From an uncultured bacterium (GTDB taxonomy: Bacteria > Patescibacteriota > Minisyncoccia > Phycocordibacterales > UBA9973), in the NCBI GenBank assembly GCA_903894565.1, contig CAITQP010000012.1, positions 1-57,700 on the forward strand: a stretch of DNA of 57,700 nucleotides, read 5' to 3'. The first letter of the stretch is position 1. The number at the start of each line of letters is the position of its first letter. Shown here one piece after another: positions 1-57,700 of the stretch. The notes below the pieces were generated by a model. The model made no database searches. It was not told the DNA's origin and saw only the letters and a list, made by a program, of their open reading frames with translations. Position numbers and translations under genes: made by a program.

Positions 1-1
1 A

Positions 2-163
2 ATATTTTCTCTTAACAAAAGACAAGCGCTATTGGATTATCTTGATGAATTGGTTGCAAACGTGCCCGAAGAACAAATTACAATACTGAAAGATATACAC
101 GGCGATGATTATGCAAAACCGTACTGGCAAATTATCGAGCATGAAAAAAGAGATCGGGATTAG
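2..163 (+). CDS. 3' end of an ORF that starts upstream of the window; hypothetical
   Basis: Frame 2 is open from the window edge to TAG at 161-163 (...LDYLDELVANVPEEQITILKDIHGDDYAKPYWQIIEHEKRDRD*). No family recognised. Confidence 0.3.
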   Translation: MFSLNKRQALLDYLDELVANVPEEQITILKDIHGDDYAKPYWQIIEHEKRDRD

Positions 164-213
164 ATAAAATTGCCCATTGTTGCCAATTTTGTTCTGATAC
201 CTATAATCCGCAC

Positions 214-1585
214 ATGACCAATCAAATAGCATTCGCCCCCGAGAAACCACCTATTATTATCCGTTACTGCATATATGCCCGTAAATCCATGGAAGCCGAG
301 GAACGGCAAGCTCTTTCCATCGAATCCCAGCTCTCGGAAATGAAAGTCATCGCCGACCGCGACGGTCTACAAGTCGTATGTGTAAAGACCGAAGCACACT
401 CGGCAAAAAGCTCAGGTCAGCGACCCGTTTTCAAGGAGATGATTGAAGGACTCAAGCAAGGAACATACAATGGCATTCTTACATGGAATGCAGACCGCTT
501 GAGTCGTAATGCGGGCGACCTCGGGCATCTCGTCGATATCATGGACAAAGGATTGCTTCTTGAGATACGCACATTCGGACAAACATTCAGCAATTCACCG
601 AGTGATAAATTCCTTTTGATGATTCTCTGTTCGCAAGCAAAACTTGAAAACGACAACAAAGCCATCAATGTCCAACGCGGACTTCGTGCACGAGTCGAAT
701 CAGGATTATGGCCATGCGTTGCACCGATGGGATATCTCAATCCGAAACTCAAAGATAAACTCTGTGAAAAAGAACTCGATCCCGAGCGTGCGCCGATCAT
801 CAGGCGAATATTCGAGAAGGCGGCATACGAGGATCAATCGACACATCAAATTCTCCGTTGGCTTCACAGCATCGACTTTCGTTCTCCTGGAGGAAATCTT
901 TTAAATCTCAGTAGTGTACAAGCGATCCTCCATCGTCACTTCTATTACGGATATTTTGAGTTTCCCGCAAAAAGTGGAAAGTGGTACAAAGGAAAACACA
1001 AACGAATTATCACAAAGCAGATTTTCATGGACGCGCAGGAACAGATACAAAAAAAGACGCGTCAAAAAGAAATACGCAAAATTACGTGAATCACCGTTTG
1101 CGTTTTTGCGAATGATTCGATGCGGAAAATGCAGTTCTGGTATTACCGCTGTTGAGAAAACAAGACGCAATAGAATAAATAAACGAGAACGCCAATATAG
1201 ATATTACGTTTGCAGTCGCAGTAGAAATCGAGATTGTCGCGAGCAATGTATAAACGAAACACAATTAATGAGTGAACTATTCAAAGTGCTTGATCGTGTT
1301 GATATTGATCTCATTGGCATGCGTGAATTTTTTGAAGTTAAAATCGAAGAGTATTACAAGCTTCAAGAATTCATTACGGGAGACCCGATTTCAGATCGCA
1401 GTAAGGAACAGAAAGATTACGACCTCCGTAAATATGCCAAAGTCGTTTTTGACGATGGTCGTATTGAAGAACAGCGCGAAATCCTCAAGCATTTGACCAG
1501 TCGCTTGATACTGAAAGACAAGCAGATTTACCTCGACACAGAGCCTCTAATTGAGCCAGAACTGGACGAAACTCATATTTCCTGA
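214..1585 (+). pseudogene. Large serine recombinase (resolvase catalytic domain plus recombinase/zinc-ribbon domain), interrupted by a frameshift
   Basis: The 214-1089 ORF carries the resolvase N-domain (IRYCIYARKSMEAEERQALSIESQ, DRLSRN). The C-terminal part (FLRMIRCGKCSSGITAVEK...YYVCSRSRNRDC) continues in the next frame to 1585. The frame switch must lie in the A-rich tract at about 1046-1090. Confidence 0.8.
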
Positions 1586-1795
1586 CCTGTGTCCCATTTG
1601 TCCCATTTTTTCCAAAATCCCTATATTTTTCAACAAAAGACGCACATGAAATTCGCTCAGAAACGCTCAATTTTCAACATTCCTCAGTTGACCTCAAGTG
1701 ACCTGTACGCGTCAAAATCCCACTCCGCGAGTAGCTCGAAAACCCTTACAAGGTCTTGATCGACAAGTTCTTGAACCTGTGCGGGGAGCAAATGT

Positions 1796-1824
1796 TTGAC
1801 AAATACACGATATTATGCTATTAT
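1796..1824 (+). promoter_or_regulatory. Sigma70-like promoter candidate (TTGACA-17 nt-TATTAT)
   Basis: TTGACA at 1796-1801, a 17-nt spacer, then TATTAT at 1819-1824. It sits about 110 nt upstream of the 1935 ORF. Confidence 0.4.
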
Positions 1825-1934
1825 CCTAATAATAGTTTTTTGACATACGAGGTTGTTGCTTATTGTGCCTTCTTTGCTTCTGTACGGTGGCGGAGAAGAC
1901 ACAATAATTTCTAACCAACATAAAAACGTTTCAT

Positions 1935-2252
1935 ATGAACAAACCGAAATGGATCATCGTAATCACTTTAATTGCGATGGCGGTATTCGCCACAAGACAG
2001 GTAGTTAGCTTTAACAAAGAAAAAGCAGATCTACCACGAGTGCACACTGCGAGAAGCTGCGATGATTGCAGTTTCCTAAAAGTAAGGGTTTCCAACCATC
2101 AAGTATCCGAAATTGCTGGTCGCGCATTTTATGTAAAACCAGTCGATACTTTTGACTGGAAAAACAAATGCCAAGGAACACAAGGGCAAACGATCGTTTA
2201 CGAACCATCGGATTCCAAAAGTGGTATCCCTGTAAAATTGTGCGATCTGTAA
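1935..2252 (+). CDS. Small secreted or membrane-anchored protein with 4 Cys; hypothetical
   Basis: N-terminal hydrophobic helix (WIIVITLIAMAVFA). No family recognised. Confidence 0.5.
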   Translation: MNKPKWIIVITLIAMAVFATRQVVSFNKEKADLPRVHTARSCDDCSFLKVRVSNHQVSEIAGRAFYVKPVDTFDWKNKCQGTQGQTIVYEPSDSKSGIPVKLCDL

Positions 2253-2361
2253 GAACATTAACTCACCAATGGATAACTCATCCTGTGGTGAGTTTTCTAT
2301 TTCTCTTCAATAATCGCAATTCGAACATCGTCCCAAGTTCGGAGCAACGTAGTAAGCATTT

Positions 2362-2871
2362 ATGGTAGAAAATATTGAGAACAACGCAAACGAAAAAGAA
2401 CTCGCAAAAGACTGGCGGGAATTTTGTTTTACTGAATTTCGATATTCAATACTCAGAAGTAACCTGCTGAGTGATGATTTCAGTAAAAGCCTACTTCAAA
2501 TCGCTTCTATTATTTTCGCCGGCTCCGTGGCGTTTGCTGAAAAAATATCAGAACTTAGTTTTGTTCTTAAAATTATTTTTACAATCGGACTAAGTCTTAT
2601 TGTTATTTCATTAATCTTCGGAATAGTAAATACTCAAATTCGCCAAAATTTTTGGGAAAATGCCGTCGGAAAATCAAGCCGAAGATTCAGATATTATGAT
2701 GACGTACTAAAAGGAAGCAAGAGTCTTACGGAAGCAGAAATAGGAGCAAAAGAGGCTATCGGAGGTGAAATGAAGCAGAGATCAGCTACTTGGGCATGGG
2801 TAACACAACTCACTCTTCTTTCTATAGGAATAGTTCTGATGGGTATATGTTTTGCATTTAAGATTTTTTAA
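2362..2871 (+). CDS. Hypothetical 3-TM membrane protein
   Basis: Three hydrophobic segments (LLQIASIIFAGSVAFA, IIFTIGLSLIVISLIFGIV, WVTQLTLLSIGIVLMGICFAF). Its stop overlaps the convergent HNH gene stop within TTAA at 2868-2871. Confidence 0.5.
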   Translation: MVENIENNANEKELAKDWREFCFTEFRYSILRSNLLSDDFSKSLLQIASIIFAGSVAFAEKISELSFVLKIIFTIGLSLIVISLIFGIVNTQIRQNFWENAVGKSSRRFRYYDDVLKGSKSLTEAEIGAKEAIGGEMKQRSATWAWVTQLTLLSIGIVLMGICFAFKIF

Positions 2872-3197
2872 TTATCCTCGCTTGCATTGTTTGATAGTGA
2901 ATCGTGTACCTCCATATGGCAATTCGCACACAGGAGAACACATTTATTAATCTCTTTTCGAATTGCTTCCCATGAACGTGTTAGTCCTTTTGCCGACACA
3001 CCAAAATCTTTCTTTTTCGGATCGAGGTGATGAAAACTGAGTGCTCGAGCACATTTATTATACCCACATAGTACACACTTCCCTCCCGCATATTCTCGAG
3101 CCATTTCGCGAAGCTTCCTTCTGCGCCGCTTGACGGCTTCGCGCATATACACTGCCCGATCAGCATAGGTTCGAGTTTCCTTCCTCGTGGTAGACAT
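2868..3197 (-). CDS. HNH endonuclease
   Basis: Motif CVLCGYNKC...LSFHHLDPKKKDF...LLCANCHMEVH. I set the start at internal Met15 (MSTTRKETR, ATG at 3197). Confidence 0.75.
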   Translation of the reverse strand: MSTTRKETRTYADRAVYMREAVKRRRRKLREMAREYAGGKCVLCGYNKCARALSFHHLDPKKKDFGVSAKGLTRSWEAIRKEINKCVLLCANCHMEVHDSLSNNASEDN

Positions 3198-3298
3198 ACG
3201 TAAAGTATACCTAGCACTAAATTGACCAAGCAAAATCAAGTTTAGAATTCGTTTATAAATAATTTAGATTTACACACTCCTTCAAAAGCATTGGGTAT

Positions 3299-3336
3299 AA
3301 AAAAAGCCAATGAAAAGATGACTCTTTTCATTGGCT
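3299..3336 (-). terminator. Rho-independent terminator of the 3354-3773 gene
   Basis: 13-bp stem (agccaatgaaaag / cttttcattggct) with an A7 run on the plus strand, which is a T-run on the minus strand. Confidence 0.5.
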
Positions 3337-3353
3337 CTGTAATTTACTTTCAC

Positions 3354-3773
3354 TTACGCCCCCACATCAATTAATGCATGCCCTGCAGTGTGTCCATACA
3401 GTCCCTTGATGGCACTGAAGAACAACTCAATACTAATCACTCTTACCCCTTTTACAGGTAAAAGCTTTTCTACATTCACCAGATGCATCGAGTATTCCTC
3501 CTCATCTGGAATACAGGTGTCTGCCGTCATCTGGTTGAGCATTTTGGGCGTTACTTCAAAAGTACCCAATAATTTTTCGCCATCTGAAAAACAAATTTCG
3601 AGCGTTTTTTTAGTAGTGCCTCTCATGATGAATTTTTTTCTCACCTCACCTTCTTTGTCAAAGATTGAACTGACTGGAAGGTTCATTCTGAAAAAAAGTT
3701 GACGGAAACCTACTCCATTTTCGGCGATTCGCCCGAGGAGTTGTAACATTAAGGAATTGTCTGGTAGTTCCAT
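3354..3773 (-). CDS. Hypothetical protein (139 aa)
   Basis: Clean ORF followed by a terminator. No recognisable motifs. Confidence 0.5.
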   Translation of the reverse strand: MELPDNSLMLQLLGRIAENGVGFRQLFFRMNLPVSSIFDKEGEVRKKFIMRGTTKKTLEICFSDGEKLLGTFEVTPKMLNQMTADTCIPDEEEYSMHLVNVEKLLPVKGVRVISIELFFSAIKGLYGHTAGHALIDVGA

Positions 3774-3905
3774 TGTTATGGTTTTAATTTGTTAGAAATA
3801 TTGATTGATTCATATTATATCACAATATATATCGTTATGTCAATAGTAAGCACGACTGGGGCCGATAGAAATTGAATCAATAGTTAAGATCACCCAACAA
3901 GTAAT

Positions 3906-3938
3906 CCCCTAATCTCACTGAGTGTCGTCACCGGAAAT
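3906..3938 (+). repeat. Direct repeat copy 1 (cccctaatctcactgagtgtcgtcaccggaaat)
   Basis: Imperfect direct repeat of 4100-4130. Shared core is CCCCTA-ATC-CACTGA-T-TC-TCACCGGAAA. Confidence 0.6.
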
Positions 3939-4002
3939 GGATACTCTTTCATCCAGTCAATAGTTCGAAAGTCGTCTAGCTACATGAACATAATAGGACA
4001 AG

Positions 4003-4031
4003 GGAGCTCGAAAGAGCTCTTTTGTCGTTTT
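4003..4031 (+). terminator. Orphan hairpin plus T-tract (gagctc-gaaa-gagctc-ttttgtcgtttt)
   Basis: Palindromic GAGCTC stem followed by a T-rich tail. There is no ORF of 60 aa or more upstream on the plus strand. Confidence 0.35.
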
Positions 4032-4099
4032 AGGACAATCTTTTTCTTTGGTTCGAAAATCTTTTCAGTGTCATGCCTCGAATCATCCATAGTACCCCT

Positions 4100-4130
4100 C
4101 CCCTATATCACTGAATATCATCACCGGAAA
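4100..4130 (+). repeat. Direct repeat copy 2 (cccctatatcactgaatatcatcaccggaaa)
   Basis: See 3906-3938. The two copies are about 190 nt apart in an ORF-free gap. Confidence 0.6.
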
Positions 4131-4154
4131 CAGAGAATTGCTGTGTGACATAAC

Positions 4155-4193
4155 AAAAAAGAAACCGTGGTAATAATAGTATTACCACGGTTC
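4155..4193 (-). terminator. Rho-independent terminator of the 4214-4642 gene
   Basis: Hairpin gaaaccgtggtaata/tattaccacggttc preceded by A6 on the plus strand (T-run on the minus strand). Confidence 0.6.
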
Positions 4194-4213
4194 CAATCCA
4201 TTCTTTGAACATT

Positions 4214-4642
4214 TTAATTTAACTCTGCATCATCAAAAGACTCCACGCCACCGATAGGCGACTGAATGAGTTCAGCAATCATTTTCAAATGCAGTTGCAT
4301 CTGCAAGTGCCCTAGAACTTGCAGATGCAAATTCGTGTTCTCTGTTTCAAGATCTTTCATCCTGATCTCAGCATCGTGATCATAAGCACTCCAATCATAT
4401 ATTGACCGAGCTGCTAAAAACATCGTTGCAATAAAAGCTGCAAAGAAAAAATATCCGGTAGTAGCCCACAACAGAAATGGGCCATGATCAACGAGTGGTT
4501 CCATGATACCAAGAGTTTCTATCTCATAGCACTGAAGTAGTGACAACACGACCATCGTCAATGCTATGAACATTCCGAGGAGTGCATAGAGCACTCTATT
4601 TCGTCGGGCTTTTACCGTAAACGACTTTTTGTTTTTTTTCAT
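4214..4642 (-). CDS. Hypothetical 2-TM membrane protein with a C-terminal coiled-coil-like tail
   Basis: Two hydrophobic helices, then MKDLETENTNLHLQVLGHLQMQLHLKMIAEL. I set the start at Met13 (MKKNKKSF). Confidence 0.5.
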   Translation of the reverse strand: MKKNKKSFTVKARRNRVLYALLGMFIALTMVVLSLLQCYEIETLGIMEPLVDHGPFLLWATTGYFFFAAFIATMFLAARSIYDWSAYDHDAEIRMKDLETENTNLHLQVLGHLQMQLHLKMIAELIQSPIGGVESFDDAELN

Positions 4643-4652
4643 ATTTACACCT

Positions 4653-4712
4653 ATTTTGGGGTTAATCAATCTTCCCAATGTGAGAAATGAGATGCTTGAT
4701 TAACCCCAAAAT
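4653..4712. promoter_or_regulatory. 17-bp perfect inverted repeat in the 5' region of the 4214-4642 gene
   Basis: attttggggttaatcaa (4653-4669) pairs with ttgattaaccccaaaat (4696-4712), separated by a 26-nt spacer. Confidence 0.4.
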
Positions 4713-4858
4713 TCATATGGTAAAGAAACACATTATTCTCACAATAACACGCTGATTTTGTAAGTCAACCAACGCTGCCCGTCGTGTTGACTTACTACTA
4801 TGGTGTTTGGATCTGTAATTTGACTTATTTTATTTAATTCCTCGCAGTGTTCAATCTC

Positions 4859-6163
4859 CTATAAATCAAGGATCGTTCGCTCGATCCCCTCAAAATCATA
4901 GGTCGATGGAAAGTGCTCTTCGAATATTTTCATGGAAATATCATTGGCATATGCATTAGTGCGCGATGCGTAATGCATGGCAAGAATCATTTCTTCTGGC
5001 TCGCCAACACAATCAAGCGGCTTATACCCTTCGATACCAAGTGTGCGTTTGACGTACGAGACGAGGCGTTTGTCGGCGTAGAGATCGGCACCAAAGATTT
5101 TTATCATTTCTTTTCTCGGTAAGAATGCTGAAAACGAAGCAAACAGAAACATGCATTTCGGGCATTGTTTACACCAGTAGGATTTCCGCAGTAATCTTTG
5201 TTGAATGCGTGGAAGCCAAAAATACGTATTGCAACTTGTGAAGTAACGGAGATATTTTGGATACTGCACGAACTGACGCACGATTTCGAGTTCGCTGTAT
5301 TTGCGCAAAAGTGAGCTGTTTGAAATATCTGGTGTGATGTAACGATGGATATAATCATTGATCATCTTTTCAGCTTCAGATGATTTGCACCATTGGTGAT
5401 TGACCTCAAGGCCGAGGTACGTCAGATTGCCGAAATCGGCACTGCGCTCATTTGAGAAAATGATCGAATTATAGCCCAGCACTTCAGCGAGAAGTGTGGC
5501 AATGAATGTAAAAGTAGAGACAGATGGATATGCGCTCGATGCTCGGAAGTGATTCACTGCATTAATGCGCGCATCGCGACGACGGGTGACGGTGATCGTC
5601 TTTGCTCCGACAAGCTTGCCGATGCGAGTGTGAGCCGGCGTCGGAGCAAATGCGAAGAAATCGAACGGTATGTTTTCGGCTCGCAACATTTCAGCTGAGA
5701 GGATAGAATCTTTGCCCGCACCGTTTAGGAGAAGTGCGCGTGTAGGCAAATCACACTGTGCCGGCGCGGGCGCAACACGAGCCTCATCAAACGGAAAAGC
5801 AATAAGTCCACGAAAATCCATTTTCATGTCGTAAAAAAATTCGGCCAGTCCATTCAGATAGAGCGAGTCCCAAAAAGTTGCTTGTTCGCGCGTGAGCGCG
5901 AACCCATCGATGTGCATGTTTGGTGTTGGGTATACACTCCAATAATTGATACCGAGCATGAGCAGTAAGGATTGCAATGTCGGCTCGAGCACCTCTTTTG
6001 GCACCTTGTTCCACATTTCAGACGTAACATCTGGAAACATGAGTCGGTCGATATAGGTCCTCGTGCTCCCGCCCATAAATTCCACACGATAGGTAAAAGA
6101 AATAATTGAACGAGTAGAGTCAATTTTGTACGTACCAAAAGTGAACGATGCGGCCTGAGACAT
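4859..6163 (-). CDS. Hypothetical protein with a PP-loop-like motif and a C-terminal Cys cluster (adenine-nucleotide alpha-hydrolase-like?)
   Basis: 434-aa ORF. LLLNGAGKDS resembles the SGGxDS PP-loop. It also carries WCKQCPKC and an additional conserved-looking Cys (LDCVGEPEE). Confidence 0.55.
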   Translation of the reverse strand: MSQAASFTFGTYKIDSTRSIISFTYRVEFMGGSTRTYIDRLMFPDVTSEMWNKVPKEVLEPTLQSLLLMLGINYWSVYPTPNMHIDGFALTREQATFWDSLYLNGLAEFFYDMKMDFRGLIAFPFDEARVAPAPAQCDLPTRALLLNGAGKDSILSAEMLRAENIPFDFFAFAPTPAHTRIGKLVGAKTITVTRRRDARINAVNHFRASSAYPSVSTFTFIATLLAEVLGYNSIIFSNERSADFGNLTYLGLEVNHQWCKSSEAEKMINDYIHRYITPDISNSSLLRKYSELEIVRQFVQYPKYLRYFTSCNTYFWLPRIQQRLLRKSYWCKQCPKCMFLFASFSAFLPRKEMIKIFGADLYADKRLVSYVKRTLGIEGYKPLDCVGEPEEMILAMHYASRTNAYANDISMKIFEEHFPSTYDFEGIERTILDL

Positions 6164-6208
6164 TGTTATATCGTACTATGCGTGAGCAACTGTGTCCACG
6201 AAAACATC

Positions 6209-6460
6209 CTAGCGGTGCGGGCAGCCAGCCCAACAACAAGGACGGCGCTTCCCTTTCAGAAGATTTTCACTCATGATTCGCATTCGGCGACTTCGTGTTT
6301 CGTTTTTTTTGGCGGAGGTAATCCAACAAATCCACTCATTGCGCGCAAGCGGAGTGAGATCTTCCCATAGTGTTTGTATGCCCTGTTTCGATGCGAGCAT
6401 CTCTTGTACATCAAGCGGGGCTCGATGTACCATCTTCGCGACGACTCGTTTCTGTGCCAT
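6209..6460 (-). CDS. YdeI/OmpD-associated family protein
   Basis: LTPLARNEWICWITSAKKNETRSRR...GKRRPCCWAGCPHR is the typical C-terminal signature of this family. Confidence 0.7.
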   Translation of the reverse strand: MAQKRVVAKMVHRAPLDVQEMLASKQGIQTLWEDLTPLARNEWICWITSAKKNETRSRRMRIMSENLLKGKRRPCCWAGCPHR

Positions 6461-6542
6461 ATGTTCTATATTACCAGAATCTTGTCTGAAGAGCTCTCTC
6501 TACGACTGTTCAATTTGACATTCTCCAGAAACTGTCTAATCT

Positions 6543-6860
6543 ATGAATAACACCCACCACACCTTCATTAAATCACTGGCCTTTTTTGAAAATACGTACC
6601 ATTTCATTTGGTTTTTAACATCGATAGCGATCCTTGTTTATTTAATAGGAAATTCGCTTCAACACAAAAAGCGCCCTCCTAAAATTCCTCTCACATTTTT
6701 TCTTCGTTCTTGCATCTGTAGCTGCGTTTTGTGTTTTTATTTTTTATCCAAGGGTAGAAATACAAGACCATACCTTCACCATACACTGTGTTTGGTACAA
6801 CGCTCTCTTGGGAATCATAACGTTCTTCGTGGGAAGATACATTCAAAAAACAAATCATAA
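6543..6860 (+). CDS. Small hypothetical membrane protein, possibly frameshifted
   Basis: The N-terminal half is hydrophobic. After the T6 run near 6694 an alternative frame reads as a more convincing membrane segment (FVLASVAAFCVFIFYP...LLGIITFFVG). Confidence 0.3.
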   Translation: MNNTHHTFIKSLAFFENTYHFIWFLTSIAILVYLIGNSLQHKKRPPKIPLTFFLRSCICSCVLCFYFLSKGRNTRPYLHHTLCLVQRSLGNHNVLRGKIHSKNKS

Positions 6861-6888
6861 AAAGCCAACCTAAAAGTTGGCTTTTTAT
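6858..6888. terminator. Bidirectional terminator between convergent genes
   Basis: aaaaagccaac-ctaaaa-gttggcttttt. Confidence 0.6.
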
Positions 6889-6903
6889 CTTGGTCGCGTT
6901 TTT

Positions 6904-7632
6904 TTATTCTTTACGATACTTCTTGGCGTACACGTAAAATCGTGCGCTGACTGCAAGAAGCGCTACAAGTGTAACAATGAATGCCCAAAACCAGCCAGAG
7001 CGGACTGACCATGTTCCTGCGCCAATTGCCGAAGCTGACAAGGCTTGCGCTGTGACTGTTTCAGTCGCAACTGGAGCTGTCACTTCTGGAGTTTTAGGTG
7101 CCTCAACTGATACGACTTTCTTCGCGGGAGTCGTTGTTTCGGTGGTTACTTTTTGCTCAACAGGAGCTGTTATCGTAACTGAAACTGGAGTACTTGTGAT
7201 CGTACCTTGTGTACTTTCAAGAAAAGCGACTGAACTTGAATCAATTGAAATTTGGCCAGTTCCTGAAGCTTTGGCCGTGAACGTAATTGTTTCAAAAACT
7301 TTCTTTCCAGAAAATCCTGCAGGAAAACCTGCCGTCTTTGTGATTATTCCATTCGTCGTATCAAGTGAATCATACCCAGCCTGAGTGAGCGCCATCCAAT
7401 CATTCGTCTGTACAATATTCGCAACTGATACGAGCTCAGTTGGATATTTTATTATAATTTTTTCTGCGTCGTTCACGTCGCTTGCTGAATCAACGTTTAC
7501 AGTCAACGTGAACGTCGTACCTGCAACTGCATTCACAGAACTTGGCGACATACTGGCAGTTGTAGCTGCAAATGTCGCATGACTAAACATGAGCACTCCG
7601 AGCACAATGAGAATTGTAGAATATTTTTTCAT
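6904..7632 (-). CDS. Cohesin-domain protein with signal peptide, Thr/Pro/Val linker and C-terminal TM anchor
   Basis: Signal peptide MKKYSTILIVLGVLMFSHATFA. Cohesin-like block (AGTTFTLTVNVDSASDVNDAEKIIIKYP...TITFTAKASGTGQISID). C-terminal helix WFWAFIVTLVALLAV plus a KKYRKE tail. Confidence 0.7.
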   Translation of the reverse strand: MKKYSTILIVLGVLMFSHATFAATTASMSPSSVNAVAGTTFTLTVNVDSASDVNDAEKIIIKYPTELVSVANIVQTNDWMALTQAGYDSLDTTNGIITKTAGFPAGFSGKKVFETITFTAKASGTGQISIDSSSVAFLESTQGTITSTPVSVTITAPVEQKVTTETTTPAKKVVSVEAPKTPEVTAPVATETVTAQALSASAIGAGTWSVRSGWFWAFIVTLVALLAVSARFYVYAKKYRKE

Positions 7633-7636
7633 ATAA

Positions 7637-10360
7637 TTATTTGGTCCATTTCGCCATTAACATCACAAAATCCAGCACATCGACCTTCCCGTCGCTATTA
7701 AAATCTGCAATGTTGTCTTTCCCTACTCCTCCCCAATGTGCCATCAGTGTGACGAAATCAAGGATGTCTACTTTACAATCGTGGTTGGTGTCTACTTTTC
7801 CAAGTGAGCACGTATTGCCACCACCTCCGCCTCCACCACCTCCGCCTCCACCGCCTCCACCGCCTCCACCTCCTGTTGTTGAGCACGGGCTTGTAGTAAA
7901 TGTCATGTCACTTCCTGTACCATTGCCATACGAATTAACAGCGAGTGCTTGATAATGATAGGTCGTTGCGCAAGTAAGATTCGGGAGATCAAGATGAAAT
8001 ACTCCGCTCGTGAATGTACCGGTTGCGATGACCTGACTGCCATATCCGCTCGTCGCTCCAAATGAGAAACCACGTCCGGTTACAGTGCTTGAGCCGGTAT
8101 AATCGATGACTCCATTAATTGTTGCGGTTGTTTGTGTAATAGTAGTCGCAGCAGTCGTCGAAACGAATGGTACGGGCATGCGTGTCCACACAAATCCAGG
8201 TGACGAGTCTCCTGAGAGAATATTCATTCCGTCACGTGAGATTGCAAGTGTTGACCAAAACGAGGGACCGGCAGAAACTTGTGGAATCCACGTTGCTCCA
8301 CCATCAGTTGAAATGAGAATATATCGTCCTCCAGTTACCGGACCACCTTGAATCAATGCGATGAGTTTTCCATTGTCAGAAATTTTTGCACCGCCCCAAT
8401 CACTTGAGCTAGCGTTCGTCATCGTCGTCCATGTTACGCCAGCATCGGTTGATAAATACACATTTCCATGTCGCTCGCTCGCAACAAGATAATTGCCGTC
8501 ACTTGAACTTGCAATATTTGCCCACGAATGTGATCCGAGAGTTGTCAATTGATTCCACGTGATACCATGATCTGTTGACTGTGAAATAAAACCGTTCGCA
8601 TCGCTCACAGTAATCGTCATACCATTCATTGCGATCGCTACAGAATTCCATGAGCCGGTACCGAGTGCAGTTGCTGCAGTCCATAGCGCTCCACCATTTT
8701 GAGAAATCATCAGCGAGCCAGATGCATTCGCATACGCAAGTGTCTGTCCGTCAGTACTTACTCCAAGTGCCTCATTTGGCTGTGATCCAAGCATTGGGAG
8801 AGCGTTCCATGTCGATCCCGAATCAGTAGAAATATATACTGTTCCTGAAATTTTTTCTGAAGCGAGCAGTGTGGATCCTGTACCAGAAGAAGCAACTGCG
8901 TTCCAATAATGAGCACCAAGCGTAGTGACTTGAGTCCATGTCACTCCACTATCGTTTGATATATACAGAAAACCATTTTGAGAATCAGCAGCAATGACAT
9001 GTGATGCATCGTCAGATGCTGCCATACTTGCCCAGAAGTGTGCTCCTGAACCAACCTGACGCACCCATGATGATCCAGTAAACGTCGTCGTGCAAGGAAG
9101 CGTGCGAACTGTCATATCAGAACCATACCCAGTACCATCGCTATTCGTTGCAAATGCTTCGTAATGATAGATCGTGTCACATGCAAAACCGGTGTGTACG
9201 TTTGCGCCGTCGAATGAACTCACTTCTCGTTGGTGCAAATCGGGGTCAACATTGATAACAACAGTTATTCCATATGAATTTGTTGGTCCGTACACAATTC
9301 CGATTGTTTGAATATCAGTATCGCCTGCATCAGGAATTGATCCTTTTAAAAGTGCGCCAAATTCGTAAATCGTGTCAGCACTCTCGGTTGTAACTCTTGG
9401 TGCACGTCCTGTCGTGTAAATATAACCACCACTATCAACAGCAGAAAAATGTGTGCCATCTGATGAGAGAGCAACTGATTGCCAGATATTCGTTCCTGCA
9501 TCAGCGTCTTGCGTCCATGTCACACCCGCGTCATATGAAATATTGATGGTGCGTGTACCGTTATCTCCCGCAATAAGTGTCATGCCATCGTCGCTTGTCG
9601 CGATCGAAGACCAACTTCGCATTCCAGAATTTGTTTGCACCATCCATGTCACACCAAAGTCCGTCGAAGTATAAATATAATCTCCGACCGCACCTGCTGT
9701 CATATGCGTACCGTCTGCACTGATTGAAAGACTCAACCATGAACGAATTCCTGCGCTATCAGCTTGTGTCCAAGTAACACCCGCGTCATTCGAAACAAAA
9801 ATGTATCCATTCGTAATTGCTGCAGTAAGATGTTCTCCGTCACGTGAAGACGCGACGACTTGCCACGCGTGTGTGCCGAGCGATGATTGTGCGTTCCATG
9901 TCACACCGCTATCAGTAGAGATATATATGTATCCGACATAGTCAGATGCAATCAATTGAGATCCACTCGCATTTGATGAGATCGATGACCACGTGCGTGC
10001 TCCAGAACCAACCTGCTCAGTCCATGTAACTCCACCATCGGTTGAGGTAAAAATATTTCCACCTCCGACAGTCGCTGCGAGTTTCATGCCATCTGCGCTA
10101 CCAGTAATAGCTTCCCACGCTTGTGGCCCTGTCGCAGTTTCTTTCGTCCAATCATGACCTGAATTGGTTGAGGTGTATACATACCCTGCGCTTGGCCCGT
10201 TTTCAACGGCAGCCAATTTAACCCCGTCAGCACTACTTGTAATCGAGAGCCATTGATGTTGACCTGAATTCGTTCGTTCGAACCATGTATGAGCAGATGC
10301 AAACTGTGTACCTGCAAAGAAAAAGATAGTAAAAAATGTGACCACTGATATTTTTTTCAT
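7637..10360 (-). CDS. Secreted protein: two BNR/Asp-box propeller modules, each followed by an FN3-like module, then a Gly19 linker and a C-terminal dockerin
   Basis: Signal peptide present. Twelve S-x-D-x-G-x-T-W boxes by my count (STDGGVTWT, STDSGVTWN and others). Two YHY...ATN...TFTT.PC modules. The C-terminus VDTNHDCKVDILDFVTLMAHWG...DFNSDGKVDVLDFVMLMAKW is a duplicated dockerin Ca-binding segment. Confidence 0.8.
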   Translation of the reverse strand: MKKISVVTFFTIFFFAGTQFASAHTWFERTNSGQHQWLSITSSADGVKLAAVENGPSAGYVYTSTNSGHDWTKETATGPQAWEAITGSADGMKLAATVGGGNIFTSTDGGVTWTEQVGSGARTWSSISSNASGSQLIASDYVGYIYISTDSGVTWNAQSSLGTHAWQVVASSRDGEHLTAAITNGYIFVSNDAGVTWTQADSAGIRSWLSLSISADGTHMTAGAVGDYIYTSTDFGVTWMVQTNSGMRSWSSIATSDDGMTLIAGDNGTRTINISYDAGVTWTQDADAGTNIWQSVALSSDGTHFSAVDSGGYIYTTGRAPRVTTESADTIYEFGALLKGSIPDAGDTDIQTIGIVYGPTNSYGITVVINVDPDLHQREVSSFDGANVHTGFACDTIYHYEAFATNSDGTGYGSDMTVRTLPCTTTFTGSSWVRQVGSGAHFWASMAASDDASHVIAADSQNGFLYISNDSGVTWTQVTTLGAHYWNAVASSGTGSTLLASEKISGTVYISTDSGSTWNALPMLGSQPNEALGVSTDGQTLAYANASGSLMISQNGGALWTAATALGTGSWNSVAIAMNGMTITVSDANGFISQSTDHGITWNQLTTLGSHSWANIASSSDGNYLVASERHGNVYLSTDAGVTWTTMTNASSSDWGGAKISDNGKLIALIQGGPVTGGRYILISTDGGATWIPQVSAGPSFWSTLAISRDGMNILSGDSSPGFVWTRMPVPFVSTTAATTITQTTATINGVIDYTGSSTVTGRGFSFGATSGYGSQVIATGTFTSGVFHLDLPNLTCATTYHYQALAVNSYGNGTGSDMTFTTSPCSTTGGGGGGGGGGGGGGGGGGGNTCSLGKVDTNHDCKVDILDFVTLMAHWGGVGKDNIADFNSDGKVDVLDFVMLMAKWTK
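7817..7873 (-). repeat. 19 consecutive Gly codons (GGN; plus-strand (NCC)19)
   Basis: Counted codon by codon in the 7637-10360 reading frame. The codon pattern is a quasi-repeat of ggaggc/ggtgga units. Confidence 0.9.
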
Positions 10361-10415
10361 GTTTTAGGATTATAGCATATTTGTTTTAAAAGTCAATAAA
10401 CATCGATATACTCGG

Positions 10416-10460
10416 GCGCACAGAAAAAAACAGGTCGTTGACCTGTTTTTTTCTGTGCGC
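10416..10460. terminator. Clamped terminator downstream of the BspA-like gene
   Basis: gcgcacag-A7-caggtc-gttg-acctg-T7-ctgtgcgc, a nearly perfect 20-bp stem. Confidence 0.75.
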
Positions 10461-10463
10461 CTA

Positions 10464-12698
10464 TTACTTAATGTTCATTACAAATTTTCGTGTTATAGGA
10501 CCGAAGGTACCCTTCCCTGCCATCCCATTCTTTCCAAATATCGCATCCGCATTTGATTCCTGAAAATTGCCTAACGCAGTAAACGTTGCTTGACTGAAGT
10601 GTGTTGTTTCGTTTCCAAGTGAACCAGGGCCATTCGTTGCAACGGCAAAACCATGTGTATTTAAGAATTGTTGTAACAGCTTCACGTCATCACCAGACAT
10701 TCCCTTGCGAAGACTTCTCGTGAATTGAGCACTACCTACAATTTCATGTCCTTTGTTTGGACTCAGCAATGAAGCTACTGGCGGTTGTGACACTGTGAGT
10801 GTTGGGATATTTGGACGCCCTCGACTGCCAACAAATGCGAATGTTGCTGCCACTGCTATGTCGCCATGGATCGCTGTATCAATGCGAGGATTTTGTGTTG
10901 AACCATCTGACCAATGACTAAACGTAAAGCCTGGATTCGGAACGGCAGTCACCGCTGTTCCGTCCTCATTATTTCCAAACGATTGTGTCGCTTGACCAGA
11001 GATCGATCCGTTTGAGTCTGAGCCATACGTAAGCGTATGACACGAAGCACCGTCATCGTTGATTGTCCATCCATATGTATCAATCATAGATTGACGCGCT
11101 GGTGACGCAGAGCAGTAGATCGCGTTATTCGCATCAAGCGTTACTCCAGTGTGTAGAGCAAGCAATGACCACGAATGAAGAAGCGCGTCATAATTTTTTA
11201 TTGAAAGTGAAACATTCGTAAACATTCCCGGCATTCGCGTCACACGAGCAACGTTCCAAGAACTCAGGTCTTGATCGAACGAAACCGCATCTCCAAACAG
11301 AGTATCCATATTCGTAACGGCAGATACATTCCACGTTGTAAGCGGCTGATTAAAAGCAGACGCGTTCGAAAACATGTAAGCCATATTTGTCACGTGTGAC
11401 AGTTTTGGTCCCCATGCCTCGAGAGGATAATTAAATAGTACCGCATAGTAAAACATTCCTGACATGTCTGTGACTTTTGAAACATCCCATGAACTGAGAT
11501 TTTGATTGAATGCTCGTGCACTATAGAACATCAAGTTCATGTCAGTGACATTCGACACATTCCAATTACTGATATTTTGATTAAAAACACCATCTGCATT
11601 AAACATGTTAGACATGCTCGTAACATTCGAAGTGTCCCAATTACTGATGTCCTGATTGAACGCCGACGCATAGTGGAATAAACTAATGGCATTTTGCAAA
11701 TTATGTGTTTTACTTCCCCACAAGAGTGGAGCACCACCATTATTGTATGCAAACGCTGCATAAAACATCCCTTGCATACTGAGCACGTTCGAAACATCCC
11801 AGTTACTAATGTCTTGATTAAAATCAGTATCCTGACTAAACATATTCGACATGTTTGTTACGTGCGAAGTATCCCAGGTACTAACACTCTGATTAAATCT
11901 GACGGCGTTATAAAACATACCACCCATATTTGTGTCGTGAGACAATTTTGGACCCCATGCATTCAATGGATGATTGAAATGCGTCGCGCTCATAAACATA
12001 GAGTCAGTTGTTGTAACACTCGAAACATCCCAGTTACTAATGTCCTGGTTAAATAAGATTGCATTGTCAAACAAATGGCTCATGTCCGTCACATGTGAGA
12101 CATCCCAATTGTTGAGTGGTTGGTTAAAACTCGTTGTGCTTTGAAGCATTCCGAGCATCGTTGTGACATGAGAAACATCCCAATTGTTGATATTTGAGTT
12201 GAGCGACGTGTCATTCAGAAACATGTACGTTGTATCAGTAACGCCAGAAAGATCAGGCGCAGCCGTGTCGTTGATCACTAGGTTTGCACATCCAGCAAAT
12301 GCTTTGTACATCGAAGCCCAGTGTGTTGTTCCCCAGCTCTCGATTGAAAGGATTTTTTGCGCGTCACTTGAACTGCCACTTTCGAAAAAAATCTCAGGGA
12401 ACGTACCACTAATCGTCACAGTATATGTACCAGGCGTATCATACGTATGAGTAATACTTCCCGTAATACCCGCTTCAAAATGTGAATCCCCCCAGTCGAC
12501 GTTATAATTGTACGTTTGGCCACCGGCAACTGGAATCGTAATTTGATTACTGAGAGAGACACCGGGGTTGTCTGTTTTCCATGTCGTTACAAATGGGAAA
12601 TCACAGGCACACGCTTGCGCAGGCGCTATGTAAAATAAAAATGCAGAAAAACACGCGACGGTAGAAACCGCGAGCAAAAATAATGTGCTTCTTTTCAT
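10464..12698 (-). CDS. BspA-like leucine-rich-repeat surface protein with a Listeria-Bacteroides-type repeat and a C-terminal peptidoglycan-binding domain
   Basis: About 13 repeats of roughly 25 aa (NxWDVSxVTxMxxMF..A..FNQ). An HTLTYGSDSNGSISG...GFTFSHWSDGS block. C-terminus GMSGDDVKLLQQFLNTHGF is PG_binding_1-like. I set the start at Met13 (MKRSTLFLLAV). Confidence 0.75.
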   Translation of the reverse strand: MKRSTLFLLAVSTVACFSAFLFYIAPAQACACDFPFVTTWKTDNPGVSLSNQITIPVAGGQTYNYNVDWGDSHFEAGITGSITHTYDTPGTYTVTISGTFPEIFFESGSSSDAQKILSIESWGTTHWASMYKAFAGCANLVINDTAAPDLSGVTDTTYMFLNDTSLNSNINNWDVSHVTTMLGMLQSTTSFNQPLNNWDVSHVTDMSHLFDNAILFNQDISNWDVSSVTTTDSMFMSATHFNHPLNAWGPKLSHDTNMGGMFYNAVRFNQSVSTWDTSHVTNMSNMFSQDTDFNQDISNWDVSNVLSMQGMFYAAFAYNNGGAPLLWGSKTHNLQNAISLFHYASAFNQDISNWDTSNVTSMSNMFNADGVFNQNISNWNVSNVTDMNLMFYSARAFNQNLSSWDVSKVTDMSGMFYYAVLFNYPLEAWGPKLSHVTNMAYMFSNASAFNQPLTTWNVSAVTNMDTLFGDAVSFDQDLSSWNVARVTRMPGMFTNVSLSIKNYDALLHSWSLLALHTGVTLDANNAIYCSASPARQSMIDTYGWTINDDGASCHTLTYGSDSNGSISGQATQSFGNNEDGTAVTAVPNPGFTFSHWSDGSTQNPRIDTAIHGDIAVAATFAFVGSRGRPNIPTLTVSQPPVASLLSPNKGHEIVGSAQFTRSLRKGMSGDDVKLLQQFLNTHGFAVATNGPGSLGNETTHFSQATFTALGNFQESNADAIFGKNGMAGKGTFGPITRKFVMNIK

Positions 12699-12822
12699 GC
12701 AATAAGTATACCAAGCACGTTTTTGAAAGTACATTGTAATACTATGGAGGACAAATGTCGTACTATTGACAGTAGCGCTTATTATATGTAATAATATAAG
12801 TCACCATTTCAAAATTTAACTC

Positions 12823-12996
12823 ATGGAAAAGAAAAGAACGAAAGACGAAAGTAATCTCCCCGTCGAAGAAAAGAACGTTAACGGCTCAGAAAATTTCGAA
12901 GTACCTCTAGTGAAGGACAAATTTCTCATTTTTAATACGAGTATTGACCATTCAGAATCAGGGTACGACGATGCACAAGACCGCCAAGGGAAATAA
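12823..12996 (+). CDS. Small hydrophilic ORF (57 aa); hypothetical
   Basis: ATG at 12823, TAA at 12994-12996, followed by a terminator at 13017. No clear SD sequence. Confidence 0.3.
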   Translation: MEKKRTKDESNLPVEEKNVNGSENFEVPLVKDKFLIFNTSIDHSESGYDDAQDRQGK

Positions 12997-13016
12997 AATA
13001 CCCTAAATTAAAATGA

Positions 13017-13041
13017 AAACCTTCACGTGAGTGAAGGTTTT
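13017..13041 (+). terminator. Rho-independent terminator
   Basis: aaaaccttcac-gtga-gtgaaggtttt followed by T-rich sequence. Confidence 0.55.
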
Positions 13042-13270
13042 ATTTATTTTGTGTCATTTAATTATATAAATGACGGATATACTTGGTGTGCCCACAACGG
13101 GGCGATGAGCTAGCCCGTTCCTACAAGAGGAATGGTGAGGGAGAAAAGTGTGGCCTTCACAAAGGAAAGCATGAATTCAATTTGTTTTCAGTGCGAAGAA
13201 CTTTTGTCCATTGAGAACGGGTTCTCAAGTTTGGCACGGGCTACATGCTCGAACTATTCTTTTTTGAAAG

Positions 13271-13309
13271 AAAACACCAGCCATCTTTCGAAGGCTGGTG
13301 TTTTCTTTG
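13271..13309. terminator. Terminator-like hairpin inside the 13132-13416 ORF
   Basis: aaaacaccagcc-atctttcgaa-ggctggtgttttcttt. Confidence 0.45.
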
Positions 13310-13542
13310 AAGAGTGTCTTCGGTTCAAAGCAAAAATCAGCCTTCGAGAGGAAGGTGAATCACAATTGCTTTTCCTTTGGACATGCGTCGAAACATACCT
13401 CGAGTATACCAACTGAGAGTCCCCCGTCAAGTAACTGTGTTGTACCTACAACAAAAAAAATATACAATTGATTGATCATGCGGTTTTCCTAACCAGCATG
13501 CCACTTGTATCTGCTCCGACCGTAACATTCGTTCCATAATTT

Positions 13543-14139
13543 ATGAATACATACAAAGATATTCTCGGCGTTATTACTATTGTCATTGCGATCATTAGTT
13601 ATTCGGACTACTTTTTTTCTATTTTCCGAGGAAGTACAATTCCACGCACAATATCTTGGCTCATCTGGGGAGTGCTTGGCACGATAGCCTTCGTCGTACA
13701 ATACAACGCAGGCGGTGGAGCAGGTACTTGGATTACTGGATTTACCGCAGTTATGTGTTTCTTGGTTGCCGGCACATCGTTTGTAAAATGCTCTGAGCAT
13801 TTTACGCTTTATGATTGGGTCCCACTGTCAGGCGCCGTTGTTACCCTTCTGTTCTGGTTTCTCACAAACAATGCACTCGTCGCGATTGTACTCATTATCA
13901 TTACGCACACACTCGGTTTTATACCGACAATGCACAATGCATACAAAAACCCCGACGAAGAAACCGCAATGACATTCATGTTGAATGGCCTAAAATTTTC
14001 TATCGCGATTATTGCGCTTGATTCATACACACTAACAACATGGCTCTATCCTCTAGTTATTGTTGTATTGAATGCAATTCTTGTGTTCGTTATTATTGCT
14101 CGAAGAATTTCATTACGAAAAACACGAGCAATTTCTTAA
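13543..14139 (+). CDS. Hypothetical polytopic membrane protein (about 6 TM)
   Basis: Hydrophobic throughout. No family recognised. Confidence 0.6.
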   Translation: MNTYKDILGVITIVIAIISYSDYFFSIFRGSTIPRTISWLIWGVLGTIAFVVQYNAGGGAGTWITGFTAVMCFLVAGTSFVKCSEHFTLYDWVPLSGAVVTLLFWFLTNNALVAIVLIIITHTLGFIPTMHNAYKNPDEETAMTFMLNGLKFSIAIIALDSYTLTTWLYPLVIVVLNAILVFVIIARRISLRKTRAIS

Positions 14140-14185
14140 GAGACAAGGTATACTTAAGACTTATTACTAACAGACGCAAATTCCA

Positions 14186-14311
14186 ATGGCAAAAAGAAAG
14201 ACGAGTGTCAGCCCAAAGAAAATGACTCGACACCCGCACAAGACGGCAAAGCGCCTTGCTGCAAAGAAAGTCATGCTCGCGAAAAAGGCTACCAAAAAAG
14301 CTCGCGCATAA
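14186..14311 (+). CDS. Lys/Arg-rich mini-protein (41 aa)
   Basis: MAKRKTSVSPKKMTRHPHKTAKRLAAKKVMLAKKATKKARA*. Followed by a terminator at 14346. No obvious SD sequence. Confidence 0.4.
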   Translation: MAKRKTSVSPKKMTRHPHKTAKRLAAKKVMLAKKATKKARA

Positions 14312-14345
14312 TGATTGGTTGAGGGAATATACTCAATCACCCATT

Positions 14346-14377
14346 ACACAAAAACCACCTTCGGGTGGTTTTTGTGT
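14346..14377 (+). terminator. Clamped terminator
   Basis: acaca-aaaa-ccacc-ttcg-ggtgg-tttt-tgtgt. Confidence 0.6.
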
Positions 14378-14455
14378 ACCACACCTGCACTAGTAATCAA
14401 ATGCGAAGTTCTGTATAGTAAAGAGTATTTTTATTAATAAATAGTATATTTTTGT

Positions 14456-14836
14456 ATGTTGAATCGTATTCAAAATAGTGCGTTGTTCACAACTGACTCA
14501 GGATTACTCGTGCTCCGTATTGGTCTCGCAATCGTTTTTATCGTAAGTGGATGGATGAAAGTTTCCAACATGCACAGCACAGTTGGTTTCTTTGCTTCAA
14601 TCGGATTTAACGCTTTTTGGGCATACCTCGCATCAGCAGTTGAGTTTCTCGGTGGTATTGCTGTTCTCCTCGGTGTCTTTACTCGCATCTCAGCAGCGCT
14701 TCTCGTTGTTGTCATGATCGTAGCAATCTATGTTGTACACGCTCAAGCAACAATGATTATGACTCCACTCTCAGTAGGATTTTCCGCTCTCGCGCTCATG
14801 TGTGCAGGCGCAGGAAAATACGCGCTTCGAAAATAA
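14456..14836 (+). CDS. DoxX family membrane protein
   Basis: LLVLRIGLAIVFIVSGWMKV...AVEFLGGIAVLLGVFTRISAALLVVVMIVAIYVVH. Confidence 0.8.
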   Translation: MLNRIQNSALFTTDSGLLVLRIGLAIVFIVSGWMKVSNMHSTVGFFASIGFNAFWAYLASAVEFLGGIAVLLGVFTRISAALLVVVMIVAIYVVHAQATMIMTPLSVGFSALALMCAGAGKYALRK

Positions 14837-14853
14837 TTTACAATCGTTGCATT

Positions 14854-14898
14854 ACACAAAAAAACACAGTGGGGATATTCCACTGTGTTTTTTTGTGT
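14854..14898. terminator. Clamped bidirectional terminator
   Basis: 19-bp perfect stem acacaaaaaaacacagtgg / ccactgtgtttttttgtgt with a 7-nt loop. Confidence 0.7.
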
Positions 14899-14925
14899 AT
14901 CAAACGAAGAGCAAACAGGAAAAAA

Positions 14926-15567
14926 TTATTGAGTTACGACTCCGAGTGTACTGAATAGTCCATCAACAACAGGAATGATCGTTTCTGTCTTAACGACATT
15001 CTTTTTTCCGTGGGTCACTTCAAATGTAACATCCAATCGGTATTCTTCATTCGGGATAGTTGCATCAGGTTCGAGTATCGTACATGACTTAATGACTACA
15101 GATGTAGCACCTCCGAGACGGACATATGAGCGCTCAATCACAGCATCTCCCCTGTCACGAAACAGGACAACATACGTTGAACCTCCATTTGAGTCACCAG
15201 ACAACGTAATCGGAGCGAATACATCCATGCGAGCTGTTCCACCAATCGTATTGTTTTGTATAAACTTACTTGCGAGAATTGTGCCGACTTTTACCGTACC
15301 CGTAACAATCTTTTTGTTACCGCCAATATAAGGATATGTCCCGGTACCATCGCGTAAACCAACAAGGCTATCGCCATCAGGAAGTGTCAGAACTGCTTTC
15401 ATCAGTCGATCGTTACTTGTCCTACTCAATTTTACAACAGCAACGTTTTCTGCAATTTGTGCAGTGAGAGCCTTTTCTTTTTGAACGTTTTCATATTGTC
15501 TCATCAGAAAAAAACCAACAAGCAAACCGAGTGCAATCAAGAACGATAGTAAAAATCTTTTTCTCAT
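14926..15567 (-). CDS. Hypothetical membrane-anchored or secreted protein
   Basis: N-terminal helix FLLSFLIALGLLVGFFL. I set the start at Met8 (MRKRF). Confidence 0.6.
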   Translation of the reverse strand: MRKRFLLSFLIALGLLVGFFLMRQYENVQKEKALTAQIAENVAVVKLSRTSNDRLMKAVLTLPDGDSLVGLRDGTGTYPYIGGNKKIVTGTVKVGTILASKFIQNNTIGGTARMDVFAPITLSGDSNGGSTYVVLFRDRGDAVIERSYVRLGGATSVVIKSCTILEPDATIPNEEYRLDVTFEVTHGKKNVVKTETIIPVVDGLFSTLGVVTQ

Positions 15568-15588
15568 GTTCGTATTATACCACGTCAA

Positions 15589-16239
15589 CTACGAGCGTGC
15601 CTTTGTTCGCTGCCAAATACGTTTCCAAAATACTGCAATCAAAACAACTGCAATAACAATGATAATGAGTAGAAATTTACTGATGAGGGCACTAATCGTG
15701 GGCCAATTATCTCCTACGTAGTAGCCGATCGTACAATACAAAAGTACTTGTATTATTTCTCCAATAGATTCATATACTATATATTTTTGGTATGGGACCT
15801 CACCGAGACCACAAATAATGTTGACGCACAGATTTGAAACAACTTCGAACCGAGTTATAAAAATGAGAAATCCTGGTTTTGTTTGAATACGTTTCTCAAA
15901 CGTTGCATACTTTTCTGAGGCGAGAATTTTGCGGAAACCGATTTGGTTTAAAATTCGTTTCCCGTATTTTCGAGCAATATAGTACCCAACGTTGTCACCA
16001 GCAATGTTGCCGAGACTTCCCCACACAACAATCCAAAAAAACGAAAGGTATCCTTGGCTCGCAAATGCAGCACTTGCCATCAAAAGAGTTCCAGGCGGTA
16101 CGGGAAATGCAAACGCGGCAACAAACGTGATGACAAAAATAGCTCCATATTTATAGAGAAGCAGATACGGCAGAATTACTTGGACAAGCCATGACATAGA
16201 AATACGGAATGATGCGAGTATAATAGTAGCACATGTCAA
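15589..16239 (-). CDS. DedA/VTT-domain membrane protein
   Basis: YGAIFVITFVAAFAFPVPPGTLLMA...GNIAGDNVGYYIARKYGKRIL. The start may instead be the internal MSWLV (16197). Confidence 0.8.
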   Translation of the reverse strand: MTCATIILASFRISMSWLVQVILPYLLLYKYGAIFVITFVAAFAFPVPPGTLLMASAAFASQGYLSFFWIVVWGSLGNIAGDNVGYYIARKYGKRILNQIGFRKILASEKYATFEKRIQTKPGFLIFITRFEVVSNLCVNIICGLGEVPYQKYIVYESIGEIIQVLLYCTIGYYVGDNWPTISALISKFLLIIIVIAVVLIAVFWKRIWQRTKARS

Positions 16240-16793
16240 AAAAAATACAGGATTACCTCAATACCCTCCGTGTCCGAGACGATAGTCATGAACATATTGT
16301 GCGGTCTCCACTTCGCGTAAGAAAGGAAGGCTCAGCGACCTGTATTGAGGGCGCGCTCCTTGCGGCCAGTATGCTCAAGGCGCAAGGAGCGCGCCCTCTT
16401 CTCCTCGACCTAAAAGTTGGGGCAAGAAACAATAATGACGTAGACCATGTCGTCGCTCTTTTCAAAAAAAATGGAGCTTGGGGCGCACTCTCAATGACGA
16501 GCCATGCAGTCCTCCGATACCGCGATCCAATTTACAAATCTGTACGAGAACTCGCGATGTCATATTTCCACGAATACTTTACCGATGATGGCAAAAAGAA
16601 TTTACGAAGTTTTTCAAAGCCATTCAACGTAGACAGTTACGCGATCAAAAACTGGGAAACGAGCACCGATGACCTGTTCGAAATTGCAGTTGCGCTTGAC
16701 GACTCCCCTCACGAAAATATTCTGACAAAAGAAATGGAGCGCGATCTCAGACGCGCTGACCTTATTGAAATACGTGCAAGTAATACACTGTAA
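16233..16793 (+). CDS. Hypothetical protein, possibly with a transglutaminase-like Cys-His fold
   Basis: GSATCIEGALLAASMLKAQG ... DVDHVVALF ... WGALS resembles the Cys/His/Asp layout of transglutaminase-like proteins. The call is weak. Confidence 0.4.
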   Translation: MSKKIQDYLNTLRVRDDSHEHIVRSPLRVRKEGSATCIEGALLAASMLKAQGARPLLLDLKVGARNNNDVDHVVALFKKNGAWGALSMTSHAVLRYRDPIYKSVRELAMSYFHEYFTDDGKKNLRSFSKPFNVDSYAIKNWETSTDDLFEIAVALDDSPHENILTKEMERDLRRADLIEIRASNTL

Positions 16794-16803
16794 GGCCCCT
16801 AAT

Positions 16804-17286
16804 TTACTGTGTCAGAAAATCAAAGAGCTCCGTTCTCATTCTCCGAGACAAGCAAGGAAACACCAATTCTTCATCTTTCCCGTGACGATGCCAATGCACA
16901 ACAAAATCCTTCATAAAAAAGAGCGTCCTGCTCGGGATAATCACAACATTCGCTACCTCCCTATAAGCAACTGCTGTCACTTGGTGCGACAAGATACCAC
17001 TTCGTACATACAATGCTTTTTCGCCAAGCATAAGTGAAAACCCAAAATATTCTGGGAGGACAGAGAGCGCGAAAAAAAGTGCCAACATGCAGACAAAAAA
17101 GAACATCGTATGATATGGTTTCCCGAGCAAAAATTGAGCAACCAAAGTCTTTCCTGCAAGAAGTGAAATCAACATTCTGGTTAAAAAAAGTCCTCCTCCT
17201 GTTAAGGCAGGATATTTCAAGCTCCCAACAACCATTGCAAGAAGAGATTGATACCCAAGTGCATATGGTTTGTCTAATACAATCAT
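16804..17286 (-). CDS. Membrane protein with a bacterial PH (bPH_2/YdbT-like) domain
   Basis: Two TM helices, then LMLGEKALYVRSGILSHQVTAVAYREVANVVI. Confidence 0.55.
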   Translation of the reverse strand: MIVLDKPYALGYQSLLAMVVGSLKYPALTGGGLFLTRMLISLLAGKTLVAQFLLGKPYHTMFFFVCMLALFFALSVLPEYFGFSLMLGEKALYVRSGILSHQVTAVAYREVANVVIIPSRTLFFMKDFVVHWHRHGKDEELVFPCLSRRMRTELFDFLTQ

Positions 17287-17340
17287 ACGGCCATTATAGT
17301 CTCACTAGACGTTTAAAAAAAGGCAAAACTATGGTATCTT

Positions 17341-18957
17341 GTGCATATGAAAAAAACAGCACTTCTCTCAGTCTATGACAAGACTGGTATCGTCGAATTC
17401 GCTCAAGGTTTGCTCGACCTTCCCAACCAGGACTGGGAAATTCTCGCCTCTGGTGGTACAGCAAATGCACTGATCCGAGCTGGTATTCCAGTTACTGATG
17501 TTGGTAGTATCGTTGGTGATCCAATCCTCGGGCATCGTGTCGTTACTCTCAGTCGCGAAATCCATGCGGGGCTCCTCGCAAAAGACAACGCGGAGGATCA
17601 TGCGGAACTCGAAGCCCTTGGCATTCGATTCATTGATCTCGTTTGCTGTGACCTGTATCCGCTGAAAGGTGCTATCACTGCAGTTGATGCCTCAATGGAA
17701 TCTGTGATCGAACAAACCGATATCGGAGGGCCGACAATGCTCCGTAGTGGCGCAAAAGGTGGGCGCATCACTATCTGTGATCCAAATGACCGCACACGTG
17801 TGATCGAATGGCTCACGACAGGCATGCCTCAAAAAGAAAAATTTATCCAAAATCTCCGAGCAAAGGCTGAGGCTGTTATCGCCGACTATGTACTCTCGTC
17901 TGCAAAATATCATGCGGGAGGTATGTATGAAGGAATGGTTGGTACCGAAATCGCAGAATGTAAATACGGAGAGAACGCATACCAAACACCAGCGCGTGTA
18001 TATGATTCACTTTCAAACGATCCGCTCGCACTAAAACAATTTGTTCTCGTCGCAGGAGCTTCTCCTTCATATAACAACTGGTGTGACGTTGATCGCATGC
18101 TCCAAACAATCACTCACGTCGCTGCTGGATTTGATGTCAATTTCAATACAGTTCCCAAAATTGCACTCGCTGTTAAGCACGGCAATACCTGCGGTGCAGC
18201 ATTTGGCGATAACGCAGTCGAAGTACTCCAAAAAATGATTATGGGCGATCCTCGCGCAATCTTCGGAGGACTCGTCATGACCAATTTCCCTATCGACGAC
18301 GCGCTTGCAGAAGTACTTCTCTCATTCAACATGACCGAAGGACAGCGTCGTATTCTCGATGGTATCATTGCTCCAGAATTTACTGGAAGTGCAATCGATC
18401 ATTTGAAACGTAAAGGCGACAAATGTCGTTTCCTTGCGAATAGCGCCCTTCTTTCACTCACAAAAAATAGCCTCGATACGAATCCCCGTTTCCGTTATGC
18501 GCGTGGCGGTTTCCTTACACAGCCAAATTACACGTTCATCCTTGATTTGAAGAGCAGTGATCTTGAAAAATCTGGACAAGCGGCACCTGAGCAAGAAAAG
18601 GATTTAATTCTTGCGAAAGCGATCTGTGATACATCAAATTCAAATACCATTACCCTCGTCAAAGAAGCTCAGCTCATCGGTAACGGCGTAGGGCAACAAG
18701 ATCGCGTGAGTGCTGCAAACCTTGCTACGATGCGCGCAGAGGCTGCGAATCACTTCATCGTCGGTGCAGTCGCCGCAAGTGACAGCTTTTTCCCATTCCC
18801 CGATGCACCCGAAGTCCTCATTAATGCCGGAGTCAAAGCGATCCTTTCAACGAGTGGTTCGGTCAACGATTCAAAATCTGTTGATGTCTGCCAGAAAGCA
18901 AATGTTCCCCTTTACTTGATTCCCGATACGATCAGTCGCGGATTCTTTGGTCACTAA
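17341..18957 (+). CDS. purH: Bifunctional AICAR formyltransferase / IMP cyclohydrolase
   Basis: MGS-like N-domain (ALLSVYDKTGIVEFA, GGTA), a KHGNTCGAA motif and the C-terminus DSFFPFPD...GVKAIL. Length is 538 aa. Confidence 0.95.
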   Translation: MHMKKTALLSVYDKTGIVEFAQGLLDLPNQDWEILASGGTANALIRAGIPVTDVGSIVGDPILGHRVVTLSREIHAGLLAKDNAEDHAELEALGIRFIDLVCCDLYPLKGAITAVDASMESVIEQTDIGGPTMLRSGAKGGRITICDPNDRTRVIEWLTTGMPQKEKFIQNLRAKAEAVIADYVLSSAKYHAGGMYEGMVGTEIAECKYGENAYQTPARVYDSLSNDPLALKQFVLVAGASPSYNNWCDVDRMLQTITHVAAGFDVNFNTVPKIALAVKHGNTCGAAFGDNAVEVLQKMIMGDPRAIFGGLVMTNFPIDDALAEVLLSFNMTEGQRRILDGIIAPEFTGSAIDHLKRKGDKCRFLANSALLSLTKNSLDTNPRFRYARGGFLTQPNYTFILDLKSSDLEKSGQAAPEQEKDLILAKAICDTSNSNTITLVKEAQLIGNGVGQQDRVSAANLATMRAEAANHFIVGAVAASDSFFPFPDAPEVLINAGVKAILSTSGSVNDSKSVDVCQKANVPLYLIPDTISRGFFGH

Positions 18958-18960
18958 TAC

Positions 18961-18992
18961 AAAAGCCCCGTTTATTCGGGGCTTTGTTTTTT
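18961..18992. terminator. Bidirectional terminator after purH
   Basis: aaaagccccg-tttatt-cggggctttgtttttt. Confidence 0.7.
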
Positions 18993-19006
18993 GATTTTGA
19001 CGAGCC

Positions 19007-19222
19007 TTAGAATAACCTTTCCGACTTGAGCCAACTGACTGGTTTTTTCTGATGATGTCCAGAATGAGCGAACTGGTTCGCCTCAGTTTCTGTATATACC
19101 ACATCTGAACACTGAATTGTTGCTGTCATTTGCAAATAGGCATGCAATAATCCTTCCATTTCAAAATGCTCAACGAGAATGGGTGCGCCAGCTTGTCCGT
19201 TTGTACTACTGTTTGAATTCAT
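19007..19222 (-). CDS. Small hypothetical ORF (71 aa from the internal Met)
   Basis: Convergent with purH and shares its terminator. No SD sequence and no family. Confidence 0.3.
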   Translation of the reverse strand: MNSNSSTNGQAGAPILVEHFEMEGLLHAYLQMTATIQCSDVVYTETEANQFAHSGHHQKKPVSWLKSERLF

Positions 19223-19406
19223 ACTGTATTTGATTTTATATTTGTGAAAGAAAAAAAATAGCCCTAGAGGTCGAGTGACCGAAGGACTTTTGGTGGCGCT
19301 CCTTGATTCAAGAAACGACAACAGAAACCCTCCGGAGGAGAGGCTTCTTCGTCTTCTTACTTGTATTCAATTGATGTGTGAAATGTGTAGTCATAGTGTC
19401 TTTCAT

Positions 19407-19436
19407 AAAAAACCGCCCTCGTGAGAGGGCGGTTTT
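19407..19436. terminator. Hairpin with flanking A and T runs
   Basis: aaaaaaccgccctc-gtga-gagggcggtttt. Confidence 0.5.
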
Positions 19437-19476
19437 GTTGAGTGAAATGTATTTCTATACAACAAAGGAGCCCTCG

Positions 19477-19614
19477 ATGGAGATTGACTTAGACTTCTTT
19501 GACTTTGTTGTATTTGCACGATTCATACCTGTTTTAAAGATACTCAAGAAACTTTTACTTGTCAACGAATCACGGAATTTTGACTTGTTTGACATATCTC
19601 CTTTTTATCTGTAG
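19477..19614 (+). CDS. Small ORF (45 aa) with a good SD sequence
   Basis: aaaggag lies 6 nt before the ATG. Sequence is MEIDLDFFDFVVFARFIPVLKILKKLLLVNESRNFDLFDISPFYL*. Confidence 0.3.
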   Translation: MEIDLDFFDFVVFARFIPVLKILKKLLLVNESRNFDLFDISPFYL

Positions 19615-19646
19615 TGTGAAAATATTCGTAACTTTAAATTATTCAT

Positions 19647-20006
19647 ATGCTCCAAAATCGTTATTTGTACACAACCCAGATACCACGGGTACTTTTCGAA
19701 CGCGGGAAATACATCATCCAGCCAATCAAGGGAGACTGCCTCCTCCATTTAAAACCCAAAGATGGTGTTACTCAAGTAGTGTTCGGTCCAGTTTACCCAC
19801 CTGACGACAAAGAAAACAAGAGCGTATTTATAGGTTTAATCATCTATTTTCTACAGATCAATGATTTTCCTTTGGCGCAAGGCTTAGAAGTGGATTCAAT
19901 TACAGACCAGGAGCACAACCTGGTAGCCATTCAATACAAAGAAAAGACATTGTTCTGTATAAAAATTAACGAGACTGAGCCAGCACTTCTGTTTTTGATT
20001 CCGTAA
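19647..20006 (+). CDS. Hypothetical protein (119 aa)
   Basis: ORF followed by a terminator at 20041. No family recognised. Confidence 0.45.
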   Translation: MLQNRYLYTTQIPRVLFERGKYIIQPIKGDCLLHLKPKDGVTQVVFGPVYPPDDKENKSVFIGLIIYFLQINDFPLAQGLEVDSITDQEHNLVAIQYKEKTLFCIKINETEPALLFLIP

Positions 20007-20040
20007 AATTACGGTTTAACGAAACACAATTAAAAGCCCC

Positions 20041-20066
20041 TTCAAAAAGGGGCTTTTAAAAATAAT
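20041..20066 (+). terminator. Rho-independent terminator
   Basis: aaaagcccct-tcaaaa-aggggctttt. Confidence 0.6.
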
Positions 20067-20225
20067 GCCGATTCGACAACTTGACGAATCTTTCGGAAAT
20101 GCTACCATCCCAGTATGACATCAATTGTTCGCAAACCAAATAGTGCAAAAGCGCCCTCAGCTTTCTATTACGAGCTCTCCATTTAGAGAGCCGATATTTG
20201 CGCTGACACCCCCCAGAACAAACAT

Positions 20226-20250
20226 GAGCTCTCTAAAAGGAGCTCTTTTT
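20226..20250 (+). terminator. Orphan GAGCTC hairpin plus T5
   Basis: gagctc-tctaaaag-gagctc-ttttt, the same stem as at 4004-4019. Confidence 0.35.
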
Positions 20251-20384
20251 GTATTCATTCACAATTTAATAGCAACACATAAGAGGCAACAGCCTCTTCA
20301 AGCAAACATGCGCGCAGCCCATGCGTTAGGGGCTATACACACTATTCTTTCAAAAAATAATTAGTAAACAAAAGGAGGTATTCA

Positions 20385-20696
20385 ATGTACAGACCAGCAG
20401 AATCAAAAATAATCGACCATGACGGATTACAGATCACACACGATCTCTGCGATATTGCAGGATCAGAACTACTGAACGGGCACGGGTGCAGTTGCGGATA
20501 TATACATCCGTGGAGGAAGAACAACGAATTGATGACATTACTTTCGTATACAGAAGGTTACTGTCACAGTCATAAGTCATACTCAAGGATAACAAGTGTA
20601 GGAAACAAGCTCGTACTCGAATGTGACTTATACTGCAAAAAATGCCACTTACTTCATTCTTGTGATACATGTAAGCTACTGTCAGCTCTACATTAA
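20385..20696 (+). CDS. Cys/His-rich small protein (103 aa); hypothetical
   Basis: Strong SD sequence (aaaaggaggtattcaATG). Ten Cys and many His (GHGCSCGYIHPW, YCHSH, CDLYCKKCHLLHSCDTC). Confidence 0.5.
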   Translation: MYRPAESKIIDHDGLQITHDLCDIAGSELLNGHGCSCGYIHPWRKNNELMTLLSYTEGYCHSHKSYSRITSVGNKLVLECDLYCKKCHLLHSCDTCKLLSALH

Positions 20697-20712
20697 GCGC
20701 AGAAATGTGCGC

Positions 20713-20747
20713 AAAAAAAACGCGGCCTCGAATGAGCCGCGTTTTTT
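20713..20747. terminator. Bidirectional terminator (convergent with purB)
   Basis: A8-cgcggc-ctcgaatga-gccgcg-T6. Confidence 0.7.
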
Positions 20748-20757
20748 ATTTTCCGTT

Positions 20758-22137
20758 TTATTTCAAAGCAAGCTTTGCTGCAAGTCCGATGTAATTCTCG
20801 GGAGTGAATGCGAGTAATTCTTTCTTGACTGCCGGAGTGACGTCGAGTGCTTCGATGAATGTCTTGAATTCAGCCATTGTGACTGCGCGACCGCGAGTAA
20901 GCTCTTTGAGCTTCTCGTATGGCATGGCGACTTTTTCTCGACGCAGGACGGTCTGAATCGCTTCAGCAATGACTTCTGGATGATCGGCGAGTGCTCCACG
21001 AATTGCAGTTTCAGAAACAGCAATCTTTGAGAGACCTTTTTCGAGCGAGCCGTAGGCGAGCAAGCTGTAGCCAAATGCACTTCCGAAATTACGTTCTACT
21101 GTCGAATCCGAAAGATCACGTTGCAAACGAGAAATAGGAAGTTTTGTTGCAAAATACATGAGCATTGCATTTGCCATACCCAGATTGCCTTCGGAGTTTT
21201 CGAAATCAATTGGATTTACTTTGTGTGGCATCGTTGACGAACCAATCTCCCCTGCCTTTGGCTTTTGGATAATCCACGCATCTGAAATATAGCGCCACAT
21301 GTCCTGATTGAAATCAACGAGGATTGTGTTTGCGCGACGAATAATGTCACAGAGTTCAGCGTATGTATCATGTGATTCAATTTGAGTGGTGAGCAAATTT
21401 GCTTCGAGTTGTGCATTTTTTTTCTCCACATTCAAACTCGCAATGAATTTTTTTGAAAAACTCATCCAGTCAACCTTTGGGAAAGCCGACATGTGCGCGT
21501 TGTAGTTCCCTGTCGCACCATTCACTTTGGCGAGAATTTTAAAACTCTTGAGCATTTTGATTTGTCGCTCAAGTCGAAATGAATACACAGCAAACTCTTT
21601 ACCGAGCGTTGTCGGTGAAGCACTCTGACCATGCGTACGAGAAAGCATCGGAAGCTTGGCATATTCCTTTGCGTATCCTTTGAGCTTCGAATGAATACTT
21701 TCAAGCGCAGGAATCATTACATCGTTCAATCCATCACGGAGCATGAGCGCGTATGAGACATTGTTTGCATCTTCAGATGTAAGTCCGAAGTGAATCCATT
21801 CGATTTCATTCTTTATCGAAGTTTTCGCGAGCTGTTCTTTGAGAAAATACTCAACTGCCTTTACGTCGTGATTGGTCGTCGCTTCAAAAACTTTGACCGC
21901 TTCTGCATCACTTGATGAAAGTGTGCAGACAGTACGAATAGTTTCTTTTTCACTCGCCGTGAACGCACGAAGTCCAAGACCCTTTGTCTCAGATAAAGCA
22001 ATCAAATACTCACCTTCCATTTGCGCGCGATATCGCATGAGCGCTGCCTCACTGAAATACGGACGAAGTGCTGAAACTTTTTCAGCATAACGACCATCGA
22101 GTGGTGAGAGCGATTCGATCTGATTATTTGATTTCAT
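20758..22137 (-). CDS. purB: Adenylosuccinate lyase
   Basis: LSPLDGRYAEKV start, the fumarate-lyase signature region (GSSTMPHKVNP) and a length of 459 aa. Confidence 0.95.
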   Translation of the reverse strand: MKSNNQIESLSPLDGRYAEKVSALRPYFSEAALMRYRAQMEGEYLIALSETKGLGLRAFTASEKETIRTVCTLSSSDAEAVKVFEATTNHDVKAVEYFLKEQLAKTSIKNEIEWIHFGLTSEDANNVSYALMLRDGLNDVMIPALESIHSKLKGYAKEYAKLPMLSRTHGQSASPTTLGKEFAVYSFRLERQIKMLKSFKILAKVNGATGNYNAHMSAFPKVDWMSFSKKFIASLNVEKKNAQLEANLLTTQIESHDTYAELCDIIRRANTILVDFNQDMWRYISDAWIIQKPKAGEIGSSTMPHKVNPIDFENSEGNLGMANAMLMYFATKLPISRLQRDLSDSTVERNFGSAFGYSLLAYGSLEKGLSKIAVSETAIRGALADHPEVIAEAIQTVLRREKVAMPYEKLKELTRGRAVTMAEFKTFIEALDVTPAVKKELLAFTPENYIGLAAKLALK

Positions 22138-23095
22138 ATTTTTTGAGATTATTTTGAATGCGTTGTTCTATTGGCACAGTGAAATCCATTGTGAATTCTT
22201 TGCCCGTCATCGTTTCATAAATCTCAATATATCGGCGTGAAAGTTCTGCAATCAAGTCTTTTGGAGCTTCTGGGAGAGTTGGATCATTGTAAGGATCGCA
22301 ATTGTCTTTGAACCACAAACGAAGAAACTCCTTGTCGAAGTATTCTGGTTCAGCACCACTTGCCATGCGCTCCTCGTATGAGCCAAGCTTCCAATAACGT
22401 GATGAGTCTGGAGTATGGATCTCGTCAATGAGTGTGAGCGTGCCATTCTCATCAAGACCGAATTCATATTTCGTATCCACGAGGATCAATCCGTGCTCGG
22501 CAGAAATATCTTGTCCACGCTTGAAGAGCGCAAGTGCGGTATCGCGAAGCTGCGTCAGCAATTCCTTCGTTGCAAATCCCTCTGCGACCAGTTCATCGAC
22601 TGTAAGAGCTCGATCGTGCTCATCCTCCTTGGTCGTTGGATCAAAAATCGGTTCAGGAAGTTTTGCGTTCTTTTTTAAACCATCAGGCAAAACAAGTCCG
22701 CCGAAATTGCGTTCACCATTTGAGTAACGCGTCCAAATTGATGTATTGGTTGATCCAGTGAGGTACCCACGAACAACTGCTTCAACTTTGATCACCTGGC
22801 AACGCTTCACGACGACAACGTTCGCATCTGGCATATCAATGATATGGTTTGGCACGATATCTCGGGTCTGTTCAAACCAGAAATGACTTGTACCAGTAAG
22901 TACAGCGCCTTTGCACGGAATATGAGCAATGAGACGATCGAACGATGAGTGGCGATCGGTCGAGACCAAAATAACCTTGTCGCTTTGAGTATAAATATCA
23001 CGAACTTTGCCCTTCTTCTTCTCGCCCAGATTAATAAGATTGGTATCCTTCAGCACAAAATCGACGTTCTCTTTGAGTTTTTCGATTGGAATCAT
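22124..23095 (-). CDS. purC: SAICAR synthetase (long form)
   Basis: GKVRDIY...LVSTDRHSSFD...LILVDTKYEFG. Its 3' end overlaps the purB start by 14 nt. Confidence 0.95.
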   Translation of the reverse strand: MIPIEKLKENVDFVLKDTNLINLGEKKKGKVRDIYTQSDKVILVSTDRHSSFDRLIAHIPCKGAVLTGTSHFWFEQTRDIVPNHIIDMPDANVVVVKRCQVIKVEAVVRGYLTGSTNTSIWTRYSNGERNFGGLVLPDGLKKNAKLPEPIFDPTTKEDEHDRALTVDELVAEGFATKELLTQLRDTALALFKRGQDISAEHGLILVDTKYEFGLDENGTLTLIDEIHTPDSSRYWKLGSYEERMASGAEPEYFDKEFLRLWFKDNCDPYNDPTLPEAPKDLIAELSRRYIEIYETMTGKEFTMDFTVPIEQRIQNNLKKYEIK

Positions 23096-23181
23096 ATACG
23101 GCTATTTTACGGGAAAAATCAATTTTTGGAAAGCTATTGACTTATATTAAAAATTATTGTAATTTATATAAAAATGTACTC

Positions 23182-23472
23182 ATGGAAAAAAGAATTATAT
23201 TTATCGTTAGGAGTGAAATATATCCATCTTTTTTTATTTGGTTAAATAAAATAGTTAAAGGAGAACTGTATTTCAAAGATGGACTTGTACTGAGTGATAC
23301 CCTACAAGGTAAGAAGAATACTTTCTGCTCGTTGCGTTACATGGAGAATAATACCAGAATCAGCTCAGTATTTATTCTCCAGCTTTACGAAACGTGGGCG
23401 GATGTAATAAAAGATGGGGCAATTTCTGTTTTTAAGCAGTCTACGAAGACAACCAACGTAGAAAAAAATTAA
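23182..23472 (+). CDS. Hypothetical small protein (96 aa from the internal Met)
   Basis: AT-rich ORF with no family. A terminator overlaps its stop. Confidence 0.3.
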   Translation: MEKRIIFIVRSEIYPSFFIWLNKIVKGELYFKDGLVLSDTLQGKKNTFCSLRYMENNTRISSVFILQLYETWADVIKDGAISVFKQSTKTTNVEKN

Positions 23473-23510
23473 CTGCATAAGAAACCGCATAGGTCTTATG
23501 CAGTTTTCTT
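23471..23510. terminator. Hairpin between convergent genes
   Basis: aactgcataag-13 nt-cttatgcagtt-ttctt. Confidence 0.5.
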
Positions 23511-23534
23511 ATTTCTTATGCGAAAAATATTTTT

Positions 23535-24578
23535 TTAGATAAGCACGGTCTTCCCCACCCCAGCAACAATCTCCCCAATCTCGTACGGCTTGAATTCTTT
23601 TTCGTTCGCGAGCATTTCCATAACACGAGCTTTTTCTGTTTGTGGAACGATAAGCACCATACCGATACCCATGTTGAATGCGCGATACTGATCGCTCTCA
23701 GAAACATTTGCGAGTTTGGAAATGACCATGAAAATCGGAAGTATCGGCCATGTGCCTTTTTTGATTTGGACGTTCACATTTTTGGGAATGACACGCGGAA
23801 TATTTTCGATGAAGCCACCTCCCGTAAGGTGCGCAATTGCATTCACTTGTACGCCAGCATCAAGTACGCGAAGCACCGCAGGTGCGTAGTTGAGGTGCAC
23901 GCGAAGGAGCGATTCTCCGATTGGAGCATCGAGACCTTCGGGAATATCAGTCACCGCATATTTGCCGATATCAAAAAATGCTTTTCGTGCGAGTGAGTAT
24001 CCGTTTGTATGGAGACCGCTCGATGAAAGGCCAATCACAACGTCGCCAACGGCGACTTTCTCGCCAGTGATAATTTTGTCTTTTTCTACAACACCAGTGA
24101 TTGCTCCAGCGATGTCATGCTCTCCGGCGAGATATGTTCCTGGCATTTCAGCTGTCTCTCCACCAATGAGCGAGATTCCACCACCGAGACATGCTTGTGC
24201 CATACCACGCATAATTTCGGCCATGATATTCGTATCGAGTTTTTCATGGGCAACGTAATCAAGAAAAGTAATACCTTTCGCTCCCATGCATACGATATCG
24301 TTAGCACTATGATTTACGATATCAGCACCAACGCGCGAATAATCATTCGCCATTTTGGCAACCATGAGCTTGGTTCCAACTCCGTCGACACTCTGCACAA
24401 GAACAGGATTTTTGTAACTCTTTGCAATATCTGAAATATCGTAGAGCGCACCAAAACTTCCGATGCCTGCGAGGACGTTCGGAGTATGCGTTGCTTTCAC
24501 AATGTCTTTGATCTGACGGACAACTTCGTTGCCAGCCTCGATATTCACGCCTGATTGTGAGTATGCATCTTCGGCCAT
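23535..24578 (-). CDS. purM: AIR synthetase (phosphoribosylformylglycinamidine cyclo-ligase)
   Basis: YSQSGVNIEAGNE, DGVGTK and GGETAEMPG motifs. Confidence 0.95.
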   Translation of the reverse strand: MAEDAYSQSGVNIEAGNEVVRQIKDIVKATHTPNVLAGIGSFGALYDISDIAKSYKNPVLVQSVDGVGTKLMVAKMANDYSRVGADIVNHSANDIVCMGAKGITFLDYVAHEKLDTNIMAEIMRGMAQACLGGGISLIGGETAEMPGTYLAGEHDIAGAITGVVEKDKIITGEKVAVGDVVIGLSSSGLHTNGYSLARKAFFDIGKYAVTDIPEGLDAPIGESLLRVHLNYAPAVLRVLDAGVQVNAIAHLTGGGFIENIPRVIPKNVNVQIKKGTWPILPIFMVISKLANVSESDQYRAFNMGIGMVLIVPQTEKARVMEMLANEKEFKPYEIGEIVAGVGKTVLI

Positions 24579-24579
24579 A

Positions 24580-25104
24580 TTATTTCTGTCCGTCCAAGTA
24601 CCCCTTCACACCGAGACTGTGAAGTTTGTCATTCTTGGTAGTAATATCGCTCGCCATTTTCTTTTTGTAGTCTGCAAGCTTTTGTGTGAGTGCCGCATCG
24701 TTCGTTGCAATAATCTGCACCGCGAGAAGTCCTGCATTTTTCGCAGCGTTCACTCCGACACAAGCAACAGGAATACCAGGTGGCATCTGTACCATGGAGA
24801 GGAGCGAATCAAGACCGTCGAGCGACTTGCCTTTGATTGGTACGGCGATAACAGGGAGTGTCGTTACGGCAGCGACAACTCCGGCGAGGTGCGCAGCACC
24901 GCCAGCGGCTGCCATCATGACTTTTATTCCACGAGTGCTCGCAGATGATGCATATTCGTGCACGAGCGCGGGAGCGCGATGTGCCGAAGCAACACTAATC
25001 TCATAAGCAACGCCAAATTCCTCAAGCACTGCGGTGGCTTCCGCCATAACAGGAAGGTCTGAATCCGAGCCCATGACGATACCGACAAGTGGTTTTTGGT
25101 CCAT
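24580..25104 (-). CDS. purE: PurE, with a class I-like (N5-CAIR mutase) signature
   Basis: VGIVMGSDSDLPVM, ASAHRAP and AAGGAAHLAGVVAA motifs. Confidence 0.9.
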   Translation of the reverse strand: MDQKPLVGIVMGSDSDLPVMAEATAVLEEFGVAYEISVASAHRAPALVHEYASSASTRGIKVMMAAAGGAAHLAGVVAAVTTLPVIAVPIKGKSLDGLDSLLSMVQMPPGIPVACVGVNAAKNAGLLAVQIIATNDAALTQKLADYKKKMASDITTKNDKLHSLGVKGYLDGQK

Positions 25105-25154
25105 AAAATAAAGCTTATTTATTAATATGGCCTGATTTTAACAGATTTTCTTGC

Positions 25155-26411
25155 TTATATCAAACCGAGCTCTGTGCCAACTTCTTTGACGATATCAAGT
25201 GCTTTTTTGAGCTGTGTTTCAGTGTGTGCGGCTGAGACTTGGAAGCGAAGGCGCGCAGCGCCTTCTGGCACGACAGGAAACCAGAGTCCAACGACGTAGA
25301 CACCTTTTTCCAAGAGTCGTTTGCTCATTTCTTGAGTGATTTTTGCATCGCCGAGCATGAGTGGCACAATTGGGTGCTCACCTTCGAGTACTTTGAATCC
25401 TAAGTTGACGAGACCTGCGCGGAAAAATGCTGCATTCGATTGCGCTCGTTTCAAAAGTGACGGATCTTCTTTAAGCAAATCAAGCGCGCGGATTGAAGCC
25501 ATGACCACAGAAGGAGGGACTGAATTTGAAAACATATACGTGCGAGATTTCTGTCGCAAAAATTCAATGAGTTCTGCACGACCTGCGACGTATCCTCCAA
25601 CCGCACCTCCGAGCGCCTTGCCGAACGTACCCGTGAGCACGTCGACTTTGCCATGTACGCCACAATATTCAGGAGTACCTGCACCGGTCGCACCAAGTAC
25701 GCCAACTGCATGAGCATCGTCGACAAATAGCATCGCTCCGAATTCATCGGCGATTTTCACAAGTTCGGCAAGATCTGCCGCGTCCCCTTCCATTGAAAAA
25801 ACTCCATCGGTCACGATTATTTTATTGCGCAATCCGCCAACTGGTGGATTCGCGTTGTCGGCTTCAAGCATCGTACGAAGTGCTTGCAAATCTTTGTGCG
25901 GATAAATTCGTTTTTCAAGATGCTCGCGTGCGCAGAGTTTGAACGCATCGATGATCGAGGCGTGATTGAGTGCATCGGAATAAATCGCATCTTTCCAAAC
26001 TGCAGGTTTACCATCCACGCCGACTGCTCCGAATGGCTCATTTACCAGACTCGCAAAAAATCCGAGGTTCGACATGAAATTTGTCGAATACAAAATAGCA
26101 TCTTCTACGCCGAGAAATTGCGCGAGCTTTTTCTCAAGCGCGCGGTGAATCGTTTGTGTTCCAGAAATGAAACGCACTGACGAGAGACCGTAGCCATCGG
26201 TATCAAGCGCAGATTTTGCGGCTTTAACTATTTCCGGATGATTCGAGAGACCGAGATAATTGTTTGAAGCAAACATCAAAACAGACTTGCCATTCAAAGT
26301 CACCTCCGGACCCTGCAGTCCATCGATTTCACGCTCCACCTTAAATTTGCCTAAGGAAGTGAGGTTTTCGAGCTCTTTCTTAATATCAGCGGATAGTTTT
26401 GGGCTATACAT
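25155..26411 (-). CDS. kbl: Glycine C-acetyltransferase (2-amino-3-ketobutyrate CoA ligase), alpha-oxoamine synthase family
   Basis: PLP alpha-oxoamine synthase pattern (NNYLGL, DDAHAVG, GTFGKALG). The adjacent SDR-type threonine dehydrogenase favours Kbl over BioF. Confidence 0.8.
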   Translation of the reverse strand: MYSPKLSADIKKELENLTSLGKFKVEREIDGLQGPEVTLNGKSVLMFASNNYLGLSNHPEIVKAAKSALDTDGYGLSSVRFISGTQTIHRALEKKLAQFLGVEDAILYSTNFMSNLGFFASLVNEPFGAVGVDGKPAVWKDAIYSDALNHASIIDAFKLCAREHLEKRIYPHKDLQALRTMLEADNANPPVGGLRNKIIVTDGVFSMEGDAADLAELVKIADEFGAMLFVDDAHAVGVLGATGAGTPEYCGVHGKVDVLTGTFGKALGGAVGGYVAGRAELIEFLRQKSRTYMFSNSVPPSVVMASIRALDLLKEDPSLLKRAQSNAAFFRAGLVNLGFKVLEGEHPIVPLMLGDAKITQEMSKRLLEKGVYVVGLWFPVVPEGAARLRFQVSAAHTETQLKKALDIVKEVGTELGLI

Positions 26412-26435
26412 ATATGCACTCTAGCAAACTTGCGA

Positions 26436-27383
26436 TTATTTGCCCAATTTCGTTTTCAAATTCTCGAGCATCGTGTCGGTCATCTTTTCGAGATCGAATT
26501 CGTGTTTCCAATTCCATTCGTTGCGTGCAACACTGTCATCGATACTACCTGGCCAACTATCGGCAATCGCTTGGCGATGATCGGGAGCATAACTCATTTC
26601 AAAATTCGGAATGCGCTTCTTGATAACTTCAGCAATTTCCTTTGGAGTGAAGCTCATTGCGGAAAGATTGTATGCCATGTGAGTCTTGAGCATATCGGCT
26701 GGTGCTTGCATGAGTTCAATCGTCGCGCGAATTGCATCGTCCATGTACATCATTGGAAGTGGAGTGTTTTCACTCAAGAAACAAGTGTACTTTCCTTCTT
26801 TGAGAGCTTGAATGTAGATATCAACAGCATAGTCTGTCGTACCACCACCTGGCTCGGACTTCCAACTAATAAGTCCAGGGTAACGGACCGAACGCACATC
26901 AATACCATAGCGCTTTTGGTAATACTGACACAGCATTTCTCCCGCATATTTTGTAATTCCGTACATCGTTGTCGGCTCAATGACTGTCATTTGTGGCGTA
27001 CGAACTTTTGGCGTCGTTGTTCCAAAAACAGCGATCGAACTTGGCCAAAAGATTTTGATTTTTTCTTCAACCGCAAGATCGAGCACTTGTCGCAAACTCG
27101 TCATATTCAAATCCCAGCAGAGCTTTGGATTTTTTTCACCAGTTGCAGAGAGGAGTGCCGCGAGCAAATATATTTGTGTAACCCCCTCACGTTTGACAAG
27201 AGTACGCGTTCCTTCAGCATCAGTCGCGTCAAGCGATGTGTATGGACCAGTACCCACGAGAAGCGGATTCTCATCACGAATATCACTCGCCCACACATTG
27301 TCTCCACCGTGAATTTTGCGAAGAGCAAGCGTGAGCTCAACTCCAATCTGTCCACACGCTCCGATAACTAAAACTTTTTCCAT
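26436..27383 (-). CDS. tdh: L-threonine 3-dehydrogenase, SDR/epimerase-type
   Basis: VLVIGACGQIGVELTLALR...ASDIR, YGITKYAGE (YxxxK), and a length of 315 aa typical of short-chain TDH. Confidence 0.75.
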   Translation of the reverse strand: MEKVLVIGACGQIGVELTLALRKIHGGDNVWASDIRDENPLLVGTGPYTSLDATDAEGTRTLVKREGVTQIYLLAALLSATGEKNPKLCWDLNMTSLRQVLDLAVEEKIKIFWPSSIAVFGTTTPKVRTPQMTVIEPTTMYGITKYAGEMLCQYYQKRYGIDVRSVRYPGLISWKSEPGGGTTDYAVDIYIQALKEGKYTCFLSENTPLPMMYMDDAIRATIELMQAPADMLKTHMAYNLSAMSFTPKEIAEVIKKRIPNFEMSYAPDHRQAIADSWPGSIDDSVARNEWNWKHEFDLEKMTDTMLENLKTKLGK

Positions 27384-27405
27384 AAATGTATTTTGATTTT
27401 TGAGA

Positions 27406-28623
27406 TTAATAAAATGAGATTTTTTCTTTGCTTACTTTTTTTGCTTCTCGCTCGGAAGCCGTCATTTCAAACAATTTCTCAAGACGCGCCCTATCCATAT
27501 CATTCCACAATACTCCTCTCCTCACAGCCATTGCTTCCTGGCCTTTTTGCGCGAGGCGGAGTGGCAATTCGTACAACATACCTGGTCGCACATGACTCGT
27601 AAACGACGGGACATCTTCGGCGACAGTATCATACAAATGTGCACAGACGCCAATGACTCGTCCAGGGAAAATGGAAGTATTGATTGATGTTTTAGAAAAA
27701 TCTCCAAATACAGAACCGAGGAATTGAGCACCGCTATCGCGTCCTTGGATCGTAATCGTTGAATATGTATTCTTGAGATCAGCAGTGAACGTGCCTCCGC
27801 CGAGATTGACCCAGCGACCGATATAGCTATCAAACAAACAACCTGTATGCTGCTTGTTTGAATATCCATCCATAATACTGCCTGAAACTTCCCCGCCGAC
27901 TTTGCAGACAGGACCGATTGTCGTGCCACCTTCGATCACCGTGAATTCTTTGATGATCGAACTTTGTCCAACCATGAGTGGACCTTTGAGTACGGTAAAC
28001 GGTGCAACTGTCACATGGTCTCCAATCACGATTGGACCTTTGCTCGTGTCATACACACATTCCTTTGGAAGCTTCACTCCGACACCGAGATAGAGTCCTC
28101 GCTTTTTCGCGCGCATTTTTTCTGTAGCGATGCGGAGATTGTCGGCAAGTTCGTCACGATTGAAAAAAATAATATCTTCTAGATGTGTGAGTAACTTCCA
28201 GTTGAGATTGTGTCGCACACCACCCTTCGAGTGATGCTCGAGTGCTTGTGCAATCTCCGCAGATTTGTGTGTCAGTGTTTCAGTAAAAAATCCGGCCACT
28301 GCTCCATCAGCGTCGATGAAGCACACCTCCTTTGAATCGCGCACAATCTTCTCAACCAATTTCAAATCAGTGAGTGAAGGAGCGAGACGGGCGTTTAAAA
28401 AAAGAAATCCTCCTGTCGTCTTTTCAGAATCAGAAAATTGATGCACGTGTGAGACATCGTGAACGAGCGCACGTGAGTGCGCGAACACAAGAGCCTTCGG
28501 GAATACGATATTCACCGCTTCAAGCAACGTATACCCGCCCGTACGAATATCAAACGCCGGTCGAGTCAGCGTGACAGGATAGAGACCCGAAACTTCGCTA
28601 TCTTCATAGAGGATTATTTCCAT
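27406..28623 (-). CDS. GlmU-like putative nucleotidyl/acyl-transferase with a left-handed beta-helix
   Basis: The N-terminus MEIILYED...LYPVTLTRPAFDIRTGGYTLLE and the hexapeptide-rich C-half (IGDHVTVAPFTVLKGPLMVGQSSIIKEFTVIEGGTTIGPVCKVGGEV) match my recollection of the 'alternative bacterial GlmU' family. Confidence 0.65.
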   Translation of the reverse strand: MEIILYEDSEVSGLYPVTLTRPAFDIRTGGYTLLEAVNIVFPKALVFAHSRALVHDVSHVHQFSDSEKTTGGFLFLNARLAPSLTDLKLVEKIVRDSKEVCFIDADGAVAGFFTETLTHKSAEIAQALEHHSKGGVRHNLNWKLLTHLEDIIFFNRDELADNLRIATEKMRAKKRGLYLGVGVKLPKECVYDTSKGPIVIGDHVTVAPFTVLKGPLMVGQSSIIKEFTVIEGGTTIGPVCKVGGEVSGSIMDGYSNKQHTGCLFDSYIGRWVNLGGGTFTADLKNTYSTITIQGRDSGAQFLGSVFGDFSKTSINTSIFPGRVIGVCAHLYDTVAEDVPSFTSHVRPGMLYELPLRLAQKGQEAMAVRRGVLWNDMDRARLEKLFEMTASEREAKKVSKEKISFY

Positions 28624-28643
28624 AGAGTTTAAGTATACACCAA

Positions 28644-29942
28644 TTATTCTGGGATGACGGAGAGTGCCTTTCTGCCAATATCAGAACGATATTGCTTGCC
28701 CCAGTAGTGAATCTTGTCGACAGCTTGGTATGCCGTATCGAGTGCATCCTGCAAACTACTACCGATAGCTGATACCCCAAACACACGTCCACCATTCGTA
28801 ACGAGACCATTCTCACCATGTTTGGTACCCGCGTGAAATACAACAACGTTATCCATCTCATTTGCATCATCAACACCAGTGATAGCTTGCCCTTTTTCAT
28901 ATTGACCAGGATAGCCAGACGAAGCGAGGACGATATTACACGCTGACTCATGTTTCCAATGCATATCAACATCAGCAAGCGTTCCGAGTGCACACGCTTC
29001 CAGAACAGGGAGCAGATCACTCTCGAGTAATCGCATGTATACCTGTGTTTCTGGGTCACCAAAACGCGCGTTAAATTCAATCACTTTCGGACCATCGTTT
29101 GTGATGATGATCCCGGGAAACAAAAGTCCAGTGAACGGTATCCCATCTTCCGCCATTCCAGCGAGTGTCGGCGTAACTATTTCTTGATCAATTTGAGCAA
29201 GCTGACTTCTCGTAACAAACGGCACCGGCGAGACAGTTCCCATTCCCCCAGTATTTAATCCAAGATCATCATCGTGTGCACGTTTGTGATCTTGTGACGA
29301 AGGAAAAAGTTTACACGTCTTTCCATCAGACAGTGCATGAATGGAAATTTCATGACCGACAAGAAATTCTTCAATCACAACTTCGTTTCCTGCATCACCA
29401 AAAATCTTGTCTACCATGATTTCACGAAGTGTTTCGTGAGCATCTTGACGAGTTTCGGCAATAATGACGCCTTTGCCGAGTGCGAGACCACTCGCCTTGA
29501 TGACAATCGGAAATGATTCTTCGTCAAGGTATGCGACGGCTTTTTCGAAGTTCGTAAATGTTTCAAAACGCGCTGTTGGAATATCGTGGCGAGACATAAA
29601 ATCTTTAGCATATGCCTTAGACCATTCAAGCTGAGCAGCCGCCTTGGTCGGGCCAAAAATCAAAATATGTTCGGCGCGAAATGCATCAACAATCCCGAGA
29701 GACAAAGGTTCGTCCGGACCAACTACAACAAAATCAATTTTCTTTTCTTTACAAAATGTAATAAGTCCAGCTATATCAGTCGCCTGAATTGGCACGTTCT
29801 CACCAAATTCCTTGGTACCTGCGTTCCCTGGCGCAATATACAAAACCCCCAATCGAGGAGACTGGGCAAGCTTCCACGCAAGCGCGTGTTCACGGCCACC
29901 AGAACCGATAAGCAAAACTGCCAATTTATTCATACTCTCCAT
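28644..29942 (-). CDS. purD: Phosphoribosylamine-glycine ligase
   Basis: VLLIGSGGREHALAWKL, the ATP-grasp core and the C-terminus GGRVFGV. The start could instead be Met4. Confidence 0.95.
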   Translation of the reverse strand: MESMNKLAVLLIGSGGREHALAWKLAQSPRLGVLYIAPGNAGTKEFGENVPIQATDIAGLITFCKEKKIDFVVVGPDEPLSLGIVDAFRAEHILIFGPTKAAAQLEWSKAYAKDFMSRHDIPTARFETFTNFEKAVAYLDEESFPIVIKASGLALGKGVIIAETRQDAHETLREIMVDKIFGDAGNEVVIEEFLVGHEISIHALSDGKTCKLFPSSQDHKRAHDDDLGLNTGGMGTVSPVPFVTRSQLAQIDQEIVTPTLAGMAEDGIPFTGLLFPGIIITNDGPKVIEFNARFGDPETQVYMRLLESDLLPVLEACALGTLADVDMHWKHESACNIVLASSGYPGQYEKGQAITGVDDANEMDNVVVFHAGTKHGENGLVTNGGRVFGVSAIGSSLQDALDTAYQAVDKIHYWGKQYRSDIGRKALSVIPE

Positions 29943-29943
29943 A

Positions 29944-31629
29944 TTACACTACCTCTTTCTGATAGCAATCCTCACAGTAGAGAACCTCAGGAGTACCGGG
30001 CGCATAGTTTGTTTTAAATGGTTGACTACACAAGCCCGTATGTCCGTGGGTGTCTCGTTCGCACATACACGATCGATCAAAGAGCAGGTTGGGTCCGCGT
30101 GCCACAAACCGGCGTGTGTGACGACACTCGGGACACAAATGAGGAACCGGTATTGATACTTTTTTATAAAAACCTAATTCGTTCGGAATCAAGCGATAAT
30201 TTTTTGAACAATATTCACACGCCAAAATTTCTTGTATAAAACCATCAGGGACATCGTGAATTGATTCGGGTATTGATTCGAGCGAAACAGTTTCTTTGCC
30301 GAATGTTCCCCGCGGCGTGTCTTCCCATTTGAACCCTTTGGCGAGTGCCTCATCTTTTGTAAGCGGAAATTGTTCCTGAACACATGCTTCGTTGTATCCG
30401 AAATTTGAAAAATGTGCCGGAAAAAATGCACCATACTCGCCTCTCGTTTTCATTTCTTCGATAATATGTGATTTCAAGACGTGATAATCTGGCTCACTAT
30501 ATTCCTTGTTCAAAATACAATACTTCTTGTTGCGAAGCCCAAAACAACCAAAACAATCATCTGAACCAAACATCAGATACGAATACTGCAAAAAATTGGA
30601 TCCCCAACATTGCACGCAAACAATATTGTTTGATGCTTCTTGTCCAACATTCACACACTGATAGTTCGTTTCAGCATTTCTCCCTATCGTATCAGAATCT
30701 ACATTGTCTTTTGAGTTACGCCACGCATGGACACAGTAACGACAATCCTCAGCATCATAAGTGTGAAAACAGTGATGAATATTTTTTGCATTCATAATAT
30801 AGTTTCCAGTAGCCTCAACTGTTTGGGTCAATTCAGCGTATTTTCGCGGCTGTGTTTTTTTGAACGTCTCAAACGCTTTGCGTGCTCGTTCAACACCTGC
30901 GTGTGTATCAAGTTTCATTGCTGCAATTTTTTCCAGGTATTCTGTTTTTGAATACTGCTCATTGAATAGGCAGTATTGCTTCTGACGAAGATTCATGCAC
31001 CCAAAACAATCCATGCATCCCCTGCAGTCAAACAAGAAATAACTGTCCGTGCACGAGTGACAACCCTTTGAATACAGTAGTCCGTAACTATCGTAACAAT
31101 CATCACACTCATACGAGCGCTCGACTTTACTCGTAAAAGAGCAATCAACAAGGTCTTTTGATTGTTGGATCCAATAGCAGTTTGTACAATCTTCATTGTT
31201 CGATGATTCAACAATCATGTAGCAATTTTTGTTGTCAGCACTGATATTGATATATTCGGAATTCACACTACGCAAATGTAAAAGGCCTATCTTCGGCACG
31301 ATCATAAAAAGTGTTTCAAGCTGTTCCAAAAATGATTTGGAATCGTCATAGTCGAGTGCGTACTCACGTCCATCCCAATTGTCACTAAACCAGCAATCGT
31401 AGCACCACACAGTGTACGGTTTATTTAGCGAATACATCGAAATAACCTGTTTTTTACACTTGTCGCACTCACGCTTGTAAAATGAGCGCTCATTGCGGAA
31501 GCTCAAGCGCAATTGCATGCGACATGTCGGGCAAATAGTTGGCTCAAGCACATCAATCTTTTTATAAAAAGAAGCATCGTCAGGTTCAACGACAAACGAT
31601 CTTTCACATGTTGTGCATTGTTTATCCAT
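29944..31629 (-). CDS. Cys-rich protein of unknown function: zinc-ribbon-like module, duplicated Cys-repeat core, zinc-ribbon-like module
   Basis: The 562-aa product starts at MDKQCTTCERSF. That ATG (31629) overlaps the purN stop in ATGGATAA. The longer 622-aa ORF would run 190 nt into purN. Its stop lies 1 nt from the purD start. I count about 40 Cys. Confidence 0.8.
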   Translation of the reverse strand: MDKQCTTCERSFVVEPDDASFYKKIDVLEPTICPTCRMQLRLSFRNERSFYKRECDKCKKQVISMYSLNKPYTVWCYDCWFSDNWDGREYALDYDDSKSFLEQLETLFMIVPKIGLLHLRSVNSEYINISADNKNCYMIVESSNNEDCTNCYWIQQSKDLVDCSFTSKVERSYECDDCYDSYGLLYSKGCHSCTDSYFLFDCRGCMDCFGCMNLRQKQYCLFNEQYSKTEYLEKIAAMKLDTHAGVERARKAFETFKKTQPRKYAELTQTVEATGNYIMNAKNIHHCFHTYDAEDCRYCVHAWRNSKDNVDSDTIGRNAETNYQCVNVGQEASNNIVCVQCWGSNFLQYSYLMFGSDDCFGCFGLRNKKYCILNKEYSEPDYHVLKSHIIEEMKTRGEYGAFFPAHFSNFGYNEACVQEQFPLTKDEALAKGFKWEDTPRGTFGKETVSLESIPESIHDVPDGFIQEILACEYCSKNYRLIPNELGFYKKVSIPVPHLCPECRHTRRFVARGPNLLFDRSCMCERDTHGHTGLCSQPFKTNYAPGTPEVLYCEDCYQKEVV

Positions 31630-32344
31630 TTGGATATTTCTGTATCGCTTCACGTTTGCACTCTTCGAGAATACTTTCTTCTTCTGATGTAATAAGTGGA
31701 ATTTCGCGATGGATTTCGTGTACACGATTGTGCAAGAAATCAGAGAGCACTTCAATCTGCACTTCATGTTCGATCGGAAGCATACGTTGTGCCAAATCTT
31801 CAGGTGTGTCACCAGGGATGATCGGAACTTGTTTTGATTTAATCACCGCGCCTTTATCGAATTCAACTTCAACACGTTGTGCTGTTGCCTCACTCCAATA
31901 ATCACGGCTCGTTCGTTCGACAAACAAAAGTCGCGCAGCGTGCACTCGCAAGCCGAACATTCCCGCGCCACCAAAATCTTCACGCCCGACATCAAGTGGG
32001 CCTGGGTGCTGATTGGTCATCATGCCATTGTATCGTTCGATAACATTTGCCGGAGTCTTGACCATCCATCCATATTGACCAATGAATTCCACGCCACGCT
32101 TTTCGCATTCGCTCATAATTGCACTCCCGAACGTGCCCGGTGTTGGAAATTTTGATCGCTCAATCACAATAACATCGCTCGGTGTCATGCCATGAGCAAG
32201 TACTTTTTGAATACCGGGAGCATCGGGACGACTTGCGATCACAAGCACAGGTTCAATCCCTTCAAGCCTTCCACCAGCACGACACTCGTGAATGATGCGT
32301 GCTGCAGTCGTTCCCCCTCCAGAGATAAGTAAGGCAATCTTCAT
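31622..32344 (-). CDS. purN: Phosphoribosylglycinamide formyltransferase
   Basis: MKIALLISGGGTTA..., the NQHPGPL region, and 240 aa. Confidence 0.9.
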   Translation of the reverse strand: MKIALLISGGGTTAARIIHECRAGGRLEGIEPVLVIASRPDAPGIQKVLAHGMTPSDVIVIERSKFPTPGTFGSAIMSECEKRGVEFIGQYGWMVKTPANVIERYNGMMTNQHPGPLDVGREDFGGAGMFGLRVHAARLLFVERTSRDYWSEATAQRVEVEFDKGAVIKSKQVPIIPGDTPEDLAQRMLPIEHEVQIEVLSDFLHNRVHEIHREIPLITSEEESILEECKREAIQKYPNG

Positions 32345-32407
32345 ACAAATATAATACCATACCCGATCTCGCTATATATACGAGCATTTTTTTGTTACAC
32401 TCTCAAA

Positions 32408-32923
32408 ATGATTGAGTATGTAATCCTTGTCGACGAGAACGACCATCCGATTGGTCGTGAAGAAAAAATGCGTGCACACGAGCTCGGACTACTCCATCGC
32501 GCATTGTCTATTTTTGTATTTAATTCAAAAAACGAACTCCTCCTCCAGCGTCGGGCACTCAGCAAATATCATTCTGCTGGACTCTGGACCAATACCTGTT
32601 GCAGTCACCCACGACCAAGCGAAAGTGTACAGGACGCTGCACATCGCAAACTCATGCAGGAAATGGGGTTTGATTGCGACCTCACCGAACAATTTCATTT
32701 CACTTATCGCGCCGCGCTCGATGCTGGACTCACTGAACACGAGGTGGATCATGTGCTCTTTGGCACGTATGATCTCGACCCCGTTTTAAATCCTGAAGAA
32801 GCCGATGATTTCAAATGGGTTACACTCGAATGGCTGTCGACCGATATCACAAAAAATCCGCACGAATACACTGAGTGGTTCAAGATTTGTTTTGACAAAG
32901 TACGCGAGCTTGCCAAAAATTAA
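32408..32923 (+). CDS. idi: Isopentenyl-diphosphate delta-isomerase, type 1 (Nudix)
   Basis: LHRALSIFVFNSKNELLLQRRA..K....GLWTNTCCSHP ... EHEVDHVLFG. Confidence 0.9.
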   Translation: MIEYVILVDENDHPIGREEKMRAHELGLLHRALSIFVFNSKNELLLQRRALSKYHSAGLWTNTCCSHPRPSESVQDAAHRKLMQEMGFDCDLTEQFHFTYRAALDAGLTEHEVDHVLFGTYDLDPVLNPEEADDFKWVTLEWLSTDITKNPHEYTEWFKICFDKVRELAKN

Positions 32924-33028
32924 AAACAAAATACCTTTCAGAGCACCAGCGTAAAATCCTGAAGGATTTTCGCCTCACGCTCGCGCCGTCGCGCTCCGCG
33001 AGTGCTCTGAAAGGTATTTTGTTTTTAA
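32920..33028. repeat. 27-bp perfect inverted repeat with a 55-nt GC-rich spacer; it contains both convergent stop codons
   Basis: ttaaaaacaaaatacctttcagagcac (32920-32946) pairs with gtgctctgaaaggtattttgtttttaa (33002-33028). Confidence 0.85.
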
Positions 33029-33792
33029 TTTTTGGCTCGTTCGAGTAATTTCTCAATTTCGTCGTGCAGTACTTTGTTTGATGCAATCAAATCGGTGTTT
33101 CGATAATCATATGTCTCGGAACCAATATTTGTCACAATACCTCCTGCCTCTGATACAAGAAGAGAACCTGGTGCAAAATCGTAATCTTTGCCCCATGCGT
33201 CAAAACAAATTCTCGCATCAAGTTTGCCAAGCGCTATCATTGCAAATTCCCACCCGGCTGAAATGGTATGAAAATATCCAGCATTCTTTTCGATTGCAAT
33301 CATTCGTTCAGTGTTTCCTTCCTTCTGTAATTTCGTCTCGACACACAAATATGATTGTGCGAGCGTGCGAGTACCGACATGTATTCGCTCGTCGTTACAA
33401 TACGCTCCTTCACCACGCTCGGCCCAATACATCGTATCATTCACAAAATCGTACACGACAGAAAAAGTAACAACTCCGTGTTCAATGAGAGCGAGCATCG
33501 TTGTACAGAACGGCAAGCCACGGAGATAGTGTCCAGTACCATCAATCGGATCAACGAGCCAAAACCGTTCAGCGCTTCGATCTCCACCATTTTCTTCGCC
33601 AACAAAAGTTACATCTGGATACGCCTCACTTAAATGCTGTTTCAGAAAAAGCTCCACCGCTCCATCAATCTCCGTTACGATATCAGCTGGATGTTTGCTT
33701 TTCTCGTTCGTGATTTTCGCAACTCCAAAACTCGGAAGTGTAATATTCCGAGTCGCGCGAATGATTGGCAGAACAGTGTCTTTATATTTCAT
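33025..33792 (-). CDS. Inositol monophosphatase family protein
   Basis: FVGEE and WLVDPIDGTGHYLRG motifs. Its ATG overlaps the ppsA stop (TAATG). Confidence 0.8.
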   Translation of the reverse strand: MKYKDTVLPIIRATRNITLPSFGVAKITNEKSKHPADIVTEIDGAVELFLKQHLSEAYPDVTFVGEENGGDRSAERFWLVDPIDGTGHYLRGLPFCTTMLALIEHGVVTFSVVYDFVNDTMYWAERGEGAYCNDERIHVGTRTLAQSYLCVETKLQKEGNTERMIAIEKNAGYFHTISAGWEFAMIALGKLDARICFDAWGKDYDFAPGSLLVSEAGGIVTNIGSETYDYRNTDLIASNKVLHDEIEKLLERAKN

Positions 33793-36299
33793 TACTTTTT
33801 CTTCTTCAAACTTTTCTCAACTTCAATGATATTGAGTGATGCCTTGAGCACGGTGTCCGGATTGATTGAAATAGAATCGATTCCCTCTCGCACGAGGAAT
33901 TCGGCAAGATCTGGGAAATCTGAAGGACCTTGTCCACAAATTCCAACTTTCATACCTCGCTTGTGTGCGACTTGAATGAGCTCTTTGATGAGACGCTGTA
34001 CAGAACGATTGCGTTCGTTGCCAATGTGCGCAATGAGTTTCGAATCACGATCAAGTCCGAGCGTGAGCTGCGTCAAATCGTTTGAACCAATTGAGAATGC
34101 ATCAAAAATATCTGCGAACTCATCAGCTTGTAATACGTTCGATGGAATTTCTGCCATGACCCAAATCTCAATACCGGAAGAAATCTCGACATTTTCTGGC
34201 TTCATATTTCCGCGTTCGACACGCACGATTTCTTTCTTTGGATTCTTTGTTCGTTTCAAACCGTATTGTTCAATAAGTGCGACGACTTTCTTGCCTTCTT
34301 CTGGAGTACGGCAGAATGGCACCATGACTTTCAAATTCCAAAGACCGAGTTCTTCACGTACCGCTTTGACAGCCTTACATTCAAGTTCAAATGCCTGCAT
34401 GAAGTTGGGATCATAATATCGTGACGCACCACGCCATCCCATCATTGGATTTTCTTCGACTGGTTCGTAGATACTGCCACCAATGAGTCCGCGATATTCA
34501 TTCGATTTAAAATCGCTAAAGCGAAGCACGACTTCGTACGGATAGAACGCAGCGCAGATAGTCGCGATACCATATTTCAATTTCTCGACATAGAACTCTA
34601 CTTTGTCTGGATATCCTTTGGTGAGCGCATCAATTTCTGCTTTCAGTTTCTTGTCCTTCAGAGTCTTGTAATTGATGAGTGCGTTTGGATGAATTTTGAC
34701 GAAATTTGAAATGATGAATTCTTCACGCGCAAGTCCAACACCACGGTGCGGAATATTTGCATGACGAAAGACAAGTGTTGGATCAGCCACGATCATTTTG
34801 ACTGGTGTTTGTGGCATCTGAAAATCTTTGAGATCATGCTTCTTGTGCTCGAATTTCAAAATGCCTTGAAACACTTTTCCAACTTCTCCTTCAGCGCACG
34901 AGACCGTAACTTCTTTACCATTTTTCAATACTTGCGTTGCTGTTCCCGTACCTACGATTGCGGGAATTCCAAGTTCGCGCGACACAATAGCCGCATGACT
35001 CGTTCTTCCTCCTGCATCCGTCACGATGGCTGACGCCATCTTCATGATAGGCTCCCAATCTGGATCCGTAATTTCAGTCACCAACACTTCACCTTTTTTG
35101 AATGTTGAGAGTTGTGATGCGTCGCGGATGTAGCGTACTTTTCCTGCGCCAATTTTTGCACCAACCGCTGCTCCTTCACACAGAAGCGTACCCTTTTCAA
35201 GTAGTTTGTATTCTTCAAGCACGACGGCGCTCTTGCCACTCTCAACAGTCTCAGGACGTGCCTGCACAATATAGAGTTCACCCGTCTTGCCATCGAGCAC
35301 CCACTCAATATCCATTGGACGCTTGTAGTGATTTTCGATCATTGCGCCCCAACGTGCGAGTTGCAAAATCTGCTCGTCATTCAAAACAAAACGATCACGC
35401 TCAGCGAGTGTCGTACTCACCTCTTTCGTCATCGCACTTCCACCGGTCGCATAAATAAGTTTCTTTTCTTTTGAACCCATACGCTTGCCGACGATTGATT
35501 TGAATCCTTTAGCAAGCGTTGGCTTGAACACGACATATTCATCGGGAGTGACGACACCTTTCACGACATATTCACCGAGACCCCACGAGCCATTGATGAC
35601 AATCGTATCTTTGAATCCACTTTCAGTATCGAGTGTGAACATCACACCCGCTGCACCACGATCTGAACGCGCCATTTTTTGAACGGCAACAGAAAGCAAC
35701 ACATTGAAATGATCATAACCCTGATGCTCGCGATACGAAATCGCACGATTCGTAAAGAGTGACGACATCGCGAGTTTGATACAATTGAGTACTTCGTTTT
35801 CGCCACGCACATTGAGGTATGATTCTTGCTGACCAGCGAACGATGCGTCAGGCAAGTCTTCGGCCGTCGCACTTGAGCGAACAGCAACATCCAAATCTTT
35901 TGGTGCGAGTTTCAAATGCGCACCGAGCTGTTTGTATGCATCGGAAATTGCCATTTTCAAAACGAGAGGAAATTCCGCAGCCATGATCGCCTCACGCACT
36001 GCACGTCCACGCTTTTCCAAATCCTTGATGTTCGTCGTATCGAGCCCCTTCAAAATTTCACGAATTTTTGCATCAAGTCCGTTTTCTTGCACAAAAAAAC
36101 GATAACATTCCGCTGTTACCGCAAAGCCATAAGGAACTTGAATTGTTTCGCCCTTTAATTTACTGCCCGCCTTCGTGAGATTTTGATACATCTCTCCAAG
36201 GTTTGCGTTCTTGCCTCCAACAATACCAACGTCCTCCTTGCCAATCTCATCGAACCACAAAATATAAGCTTCGCTACGAGAAACTGTATTTTTTTTCAT
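33792..36299 (-). CDS. ppsA: Phosphoenolpyruvate synthase (pyruvate, water dikinase)
   Basis: VGGKNANLGEM; the phosphohistidine region GGRTSHAAIVSRELGIPA; the C-terminus GICGQGPSDFPD. Length is 835 aa. Confidence 0.9.
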   Translation of the reverse strand: MKKNTVSRSEAYILWFDEIGKEDVGIVGGKNANLGEMYQNLTKAGSKLKGETIQVPYGFAVTAECYRFFVQENGLDAKIREILKGLDTTNIKDLEKRGRAVREAIMAAEFPLVLKMAISDAYKQLGAHLKLAPKDLDVAVRSSATAEDLPDASFAGQQESYLNVRGENEVLNCIKLAMSSLFTNRAISYREHQGYDHFNVLLSVAVQKMARSDRGAAGVMFTLDTESGFKDTIVINGSWGLGEYVVKGVVTPDEYVVFKPTLAKGFKSIVGKRMGSKEKKLIYATGGSAMTKEVSTTLAERDRFVLNDEQILQLARWGAMIENHYKRPMDIEWVLDGKTGELYIVQARPETVESGKSAVVLEEYKLLEKGTLLCEGAAVGAKIGAGKVRYIRDASQLSTFKKGEVLVTEITDPDWEPIMKMASAIVTDAGGRTSHAAIVSRELGIPAIVGTGTATQVLKNGKEVTVSCAEGEVGKVFQGILKFEHKKHDLKDFQMPQTPVKMIVADPTLVFRHANIPHRGVGLAREEFIISNFVKIHPNALINYKTLKDKKLKAEIDALTKGYPDKVEFYVEKLKYGIATICAAFYPYEVVLRFSDFKSNEYRGLIGGSIYEPVEENPMMGWRGASRYYDPNFMQAFELECKAVKAVREELGLWNLKVMVPFCRTPEEGKKVVALIEQYGLKRTKNPKKEIVRVERGNMKPENVEISSGIEIWVMAEIPSNVLQADEFADIFDAFSIGSNDLTQLTLGLDRDSKLIAHIGNERNRSVQRLIKELIQVAHKRGMKVGICGQGPSDFPDLAEFLVREGIDSISINPDTVLKASLNIIEVEKSLKKKK

Positions 36300-36437
36300 G
36301 TGAACCGTAAAAAATAACTACTAATAATGGTATAAAAAGTCCGCGAAAAGTATACCACCAAACGAATCCGCCGGCTATTTGGGCATACAAAAACCCTTTC
36401 GAGTCTTTGTGACTCAAAAGGGTTAAATAATTTTGAC

Positions 36438-36986
36438 TTATTTTCGAAACCACCAATCGCGGTTTCGGTGAATCCATGTGCGCTGGTCAAGGCGACCAGA
36501 CTTGATGTCATAAACGACAAGTCCGGCCCACACCAACAGAAGAGTCAGGGCAATCACCTGCCGAGTATGACTCGCGTACAAAATGTATATCGGTAGAACC
36601 GATATAATAAAATACACAAACATCGGCAAAATCACGAACGAATGCCAGATATCCATTTCGTATTTGGGTTTAGTAACCCAATAAAAAATGATACCAGCAA
36701 GTATTGCTCCTATGCCGATTGCCCAATGAAAGATTGGGCTTTCGATCCAAAGGGCTGGATGAACATCTGGATTTTTTAATATTTTGGAGGCCGTTATTAT
36801 TATGACGACCAAACCAAAATCTCCAATTTTTGAAGACAGGGCCACATCGTAGCCCCTGCCCTCAAACACCCCGCGTCCAATCCATAGTGCGGAATAAAGG
36901 ACGCAATATATAATAAACTGTGCCACTGTTGGGCACTCTGTCAAAAAGGCGTGTCCGCCATACAGAACATGCTGTTGCATATGCAA
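36438..36986 (-). CDS. Hypothetical polytopic membrane protein
   Basis: Hydrophobic throughout. No family recognised. Confidence 0.5.
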   Translation of the reverse strand: MHMQQHVLYGGHAFLTECPTVAQFIIYCVLYSALWIGRGVFEGRGYDVALSSKIGDFGLVVIIITASKILKNPDVHPALWIESPIFHWAIGIGAILAGIIFYWVTKPKYEMDIWHSFVILPMFVYFIISVLPIYILYASHTRQVIALTLLLVWAGLVVYDIKSGRLDQRTWIHRNRDWWFRK

Positions 36987-37081
36987 TTTTTAAAGGTTAA
37001 AACTAATTCTTAGTATAACATATTTAAATGAATTATGTCAAGGTTCGCCAAAGTCCCGTTTTTGCGCTAAAATCGACGTAT

Positions 37082-38284
37082 ATGAACCCACCAAAAGTAT
37101 CATCTCGCGGGCAGAACGTCATTGCTTCCCCTATTCGCAAATTCTTGCCTCTCATGCAAGCTGCGGAGGCGCGTGGCACCAAGGTTTACAAGCTCAACAC
37201 GGGTGATCCAGACATCGAAGTGCCACAGGCATTCTTTGACGAAATCCATGCATACAAAAGCAAGAATCTTCCCTACGCTCCGAGTTCTGGTTTTCCAAAG
37301 CATATTGCCGCATGGCAGACCTACTATCGCCAATTTGGAGTTGAAATCGAACCAAAAAATATCATCCCGACAGTCGGTTGTGCCGAAGCTATTCTCCTTG
37401 CACTCATGGCCGCTGCCGACATCGGCGACGAAGTACTTGTGTTTGAACCACTCTACGTGAGTTACAAATCATTCTCCGTCATGACGGGAATCAAGCTCGT
37501 TCCGGTCACACTCAAGACCTCAGATGGTTTCGCAATGCCAACTGACGCTGAAATTGAATCCAAAATTACAGAGAAGACCAAAGCCATCGTCGTGATTAAT
37601 CCAGACAACCCAACGGGCAAACTCTGGAGCGAAGAGGAGCTCGCTCGCATCCTTGCCATCGCAAAAAAACACAATATGTTTGTGATTGCCGATGAGACAT
37701 ACCGCGAAATTCGTTTTGATGGTGTAGTCTCTTGTATGCTCACCATGCAAGATGGTCGCGAGAACATCATTCTCGTTGATAGTATTTCCAAGCGCTTTAG
37801 TATGCCGGGTGCACGCGTTGGATGTCTCGTTTCCTACAATGCTGACGTTATGACTGCCGTGCTCAAATTCGCACAAGCTCGTCTCTCTGTCGGAACAATG
37901 GAACAGCTCGCACTTGTTCCCCTCCTCGAAAGCTCCAAGCAATATACCGATCCCGTCAAAGCCGAATATGAAAAGCGTTGTGAGGTTGTGTATCAAGCAC
38001 TCTCGAATATGCCTGGCGTCGTCGTAACTCGACCAATGGGCGCGTTCTATATCTACGCAGGACTCCCTGTTGAATCTGCTGAAGAATTCGTCAAATTTAT
38101 GATTGGTGAATTCAGCGACAACAACGAAACCGTCATGATTTCTCCGATGAAAGATTTCTACATTTCCGAAAATCTCGGTGCAAACGAAATCCGCATCGCC
38201 TACGTGCTCAACACTGAAGCACTTGCTCGAAGTATGGATATCCTTGCGAAGGGACTCGAAGCTTACAAACAGAAGGCAAAATAG
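37082..38284 (+). CDS. Class I/II PLP aminotransferase (aspartate/alanine aminotransferase-like)
   Basis: ASPIRKF...NTGDPD...NPDNPTG...SISKRFSMPGARVG. I set the start at Met19 (MNPPKV). Confidence 0.85.
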   Translation: MNPPKVSSRGQNVIASPIRKFLPLMQAAEARGTKVYKLNTGDPDIEVPQAFFDEIHAYKSKNLPYAPSSGFPKHIAAWQTYYRQFGVEIEPKNIIPTVGCAEAILLALMAAADIGDEVLVFEPLYVSYKSFSVMTGIKLVPVTLKTSDGFAMPTDAEIESKITEKTKAIVVINPDNPTGKLWSEEELARILAIAKKHNMFVIADETYREIRFDGVVSCMLTMQDGRENIILVDSISKRFSMPGARVGCLVSYNADVMTAVLKFAQARLSVGTMEQLALVPLLESSKQYTDPVKAEYEKRCEVVYQALSNMPGVVVTRPMGAFYIYAGLPVESAEEFVKFMIGEFSDNNETVMISPMKDFYISENLGANEIRIAYVLNTEALARSMDILAKGLEAYKQKAK

Positions 38285-38293
38285 CGAGCGGAT

Positions 38294-38366
38294 AAAAAAT
38301 AAAATACGCGCAAAAAAACACGGAGGAATGGGTCGACCGTGTTTTTTTGCGCGTATTTTATTTTTT
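38294..38366. terminator. Clamped bidirectional terminator with a 30-bp perfect stem
   Basis: aaaaaataaaatacgcgcaaaaaaacacgg (38294-38323) pairs with ccgtgtttttttgcgcgtattttatttttt (38337-38366). Confidence 0.8.
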
Positions 38367-38376
38367 ACCTCGTACT

Positions 38377-38895
38377 TTATTTAGTAGTCTGAAAACTTTC
38401 GAGGAAACTCATCATTTGAGCATTTGTCCATCCCGTTGGCGCATCAGGAAGTACTGGCGCATTCATGTCCCAATCAACACCGTTAACAGTAGGGAGACCA
38501 AACATGACACCGTAAGTCATGTTTTTGTATTCAACATAAAAACATGTTCCTGGTGCACAACCGCCAGGAGTCAAAGAAGCCCCATTTGGTAACGATTCAA
38601 TTACTGGCACAGGAGAAGTGTACTCAGGACTCTTTATTTCTCGTGATACAATTACGTTAAGCAATACTGTATATTTTGGATCAGGAACGTTCGAAAGAAA
38701 ATTTGTTCCACCATATTCAAAATCATTTTGTGGTGTATTTTCTTGAGAAAGAATCTTCCACCCTTCAGGTAACAAAAAAGTCGCTCCTTCAGTTGAAACT
38801 GGCACGCGATGAGCCTTACGATCAGCATGAATATACAGAAAAACAACAAGCAACACGAGCATTCCGATTGCAAACAATTTTATTCCTAATTTCAT
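38377..38895 (-). CDS. Hypothetical membrane-anchored protein (172 aa), last gene of the guaB-purF block
   Basis: I set the start at MKLGIKLFAIGMLVLLVVFL. The longer ORF (to 39105) would overlap purF. Confidence 0.55.
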   Translation of the reverse strand: MKLGIKLFAIGMLVLLVVFLYIHADRKAHRVPVSTEGATFLLPEGWKILSQENTPQNDFEYGGTNFLSNVPDPKYTVLLNVIVSREIKSPEYTSPVPVIESLPNGASLTPGGCAPGTCFYVEYKNMTYGVMFGLPTVNGVDWDMNAPVLPDAPTGWTNAQMMSFLESFQTTK

Positions 38896-38908
38896 ATCTG
38901 GTGCTGAA

Positions 38909-40351
38909 TTAATCTTTCGGCACATCATAGGTAACATCAGCAGAACGTTCACAGAGATCGATTGGATATTCACCAGTGAAGCATGAGGTTGAGAGTACGT
39001 CGCGGGAGAGACCGGTCGCTCGGACAAGACCATCGAGTGAAAGGAAGTGGAGCGATGTTGCTCCGAGGAATTGGCGAATCTCTTCAATACTCTTGTGACT
39101 TGCAATGAGATTGGATTGCTTTGGTGTGTCGATACCGTAGTAGTCTGGGAATTTGACTGGTGGACTCGAAATCAAGAAATGTACTTCAGCTGCACCTGAG
39201 TCAAAGAATGCTTTGATGAGCTGGCGACTGGTCGTACCACGCACGATTGAGTCGTCCATGACGATAACCTTCTTGCCTTTGAGTACTGGAGCAAGCGGAG
39301 TGAGTTTAAGCTTCACGCCAAGGTCACGCACGTGCTGTTCTGGCTCGATGAAAGTGCGGTGAATGTAGCGATTCTTCACAAGCGCCATTTCAAGTGGAAT
39401 ACCTGAGGCTTGTGAATATCCGATAGCTACAGGCATCGCAGTCTCAGGCACCGGCACGACCATGTCGGCTTCAATCTTCACTTCTTTGGCGAGTTCAGTT
39501 CCGGAGTTGCGACGAACATTGTAGACGAGCTGTCCGGACAAAATAGAATCAGGACGAGCGAAATAGACGAATTCAAAAATATCAAGTTTTGGATTCGGTG
39601 CCATGACTTGCTCTGCGCGCAATCCCTCTTCGTCGATCACGAGCATTTCACCGGGTTCAACTTCTCGAAGAAATTCTGCGCCCATTGCTTGGAATGCACA
39701 TGACTCAGATGCAACCGCAAATCCTCCGTTGATTTTACCAACAGAGAGCGGACGCATGCCGAATGAATCGCGAACAGCAACGAGCATTGTTGGTGTCATA
39801 ACGACGATCGCGTACGCACCTGTAAATAGTGGAAGTACTGCTTTGACAGCTTCAGGAAGAGACTTCCCGTTCTTCACACCCTGCGCGATAGCTTCAGCCA
39901 TCAATTCAGAGTCGGAACGATCTTCAAGACGAACGCCAGTGTCTTTCAAGAATTCAATCAATGCGAGTACGCTTGGAAGATTGCCATTGTGCGCGAGTGA
40001 GACTGTGCCAGTCTCACCATCTTCATGGAATTGATCAACTTGAGGAAATTTTACTTCATCAATGACGACAGGTTGTGCGTGCGTGAGGAGAGAACTACCA
40101 CTCGTTGAGTAACGGTTGTGTCCAATCGCGACATGACCCTGCAAACGTTTGAGGTGCTCTTCGTTGTATGCAGCAGACACGAGTCCCATGCCACGATGTG
40201 AAAGTAATCGTGATCCATCACCGACAGTGATACCAGACGATTCTTGACCGCGGTGTTGCAAAGCAAAAAGCCCGAAGAAAGAAAGTCGGGCTACATCGAG
40301 CCCTTTTCCATAGATACCGAACACTGCGCATTTTTCGCCGAGATGTTCCAT
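38909..40351 (-). CDS. purF: Amidophosphoribosyltransferase
   Basis: MEHLGEK-CAVFGIYG (short propeptide before the Ntn Cys), the PRTase motif VIVMDDSIVRGTT and CFTGEYP. Confidence 0.95.
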   Translation of the reverse strand: MEHLGEKCAVFGIYGKGLDVARLSFFGLFALQHRGQESSGITVGDGSRLLSHRGMGLVSAAYNEEHLKRLQGHVAIGHNRYSTSGSSLLTHAQPVVIDEVKFPQVDQFHEDGETGTVSLAHNGNLPSVLALIEFLKDTGVRLEDRSDSELMAEAIAQGVKNGKSLPEAVKAVLPLFTGAYAIVVMTPTMLVAVRDSFGMRPLSVGKINGGFAVASESCAFQAMGAEFLREVEPGEMLVIDEEGLRAEQVMAPNPKLDIFEFVYFARPDSILSGQLVYNVRRNSGTELAKEVKIEADMVVPVPETAMPVAIGYSQASGIPLEMALVKNRYIHRTFIEPEQHVRDLGVKLKLTPLAPVLKGKKVIVMDDSIVRGTTSRQLIKAFFDSGAAEVHFLISSPPVKFPDYYGIDTPKQSNLIASHKSIEEIRQFLGATSLHFLSLDGLVRATGLSRDVLSTSCFTGEYPIDLCERSADVTYDVPKD

Positions 40352-40357
40352 AGATAA

Positions 40358-41128
40358 TTATTTTGTTACTTTCTTATTATAATACGAAATTGCGTTTTTG
40401 AAAAGAGCAAAGCCGTCGCCATACATGGGAAGCTTTTTACCCTTATTTTTAAACGTTTCTTTCTGTACCTGCCAGTCAGGACGCTGATGAAAAAACATTC
40501 CGCGCTCAGGATGAGGCATCATTCCGAGAATACGGCCATCGGCTGATATGACGCCCGCAATATCCTGCGCTGAACCATTCGGATTCATGGGAAGATGTTG
40601 GTATTCACACATCGCGCCTTCGGTATATTTAAATGCGATATTTACTTGTCCGTCTTCTCTCGGAACATACTTCCCTTCTCCGTGAGCAATAGGCACTGAA
40701 ATCGTTTTGAGATTTTTGGTCCATGGACTATTGCCCTCAATTTTGAGATCAACCCAACGCACCATGTATCGTGCACTTTCGTTGTATGTAAGTGCACCAG
40801 GAAGAATCCCCGCCGCTGTCAAAATTTGAAATCCGTTACAGATACCGATCACAAGCGTGTCGCGCTTCAAAAATTCTGTAAGTATCGGGCCAAGGTGATT
40901 GTTCAAACGATTGCCATACGCCTTACCACTTCCAGTGTCGTCACCGTACGAGAATCCCCCAGGCATCGCAAGAATCTGATATTTCAAAAGCATTTTAGGA
41001 TCAGCAATGACGTCGTTAATATGCACGATGTCTGCCTTGCCACCAGCTTCTTCGAATGCGAATTTTGTTTCAGCCTCACAGTTGAGTCCGTAGCCAGAAA
41101 ATACAATTACTTTAGGTTTGGTTTTCAT
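40358..41128 (-). CDS. purQ: FGAM synthase, glutaminase subunit
   Basis: VIVFSGYGLNCE, GICNGFQIL (nucleophile Cys) and MPHPER. Confidence 0.9.
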   Translation of the reverse strand: MKTKPKVIVFSGYGLNCEAETKFAFEEAGGKADIVHINDVIADPKMLLKYQILAMPGGFSYGDDTGSGKAYGNRLNNHLGPILTEFLKRDTLVIGICNGFQILTAAGILPGALTYNESARYMVRWVDLKIEGNSPWTKNLKTISVPIAHGEGKYVPREDGQVNIAFKYTEGAMCEYQHLPMNPNGSAQDIAGVISADGRILGMMPHPERGMFFHQRPDWQVQKETFKNKGKKLPMYGDGFALFKNAISYYNKKVTK

Positions 41129-41137
41129 AAATAAAAA

Positions 41138-44080
41138 TTAAAATCCTTTGAACGTTTTTTCAAACGCGAGTTGTAATTGTTCAACCGTTGTGGCGACGAT
41201 CGCGTCTTTTGCATCTTTTACAATGACAACGTCGTCTTTTACGACCTTGCCGACGCATACAGCATTCGCTCCCATGATTTTCTCGAATGATTCTCGGTCA
41301 CGCTTTGAAACGGTACAAACGATACGTCCCTGACTTTCGGCAAAGAGCGCAGCGTGACGACTCGTGTACGTTCCACGGAGCTTCTTGAGATCAATCTCAT
41401 ATCCAAGTCCTCCGCCAATAGCCATCGTATTGAGTGCTGTTGCAAGTCCGCCACGCGCGACTGCGAATCCAGCATTCGTATATTTGCGTGCGCGACCGTA
41501 GGATTTATAAATCTTCGCCCATGCGTTTGCATCAACACTCGGCACGCCTTCAGTCGCATGTCCGTACATCGCGCCATATTCTGTACCGCCGAATTCATCG
41601 TGCGTTTCGCCGATGACATAAATCAAATCACCTCCTTGTTTGAAATCAAGCGAGACTGCGTCGAGTGCATTCGGAAGTACGGCAATCGCTGAAATGAGCA
41701 GTGTCGGTGGAATAGAAATGGAAACAGGATTTGCTTTGTGATCGTATCCGCGGAAATCATTGTGCATACTATCCTTGCCAGAAATATAGGGAGTCTCATA
41801 TGCGAGTGCTGTCTCGTAACATGCGCGTCCTGCTTCACGCAAATCCCACAATGATTCAGGAGTGTTTGAACGACTCCAACAGAAATTGTCGAGGATTGCT
41901 ATTGAATCCAAATTTGCTCCCCCGACAACGGCCTGACGCACTGCAGTATCAATCGATGCAGCGGCCATTTTGTATGTATCGCCGTCAGAATATGTTGGGT
42001 AGAGTGCGCTCGTCATGAGAATCCCCGCCTTCGATGAAAGGACTGGTTTCGTGACGGACGATGGTGCCGGTACTCGTCCACGGCCTTGTACTGGTTTCGT
42101 GACGGATCCACCTTGCACTTCATAATCGTACTGTTCTGCAATGTAGAGATGTGACGCGATCGATGGACGAGACAAGAGCGCAAGCATATCTGTACCAAAT
42201 TCAGATTGTGCGGAACGCTTCAGTGGTGTGAGGACACGAATCGGTTCTTTGATCGCGAGTTCCTCTCGTGGCCATCCATCGTGCAAGAATGCAAGCGACA
42301 AATCAAGAATTGTTTTTCCATTCCATGCGACTTGCGCCTGTCCACCCTTGGTGAATTCACCAATCACTGTCACTTCAACTCCACGACGTTTCGCGAGCTC
42401 AGAAAGTTCCTTCCATTTATTTTTCGGCACAGCAAGTGTCATGCGTTCCTGAGATTCTGAAATCCAAATTTGCCATGGAGCAAGTCCTGGGTATTTGACT
42501 GGAACTTTTTCAAGATCAACGCGACAACCACCCGATTCGCGTGCCATTTCACCAATAGCACTTGAGATACCTCCTGCGCCATTATCAGTAATACTATTGT
42601 AGAGTCCAAGATCACGTGCCTCTTTGACGAGCATGTCGGAGAATTTTTTCTGTGTGATTGGGTCACCAATTTGCACAGCAGTCGCAGGTGATCCTTCATC
42701 GAGTTTGACTGAAGAAAATGTAGCACCATGAATACCATCGAGACCAACACGATTTCCAACAGAGACGATCAAGTCACCTGGTCGTGCCGCCTTCTCCCAT
42801 GATTTGCGCCCAGCAGTTTTGCGTGGAAGAAGTCCAACGGTACCAGCAAAGACGAGTGGCTTGCCACGAAAACGATCTTCGCAGATCAAAAATCCGTGTG
42901 TCGTTGGAATACCGGAACAGTTACCACCCGAGTTGATGCCACGAACAACTCCATCGAGAATGCGACGTGGTGGAAGCATCTGTTCCTGCATACGTTCATC
43001 GCGAAAAAGCGGGTGGGTGTCTGTTGGTTCTCCGACACAAAATCCGTACATGTTGGCGACCGGTTTTGATCCGAGTCCTGTTCCGATTGCATCGCGGTTC
43101 ACACCGACAATACCAGTAATCGCCCCGCCGAATGGATCAAGCGCTGAAGGACTATTGTGTGTTTCTACTTTGTGCGTAACGAGCCAATTCTTGTCGAACT
43201 CGATAACACCTGAGTTATCAGAAAATACAGACACACAAAAATCTTTCTTGCCTTTCTTGGCGCGAATCTCTTCAGTCGCACGCTTAATGTATTCTTTATA
43301 AATTCCTTTTGGCAAACCTTCCATCGGAGAAGCAAAAATGCGATGTTTGCAGTGTTCACTCCATGTCTGCGCAATCATTTCAATTTCAATGTCTGTCGGG
43401 TTGCGTCCGAGTGTTTTAAAATACTCGCGAATCGTTTGCATATCTTTCAGTGAGAGCGCGAGTGGTCCACGGCGTTTGCCATCTGCACCTTTGATACCAG
43501 CTGTACCCATAGCAAGCAATTCTTCGTCACTCACTGAAAGCGACACGATATCCGCGCTCGCAGTCGAATGCAAATCAACGTGTGGAATCATTTTTGAAAA
43601 TCCATGTTTCGCAACATATTCATTCCATGTAACGAGCGTCGCGCGCTCGATGAGCGCATTGTAGAGAGACTTCTTAATACGCTCTACCTCGAGATCATTT
43701 ACATTACCGTAGAGAGCATAGACACGAGCCGAACTTACAGAAGCATCATTGTGCTCACGACTCGTAACATCAGTGATGGTCTCCATTGCTGTTGTGCCAA
43801 CATTGTCAGTCACCCCGGCAAGATACCCGATCTCAATTGCAACAGTGAAGGGCTTCTCAATGATAGTGTTATCAATCGTGCCACGCTCAATATTGGGGTT
43901 TACCAGAGAGCGAAGTACTTGTTCCTTTTCGTCACTTGAAAGATTTGCGCTAGTGATGTATGAATCAACAATCACGACGTCAGTAAGACTAGGTGCACCC
44001 AGACGCTTGAACTCGCGGGTCTTTTCTCGCGCGCGTGTGTCGAGCGTTTTGAGAATGACGTCAATGCGAGTGGTGTGCAT
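41138..44080 (-). CDS. purL: FGAM synthase subunit PurL with an N-terminal extension of about 175 aa resembling two PurS units
   Basis: Canonical small-PurL core starting around WSEHCKHRIF. Total length is 980 aa, against about 740 aa for stand-alone PurL. Confidence 0.95.
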   Translation of the reverse strand: MHTTRIDVILKTLDTRAREKTREFKRLGAPSLTDVVIVDSYITSANLSSDEKEQVLRSLVNPNIERGTIDNTIIEKPFTVAIEIGYLAGVTDNVGTTAMETITDVTSREHNDASVSSARVYALYGNVNDLEVERIKKSLYNALIERATLVTWNEYVAKHGFSKMIPHVDLHSTASADIVSLSVSDEELLAMGTAGIKGADGKRRGPLALSLKDMQTIREYFKTLGRNPTDIEIEMIAQTWSEHCKHRIFASPMEGLPKGIYKEYIKRATEEIRAKKGKKDFCVSVFSDNSGVIEFDKNWLVTHKVETHNSPSALDPFGGAITGIVGVNRDAIGTGLGSKPVANMYGFCVGEPTDTHPLFRDERMQEQMLPPRRILDGVVRGINSGGNCSGIPTTHGFLICEDRFRGKPLVFAGTVGLLPRKTAGRKSWEKAARPGDLIVSVGNRVGLDGIHGATFSSVKLDEGSPATAVQIGDPITQKKFSDMLVKEARDLGLYNSITDNGAGGISSAIGEMARESGGCRVDLEKVPVKYPGLAPWQIWISESQERMTLAVPKNKWKELSELAKRRGVEVTVIGEFTKGGQAQVAWNGKTILDLSLAFLHDGWPREELAIKEPIRVLTPLKRSAQSEFGTDMLALLSRPSIASHLYIAEQYDYEVQGGSVTKPVQGRGRVPAPSSVTKPVLSSKAGILMTSALYPTYSDGDTYKMAAASIDTAVRQAVVGGANLDSIAILDNFCWSRSNTPESLWDLREAGRACYETALAYETPYISGKDSMHNDFRGYDHKANPVSISIPPTLLISAIAVLPNALDAVSLDFKQGGDLIYVIGETHDEFGGTEYGAMYGHATEGVPSVDANAWAKIYKSYGRARKYTNAGFAVARGGLATALNTMAIGGGLGYEIDLKKLRGTYTSRHAALFAESQGRIVCTVSKRDRESFEKIMGANAVCVGKVVKDDVVIVKDAKDAIVATTVEQLQLAFEKTFKGF

Positions 44081-44103
44081 AGAATAGAAAAAATGATTTA
44101 TTA

Positions 44104-45393
44104 TTAACGAAAAATAAGTTCGAGTCGCTCCGGACCAGTCGAGATAATAGAAACAGGGACACCAACAGATTGTTCGATGAATGCGAGGTACTGCTTTGAA
44201 CCTTCAGGAAGTTCTTTTTCAGAATGAGCTCCGCGAATCGTTTTCTTCCATCCAACAAATTCTTCGTAGTTTGGAATAATTTTTTCCGCATCAGTCTCAA
44301 ATGGCATATGTGTGATCTTTTCGCCATCTACAGTATAGGTGGTCGCAACTTTGATCGTGTCGCATTCAGAAAGAATATCGAGTTTGGTGATAGCGAGTTC
44401 GCTTACGCCCGAGAGCATGACAGCCTTCTTGAGAGCAACGATATCAAGCCATCCACATCCACGTGGTCGTCCCGTGACTGCACCAAACTCTCCTCCCCAC
44501 TCTCGAAGCTTCGCTTCCATTTCAGGCTCACAGCGAGTTGGAAATGGTCCTGAACCGACGCGAGTTACGTATGCTTTCATGATACCGATCACACGGCCAA
44601 TCTTTTGTGGTGCAACACCGAGCCCCGTACATACTCCAGCGGCGATTGTATTACTCGAAGTCACGAATGGATACGTGAATCCATGATCAATGTCGAGCAA
44701 ACTTGCCTGTGCGCCTTCAGCAAGAATTTTCTTTCCTGCATCCAATTGTGCGTTCACGAAGTTTGAACATTCAACAAAAGTAAATGTTTTGAGATATTCA
44801 ATAGCGTCAAAAAAGTCTCGTTCATTTTTCTCAAATAATTCTTTATCAACCGCAAATCCCATTGAATCAAGCAGCATGCGATGGTGAGATGTGAGCGAAT
44901 CGTATTTCTCTTTAAAGTTTTCTGTAAAAATATGTCCGCTGCGAATTCCCAGACGTCCAACTTTGTCCATGTATGTTGGTCCAATACCACGGAGTGTTGT
45001 TCCAATTTTACCGACACCCTTTTTTTCTTCAGTCGCTTTGTCGAGGAGTTTGTGCGTAGGAAGTACAAGGTTTGCTTCTTTTGAAAGGACAAGTCGCTTT
45101 TTTGCGCCACGAACATACTTCTCAACTTCTTCCAATTCGTCGCGGAAAGCAACAGGATCAAGCACAACGTTTGCACCAATGAGATTCATCGGTGCGCTGA
45201 TGATACCTGATGGCAATGTGCGGAGCACAATCTTTTGCTCGCCAACAAACACTGTGTGACCGGCGTTCGATCCACCTTGAAATCTCGCAACAAGATCATA
45301 CTTGCCTGCGATTGCGTCGACTATTTTTCCTTTTCCCTCATCTCCCCATTGCAGGCCGATTACTACGTCAATCTTGTTATCATTCGTTTGCAT
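44104..45393 (-). CDS. purA: Adenylosuccinate synthetase
   Basis: GLQWGDEGKGKIVD and GIGPTY motifs. Length is 429 aa. Confidence 0.95.
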   Translation of the reverse strand: MQTNDNKIDVVIGLQWGDEGKGKIVDAIAGKYDLVARFQGGSNAGHTVFVGEQKIVLRTLPSGIISAPMNLIGANVVLDPVAFRDELEEVEKYVRGAKKRLVLSKEANLVLPTHKLLDKATEEKKGVGKIGTTLRGIGPTYMDKVGRLGIRSGHIFTENFKEKYDSLTSHHRMLLDSMGFAVDKELFEKNERDFFDAIEYLKTFTFVECSNFVNAQLDAGKKILAEGAQASLLDIDHGFTYPFVTSSNTIAAGVCTGLGVAPQKIGRVIGIMKAYVTRVGSGPFPTRCEPEMEAKLREWGGEFGAVTGRPRGCGWLDIVALKKAVMLSGVSELAITKLDILSECDTIKVATTYTVDGEKITHMPFETDAEKIIPNYEEFVGWKKTIRGAHSEKELPEGSKQYLAFIEQSVGVPVSIISTGPERLELIFR

Positions 45394-45413
45394 ATAGATA
45401 GAATAGAGAAAAA

Positions 45414-46877
<1,464 letters not shown>

Positions 46878-46964
46878 TCAACTATAGCATAAAAACCGGA
46901 AACCTCCAAATCCAGATTATGGGCTTGTTTTCTAAGCTTTTCGAGTGGTATTATAGTCATATCT

Positions 46965-47657
46965 ATGCGACTTCACCGCTTTATTGGCACTTTTGATCTA
47001 AGCCAAAAGACACTTGCTATTACTGATAGCGAACTCGCTTCGCAGTGGCGCAACGTGCTTCGCTTAAAAACAGGAGATACTATCATTCTCTGTGATGGTA
47101 AAGGGCTTGAAGCTCATGCAACTATTACGGGTATGGATCGAAGTTCGGCTCAGGTAAGTATTGAAAGCGTTGAAAAGCCAGAACGTGTGGCGCGCAAAAA
47201 AGCGGAGCTTTTTTGCGCGCTCCTAAAACGCGAAAACTTCGAACTCATCTGCCAAAAGGCCACCGAAATTGGTATCGAAACCATCACGCCAATCCTCACC
47301 AACCGCACCGTAAAAACTGGCTTCAATCGTGAGCGTATCGAAAAGATCATTCGCGAAGCAAGTGAACAATCTGGACGCACAACACTCCCCGTTCTCAATG
47401 AGCCAACGACGCTTGCCGAAGCTATGATTTCAGTTACCCCAGGACGTTCAGTCTTTTTTGATCTCAGTGGCAAGGAACTAACGCAAGAAGAATACACCTC
47501 TGAAATCACGAGTTGCTTTATTGGGCCCGAAGGAGGCTTCACCGAAGAAGAAACAGAAACAGCTCAAAAAACAGGACTCATCATTGGCTCACTTGGAAAA
47601 CTTACGCTTAGGGGAGAAACCGCTGCCATCGTCGCCTCGTATCTCATCACTCGATAA
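46965..47657 (+). CDS. rsmE: 16S rRNA (uracil1498-N3)-methyltransferase
   Basis: MRLHRFI start, and the FIGPEGGFTEEE and LRGETAA motifs. Confidence 0.85.
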   Translation: MRLHRFIGTFDLSQKTLAITDSELASQWRNVLRLKTGDTIILCDGKGLEAHATITGMDRSSAQVSIESVEKPERVARKKAELFCALLKRENFELICQKATEIGIETITPILTNRTVKTGFNRERIEKIIREASEQSGRTTLPVLNEPTTLAEAMISVTPGRSVFFDLSGKELTQEEYTSEITSCFIGPEGGFTEEETETAQKTGLIIGSLGKLTLRGETAAIVASYLITR

Positions 47658-47667
47658 AATACTTTTC

Positions 47668-47707
47668 CCGCACAAAAAAATCGCCCGAAGGCGATTTTTT
47701 TGTGCGG
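47668..47707. terminator. Clamped bidirectional terminator
   Basis: ccgcac-A7-tcgcc-cgaa-ggcga-T7-gtgcgg (18-bp stem). Confidence 0.8.
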
Positions 47708-47708
47708 A

Positions 47709-48341
47709 TTAGAGACCCGCGATAGCGACTGCTGGTACAGTTGGAGTAGAATCAATCTGATTCATCACCCACTTCACATTGAAGACATAACTTGCGTTCG
47801 CTTCACCGTTGTACACTTTCAGTCTTTTTACAAAGTCTTTGTTCATGTAAAACCGCGCCGTACCATCACTTTGACCCGCGAGAGTCTTGGCGACAGTTTC
47901 AATGGCTTCGTCGGCTGAATGAAACTTTGTTCCATTACATGATCCGTACCCAAATCCGTTCCATTTGTCGTTCGGACACGAATAAGCAAGACCTGAGGAC
48001 TCAACCTGTAGAATTCCAGCAAGAGAGTAGTCTGGAAGACCGTATTTACGGGCTGTCGAGACAAGCTTCATACCGAGACCTTCTGCCGGACGATCGTATT
48101 TGGCAAAGAAAGCGTCTACTTTTGCTGCCTTGAGTGCAAGGTCAGACTGAACCTCTTGATCAAGATCGGACTGTTTGTTATCAGTACTCTCAACCACGAG
48201 GGGCCCTATTTTATCTGGAGATATAGCTACTGCAATTGGTGACTGTGCAAGAACGCCAGAAACTGGGTTCAATGCAAAGCTCGCTGCCAAAATGGGAACG
48301 GCAACGAATGAATGCAGGGATTGTTTCAAATACTTTTGCAT
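47709..48341 (-). CDS. Secreted protein, possibly lysozyme/SLT-like
   Basis: Signal-like N-terminus. The GLPDYSLAGILQVESSG segment resembles the SLT catalytic Glu-Ser region. The call is weak. Confidence 0.4.
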   Translation of the reverse strand: MQKYLKQSLHSFVAVPILAASFALNPVSGVLAQSPIAVAISPDKIGPLVVESTDNKQSDLDQEVQSDLALKAAKVDAFFAKYDRPAEGLGMKLVSTARKYGLPDYSLAGILQVESSGLAYSCPNDKWNGFGYGSCNGTKFHSADEAIETVAKTLAGQSDGTARFYMNKDFVKRLKVYNGEANASYVFNVKWVMNQIDSTPTVPAVAIAGL

Positions 48342-48604
48342 AATATGACGGTATTTGCTCCGCCAACGTCTCTTTTCGGGAAGGTTTTTTCAATTTCTTG
48401 CCAGAAACGAAAAAAGAACCATACAATATTTGTAATAAGCTTTCGCCTTTACCATATCAGGTTCCCAAACATAGTATCACAAAGCACCCTCCACGTCAAT
48501 AGTTATACAACATTTTTAGAGGGTGTCAAAACGATAAAACCCTTATTTTATAAGGGTTTTATCGAGCACATATGTTGACGACTTGTCTAGTATTGTAGTC
48601 TAAT

Positions 48605-48904
48605 TTAGTGACTGTGGACATCATGACCATGAACAACGTGGTTTGGACGTTCACCGATGTTCGACAGGATGACTGGCTCAGCCATAGGATGGGCACTTTT
48701 AATAGCATTTTTGACTTGTTCGGCGTAATTGCGGTGAACCAAGACCTGAATTTTTACATATTCAGGGTTGGTAAACTGCCAAGCACGACTAAAGTCCGGA
48801 AACAAGGCGAATATCTTATGGTAGTACTCCGTGTTATGGATATATGACGCATAAATAATCGCGAGGACCAAAACACAAAAGAGGGCTTGAAGCATGATAG
48901 ACAT
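48605..48904 (-). CDS. Small N-terminally anchored protein with a His-rich C-terminus
   Basis: TM helix LQALFCVLVLAIIYASYI and tail HVVHGHDVHSH. It lies 21 nt downstream of the giant gene. Confidence 0.45.
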   Translation of the reverse strand: MSIMLQALFCVLVLAIIYASYIHNTEYYHKIFALFPDFSRAWQFTNPEYVKIQVLVHRNYAEQVKNAIKSAHPMAEPVILSNIGERPNHVVHGHDVHSH

Positions 48905-48925
48905 AGGACATGCACTATACCCTAC

Positions 48926-51900
48926 CTAGTTACAGAAGGAAACATCTGCTCCGTATGCCGTCCCTCCAGTATTGGTAGCAAAGGCACGCATGTGCCATGG
49001 CGCGTTACAGGAGATTGCCGAGTGAAGTGGATCACTTGCCATCGTCCCTCCTGCCGTTGGAAGACCAGAAGCAACAACAGAGAATGAACCTGTTGTACTA
49101 CGGATGCCTCCAGTTGGGGTTGAAGCAGCGATTGTTGTTCCATATGAAGTCGTTGGTCCGTAATTAAATCCAACGTTATTCACTACCCCGGTACCACCAG
49201 TAGCCGTAAGGTTACCGATAAATGTTGCCGTAGAAATAGAAGCCATACTTGCTGATACCGTCGTTACAGCTGGATTACATGGGAGCGTTGTGAATGTGAG
49301 GTCAGATCCATATGCCGTGCCAGCTGTGTTTGTTGCGAAGGCTCGGTAGTGATAGAGAGTACTGCACGTGAGACTTGAAACCGTCGAGCTATACACGGCA
49401 ACTCCAGAAAGTGAACCGTATGTTGCGGTAGTTCCGTATGACGTTGTAGTTCCGTAGTTGAATCCAACAGTAGCACTTCCCGCCCCTCCAAGATTGGTAA
49501 GATTTCCTGACAAAGCACTTGATGTTTGCGTTATCGAACCCGAGGATACGGTGAGAACCAGAGGAAGACATGGAGCCGTTGTGAATACTGTATCAGCACC
49601 ACGTGTCGTACCAGTGATATTGGTTGCAAATGCTTGATAGTGATATGTCGTGTTACATGAGAGACCCGTCAATCCAGTTGCAAATGAAGTTACTCCAAAA
49701 GAACCAGTCGTTGTGCTCGTTGTACCATATGCTGTCGTTGTTCCATAGTTGAATCCAACGGCAGTTTCATTTGCTCCACCAGTCGAAACGATAGCCCCGT
49801 TCATCGTAGCACTTGTCGCCGTTACCAAAGTTGCTGAGTTCGTCACAACATTTGGCAATCCAACTGGACATGGACTCGTCGTAAACGTGAGATCAGATCC
49901 GTAAACAGTTCCAGCCGTATTTGTTGCAAACGCTTGGTAATGATAGAGCGTGTTACAAGTGAGACTCGAAGTACTCGAATTGAACAAACCAACACTCGAC
50001 ATTCCACCATACGTAAGAGTGCTTCCATATGCAGTTGTTGTTCCGTAATTGAATCCAGTCGTAGTCGATAGTGCCCCACCGGTAGCCGTAAGCGAGCCAT
50101 TCAATGTTGCGCTCGTTGTCGTGATTGATGTTGCTGAGACCGTCGCTACTGTTGGACGTCCAACAGGACAAGGACTTGTGGTAAATGTCATGTCGAGTCC
50201 GTGATTAGAACCGAATGAGTTGAGCGCCGATGCACGGAAATGATAGAGAGTCCCACACGTGAGACCAGAAATTGAATCATTAAATGAACCGACTCCATGA
50301 GGTATTCCTGATGTAGACATCGAATATGCAGTTGTAGTGTCGTAATCAAAGTACGTTACAGTCGAAGGATCTCCTCCATCTGAAAGCAGATTACCATTCA
50401 AAGTTGCAGTCGTCATTGTGAGACCACTTGAAGAAGTTGTTGCGACTGACGCTCCCGTAATACAAGGATTTGTGGTAAATGTCATATCAGCCCCGTAGCC
50501 AGTAGCACCCAAAGTATTCGTTGCATACGCTTGATAGTGATACAAAGTATTACAATCGAGAGATACAGCATCGCTCAAAAAACTACCTGGAGCAGAAAGA
50601 ACAGGAAAGGCAGAGAGGGTCATACCATAGGCAGTCGTTGTTCCATAATTAAATCCTGGATAAGCATTCGTCGAACCGGAACCAATGACAGTAACTGAAC
50701 CATTCAATTGAGCATACGTGTCCGTGATCAAAGCCGCTGCGTGTGTAACAACTACCGGCGGAGCAATCGCACAAGTGCTTGTTGTGAATGTGAGGTCAGA
50801 TCCAAAACCAGCTCCAGCACTATTCGTACCGAACGCTCTATAGTGATATGTTGTTCCACACGAAAGACCAGTAAGGTCAGTGCTAAATGCTCCAACTCCG
50901 TATGAGCCAGTCGTTCCCGCAGTTGATCCATATGAAGTCGTCGTTCCGTAATTAAATCCACGGCCGATAATTGTTGATCCACCAGTAGCAGTAATTGTTC
51001 CGTTGAGTGTTGCTGTTGTAAGCGCGACAGAAGTTGCTGAATTTGTAACCACCGTTGGAATGCCGACAGGACAAGCGCTTGTCGTAAACGATAGATCTAA
51101 ACCATATGCCGTGCCAGAAGTATTCGTAGCAAACGCTTGGTAATGATAGATCGTATTACACGTAAGCGATGTAAGCGCACTCGTAAACGCTCCAACTCCA
51201 TAGGAGCCAGTCGTCGAACTCGTACTTCCGTACGCAGTCGTCGTTCCATAATTGAATCCACGAGTTGTTGCATTCACTCCGCCAGTTGCAGTGATTGATC
51301 CATTGAGTGTCGCACTCGTCATCGCAATCGTTGTCGCAGCAGTCGTCACAACAGTCGGCAATCCAACTGGACATGGGAGCGTGGTGAATGTGAGGTCAGA
51401 TCCATATGCAGTACCTGCGGTGTTTGTTGCGAATGCTCGATAGTGGTATGTCGTATTGCACGAGAGTCCTGTTTCATTTGCACTGAACGAGCCAACCCCA
51501 AATGAACCAGTCGAAGTACCCGTCGATCCATAGGCGGTTGTTGTTCCATAATTGAACCCACGAGCAGTAACAGTCGCTCCACCAGTAGAAGTAATTGTTC
51601 CGTTAATCGTGCCGCTCGAAATAGTGATGGAAGTAGCAGTATTGGTCGTCACTACAGCTAACCCAACAGGACACGCGGTAGTTGTGAATGTGAGGTCAGG
51701 TCCATATGCGGTCCCTGCGGTGTTCGTACCATATGCTTGATAGTGATATGTCGTATTACACACGAGCCCAGTCAATCCTTTATTGAATACTCCCGTCGCA
51801 GTCATCGGAGTCGTGATGGTAGCTATCGATCCATAGGCAGTTGTTGTTCCGTAATTAAAACCAACAGTCACACTTGATGATCCGCCAAGATTGGTTAGGC

Positions 51901-53647
51901 TACCATTTAGCGTCGCAGAAGATGACGTAACACTTGTCGCTGCAGTCGTCACAACAGTCGGCAATCCAACTGGACATGGGAGCGTGGTGAATGTGAGGTC
52001 AGATCCATAGGCAGTACCTGCGGTGTTTGTTGCCGAAGCTCGGAAATGATACAGCGTACCACAAGCAAACATTGATGGTGCTGTTGAGAATGAACCTGTT
52101 GCCGTCATTGGCTGAGCTGGCGTGCCTGCAGTTAAGTGAGTACCATATGCGGTTGTTGTTCCATAATCAAAATATGCTGTTGTATTCATTGCACCGCCAA
52201 GTGAGGCCAAGTTCCCAAATAAAACTGCTGAGTTTGTCGTGATTGATCCTGCTGGATTTGTTGTCACAACAGGAAGCAGTACCGGGCACGAACTTGTCGT
52301 AAATGCGAGGTCAGATCCCCATCCTTGACCAACCGTGTTTGTTGCATACGCGCGAAAATGATACGCCGTATTACAGGTAAGTCCTGTGATGTTGAGAGTA
52401 AATGGACCTGTCGCATATGAGCCCGATGCACTAATTGAAGGATCCGTTCCCGTTGTTGTGGTCGTCGTGGTGTTGTATCCAAAACCAATCGCAGTTGCGT
52501 TCGGATATTCTGCCGAGATACTTCCGTTGAATGTTGCTGTAGTTGCAGTAACCGCTGTCGCAGAAACAGTCACTACCGTTGGAAGCGCTGGTGGAGTACA
52601 TGCGGGTGTATCAAAATACAGATTCACAAAACTAGGGGTCGTGACTGACGCGTAGTTTTGCATACTTGCAGTCGCGAGATAGTGCGTAGCACATGTGAGA
52701 CCGGTAATCGTACCGGAAAATGTTCCCGTTCCAAATGTTCCGTGTTCAGTCCAAGAACGAGTTGCAGTTCCAGTGACGGCATCAACTTCACGAAGTGCAA
52801 CAGATGACCCACTCGTACCAAGTGATGAAATATTCGCGGTGACTGTTGCCGTGGTCTGACTTGTTGCAACAGCAGACACAACATCAACAACCGGAGGAAG
52901 GACTGGACAGGCGGGAACGGTTACTGTTTTTGATTGATATCCCGTTGGACCAGTCAGTGTCGAGCGAGCCATTCCATCGATACCTGTAGCGGTGGAATTA
53001 AATGTATACGTAACCGGAGCAGTACCGCAAGAAGTCGTATATGTTGCAGTAAAAAGTCCGTTTGTTGCCCCCGTTCCAGTAAATGCAGTCTGAGTACCAT
53101 ACCCTGAAGCGACGGTGAACGAAGTCGCCGTGCCAATGAGCGGTGTCGCAGAAAAGGCAACACTCACTGAGGGAGATGATCCGAGATCATTCACTTGGCC
53201 CACAACAGAGACAACGCTCCCCGACAATGTTGCCGAATTTATTTGCACGCTTGGAGCAACAGGAGAACATGACGTTGTCACAAATGACGACGTCGAGCCG
53301 CGAATCGTACCATCAATGGTCGTTGCAAATGCTTGATAGGTATATCGAGTACCACACGTAAGTCCAGTAAGTGTTGCCGTTATTGGAAACGATGTCACGT
53401 TCCATGATCCTGTATATATGATGTCAGGTCCAAAAGTCCCAGTGAAACCAGTGGCAGTAACGACAGGACTGATAATTGTCGTTGTCCCAAACACGTTAGC
53501 TCCGATGATCGCGCTCGTTCTCGTGATACCAGAAGCTACTGTTCCCGTATCAACGCGATACAAAGTACCAGCGTTTGCTTGATGTGTCGCAACACCCAGC
53601 GAGAGAACCGCTACAAACAACCCAACAAAAAAAGAATATTTTTTCAT
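48926..53647 (-). CDS. Giant secreted protein made of at least 13 tandem FN3-like modules
   Basis: Signal peptide MKKYSFFVGLFVAVLSLGVATHQANA (start set at Met9). The module recurs as FNYGTTTAYG...GL.CNT.YHY(Q/R)AFATNTAGTAYGSDLTFTT.PCP. Confidence 0.85.
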   Translation of the reverse strand: MKKYSFFVGLFVAVLSLGVATHQANAGTLYRVDTGTVASGITRTSAIIGANVFGTTTIISPVVTATGFTGTFGPDIIYTGSWNVTSFPITATLTGLTCGTRYTYQAFATTIDGTIRGSTSSFVTTSCSPVAPSVQINSATLSGSVVSVVGQVNDLGSSPSVSVAFSATPLIGTATSFTVASGYGTQTAFTGTGATNGLFTATYTTSCGTAPVTYTFNSTATGIDGMARSTLTGPTGYQSKTVTVPACPVLPPVVDVVSAVATSQTTATVTANISSLGTSGSSVALREVDAVTGTATRSWTEHGTFGTGTFSGTITGLTCATHYLATASMQNYASVTTPSFVNLYFDTPACTPPALPTVVTVSATAVTATTATFNGSISAEYPNATAIGFGYNTTTTTTTGTDPSISASGSYATGPFTLNITGLTCNTAYHFRAYATNTVGQGWGSDLAFTTSSCPVLLPVVTTNPAGSITTNSAVLFGNLASLGGAMNTTAYFDYGTTTAYGTHLTAGTPAQPMTATGSFSTAPSMFACGTLYHFRASATNTAGTAYGSDLTFTTLPCPVGLPTVVTTAATSVTSSSATLNGSLTNLGGSSSVTVGFNYGTTTAYGSIATITTPMTATGVFNKGLTGLVCNTTYHYQAYGTNTAGTAYGPDLTFTTTACPVGLAVVTTNTATSITISSGTINGTITSTGGATVTARGFNYGTTTAYGSTGTSTGSFGVGSFSANETGLSCNTTYHYRAFATNTAGTAYGSDLTFTTLPCPVGLPTVVTTAATTIAMTSATLNGSITATGGVNATTRGFNYGTTTAYGSTSSTTGSYGVGAFTSALTSLTCNTIYHYQAFATNTSGTAYGLDLSFTTSACPVGIPTVVTNSATSVALTTATLNGTITATGGSTIIGRGFNYGTTTSYGSTAGTTGSYGVGAFSTDLTGLSCGTTYHYRAFGTNSAGAGFGSDLTFTTSTCAIAPPVVVTHAAALITDTYAQLNGSVTVIGSGSTNAYPGFNYGTTTAYGMTLSAFPVLSAPGSFLSDAVSLDCNTLYHYQAYATNTLGATGYGADMTFTTNPCITGASVATTSSSGLTMTTATLNGNLLSDGGDPSTVTYFDYDTTTAYSMSTSGIPHGVGSFNDSISGLTCGTLYHFRASALNSFGSNHGLDMTFTTSPCPVGRPTVATVSATSITTTSATLNGSLTATGGALSTTTGFNYGTTTAYGSTLTYGGMSSVGLFNSSTSSLTCNTLYHYQAFATNTAGTVYGSDLTFTTSPCPVGLPNVVTNSATLVTATSATMNGAIVSTGGANETAVGFNYGTTTAYGTTSTTTGSFGVTSFATGLTGLSCNTTYHYQAFATNITGTTRGADTVFTTAPCLPLVLTVSSGSITQTSSALSGNLTNLGGAGSATVGFNYGTTTSYGTTATYGSLSGVAVYSSTVSSLTCSTLYHYRAFATNTAGTAYGSDLTFTTLPCNPAVTTVSASMASISTATFIGNLTATGGTGVVNNVGFNYGPTTSYGTTIAASTPTGGIRSTTGSFSVVASGLPTAGGTMASDPLHSAISCNAPWHMRAFATNTGGTAYGADVSFCN
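51331..51430 (-). repeat. Near-identical 100-bp intragenic repeat, copy A
   Basis: Matches 51934-52033 with 2 mismatches by eye. The offset is 603 bp (201 codons). Confidence 0.85.
51934..52033 (-). repeat. Near-identical 100-bp intragenic repeat, copy B
   Basis: See 51331-51430. More diverged copies occur near 49274 and 51650, among others. Confidence 0.85.
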
Positions 53648-53655
53648 AGCATTCA

Positions 53656-54273
53656 TTATGTTCTTACACATGCTGATGTAGTAAAGGTAGCGTCTCCCCC
53701 GCTCGACGTTCCTGAGGTATTCGTTGCACTAATCATATAATGATATGTTGTATCGCAGATCAATTGTGTAAGTGACGCGCTCACTGAAAGTTCCGACGCG
53801 ACACTTTTTATTGTCGATCCGTATGCGGTAGTTGTTCCATACAAAAATACTGGAGTTACCGTGTTTGCTTGTGTTGTCGCGGTCAGTGCAGCATTCAATG
53901 TCGCAGTTGTTTGTGAAATGTTCGTAGCAGGAAGTGTTTTTGTAACAGGAATACTCATCGTTCCACCTCCTGCATTTAATGCAGCAAGCGTTTTGGGACC
54001 AACTCGTTTTGCGTTCGTAGGAGAGATACCCGCTTGTTTTTGAAAACGTTCGATTGCTTTTGCTGTTACTTGGCCGTAGTAACCACCGAATGAACCAGAA
54101 AGAAAACCATTATCGTGAAGGAATTGTTGAATCTTGAGTACGTTCGCCCCAGAATCACCAAAAGCAACGGGTGTCGTAAACGAATCTGTACTCGACACCG
54201 TCGTCGCACCAACACGATGCAACGGCACAAAAAATACGAGAACAAACACGATACTCAATACATATTTTTTCAT
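53656..54273 (-). CDS. Peptidoglycan-binding domain protein carrying one FN3-like module
   Basis: Signal peptide present. GDSGANVLKIQQFLHDNGFL...GQVTAKAIERFQKQAGI is PG_binding_1-like. The C-terminus CDTTYHYMISATNTSGTSSGGDATFTTSAC is the FN3-like module. Confidence 0.75.
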   Translation of the reverse strand: MKKYVLSIVFVLVFFVPLHRVGATTVSSTDSFTTPVAFGDSGANVLKIQQFLHDNGFLSGSFGGYYGQVTAKAIERFQKQAGISPTNAKRVGPKTLAALNAGGGTMSIPVTKTLPATNISQTTATLNAALTATTQANTVTPVFLYGTTTAYGSTIKSVASELSVSASLTQLICDTTYHYMISATNTSGTSSGGDATFTTSACVRT

Positions 54274-54333
54274 AAAAATTCTACGTAGTACTAATAATGG
54301 TAAAAAGCGGTGTATATAAAATACACAATAAGT

Positions 54334-54372
54334 ATACCAAATACACTCCCGCTATGGGAGTGTATTTGGTAT
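54334..54372. repeat. 17-bp perfect inverted repeat downstream of secA
   Basis: ataccaaatacactccc-gctat-gggagtgtatttggtat. There is no flanking T-run on either strand. Confidence 0.6.
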
Positions 54373-54392
54373 CTGCTTACACATGCTCTGTA

Positions 54393-56915
54393 TTACAGTC
54401 CGTGACAGTTCTTATATTTCTTCCCACTTCCACACGGGCATGGTTCATTACGTCCAACTTTGGCAACTTTCATGTCTCCGTTGTTTGTGTTTGTCGCACT
54501 GTTTGTTGGTGAGATTGTTGTATCAAGTCCGTTACCAAGTGCTTCCATGTGAATTTCTCGGAGTATTGCGGGATCAGCCACTGGTTGATCCGGAAGACGA
54601 ATCGTTTGCTGTGCTGCTTGTACATTAATAGTACCGATCATGTCAGTGACTTGTGAGCGAAACACATATTCCATATCTCGGAACAAACGAAGTCCTTCAC
54701 GCTGATATTCAACGAGCGGTTCGCGTCCACCGTATGCACGAAGATTGACCGAAGTGCGAAGATAATCCATCGTTTCAAGGTGATCAGTCCACAAAAGGTC
54801 TGTGACATAAAGCACAATGCGACGGAAAGTTTCAAGAAAGGCGACATCTCCAACACTTGCTTGTTTTTCTGTAACAAGTGTTTGCATGGCTTCATCAGCA
54901 CCAATAAATTCAGCGAGATATTTCTCAACATCATTCTGCTGTGCCATGAGCATAGTACGGCGACGTGCATAAACGATGTTGCGCTGATGTGAAAGCACAT
55001 TGTCGTATTCAAGTGTGTACTTACGTGCATCGAAATGGAACCCTTCGATTTTTTTCTGTGCGCCCTCGAGCGATTTGTTGATGAGGCTATTCTCGATTGG
55101 CTGATCTTCAGGAATACCAAAACGGCCCATCATGTTTTTGATGCGGTCTGAACCGAATACCCGCATGAGATCATCTTCGAGCGATACGTAAAATCGTGTC
55201 TCACCAGGATCTCCTTGGCGACCAGCACGTCCGCGAAGCTGGTTGTCGATACGGCGAGCTTCATGACGTTCTGTACCAAGGACGAAGAGTCCACCAATAT
55301 CACGAATTTCTGCGCGTGATTCTTCAGTACTTGGCATTCCACCAAGAATAATGTCGATACCGCGACCCGCCATGTTTGTAGCAACAGTCACCGCTCCTCG
55401 TTTTCCAGCCTGAGCAATGAGCTCACCTTCTTTCTCGTGATTCTTTGCATTGAGTACTGTGTGTGGCACGCCTGCATCACGCAAGTAAGCAGAGAGTAAT
55501 TCGTTTCGTTCAATCGAAATCGTACCAATGAGTACAGGCTGACCTTTCTCGTGACGTTCTTTGACTTCACGCGCTATCGCCTGCCACTTCCCTTTTTCTG
55601 TTTGGTAAATGAGATCGTTGTGATCAACACGCTTAATATCGCGATGTGTTGGCATCTCAATAACATTGAGTCCATATACTTTGCGGAATTCTTCTTCGCT
55701 CGTCTTCGCCGTTCCCGTCATTCCAGAGAGCTTCTTGTAGAAACGGAAATAGTTTTGGAACGTAATCGAAGCAGCAGTGCGAGTTTCTTTTTGAATCTTT
55801 ACACCCTCCTTGGCTTCAATAGCCTGATGCAAACCTTCATTCCAGCGACGACCTGGTTGCATGCGCCCGGTAAATTGATCAACAATGATTGCTTCGTTAT
55901 CTTTGACAACGTAATCTCGGTCGCGAATAAAAAGTGCCTTGGCACGAACTGCCGTTTCAAGATGATGCACATATTTGATTCCCTTCTCTGTATATATATT
56001 GTCTATGCCAAGTTGTGCTTCGGCTTTTGAAATACCAGCGTCAGTGAGCGAGATGGCTTTCTTTTTCTCATCAACAATGTAGTCTTCCTCTGCGATGAGA
56101 GACTGCGCGATACCAGAAAATGTTCGGTAAAAATCTTCTGACTCAGCAGCTTCAGATGAAATGATGAGTGGCGTGCGTGATTCATCGATAAGGATTGAGT
56201 CGATCTCGTCTACTACTGCGTAGTTGTGTTCACGCTGAACAAGTCCTTCTTTGTTTTGTGCAAGGTTGTCACGCAAATAGTCGAAACCATATTCATTATT
56301 GGTTCCATATGTAATATCAGTAGCATATGAATCACGGCGAGTTGATGGTCGAAGAAATTCATATACGACTTTGTACATCTCAACACCACTCGAGACTGCT
56401 TGTTTGTCTGTGTGTGATGGATCGTAAACGAATGATGCGTTTTGGGAATTGATTACACCAAGTGAGAGTCCGAGAAATCCATAGACTTGCCCCATCCATA
56501 CACCATCACGACGTGCGAGGTAATCGTTGACTGTCACAACGTGTACACCGAGCCCAGTGAGCGCATTCAAATATGTTGGAAGTGTTGCAACGAGTGTCTT
56601 TCCTTCTCCAGTGCGCATCTCAGCAATATTTCCACGATGTAGTGCGATACCTCCAAGCATTTGCACATCATAATGACGCTGACCGAGTGTGCGACGTGAT
56701 GCCTCACGCACAAGCGCGAATGCCTCAGGCAAAATCTGGTCAAGTGTCTCACCTTTTTGGAGGCGAGCTTTCAATTCGTTGGTCTTCTCGGGAAAGGCTT
56801 GATCTGGAAGGGTTTTGAGGCCTTCTTCGAGAGCATTGATCTGTTTAACGATACCTTTTGCCTCCGCGAGAAACTTCGATGTCGGGTTTCCGAATATGCT
56901 TGTGACTATAGACAT
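54393..56915 (-). CDS. secA: Preprotein translocase ATPase SecA
   Basis: DEAD-like motor motifs (MRTGEGKTL, VDEIDSILIDE, TNMAGRGIDI). C-terminal zinc finger CPCGSGKKYKNCHG. I set the start at Met21 (MSIVTSIFG). Confidence 0.95.
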   Translation of the reverse strand: MSIVTSIFGNPTSKFLAEAKGIVKQINALEEGLKTLPDQAFPEKTNELKARLQKGETLDQILPEAFALVREASRRTLGQRHYDVQMLGGIALHRGNIAEMRTGEGKTLVATLPTYLNALTGLGVHVVTVNDYLARRDGVWMGQVYGFLGLSLGVINSQNASFVYDPSHTDKQAVSSGVEMYKVVYEFLRPSTRRDSYATDITYGTNNEYGFDYLRDNLAQNKEGLVQREHNYAVVDEIDSILIDESRTPLIISSEAAESEDFYRTFSGIAQSLIAEEDYIVDEKKKAISLTDAGISKAEAQLGIDNIYTEKGIKYVHHLETAVRAKALFIRDRDYVVKDNEAIIVDQFTGRMQPGRRWNEGLHQAIEAKEGVKIQKETRTAASITFQNYFRFYKKLSGMTGTAKTSEEEFRKVYGLNVIEMPTHRDIKRVDHNDLIYQTEKGKWQAIAREVKERHEKGQPVLIGTISIERNELLSAYLRDAGVPHTVLNAKNHEKEGELIAQAGKRGAVTVATNMAGRGIDIILGGMPSTEESRAEIRDIGGLFVLGTERHEARRIDNQLRGRAGRQGDPGETRFYVSLEDDLMRVFGSDRIKNMMGRFGIPEDQPIENSLINKSLEGAQKKIEGFHFDARKYTLEYDNVLSHQRNIVYARRRTMLMAQQNDVEKYLAEFIGADEAMQTLVTEKQASVGDVAFLETFRRIVLYVTDLLWTDHLETMDYLRTSVNLRAYGGREPLVEYQREGLRLFRDMEYVFRSQVTDMIGTINVQAAQQTIRLPDQPVADPAILREIHMEALGNGLDTTISPTNSATNTNNGDMKVAKVGRNEPCPCGSGKKYKNCHGL

Positions 56916-57034
56916 AAGGTGCTGATTATACCCCAAAATCGGGTCAAAATGAAGCGCTTTAGAAAGACTCTCCAAAAACGAAAAACGCCCGACCTTGCGG
57001 TCGAGCGAATTTCGTAAGTGGGAAACAAAAGATA

Positions 57035-57130
57035 TTACGCGCGCTTCTTCTTTGCTGCGGTCTTCTTTTTTGCTGCTGGCTTTGCTTTCGCCTTTGTTGT
57101 CTTCTTAACTGCTTTCTTTTTTGCTGCCAT
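57035..57130 (-). CDS. Lys-rich mini-protein (31 aa)
   Basis: MAAKKKAVKKTTKAKAKPAAKKKTAAKKKRA*. It lies 120 nt upstream of secA. No obvious SD sequence. Confidence 0.4.
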   Translation of the reverse strand: MAAKKKAVKKTTKAKAKPAAKKKTAAKKKRA

Positions 57131-57430
57131 AATTTTATTATCTAAATTATTTGTAAGTGGCATTTAATTCCGACCGCACAATTATTTTTTTTCAAAATAA
57201 AATTTAAGAAAAAAAATTTTGTGACTAAACTAAATGCGACTACAATAATTATCCTACATGCGCATCACACTCGCAATGTTTTTTTGAGAAAACTGTGGAA
57301 AACTTTCTGAAATTTTTTTTTAGAAAATATTTTTTTGAAATTATTTTTTTATTTTTTACAAATTTTTTTAAATGTATTGCATACAAAAATTATTTTTTAC
57401 TTTTTCTATTTCATTTTTATTTTTTTCCGG
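57131..57430. promoter_or_regulatory. Extremely AT-rich 300-bp region with repeated T6-T9 tracts
   Basis: Runs such as tgaaattttttttt, aaatattttttt, ttattttttt, attttttac and aattttttt. It sits upstream of the mini-protein/secA transcription unit. Confidence 0.35.
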
Positions 57431-57509
57431 CTCAAGGTTCAGGATAGTCTTCTTCATCGTCTCGCTCATCAGGTATCTAGCACCTGATTTACCAAGATAC
57501 GATTCTTGG

Positions 57510-57698
57510 TCAACTACGTACGACTACCCAGTCGTAATAACCAGGTGTTGTACACAGAACCATGCACAAGACTGGAACTGTCGTGTGTGAACTGAGTTTG
57601 CAAAGAAATGTTTCGTCGGTTGTGAGAAAATCGCAACCTGTTTTTGATTTGTAGAGCTTCATCGGAAACTTTCCCCAAATCGGCTTACAATTTTTCTT
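57510..57698 (-). CDS. 3' end of an ORF entering from beyond the window edge; hypothetical
   Basis: Open minus-strand frame from the edge to TGA at 57510-57512 (...CKPIWGKFPMKLYKSKTGCDFLTTDETFLCKLSSHTTVPVLCMVLCTTPGYYDWVVVRS*). Confidence 0.25.
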   Translation of the reverse strand, partial: KKNCKPIWGKFPMKLYKSKTGCDFLTTDETFLCKLSSHTTVPVLCMVLCTTPGYYDWVVVRS

Positions 57699-57700
57699 AA

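Follow-up and report, generated by a model that had tools for sequence, protein, structure and literature searches.

A predicted cysteine-ladder beta-solenoid capped by paired zinc-finger modules defines a large hypothetical protein family of Parcubacteria

Several described systems form the background for the protein family reported here. The beetle antifreeze protein TmAFP is a thin beta-helix with a ladder of cysteines, whose inward position recurs every third residue and is filled with Cys, Ser or Ala; it is small, secreted and stabilised by disulfides. The left-handed beta-helix proteins, including LpxA, LpxD, GlmU, PglD and gamma-carbonic anhydrase, are built from short strands that recur every 6 residues. 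Among zinc-binding units, LIM domains carry two adjoining Cys-rich zinc sites in about 60–90 residues, and Pfam describes the families zf_Tbcl (PF13451) and zf_Tbcl_2 (PF23477) as “probable treble clef”. Neither Pfam family has itself been characterised, and belonging to one therefore confers no function. We found no description of the present family in the literature on Patescibacteria/Parcubacteria, and in a preprint on CPR protein families the sole mention of “cysteine-rich” refers to CAP domains.

The window analysed here is a stretch of DNA of 57.7 kb, and the gene of interest occupies positions 29944..31629 of its minus strand (561 codons plus TAA, as read from the window sequence; the homologues are full length). 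The parts of the gene and its two junctions described below all lie on this strand. The first-pass annotation had reported an ORF of 562 aa with about 40 cysteines; the ORF is present and has exactly 40 Cys (7.1%), but its length is 561 aa. Both junctions that it described were seen. The ATG of the gene precedes the purN TAA by 5 nt in a different frame, and the start codon overlaps the purN stop codon in ATGGATAA (31622..31629), an overlap that is also present in the orthologue L011. At the other end, the purD start codon (29940..29942) comes 1 nt past the stop codon of the gene (...GTG TAA T ATG..., with the purD ATG at 29942), and a GAGG Shine-Dalgarno sequence for purD sits within the 3' end of the gene. 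An upstream in-frame GTG at 31812 was tried as the start codon and rejected, since it is located inside purN and the homologue alignments start at residues 1–5, which favours the ATG at 31629. The gene string around the CDS is mixed and also includes a kbl-like gene, an SDR gene and an NTP_transf_4 gene. A scan of 20500–33200 for promoters and terminators gave the same counts as shuffled sequence and was uninformative. Coding support for the ORF is provided by full-length alignment with more than 3,000 homologous clusters, and the dN/dS of 0.03 against L011, which is 85% identical, indicates purifying selection. The ORF is a real, strongly conserved gene. Its product has a pI of 5.6, a net charge of -15 and a maximum hydropathy of 1.18, and no signal peptide or transmembrane segment was found in it; it is predicted to be a soluble, cytoplasmic, acidic protein.

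We further searched for homologues and obtained 3,094 matches, all of them designated as “hypothetical”, from Nomura-, Pace-, Jorgensen- and Liptonbacteria and from Minisyncoccia. The family comprises 3,672 clusters at 50% identity with lengths of 545–600 aa, and each protein has a median of 38 Cys (range 27–49). Judged from its sequence matches, the family is confined essentially to Parcubacteria/Paceibacteria (“Patescibacteria”). In total, 265 copies were found in 81 loci, with as many as nine within 17 kb. The core orthogroup has one copy per locus in 80/80 loci, and the window protein is classified as the single-copy, most conserved “core” orthologue of the family. Paralogues within one locus share about 42% identity, versus about 65% with their counterparts in other species, and by this comparison the tandem arrays are ancient and have stayed conserved instead of diversifying. 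For some loci, “long” matches (e.g. 8001–10410) were considered as inteins, an idea that was dropped because ORF maps show adjacent paralogues joined by tblastn.

The first-pass annotation could not assign any family to the protein, and our searches agree: no characterised family matches in Pfam, NCBIfam, PDB, PADLOC or BFVD. A search of Pfam, NCBIfam and PDB with the single protein sequence returned only a sub-threshold zf_Tbcl match, and a profile search of PDB with 137 paralogues returned only weak LIM-like matches with E values of at least 0.044. PADLOC gave no match for five family members. No relatives in phages were detected, either by tblastn against 50,697 phage genomes or among IMG/VR viral contigs. 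The sole PHROG match is phrog_15341, whose function is not annotated (residues 131–230, E 4.8e-5).

The location between purN and purD had been taken to mean that the gene is an integral member of the purN...purM operon, and linkage of homologues to purN/purD had been proposed as a check. We mapped this linkage and found no recurrent purine association. A tblastn search of 80 species-level loci (flanks of ±8 kb) with 17 proteins of the window detected pur genes in only two, L011 and L028; 78/80 lack any pur gene within 8 kb, and operon membership therefore does not hold for the family. Among six further exact-protein look-ups, the pur context was found only for a relative of 86% identity. The other orthologues have mreB-holB/frr-rseP, scpAB, argS/ileS, rluA or their own paralogues as neighbours. 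L011, L005 (86% identity) and L028 (57%) retain the order purN-gene-purD, with the purN overlap common only to the window and L011 among these loci. In L028 the gene is separated from purN by about 20 nt and from purD by about 390 nt. In L005 a 575-bp insert carrying an antisense ORF of 146 aa occupies the purN junction and there is no overlap, so translational coupling is not conserved even at 86% identity.

One explanation for this position is that the protein is an accessory of the early purine steps, coupled to PurN/PurD as a zinc/iron partner, chaperone or regulator or as the replacement of a missing step. It would account for the start overlapping the purN stop and for the single nucleotide before purD, and the gene order kept down to L028 might reflect a clade-specific functional tie. 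However, the pur-linked cases all belong to one clade and count as one evolutionary event, the pur string holds unrelated genes as well, and in L005 the gene is set apart from purN by about 575 bp and an antisense gene. Together with the 78 loci devoid of pur genes and the conservation of the single-copy orthologue in genomes where the contexts are unrelated, these points make a purine accessory very unlikely. On the gene orders compared, the purN-purD placement is confined to one small pur-bearing clade, in which the start/stop overlap is recent, and the purine-operon position is best read as a clade-specific accident of gene order, not as a functional clue.

The protein can be divided into a double zinc-finger module, solenoid half A, solenoid half B and a second double zinc-finger module. 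The N-terminal module covers residues 1–95 (31345..31629), as indicated by the Pfam PF13451 match, Cys conservation and pLDDT of 93–97. It contains site 1 (C5/C8/C33/C36, zf_Tbcl-like), after which comes the Arg-rich helix CRMQLRLSFRNER, and site 2 (C55/C58/C76/C79, zf_Tbcl_2-like). Solenoid half A, defined by Cys phase, C/S/V/L columns and DSSP bridges, comprises residues 121–226 (30952..31269) and is joined by a helical hairpin of residues 227–260 (30850..30951; helices 228–237 and 243–257, pLDDT 95–98) to half B, residues 261–376 (30502..30849), which is a duplicate of half A. Then follows a capping helix with a highly conserved alpha/loop segment, residues 377–465 (30235..30501; pLDDT 93–98), with the motif GE.G.FFP...S.FGYNE..A...FPLTK.EA...GF.WED and many positions that are invariant or conserved to 90% or more (G400, P404, S408, Y412, N413, E414, P422, G432 and W435). 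The C-terminal module, residues 466–561 (29947..30234), is a duplicate of the N-terminal one and carries site 3 (C471/C474/C499/C502, zf_Tbcl-like) and site 4 (C521/C534/C552/C555, zf_Tbcl_2-like). The symmetric architecture noticed at first pass, an N/C echo around a tandem core duplication, is statistically real on both counts. For the termini, hhalign aligned residues 1–100 with 465–561 at a probability of 99.4% (E 2e-21, 81 aligned columns), and for the core it aligned residues 115–240 with 265–395 at 98.6% (E 6.5e-16, 82 aligned columns).

The sixteen terminal Cys of sites 1–4 are invariant or nearly so among orthologues. Across paralogues the terminal Cys4 sets are gone in an all-or-none manner (r 0.85–1.0): at site 2 all four Cys are found in 305 paralogues, one in 72 and none in 48 (r 0.99–1.0), and the co-variation at site 3 has r of 0.85–0.93. 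The terminal Cys very probably form four structural Cys4 zinc sites, predicted as two per end. PF13451 matches residues 4–39 of the window protein with 16 bits (E 0.012; gathering cut-off 24 bits) and the C-terminal module of paralogue P0226 with 23.8 bits, just below the cut-off, and precomputed PF13451 matches exist on the orthologues P0020, P0026, P0054 and P0069. PF23477 has no match on the window protein at E <= 1, and it matches residues 529–560 of the paralogue L001:3344-5035 with 30.3 bits (cut-off 27). The helices that follow the knuckles carry R37, R507, R519 and the invariant R503, all conserved to 90% or more in a comparison with paralogues of 35–43% identity.

The core was poorly resolved in the first AF2 model, made from 64 orthologues (pLDDT 55–70; nothing below E 1.3 in Foldseek), and the model made from the alignment of 137 paralogues is confident (pLDDT 90.5, pTM 0.90). 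In the latter, DSSP beta-bridges recur every 6 and then every 3 residues. The 13 Cys of solenoid half A all share the same phase of a 3-residue period (positions congruent to 1 mod 3). The model supports a core that is a duplicated thin beta-solenoid, with an inward ladder of Cys, Ser and small aliphatic residues at every third position. The first-pass annotation had suggested a metal-studded beta-solenoid; the solenoid is borne out by AF2, but the metal-studded core is not, as the core Cys vary independently. Across the family, the core Cys columns are 20–80% Cys and otherwise Ser, Val, Leu, Ala or Gly. These Cys are exchanged singly and without co-variation (r <= 0.43, and r <= 0.21 within the quartet 202/205/208/211). 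Since they are swapped one by one for Ser, Val or Leu, we take the core Cys to be packing residues rather than metal ligands.

This pattern bears on the idea of a metal-rich protein, in which about 24 core Cys would hold many metal ions or Fe-S clusters and the protein would be metallothionein-like or act in metal storage, as a metal chaperone or in redox. The total of 40 Cys with many CxxC motifs, in a family with a similarly high median, would suit such a protein, as would the positions of C202/205/208/211, which are 82–95% Cys. The free exchange of core residues argues otherwise, and members of the quartet are lost singly whereas the terminal sites come and go as sets. Moreover, the strict phasing at 3 residues agrees with a solenoid ladder that faces inward. 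A metal-rich core is thus an unlikely reading, and packing Cys are preferred. The comparison also makes a methodological point, namely that co-variation of Cys presence across paralogues tells true metal ligands from packing cysteines.

Structure prediction followed by a Foldseek search, also suggested at first pass, yielded the confident solenoid model and no significant structural match in PDB or BFVD. The top Foldseek matches listed are exclusively left-handed beta-helices, namely LpxD, LpxA, PglD, GlmU and gamma-carbonic anhydrase, none of them significant (E of at least 0.014, TM of at most 0.27, rmsd 9–20 Å). These matches raise the question of a left-handed-beta-helix enzyme, acyltransferase or gamma-carbonic-anhydrase-like, with zinc-finger appendages, to which H289 and H301 of half B, both invariant within the orthologue group, and the fusion of one paralogue with a GNAT acetyltransferase might point. 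Yet the two histidines are not conserved across paralogues, Pfam Hexapep does not match the window protein at E <= 1, and the inward residue recurs every 3 positions, not in the hexapeptide pattern [LIV]-G-x2-[STAV]-x. With structural matches of such low quality, an enzyme of this type seems distinctly unlikely.

The paralogue arrays are flanked by a soluble P-loop ATPase of the TraG/VirD4/HerA type, which carries a zf_Tbcl_2 finger and has domain matches to TrwB_AAD_bind, TraG-D_C, DUF87 and T4SS-DNA_transf. Its finger aligns with family residues 50–82 (hhalign E 3.3e-5, probability 72%). The ATPase is present in 21/40 loci with at least three family copies, in 4/16 with two and in 2/24 with one; the ATPase gene shares its strand with the closest family copy in 97% of cases. 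In five loci, comEC follows the ATPase. The ATPase is seldom beside solitary copies and is absent from the 57.7-kb window, so its link to the core orthologue is indirect, and part of the association could be synteny inherited within clades.

By analogy with substrate arrays beside secretion ATPases, the family members could be cargo exported by this TraG/VirD4-like ATPase, and the same-strand, coupling-protein-like ATPase next to the paralogue arrays speaks for this. But the proteins lack signal peptides and transmembrane segments, they have four Cys4 zinc sites, as is typical for intracellular proteins, and the paralogues are old and conserved and do not diversify. In addition, no N-terminal membrane anchor was seen in the ATPase sequences read, and no other T4SS or secretion genes are recurrent near its loci. 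Export as cargo is accordingly rated as decidedly improbable.

On balance we favour, with modest conviction, a scaffold or adaptor, stabilised by zinc, that would bind nucleic acid or protein and serve a housekeeping process specific to Parcubacteria, and not a purine enzyme or metal carrier. The solenoid would act as a rigid spacer, and through the two Arg-rich zinc modules the protein would bind nucleic acid or a partner such as the ATPase. We infer the binding of nucleic acid or a partner from the conserved Arg and the finger type. A more tentative and rather doubtful extension is that the core orthologue, the paralogue arrays and the zinc-fingered ATPase form a Parcubacteria-specific machine, in which the solenoid proteins would be zinc-finger-tipped nucleic-acid adaptors or rulers. 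Possible roles of this putative machine are DNA uptake or processing, suggested because comEC follows the ATPase in some loci, and chromosome organisation. The family is very large and unannotated, with conservation at housekeeping level, in one of the least understood bacterial radiations, whose members cannot so far be cultivated on their own. A function, once assigned to the family, would provide annotation for thousands of “hypothetical” genes and might expose a lineage-specific cellular process.

The family shares some features with known systems and departs from them in others. First, each end of the protein has one zf_Tbcl-like unit (CxxC...F.I...D..FY.K...P..CP.CR) and one zf_Tbcl_2-like unit (C..C-x17-C..C); both fingers are fused here as a duplicated module that caps a solenoid. 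Their paired zinc sites resemble LIM domains, and the last finger has a weak profile match to CRP LIM domains (E 0.044) as a paralogue has to Pfam LIM (E 0.01), both below significance, but ligand spacing is different and so are the Arg-rich helices. Second, the neighbouring ATPase resembles TraG/VirD4/TrwB coupling proteins and HerA/FtsK ATPases by its domain matches; it departs from type IV coupling proteins in its zf_Tbcl_2 finger, its long Pro-rich or charged tail and, in the sequences read, its missing membrane anchor. Third, the core shares with left-handed beta-helix proteins the short strands every 6 residues and a capping helix, which here follows each solenoid half. In contrast to hexapeptide proteins, Cys and Ser fill its inward ladder, whose period is 3, the solenoid is duplicated in one chain, and there is no evidence of their trimeric active site. 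Its likeness to TmAFP lies in the ladder, whereas the window protein is predicted to be cytoplasmic, Ser, Val and Leu freely take the place of its Cys, and the two proteins do not match in sequence or fold. As modelled here, a cytoplasmic helix with a Cys/Ser ladder of period 3 may represent a new fold variant.

The coding sequence of the Cys-rich protein extends over 29944-31629 on the minus strand and translates into 561 residues followed by TAA. Its start and the stop of purN both lie in the octamer ATGGATAA (31629-31622, minus strand), where the purN frame reads ...CCA AAT GGA TAA and its own frame ATG GAT AAA; at the downstream junction (GTG TAA T ATG) one base separates its stop from the purD start. 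This arrangement, described in the first-pass annotation, is confirmed, and the estimate of about 40 Cys made there corresponds to exactly 40 (7.1% of residues). Since homologue alignments start at residue 1-5, the ATG at 31629 is supported as the start. Strong purifying selection is evident from a dN/dS of 0.03 in comparison with the orthologue of locus L011 (85% identity), and this is a real gene.

No curated family covers the protein. The sole Pfam match was zf_Tbcl at residues 4-39 (E 0.012, sub-threshold) and searches of NCBIfam and PDB sequences gave no match, in agreement with the earlier statement that no family could be assigned. Its homologues fall into 3,094 clusters at 90% identity and, at 50% identity, into 3,672 representative clusters; almost all measure 545-600 aa and align with it end to end, and every one is named "hypothetical protein" in its source. 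Their hosts (Nomurabacteria, Paceibacterota, Jorgensenbacteria, Liptonbacteria and Minisyncoccia) are without exception members of the Parcubacteria/Paceibacteria branch within Patescibacteria. Two family copies lie in a locus (L073) whose MAG bears the label Burkholderiales (record title "Burkholderiales bacterium"), and many other family loci carry the name "uncultured Candidatus Saccharibacteria"; such labels probably reflect faulty binning or naming and not a genuine presence beyond Parcubacteria. The orthogroup of the window protein has exactly one copy per locus across 80 species-representative loci, with identity of at least 52-56% throughout, and the protein is the conserved "core" member of the family. 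A literature search found no paper describing the family. The protein combines known kinds of parts, zinc fingers and a solenoid, within an unannotated family, and is not a new component of the purine pathway.

Genes for nearly all of de novo purine synthesis (purH, B, C, M, E, D, N, F, Q, L and A, together with guaB) are present in the window at 17341-18957(+), 20758-25104(-), 28644-29942(-), 31622-32344(-) and 38909-46874(-), including a purL of 980 aa. Most members of the Patescibacteria radiation are not known to synthesise nucleotides, and this is an unusual genome fragment of Patescibacteria type; other window proteins match Patescibacteria. The window also contains a 1,581-aa ORF without Pfam match (48926-53671, minus strand), near which a DUF285 ("Mycoplasma") repeat protein (10464-12734) and a BNR/sortilin protein with dockerin (7637-10360) were noted. 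The co-directional gene string around the gene is mixed. Between purE and purD lie a kbl-like class I/II aminotransferase and an SDR "epimerase" (25155-26411 and 26436-27383, both minus strand), syntenic in L011 and L028, two loci with relatives of the gene, and adjoined by a 405-aa NTP_transf_4/hexapeptide protein (27406-28623). If the former two are Kbl and threonine dehydrogenase, they would turn threonine into glycine, which is the substrate of PurD.

The placement had been read as integral membership of a purine operon, a reading that did not survive comparison. When 17 window proteins were searched against the 80 loci, with flanks of up to 8 kb on either side, pur genes were found nearby only in L011 (85% identity) and L028 (57%). 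Elsewhere the contexts vary: orthologues are preceded by mreB-holB and followed by frr-rseP, or lie between mreBC and tgt or between scpA-scpB and mraY-ftsW-murG; others have argS and ileS on either side, follow a pseudouridine synthase, or belong to arrays of their own paralogues. Homologues free of purine association, named beforehand as evidence against a purine role, were therefore found. The overlap with purN, from which coupling had been proposed, is kept in L011. In L005 (86% identity) the terminal purN codons are the same and a 575-bp segment then precedes the gene, and in L028 about 20 nt separate the gene from purN and about 390 nt separate it from purD. As the pur-linked cases form one clade, they count as one evolutionary event. 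The family has no general purine link, and that the protein is a purine accessory, as its junctions in the window and L011 might suggest, is highly improbable. The L005 insert (7423-8001), an indel between near relatives, falls exactly at the position of the window's purN/gene overlap and contains an antisense 146-aa ORF without Pfam match. In L021 (3400-9857), PEP synthase precedes an orthologue of 55% identity by about 2 kb, the same arrangement as in the window, but pur genes are absent; the PEP-synthase neighbourhood may be older than a gain of pur genes beside the gene, or a remnant left when they were lost. Another family locus, L065, encodes an isoleucyl-tRNA synthetase-like ORF of 1,206 aa (10133-13750) in which His_Phos_1 (histidine-phosphatase) occupies residues 510-677, inside the catalytic domain match.

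The proposed echo of the N-terminal module at the C terminus is significant: profile-profile comparison of residues 1-100 with 465-561 gave a probability of 99.4% (E 2e-21). Sixteen Cys, invariant or nearly so in 64 orthologues, form four Cys4 sets, C5/8/33/36, C55/58/76/79, C471/474/499/502 and C521/534/552/555. Using an alignment of 427 family members, we measured how strongly columns correlate in having or lacking Cys. In the second set, four Cys are present in 305 sequences, one in 72 and none in 48 (r 0.99-1.0), and the third co-varies likewise (r 0.85-0.93). Such all-or-none loss is predicted for a cooperative metal site, so we read these sets as four predicted zinc sites in two duplicated terminal modules; the symmetry proposed earlier holds, and so, as a prediction, does zinc binding. 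Each module consists of a zf_Tbcl-type unit followed by one of zf_Tbcl_2 type. The window protein itself lies below the cut-offs of PF13451 and PF23477; one paralogue passes that of PF23477 (30.3 bits) and P0226, another family member, falls just below that of PF13451 (23.8 against 24 bits). By homology within the family, the fingers would belong to these uncharacterised Pfam families. R37, R503, R507 and R519, on helices after the knuckles, keep a conservation of at least 90% although the paralogues compared share only 35-43% identity, and these helices form a putative binding surface for phosphate-rich ligands. The 731-aa family member P0266 has an N-terminal GNAT acetyltransferase domain (residues 1-180, PF00583, E 3e-8), and in both of its terminal modules several of the zinc-ligand Cys have been lost.

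The core is likewise a tandem duplication, as claimed (residues 115-240 against 265-395, probability 98.6%, E 6.5e-16), with a Cys/Ser ladder. All 13 Cys in residues 121-226 occupy positions congruent to 1 mod 3 (chance about (1/3)^12), and eight of nine in residues 261-376 share one phase. AlphaFold2 gave a core pLDDT of 55-70 with 64 orthologues and, with 137 diverse paralogues, a pLDDT of 90.5 and pTM of 0.90; in the latter model beta-bridges run through both halves, recurring every 6 and then every 3 residues, with capping helices after each half. Foldseek found no significant match in PDB (best E 0.014, TM at most 0.27) or BFVD. From the bridges and these searches, the core is modelled as a beta-solenoid without close solved relative. 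The top PDB matches are only left-handed beta-helix proteins (LpxD, gamma-carbonic anhydrase, PglD, LpxA and GlmU), and given their non-significance an enzyme of this type is an improbable reading. The "metal-studded beta-solenoid" proposed earlier stands as a solenoid, but its metal-studded part is not supported. Core Cys columns are 20-80% Cys across paralogues, otherwise Ser, Val, Leu, Ala or Gly, and vary independently (r at most 0.43); even the best-conserved quartet, C202/205/208/211, is lost singly (r at most 0.21). These Cys behave as buried packing positions rather than ligand sets, and a multi-metal or Fe-S protein, which the Cys content might suggest, is unlikely. Jointly, we consider it very probable that the protein is neither purine-specific nor metal-studded.

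When all ORFs of the 80 loci and of part of the window were clustered, 265 copies of the family emerged; as many as nine occur within 17 kb, and 57 of the 80 fetched loci have two or more. Copies of one locus share about 42% identity, and 98% of copies have a closer relative (median 65%) in another species, so the arrays are ancient and stably maintained and do not evolve fast. Housekeeping genes apart, just one neighbour recurs, a P-loop ATPase that matches TrwB_AAD_bind, TraG-D_C, DUF87/HerA and T4SS-DNA_transf and carries a zf_Tbcl_2 finger (E 3e-12). It occurs in 21 of 40 loci with at least three copies, four of 16 with two and two of 24 with one, is on the same strand in 97% of cases, and typically flanks the array (L026 9732-12824, L013 9679-11979, L019 4672-6144 and 24 other loci); it was sought in the window and is absent. 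This soluble TraG/VirD4/HerA-like ATPase has a short form (about 485 aa) and a long form (600-1030 aa), the latter with the finger and a Pro-rich or charged tail, and also matches phrog_5156 (E 1e-61) and PADLOC mad8. In five loci (L081 12704-15688, L025, L045, L077 and L038) the ATPase or array is followed by trmD, comEC and an amidohydrolase, comEC being a Competence domain plus a separate metallo-beta-lactamase ORF.

With hhalign (E 3.3e-5), the ATPase finger aligns with the family module's second zinc unit. Tentatively, the solenoid would be a rigid spacer and the Arg-rich zinc modules would serve to bind either nucleic acid or a partner, which might be the ATPase, contacted by way of the finger type that both share. 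The protein would then be a scaffold or adaptor for some housekeeping process specific to Parcubacteria. That it is exported cargo of the ATPase, as the arrays flanked by this ATPase might suggest, is improbable too. The ATPase sequences read have a long Pro-rich or charged tail and no N-terminal membrane anchor, and the window protein, being acidic (pI 5.6, net charge -15) and without hydrophobic segment, is predicted to be cytoplasmic. While the adaptor mechanism is doubtful by itself, we lean slightly towards the whole account of a real gene with four zinc sites, a solenoid, no purine link, arrays with an ATPase, and an adaptor role. Large, conserved, confidently modelled, without structural relatives and with a recurrent ATPase partner, the family is a reasonable structural-genomics target for the candidate phyla radiation.

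The core works like a beta-solenoid but falls outside the hexapeptide transferases by their membership tests. Beetle antifreeze beta-helices, which are secreted and disulfide-bonded, have a period-3 inward ladder of Cys, Ser and Ala that the core of the window protein may resemble.
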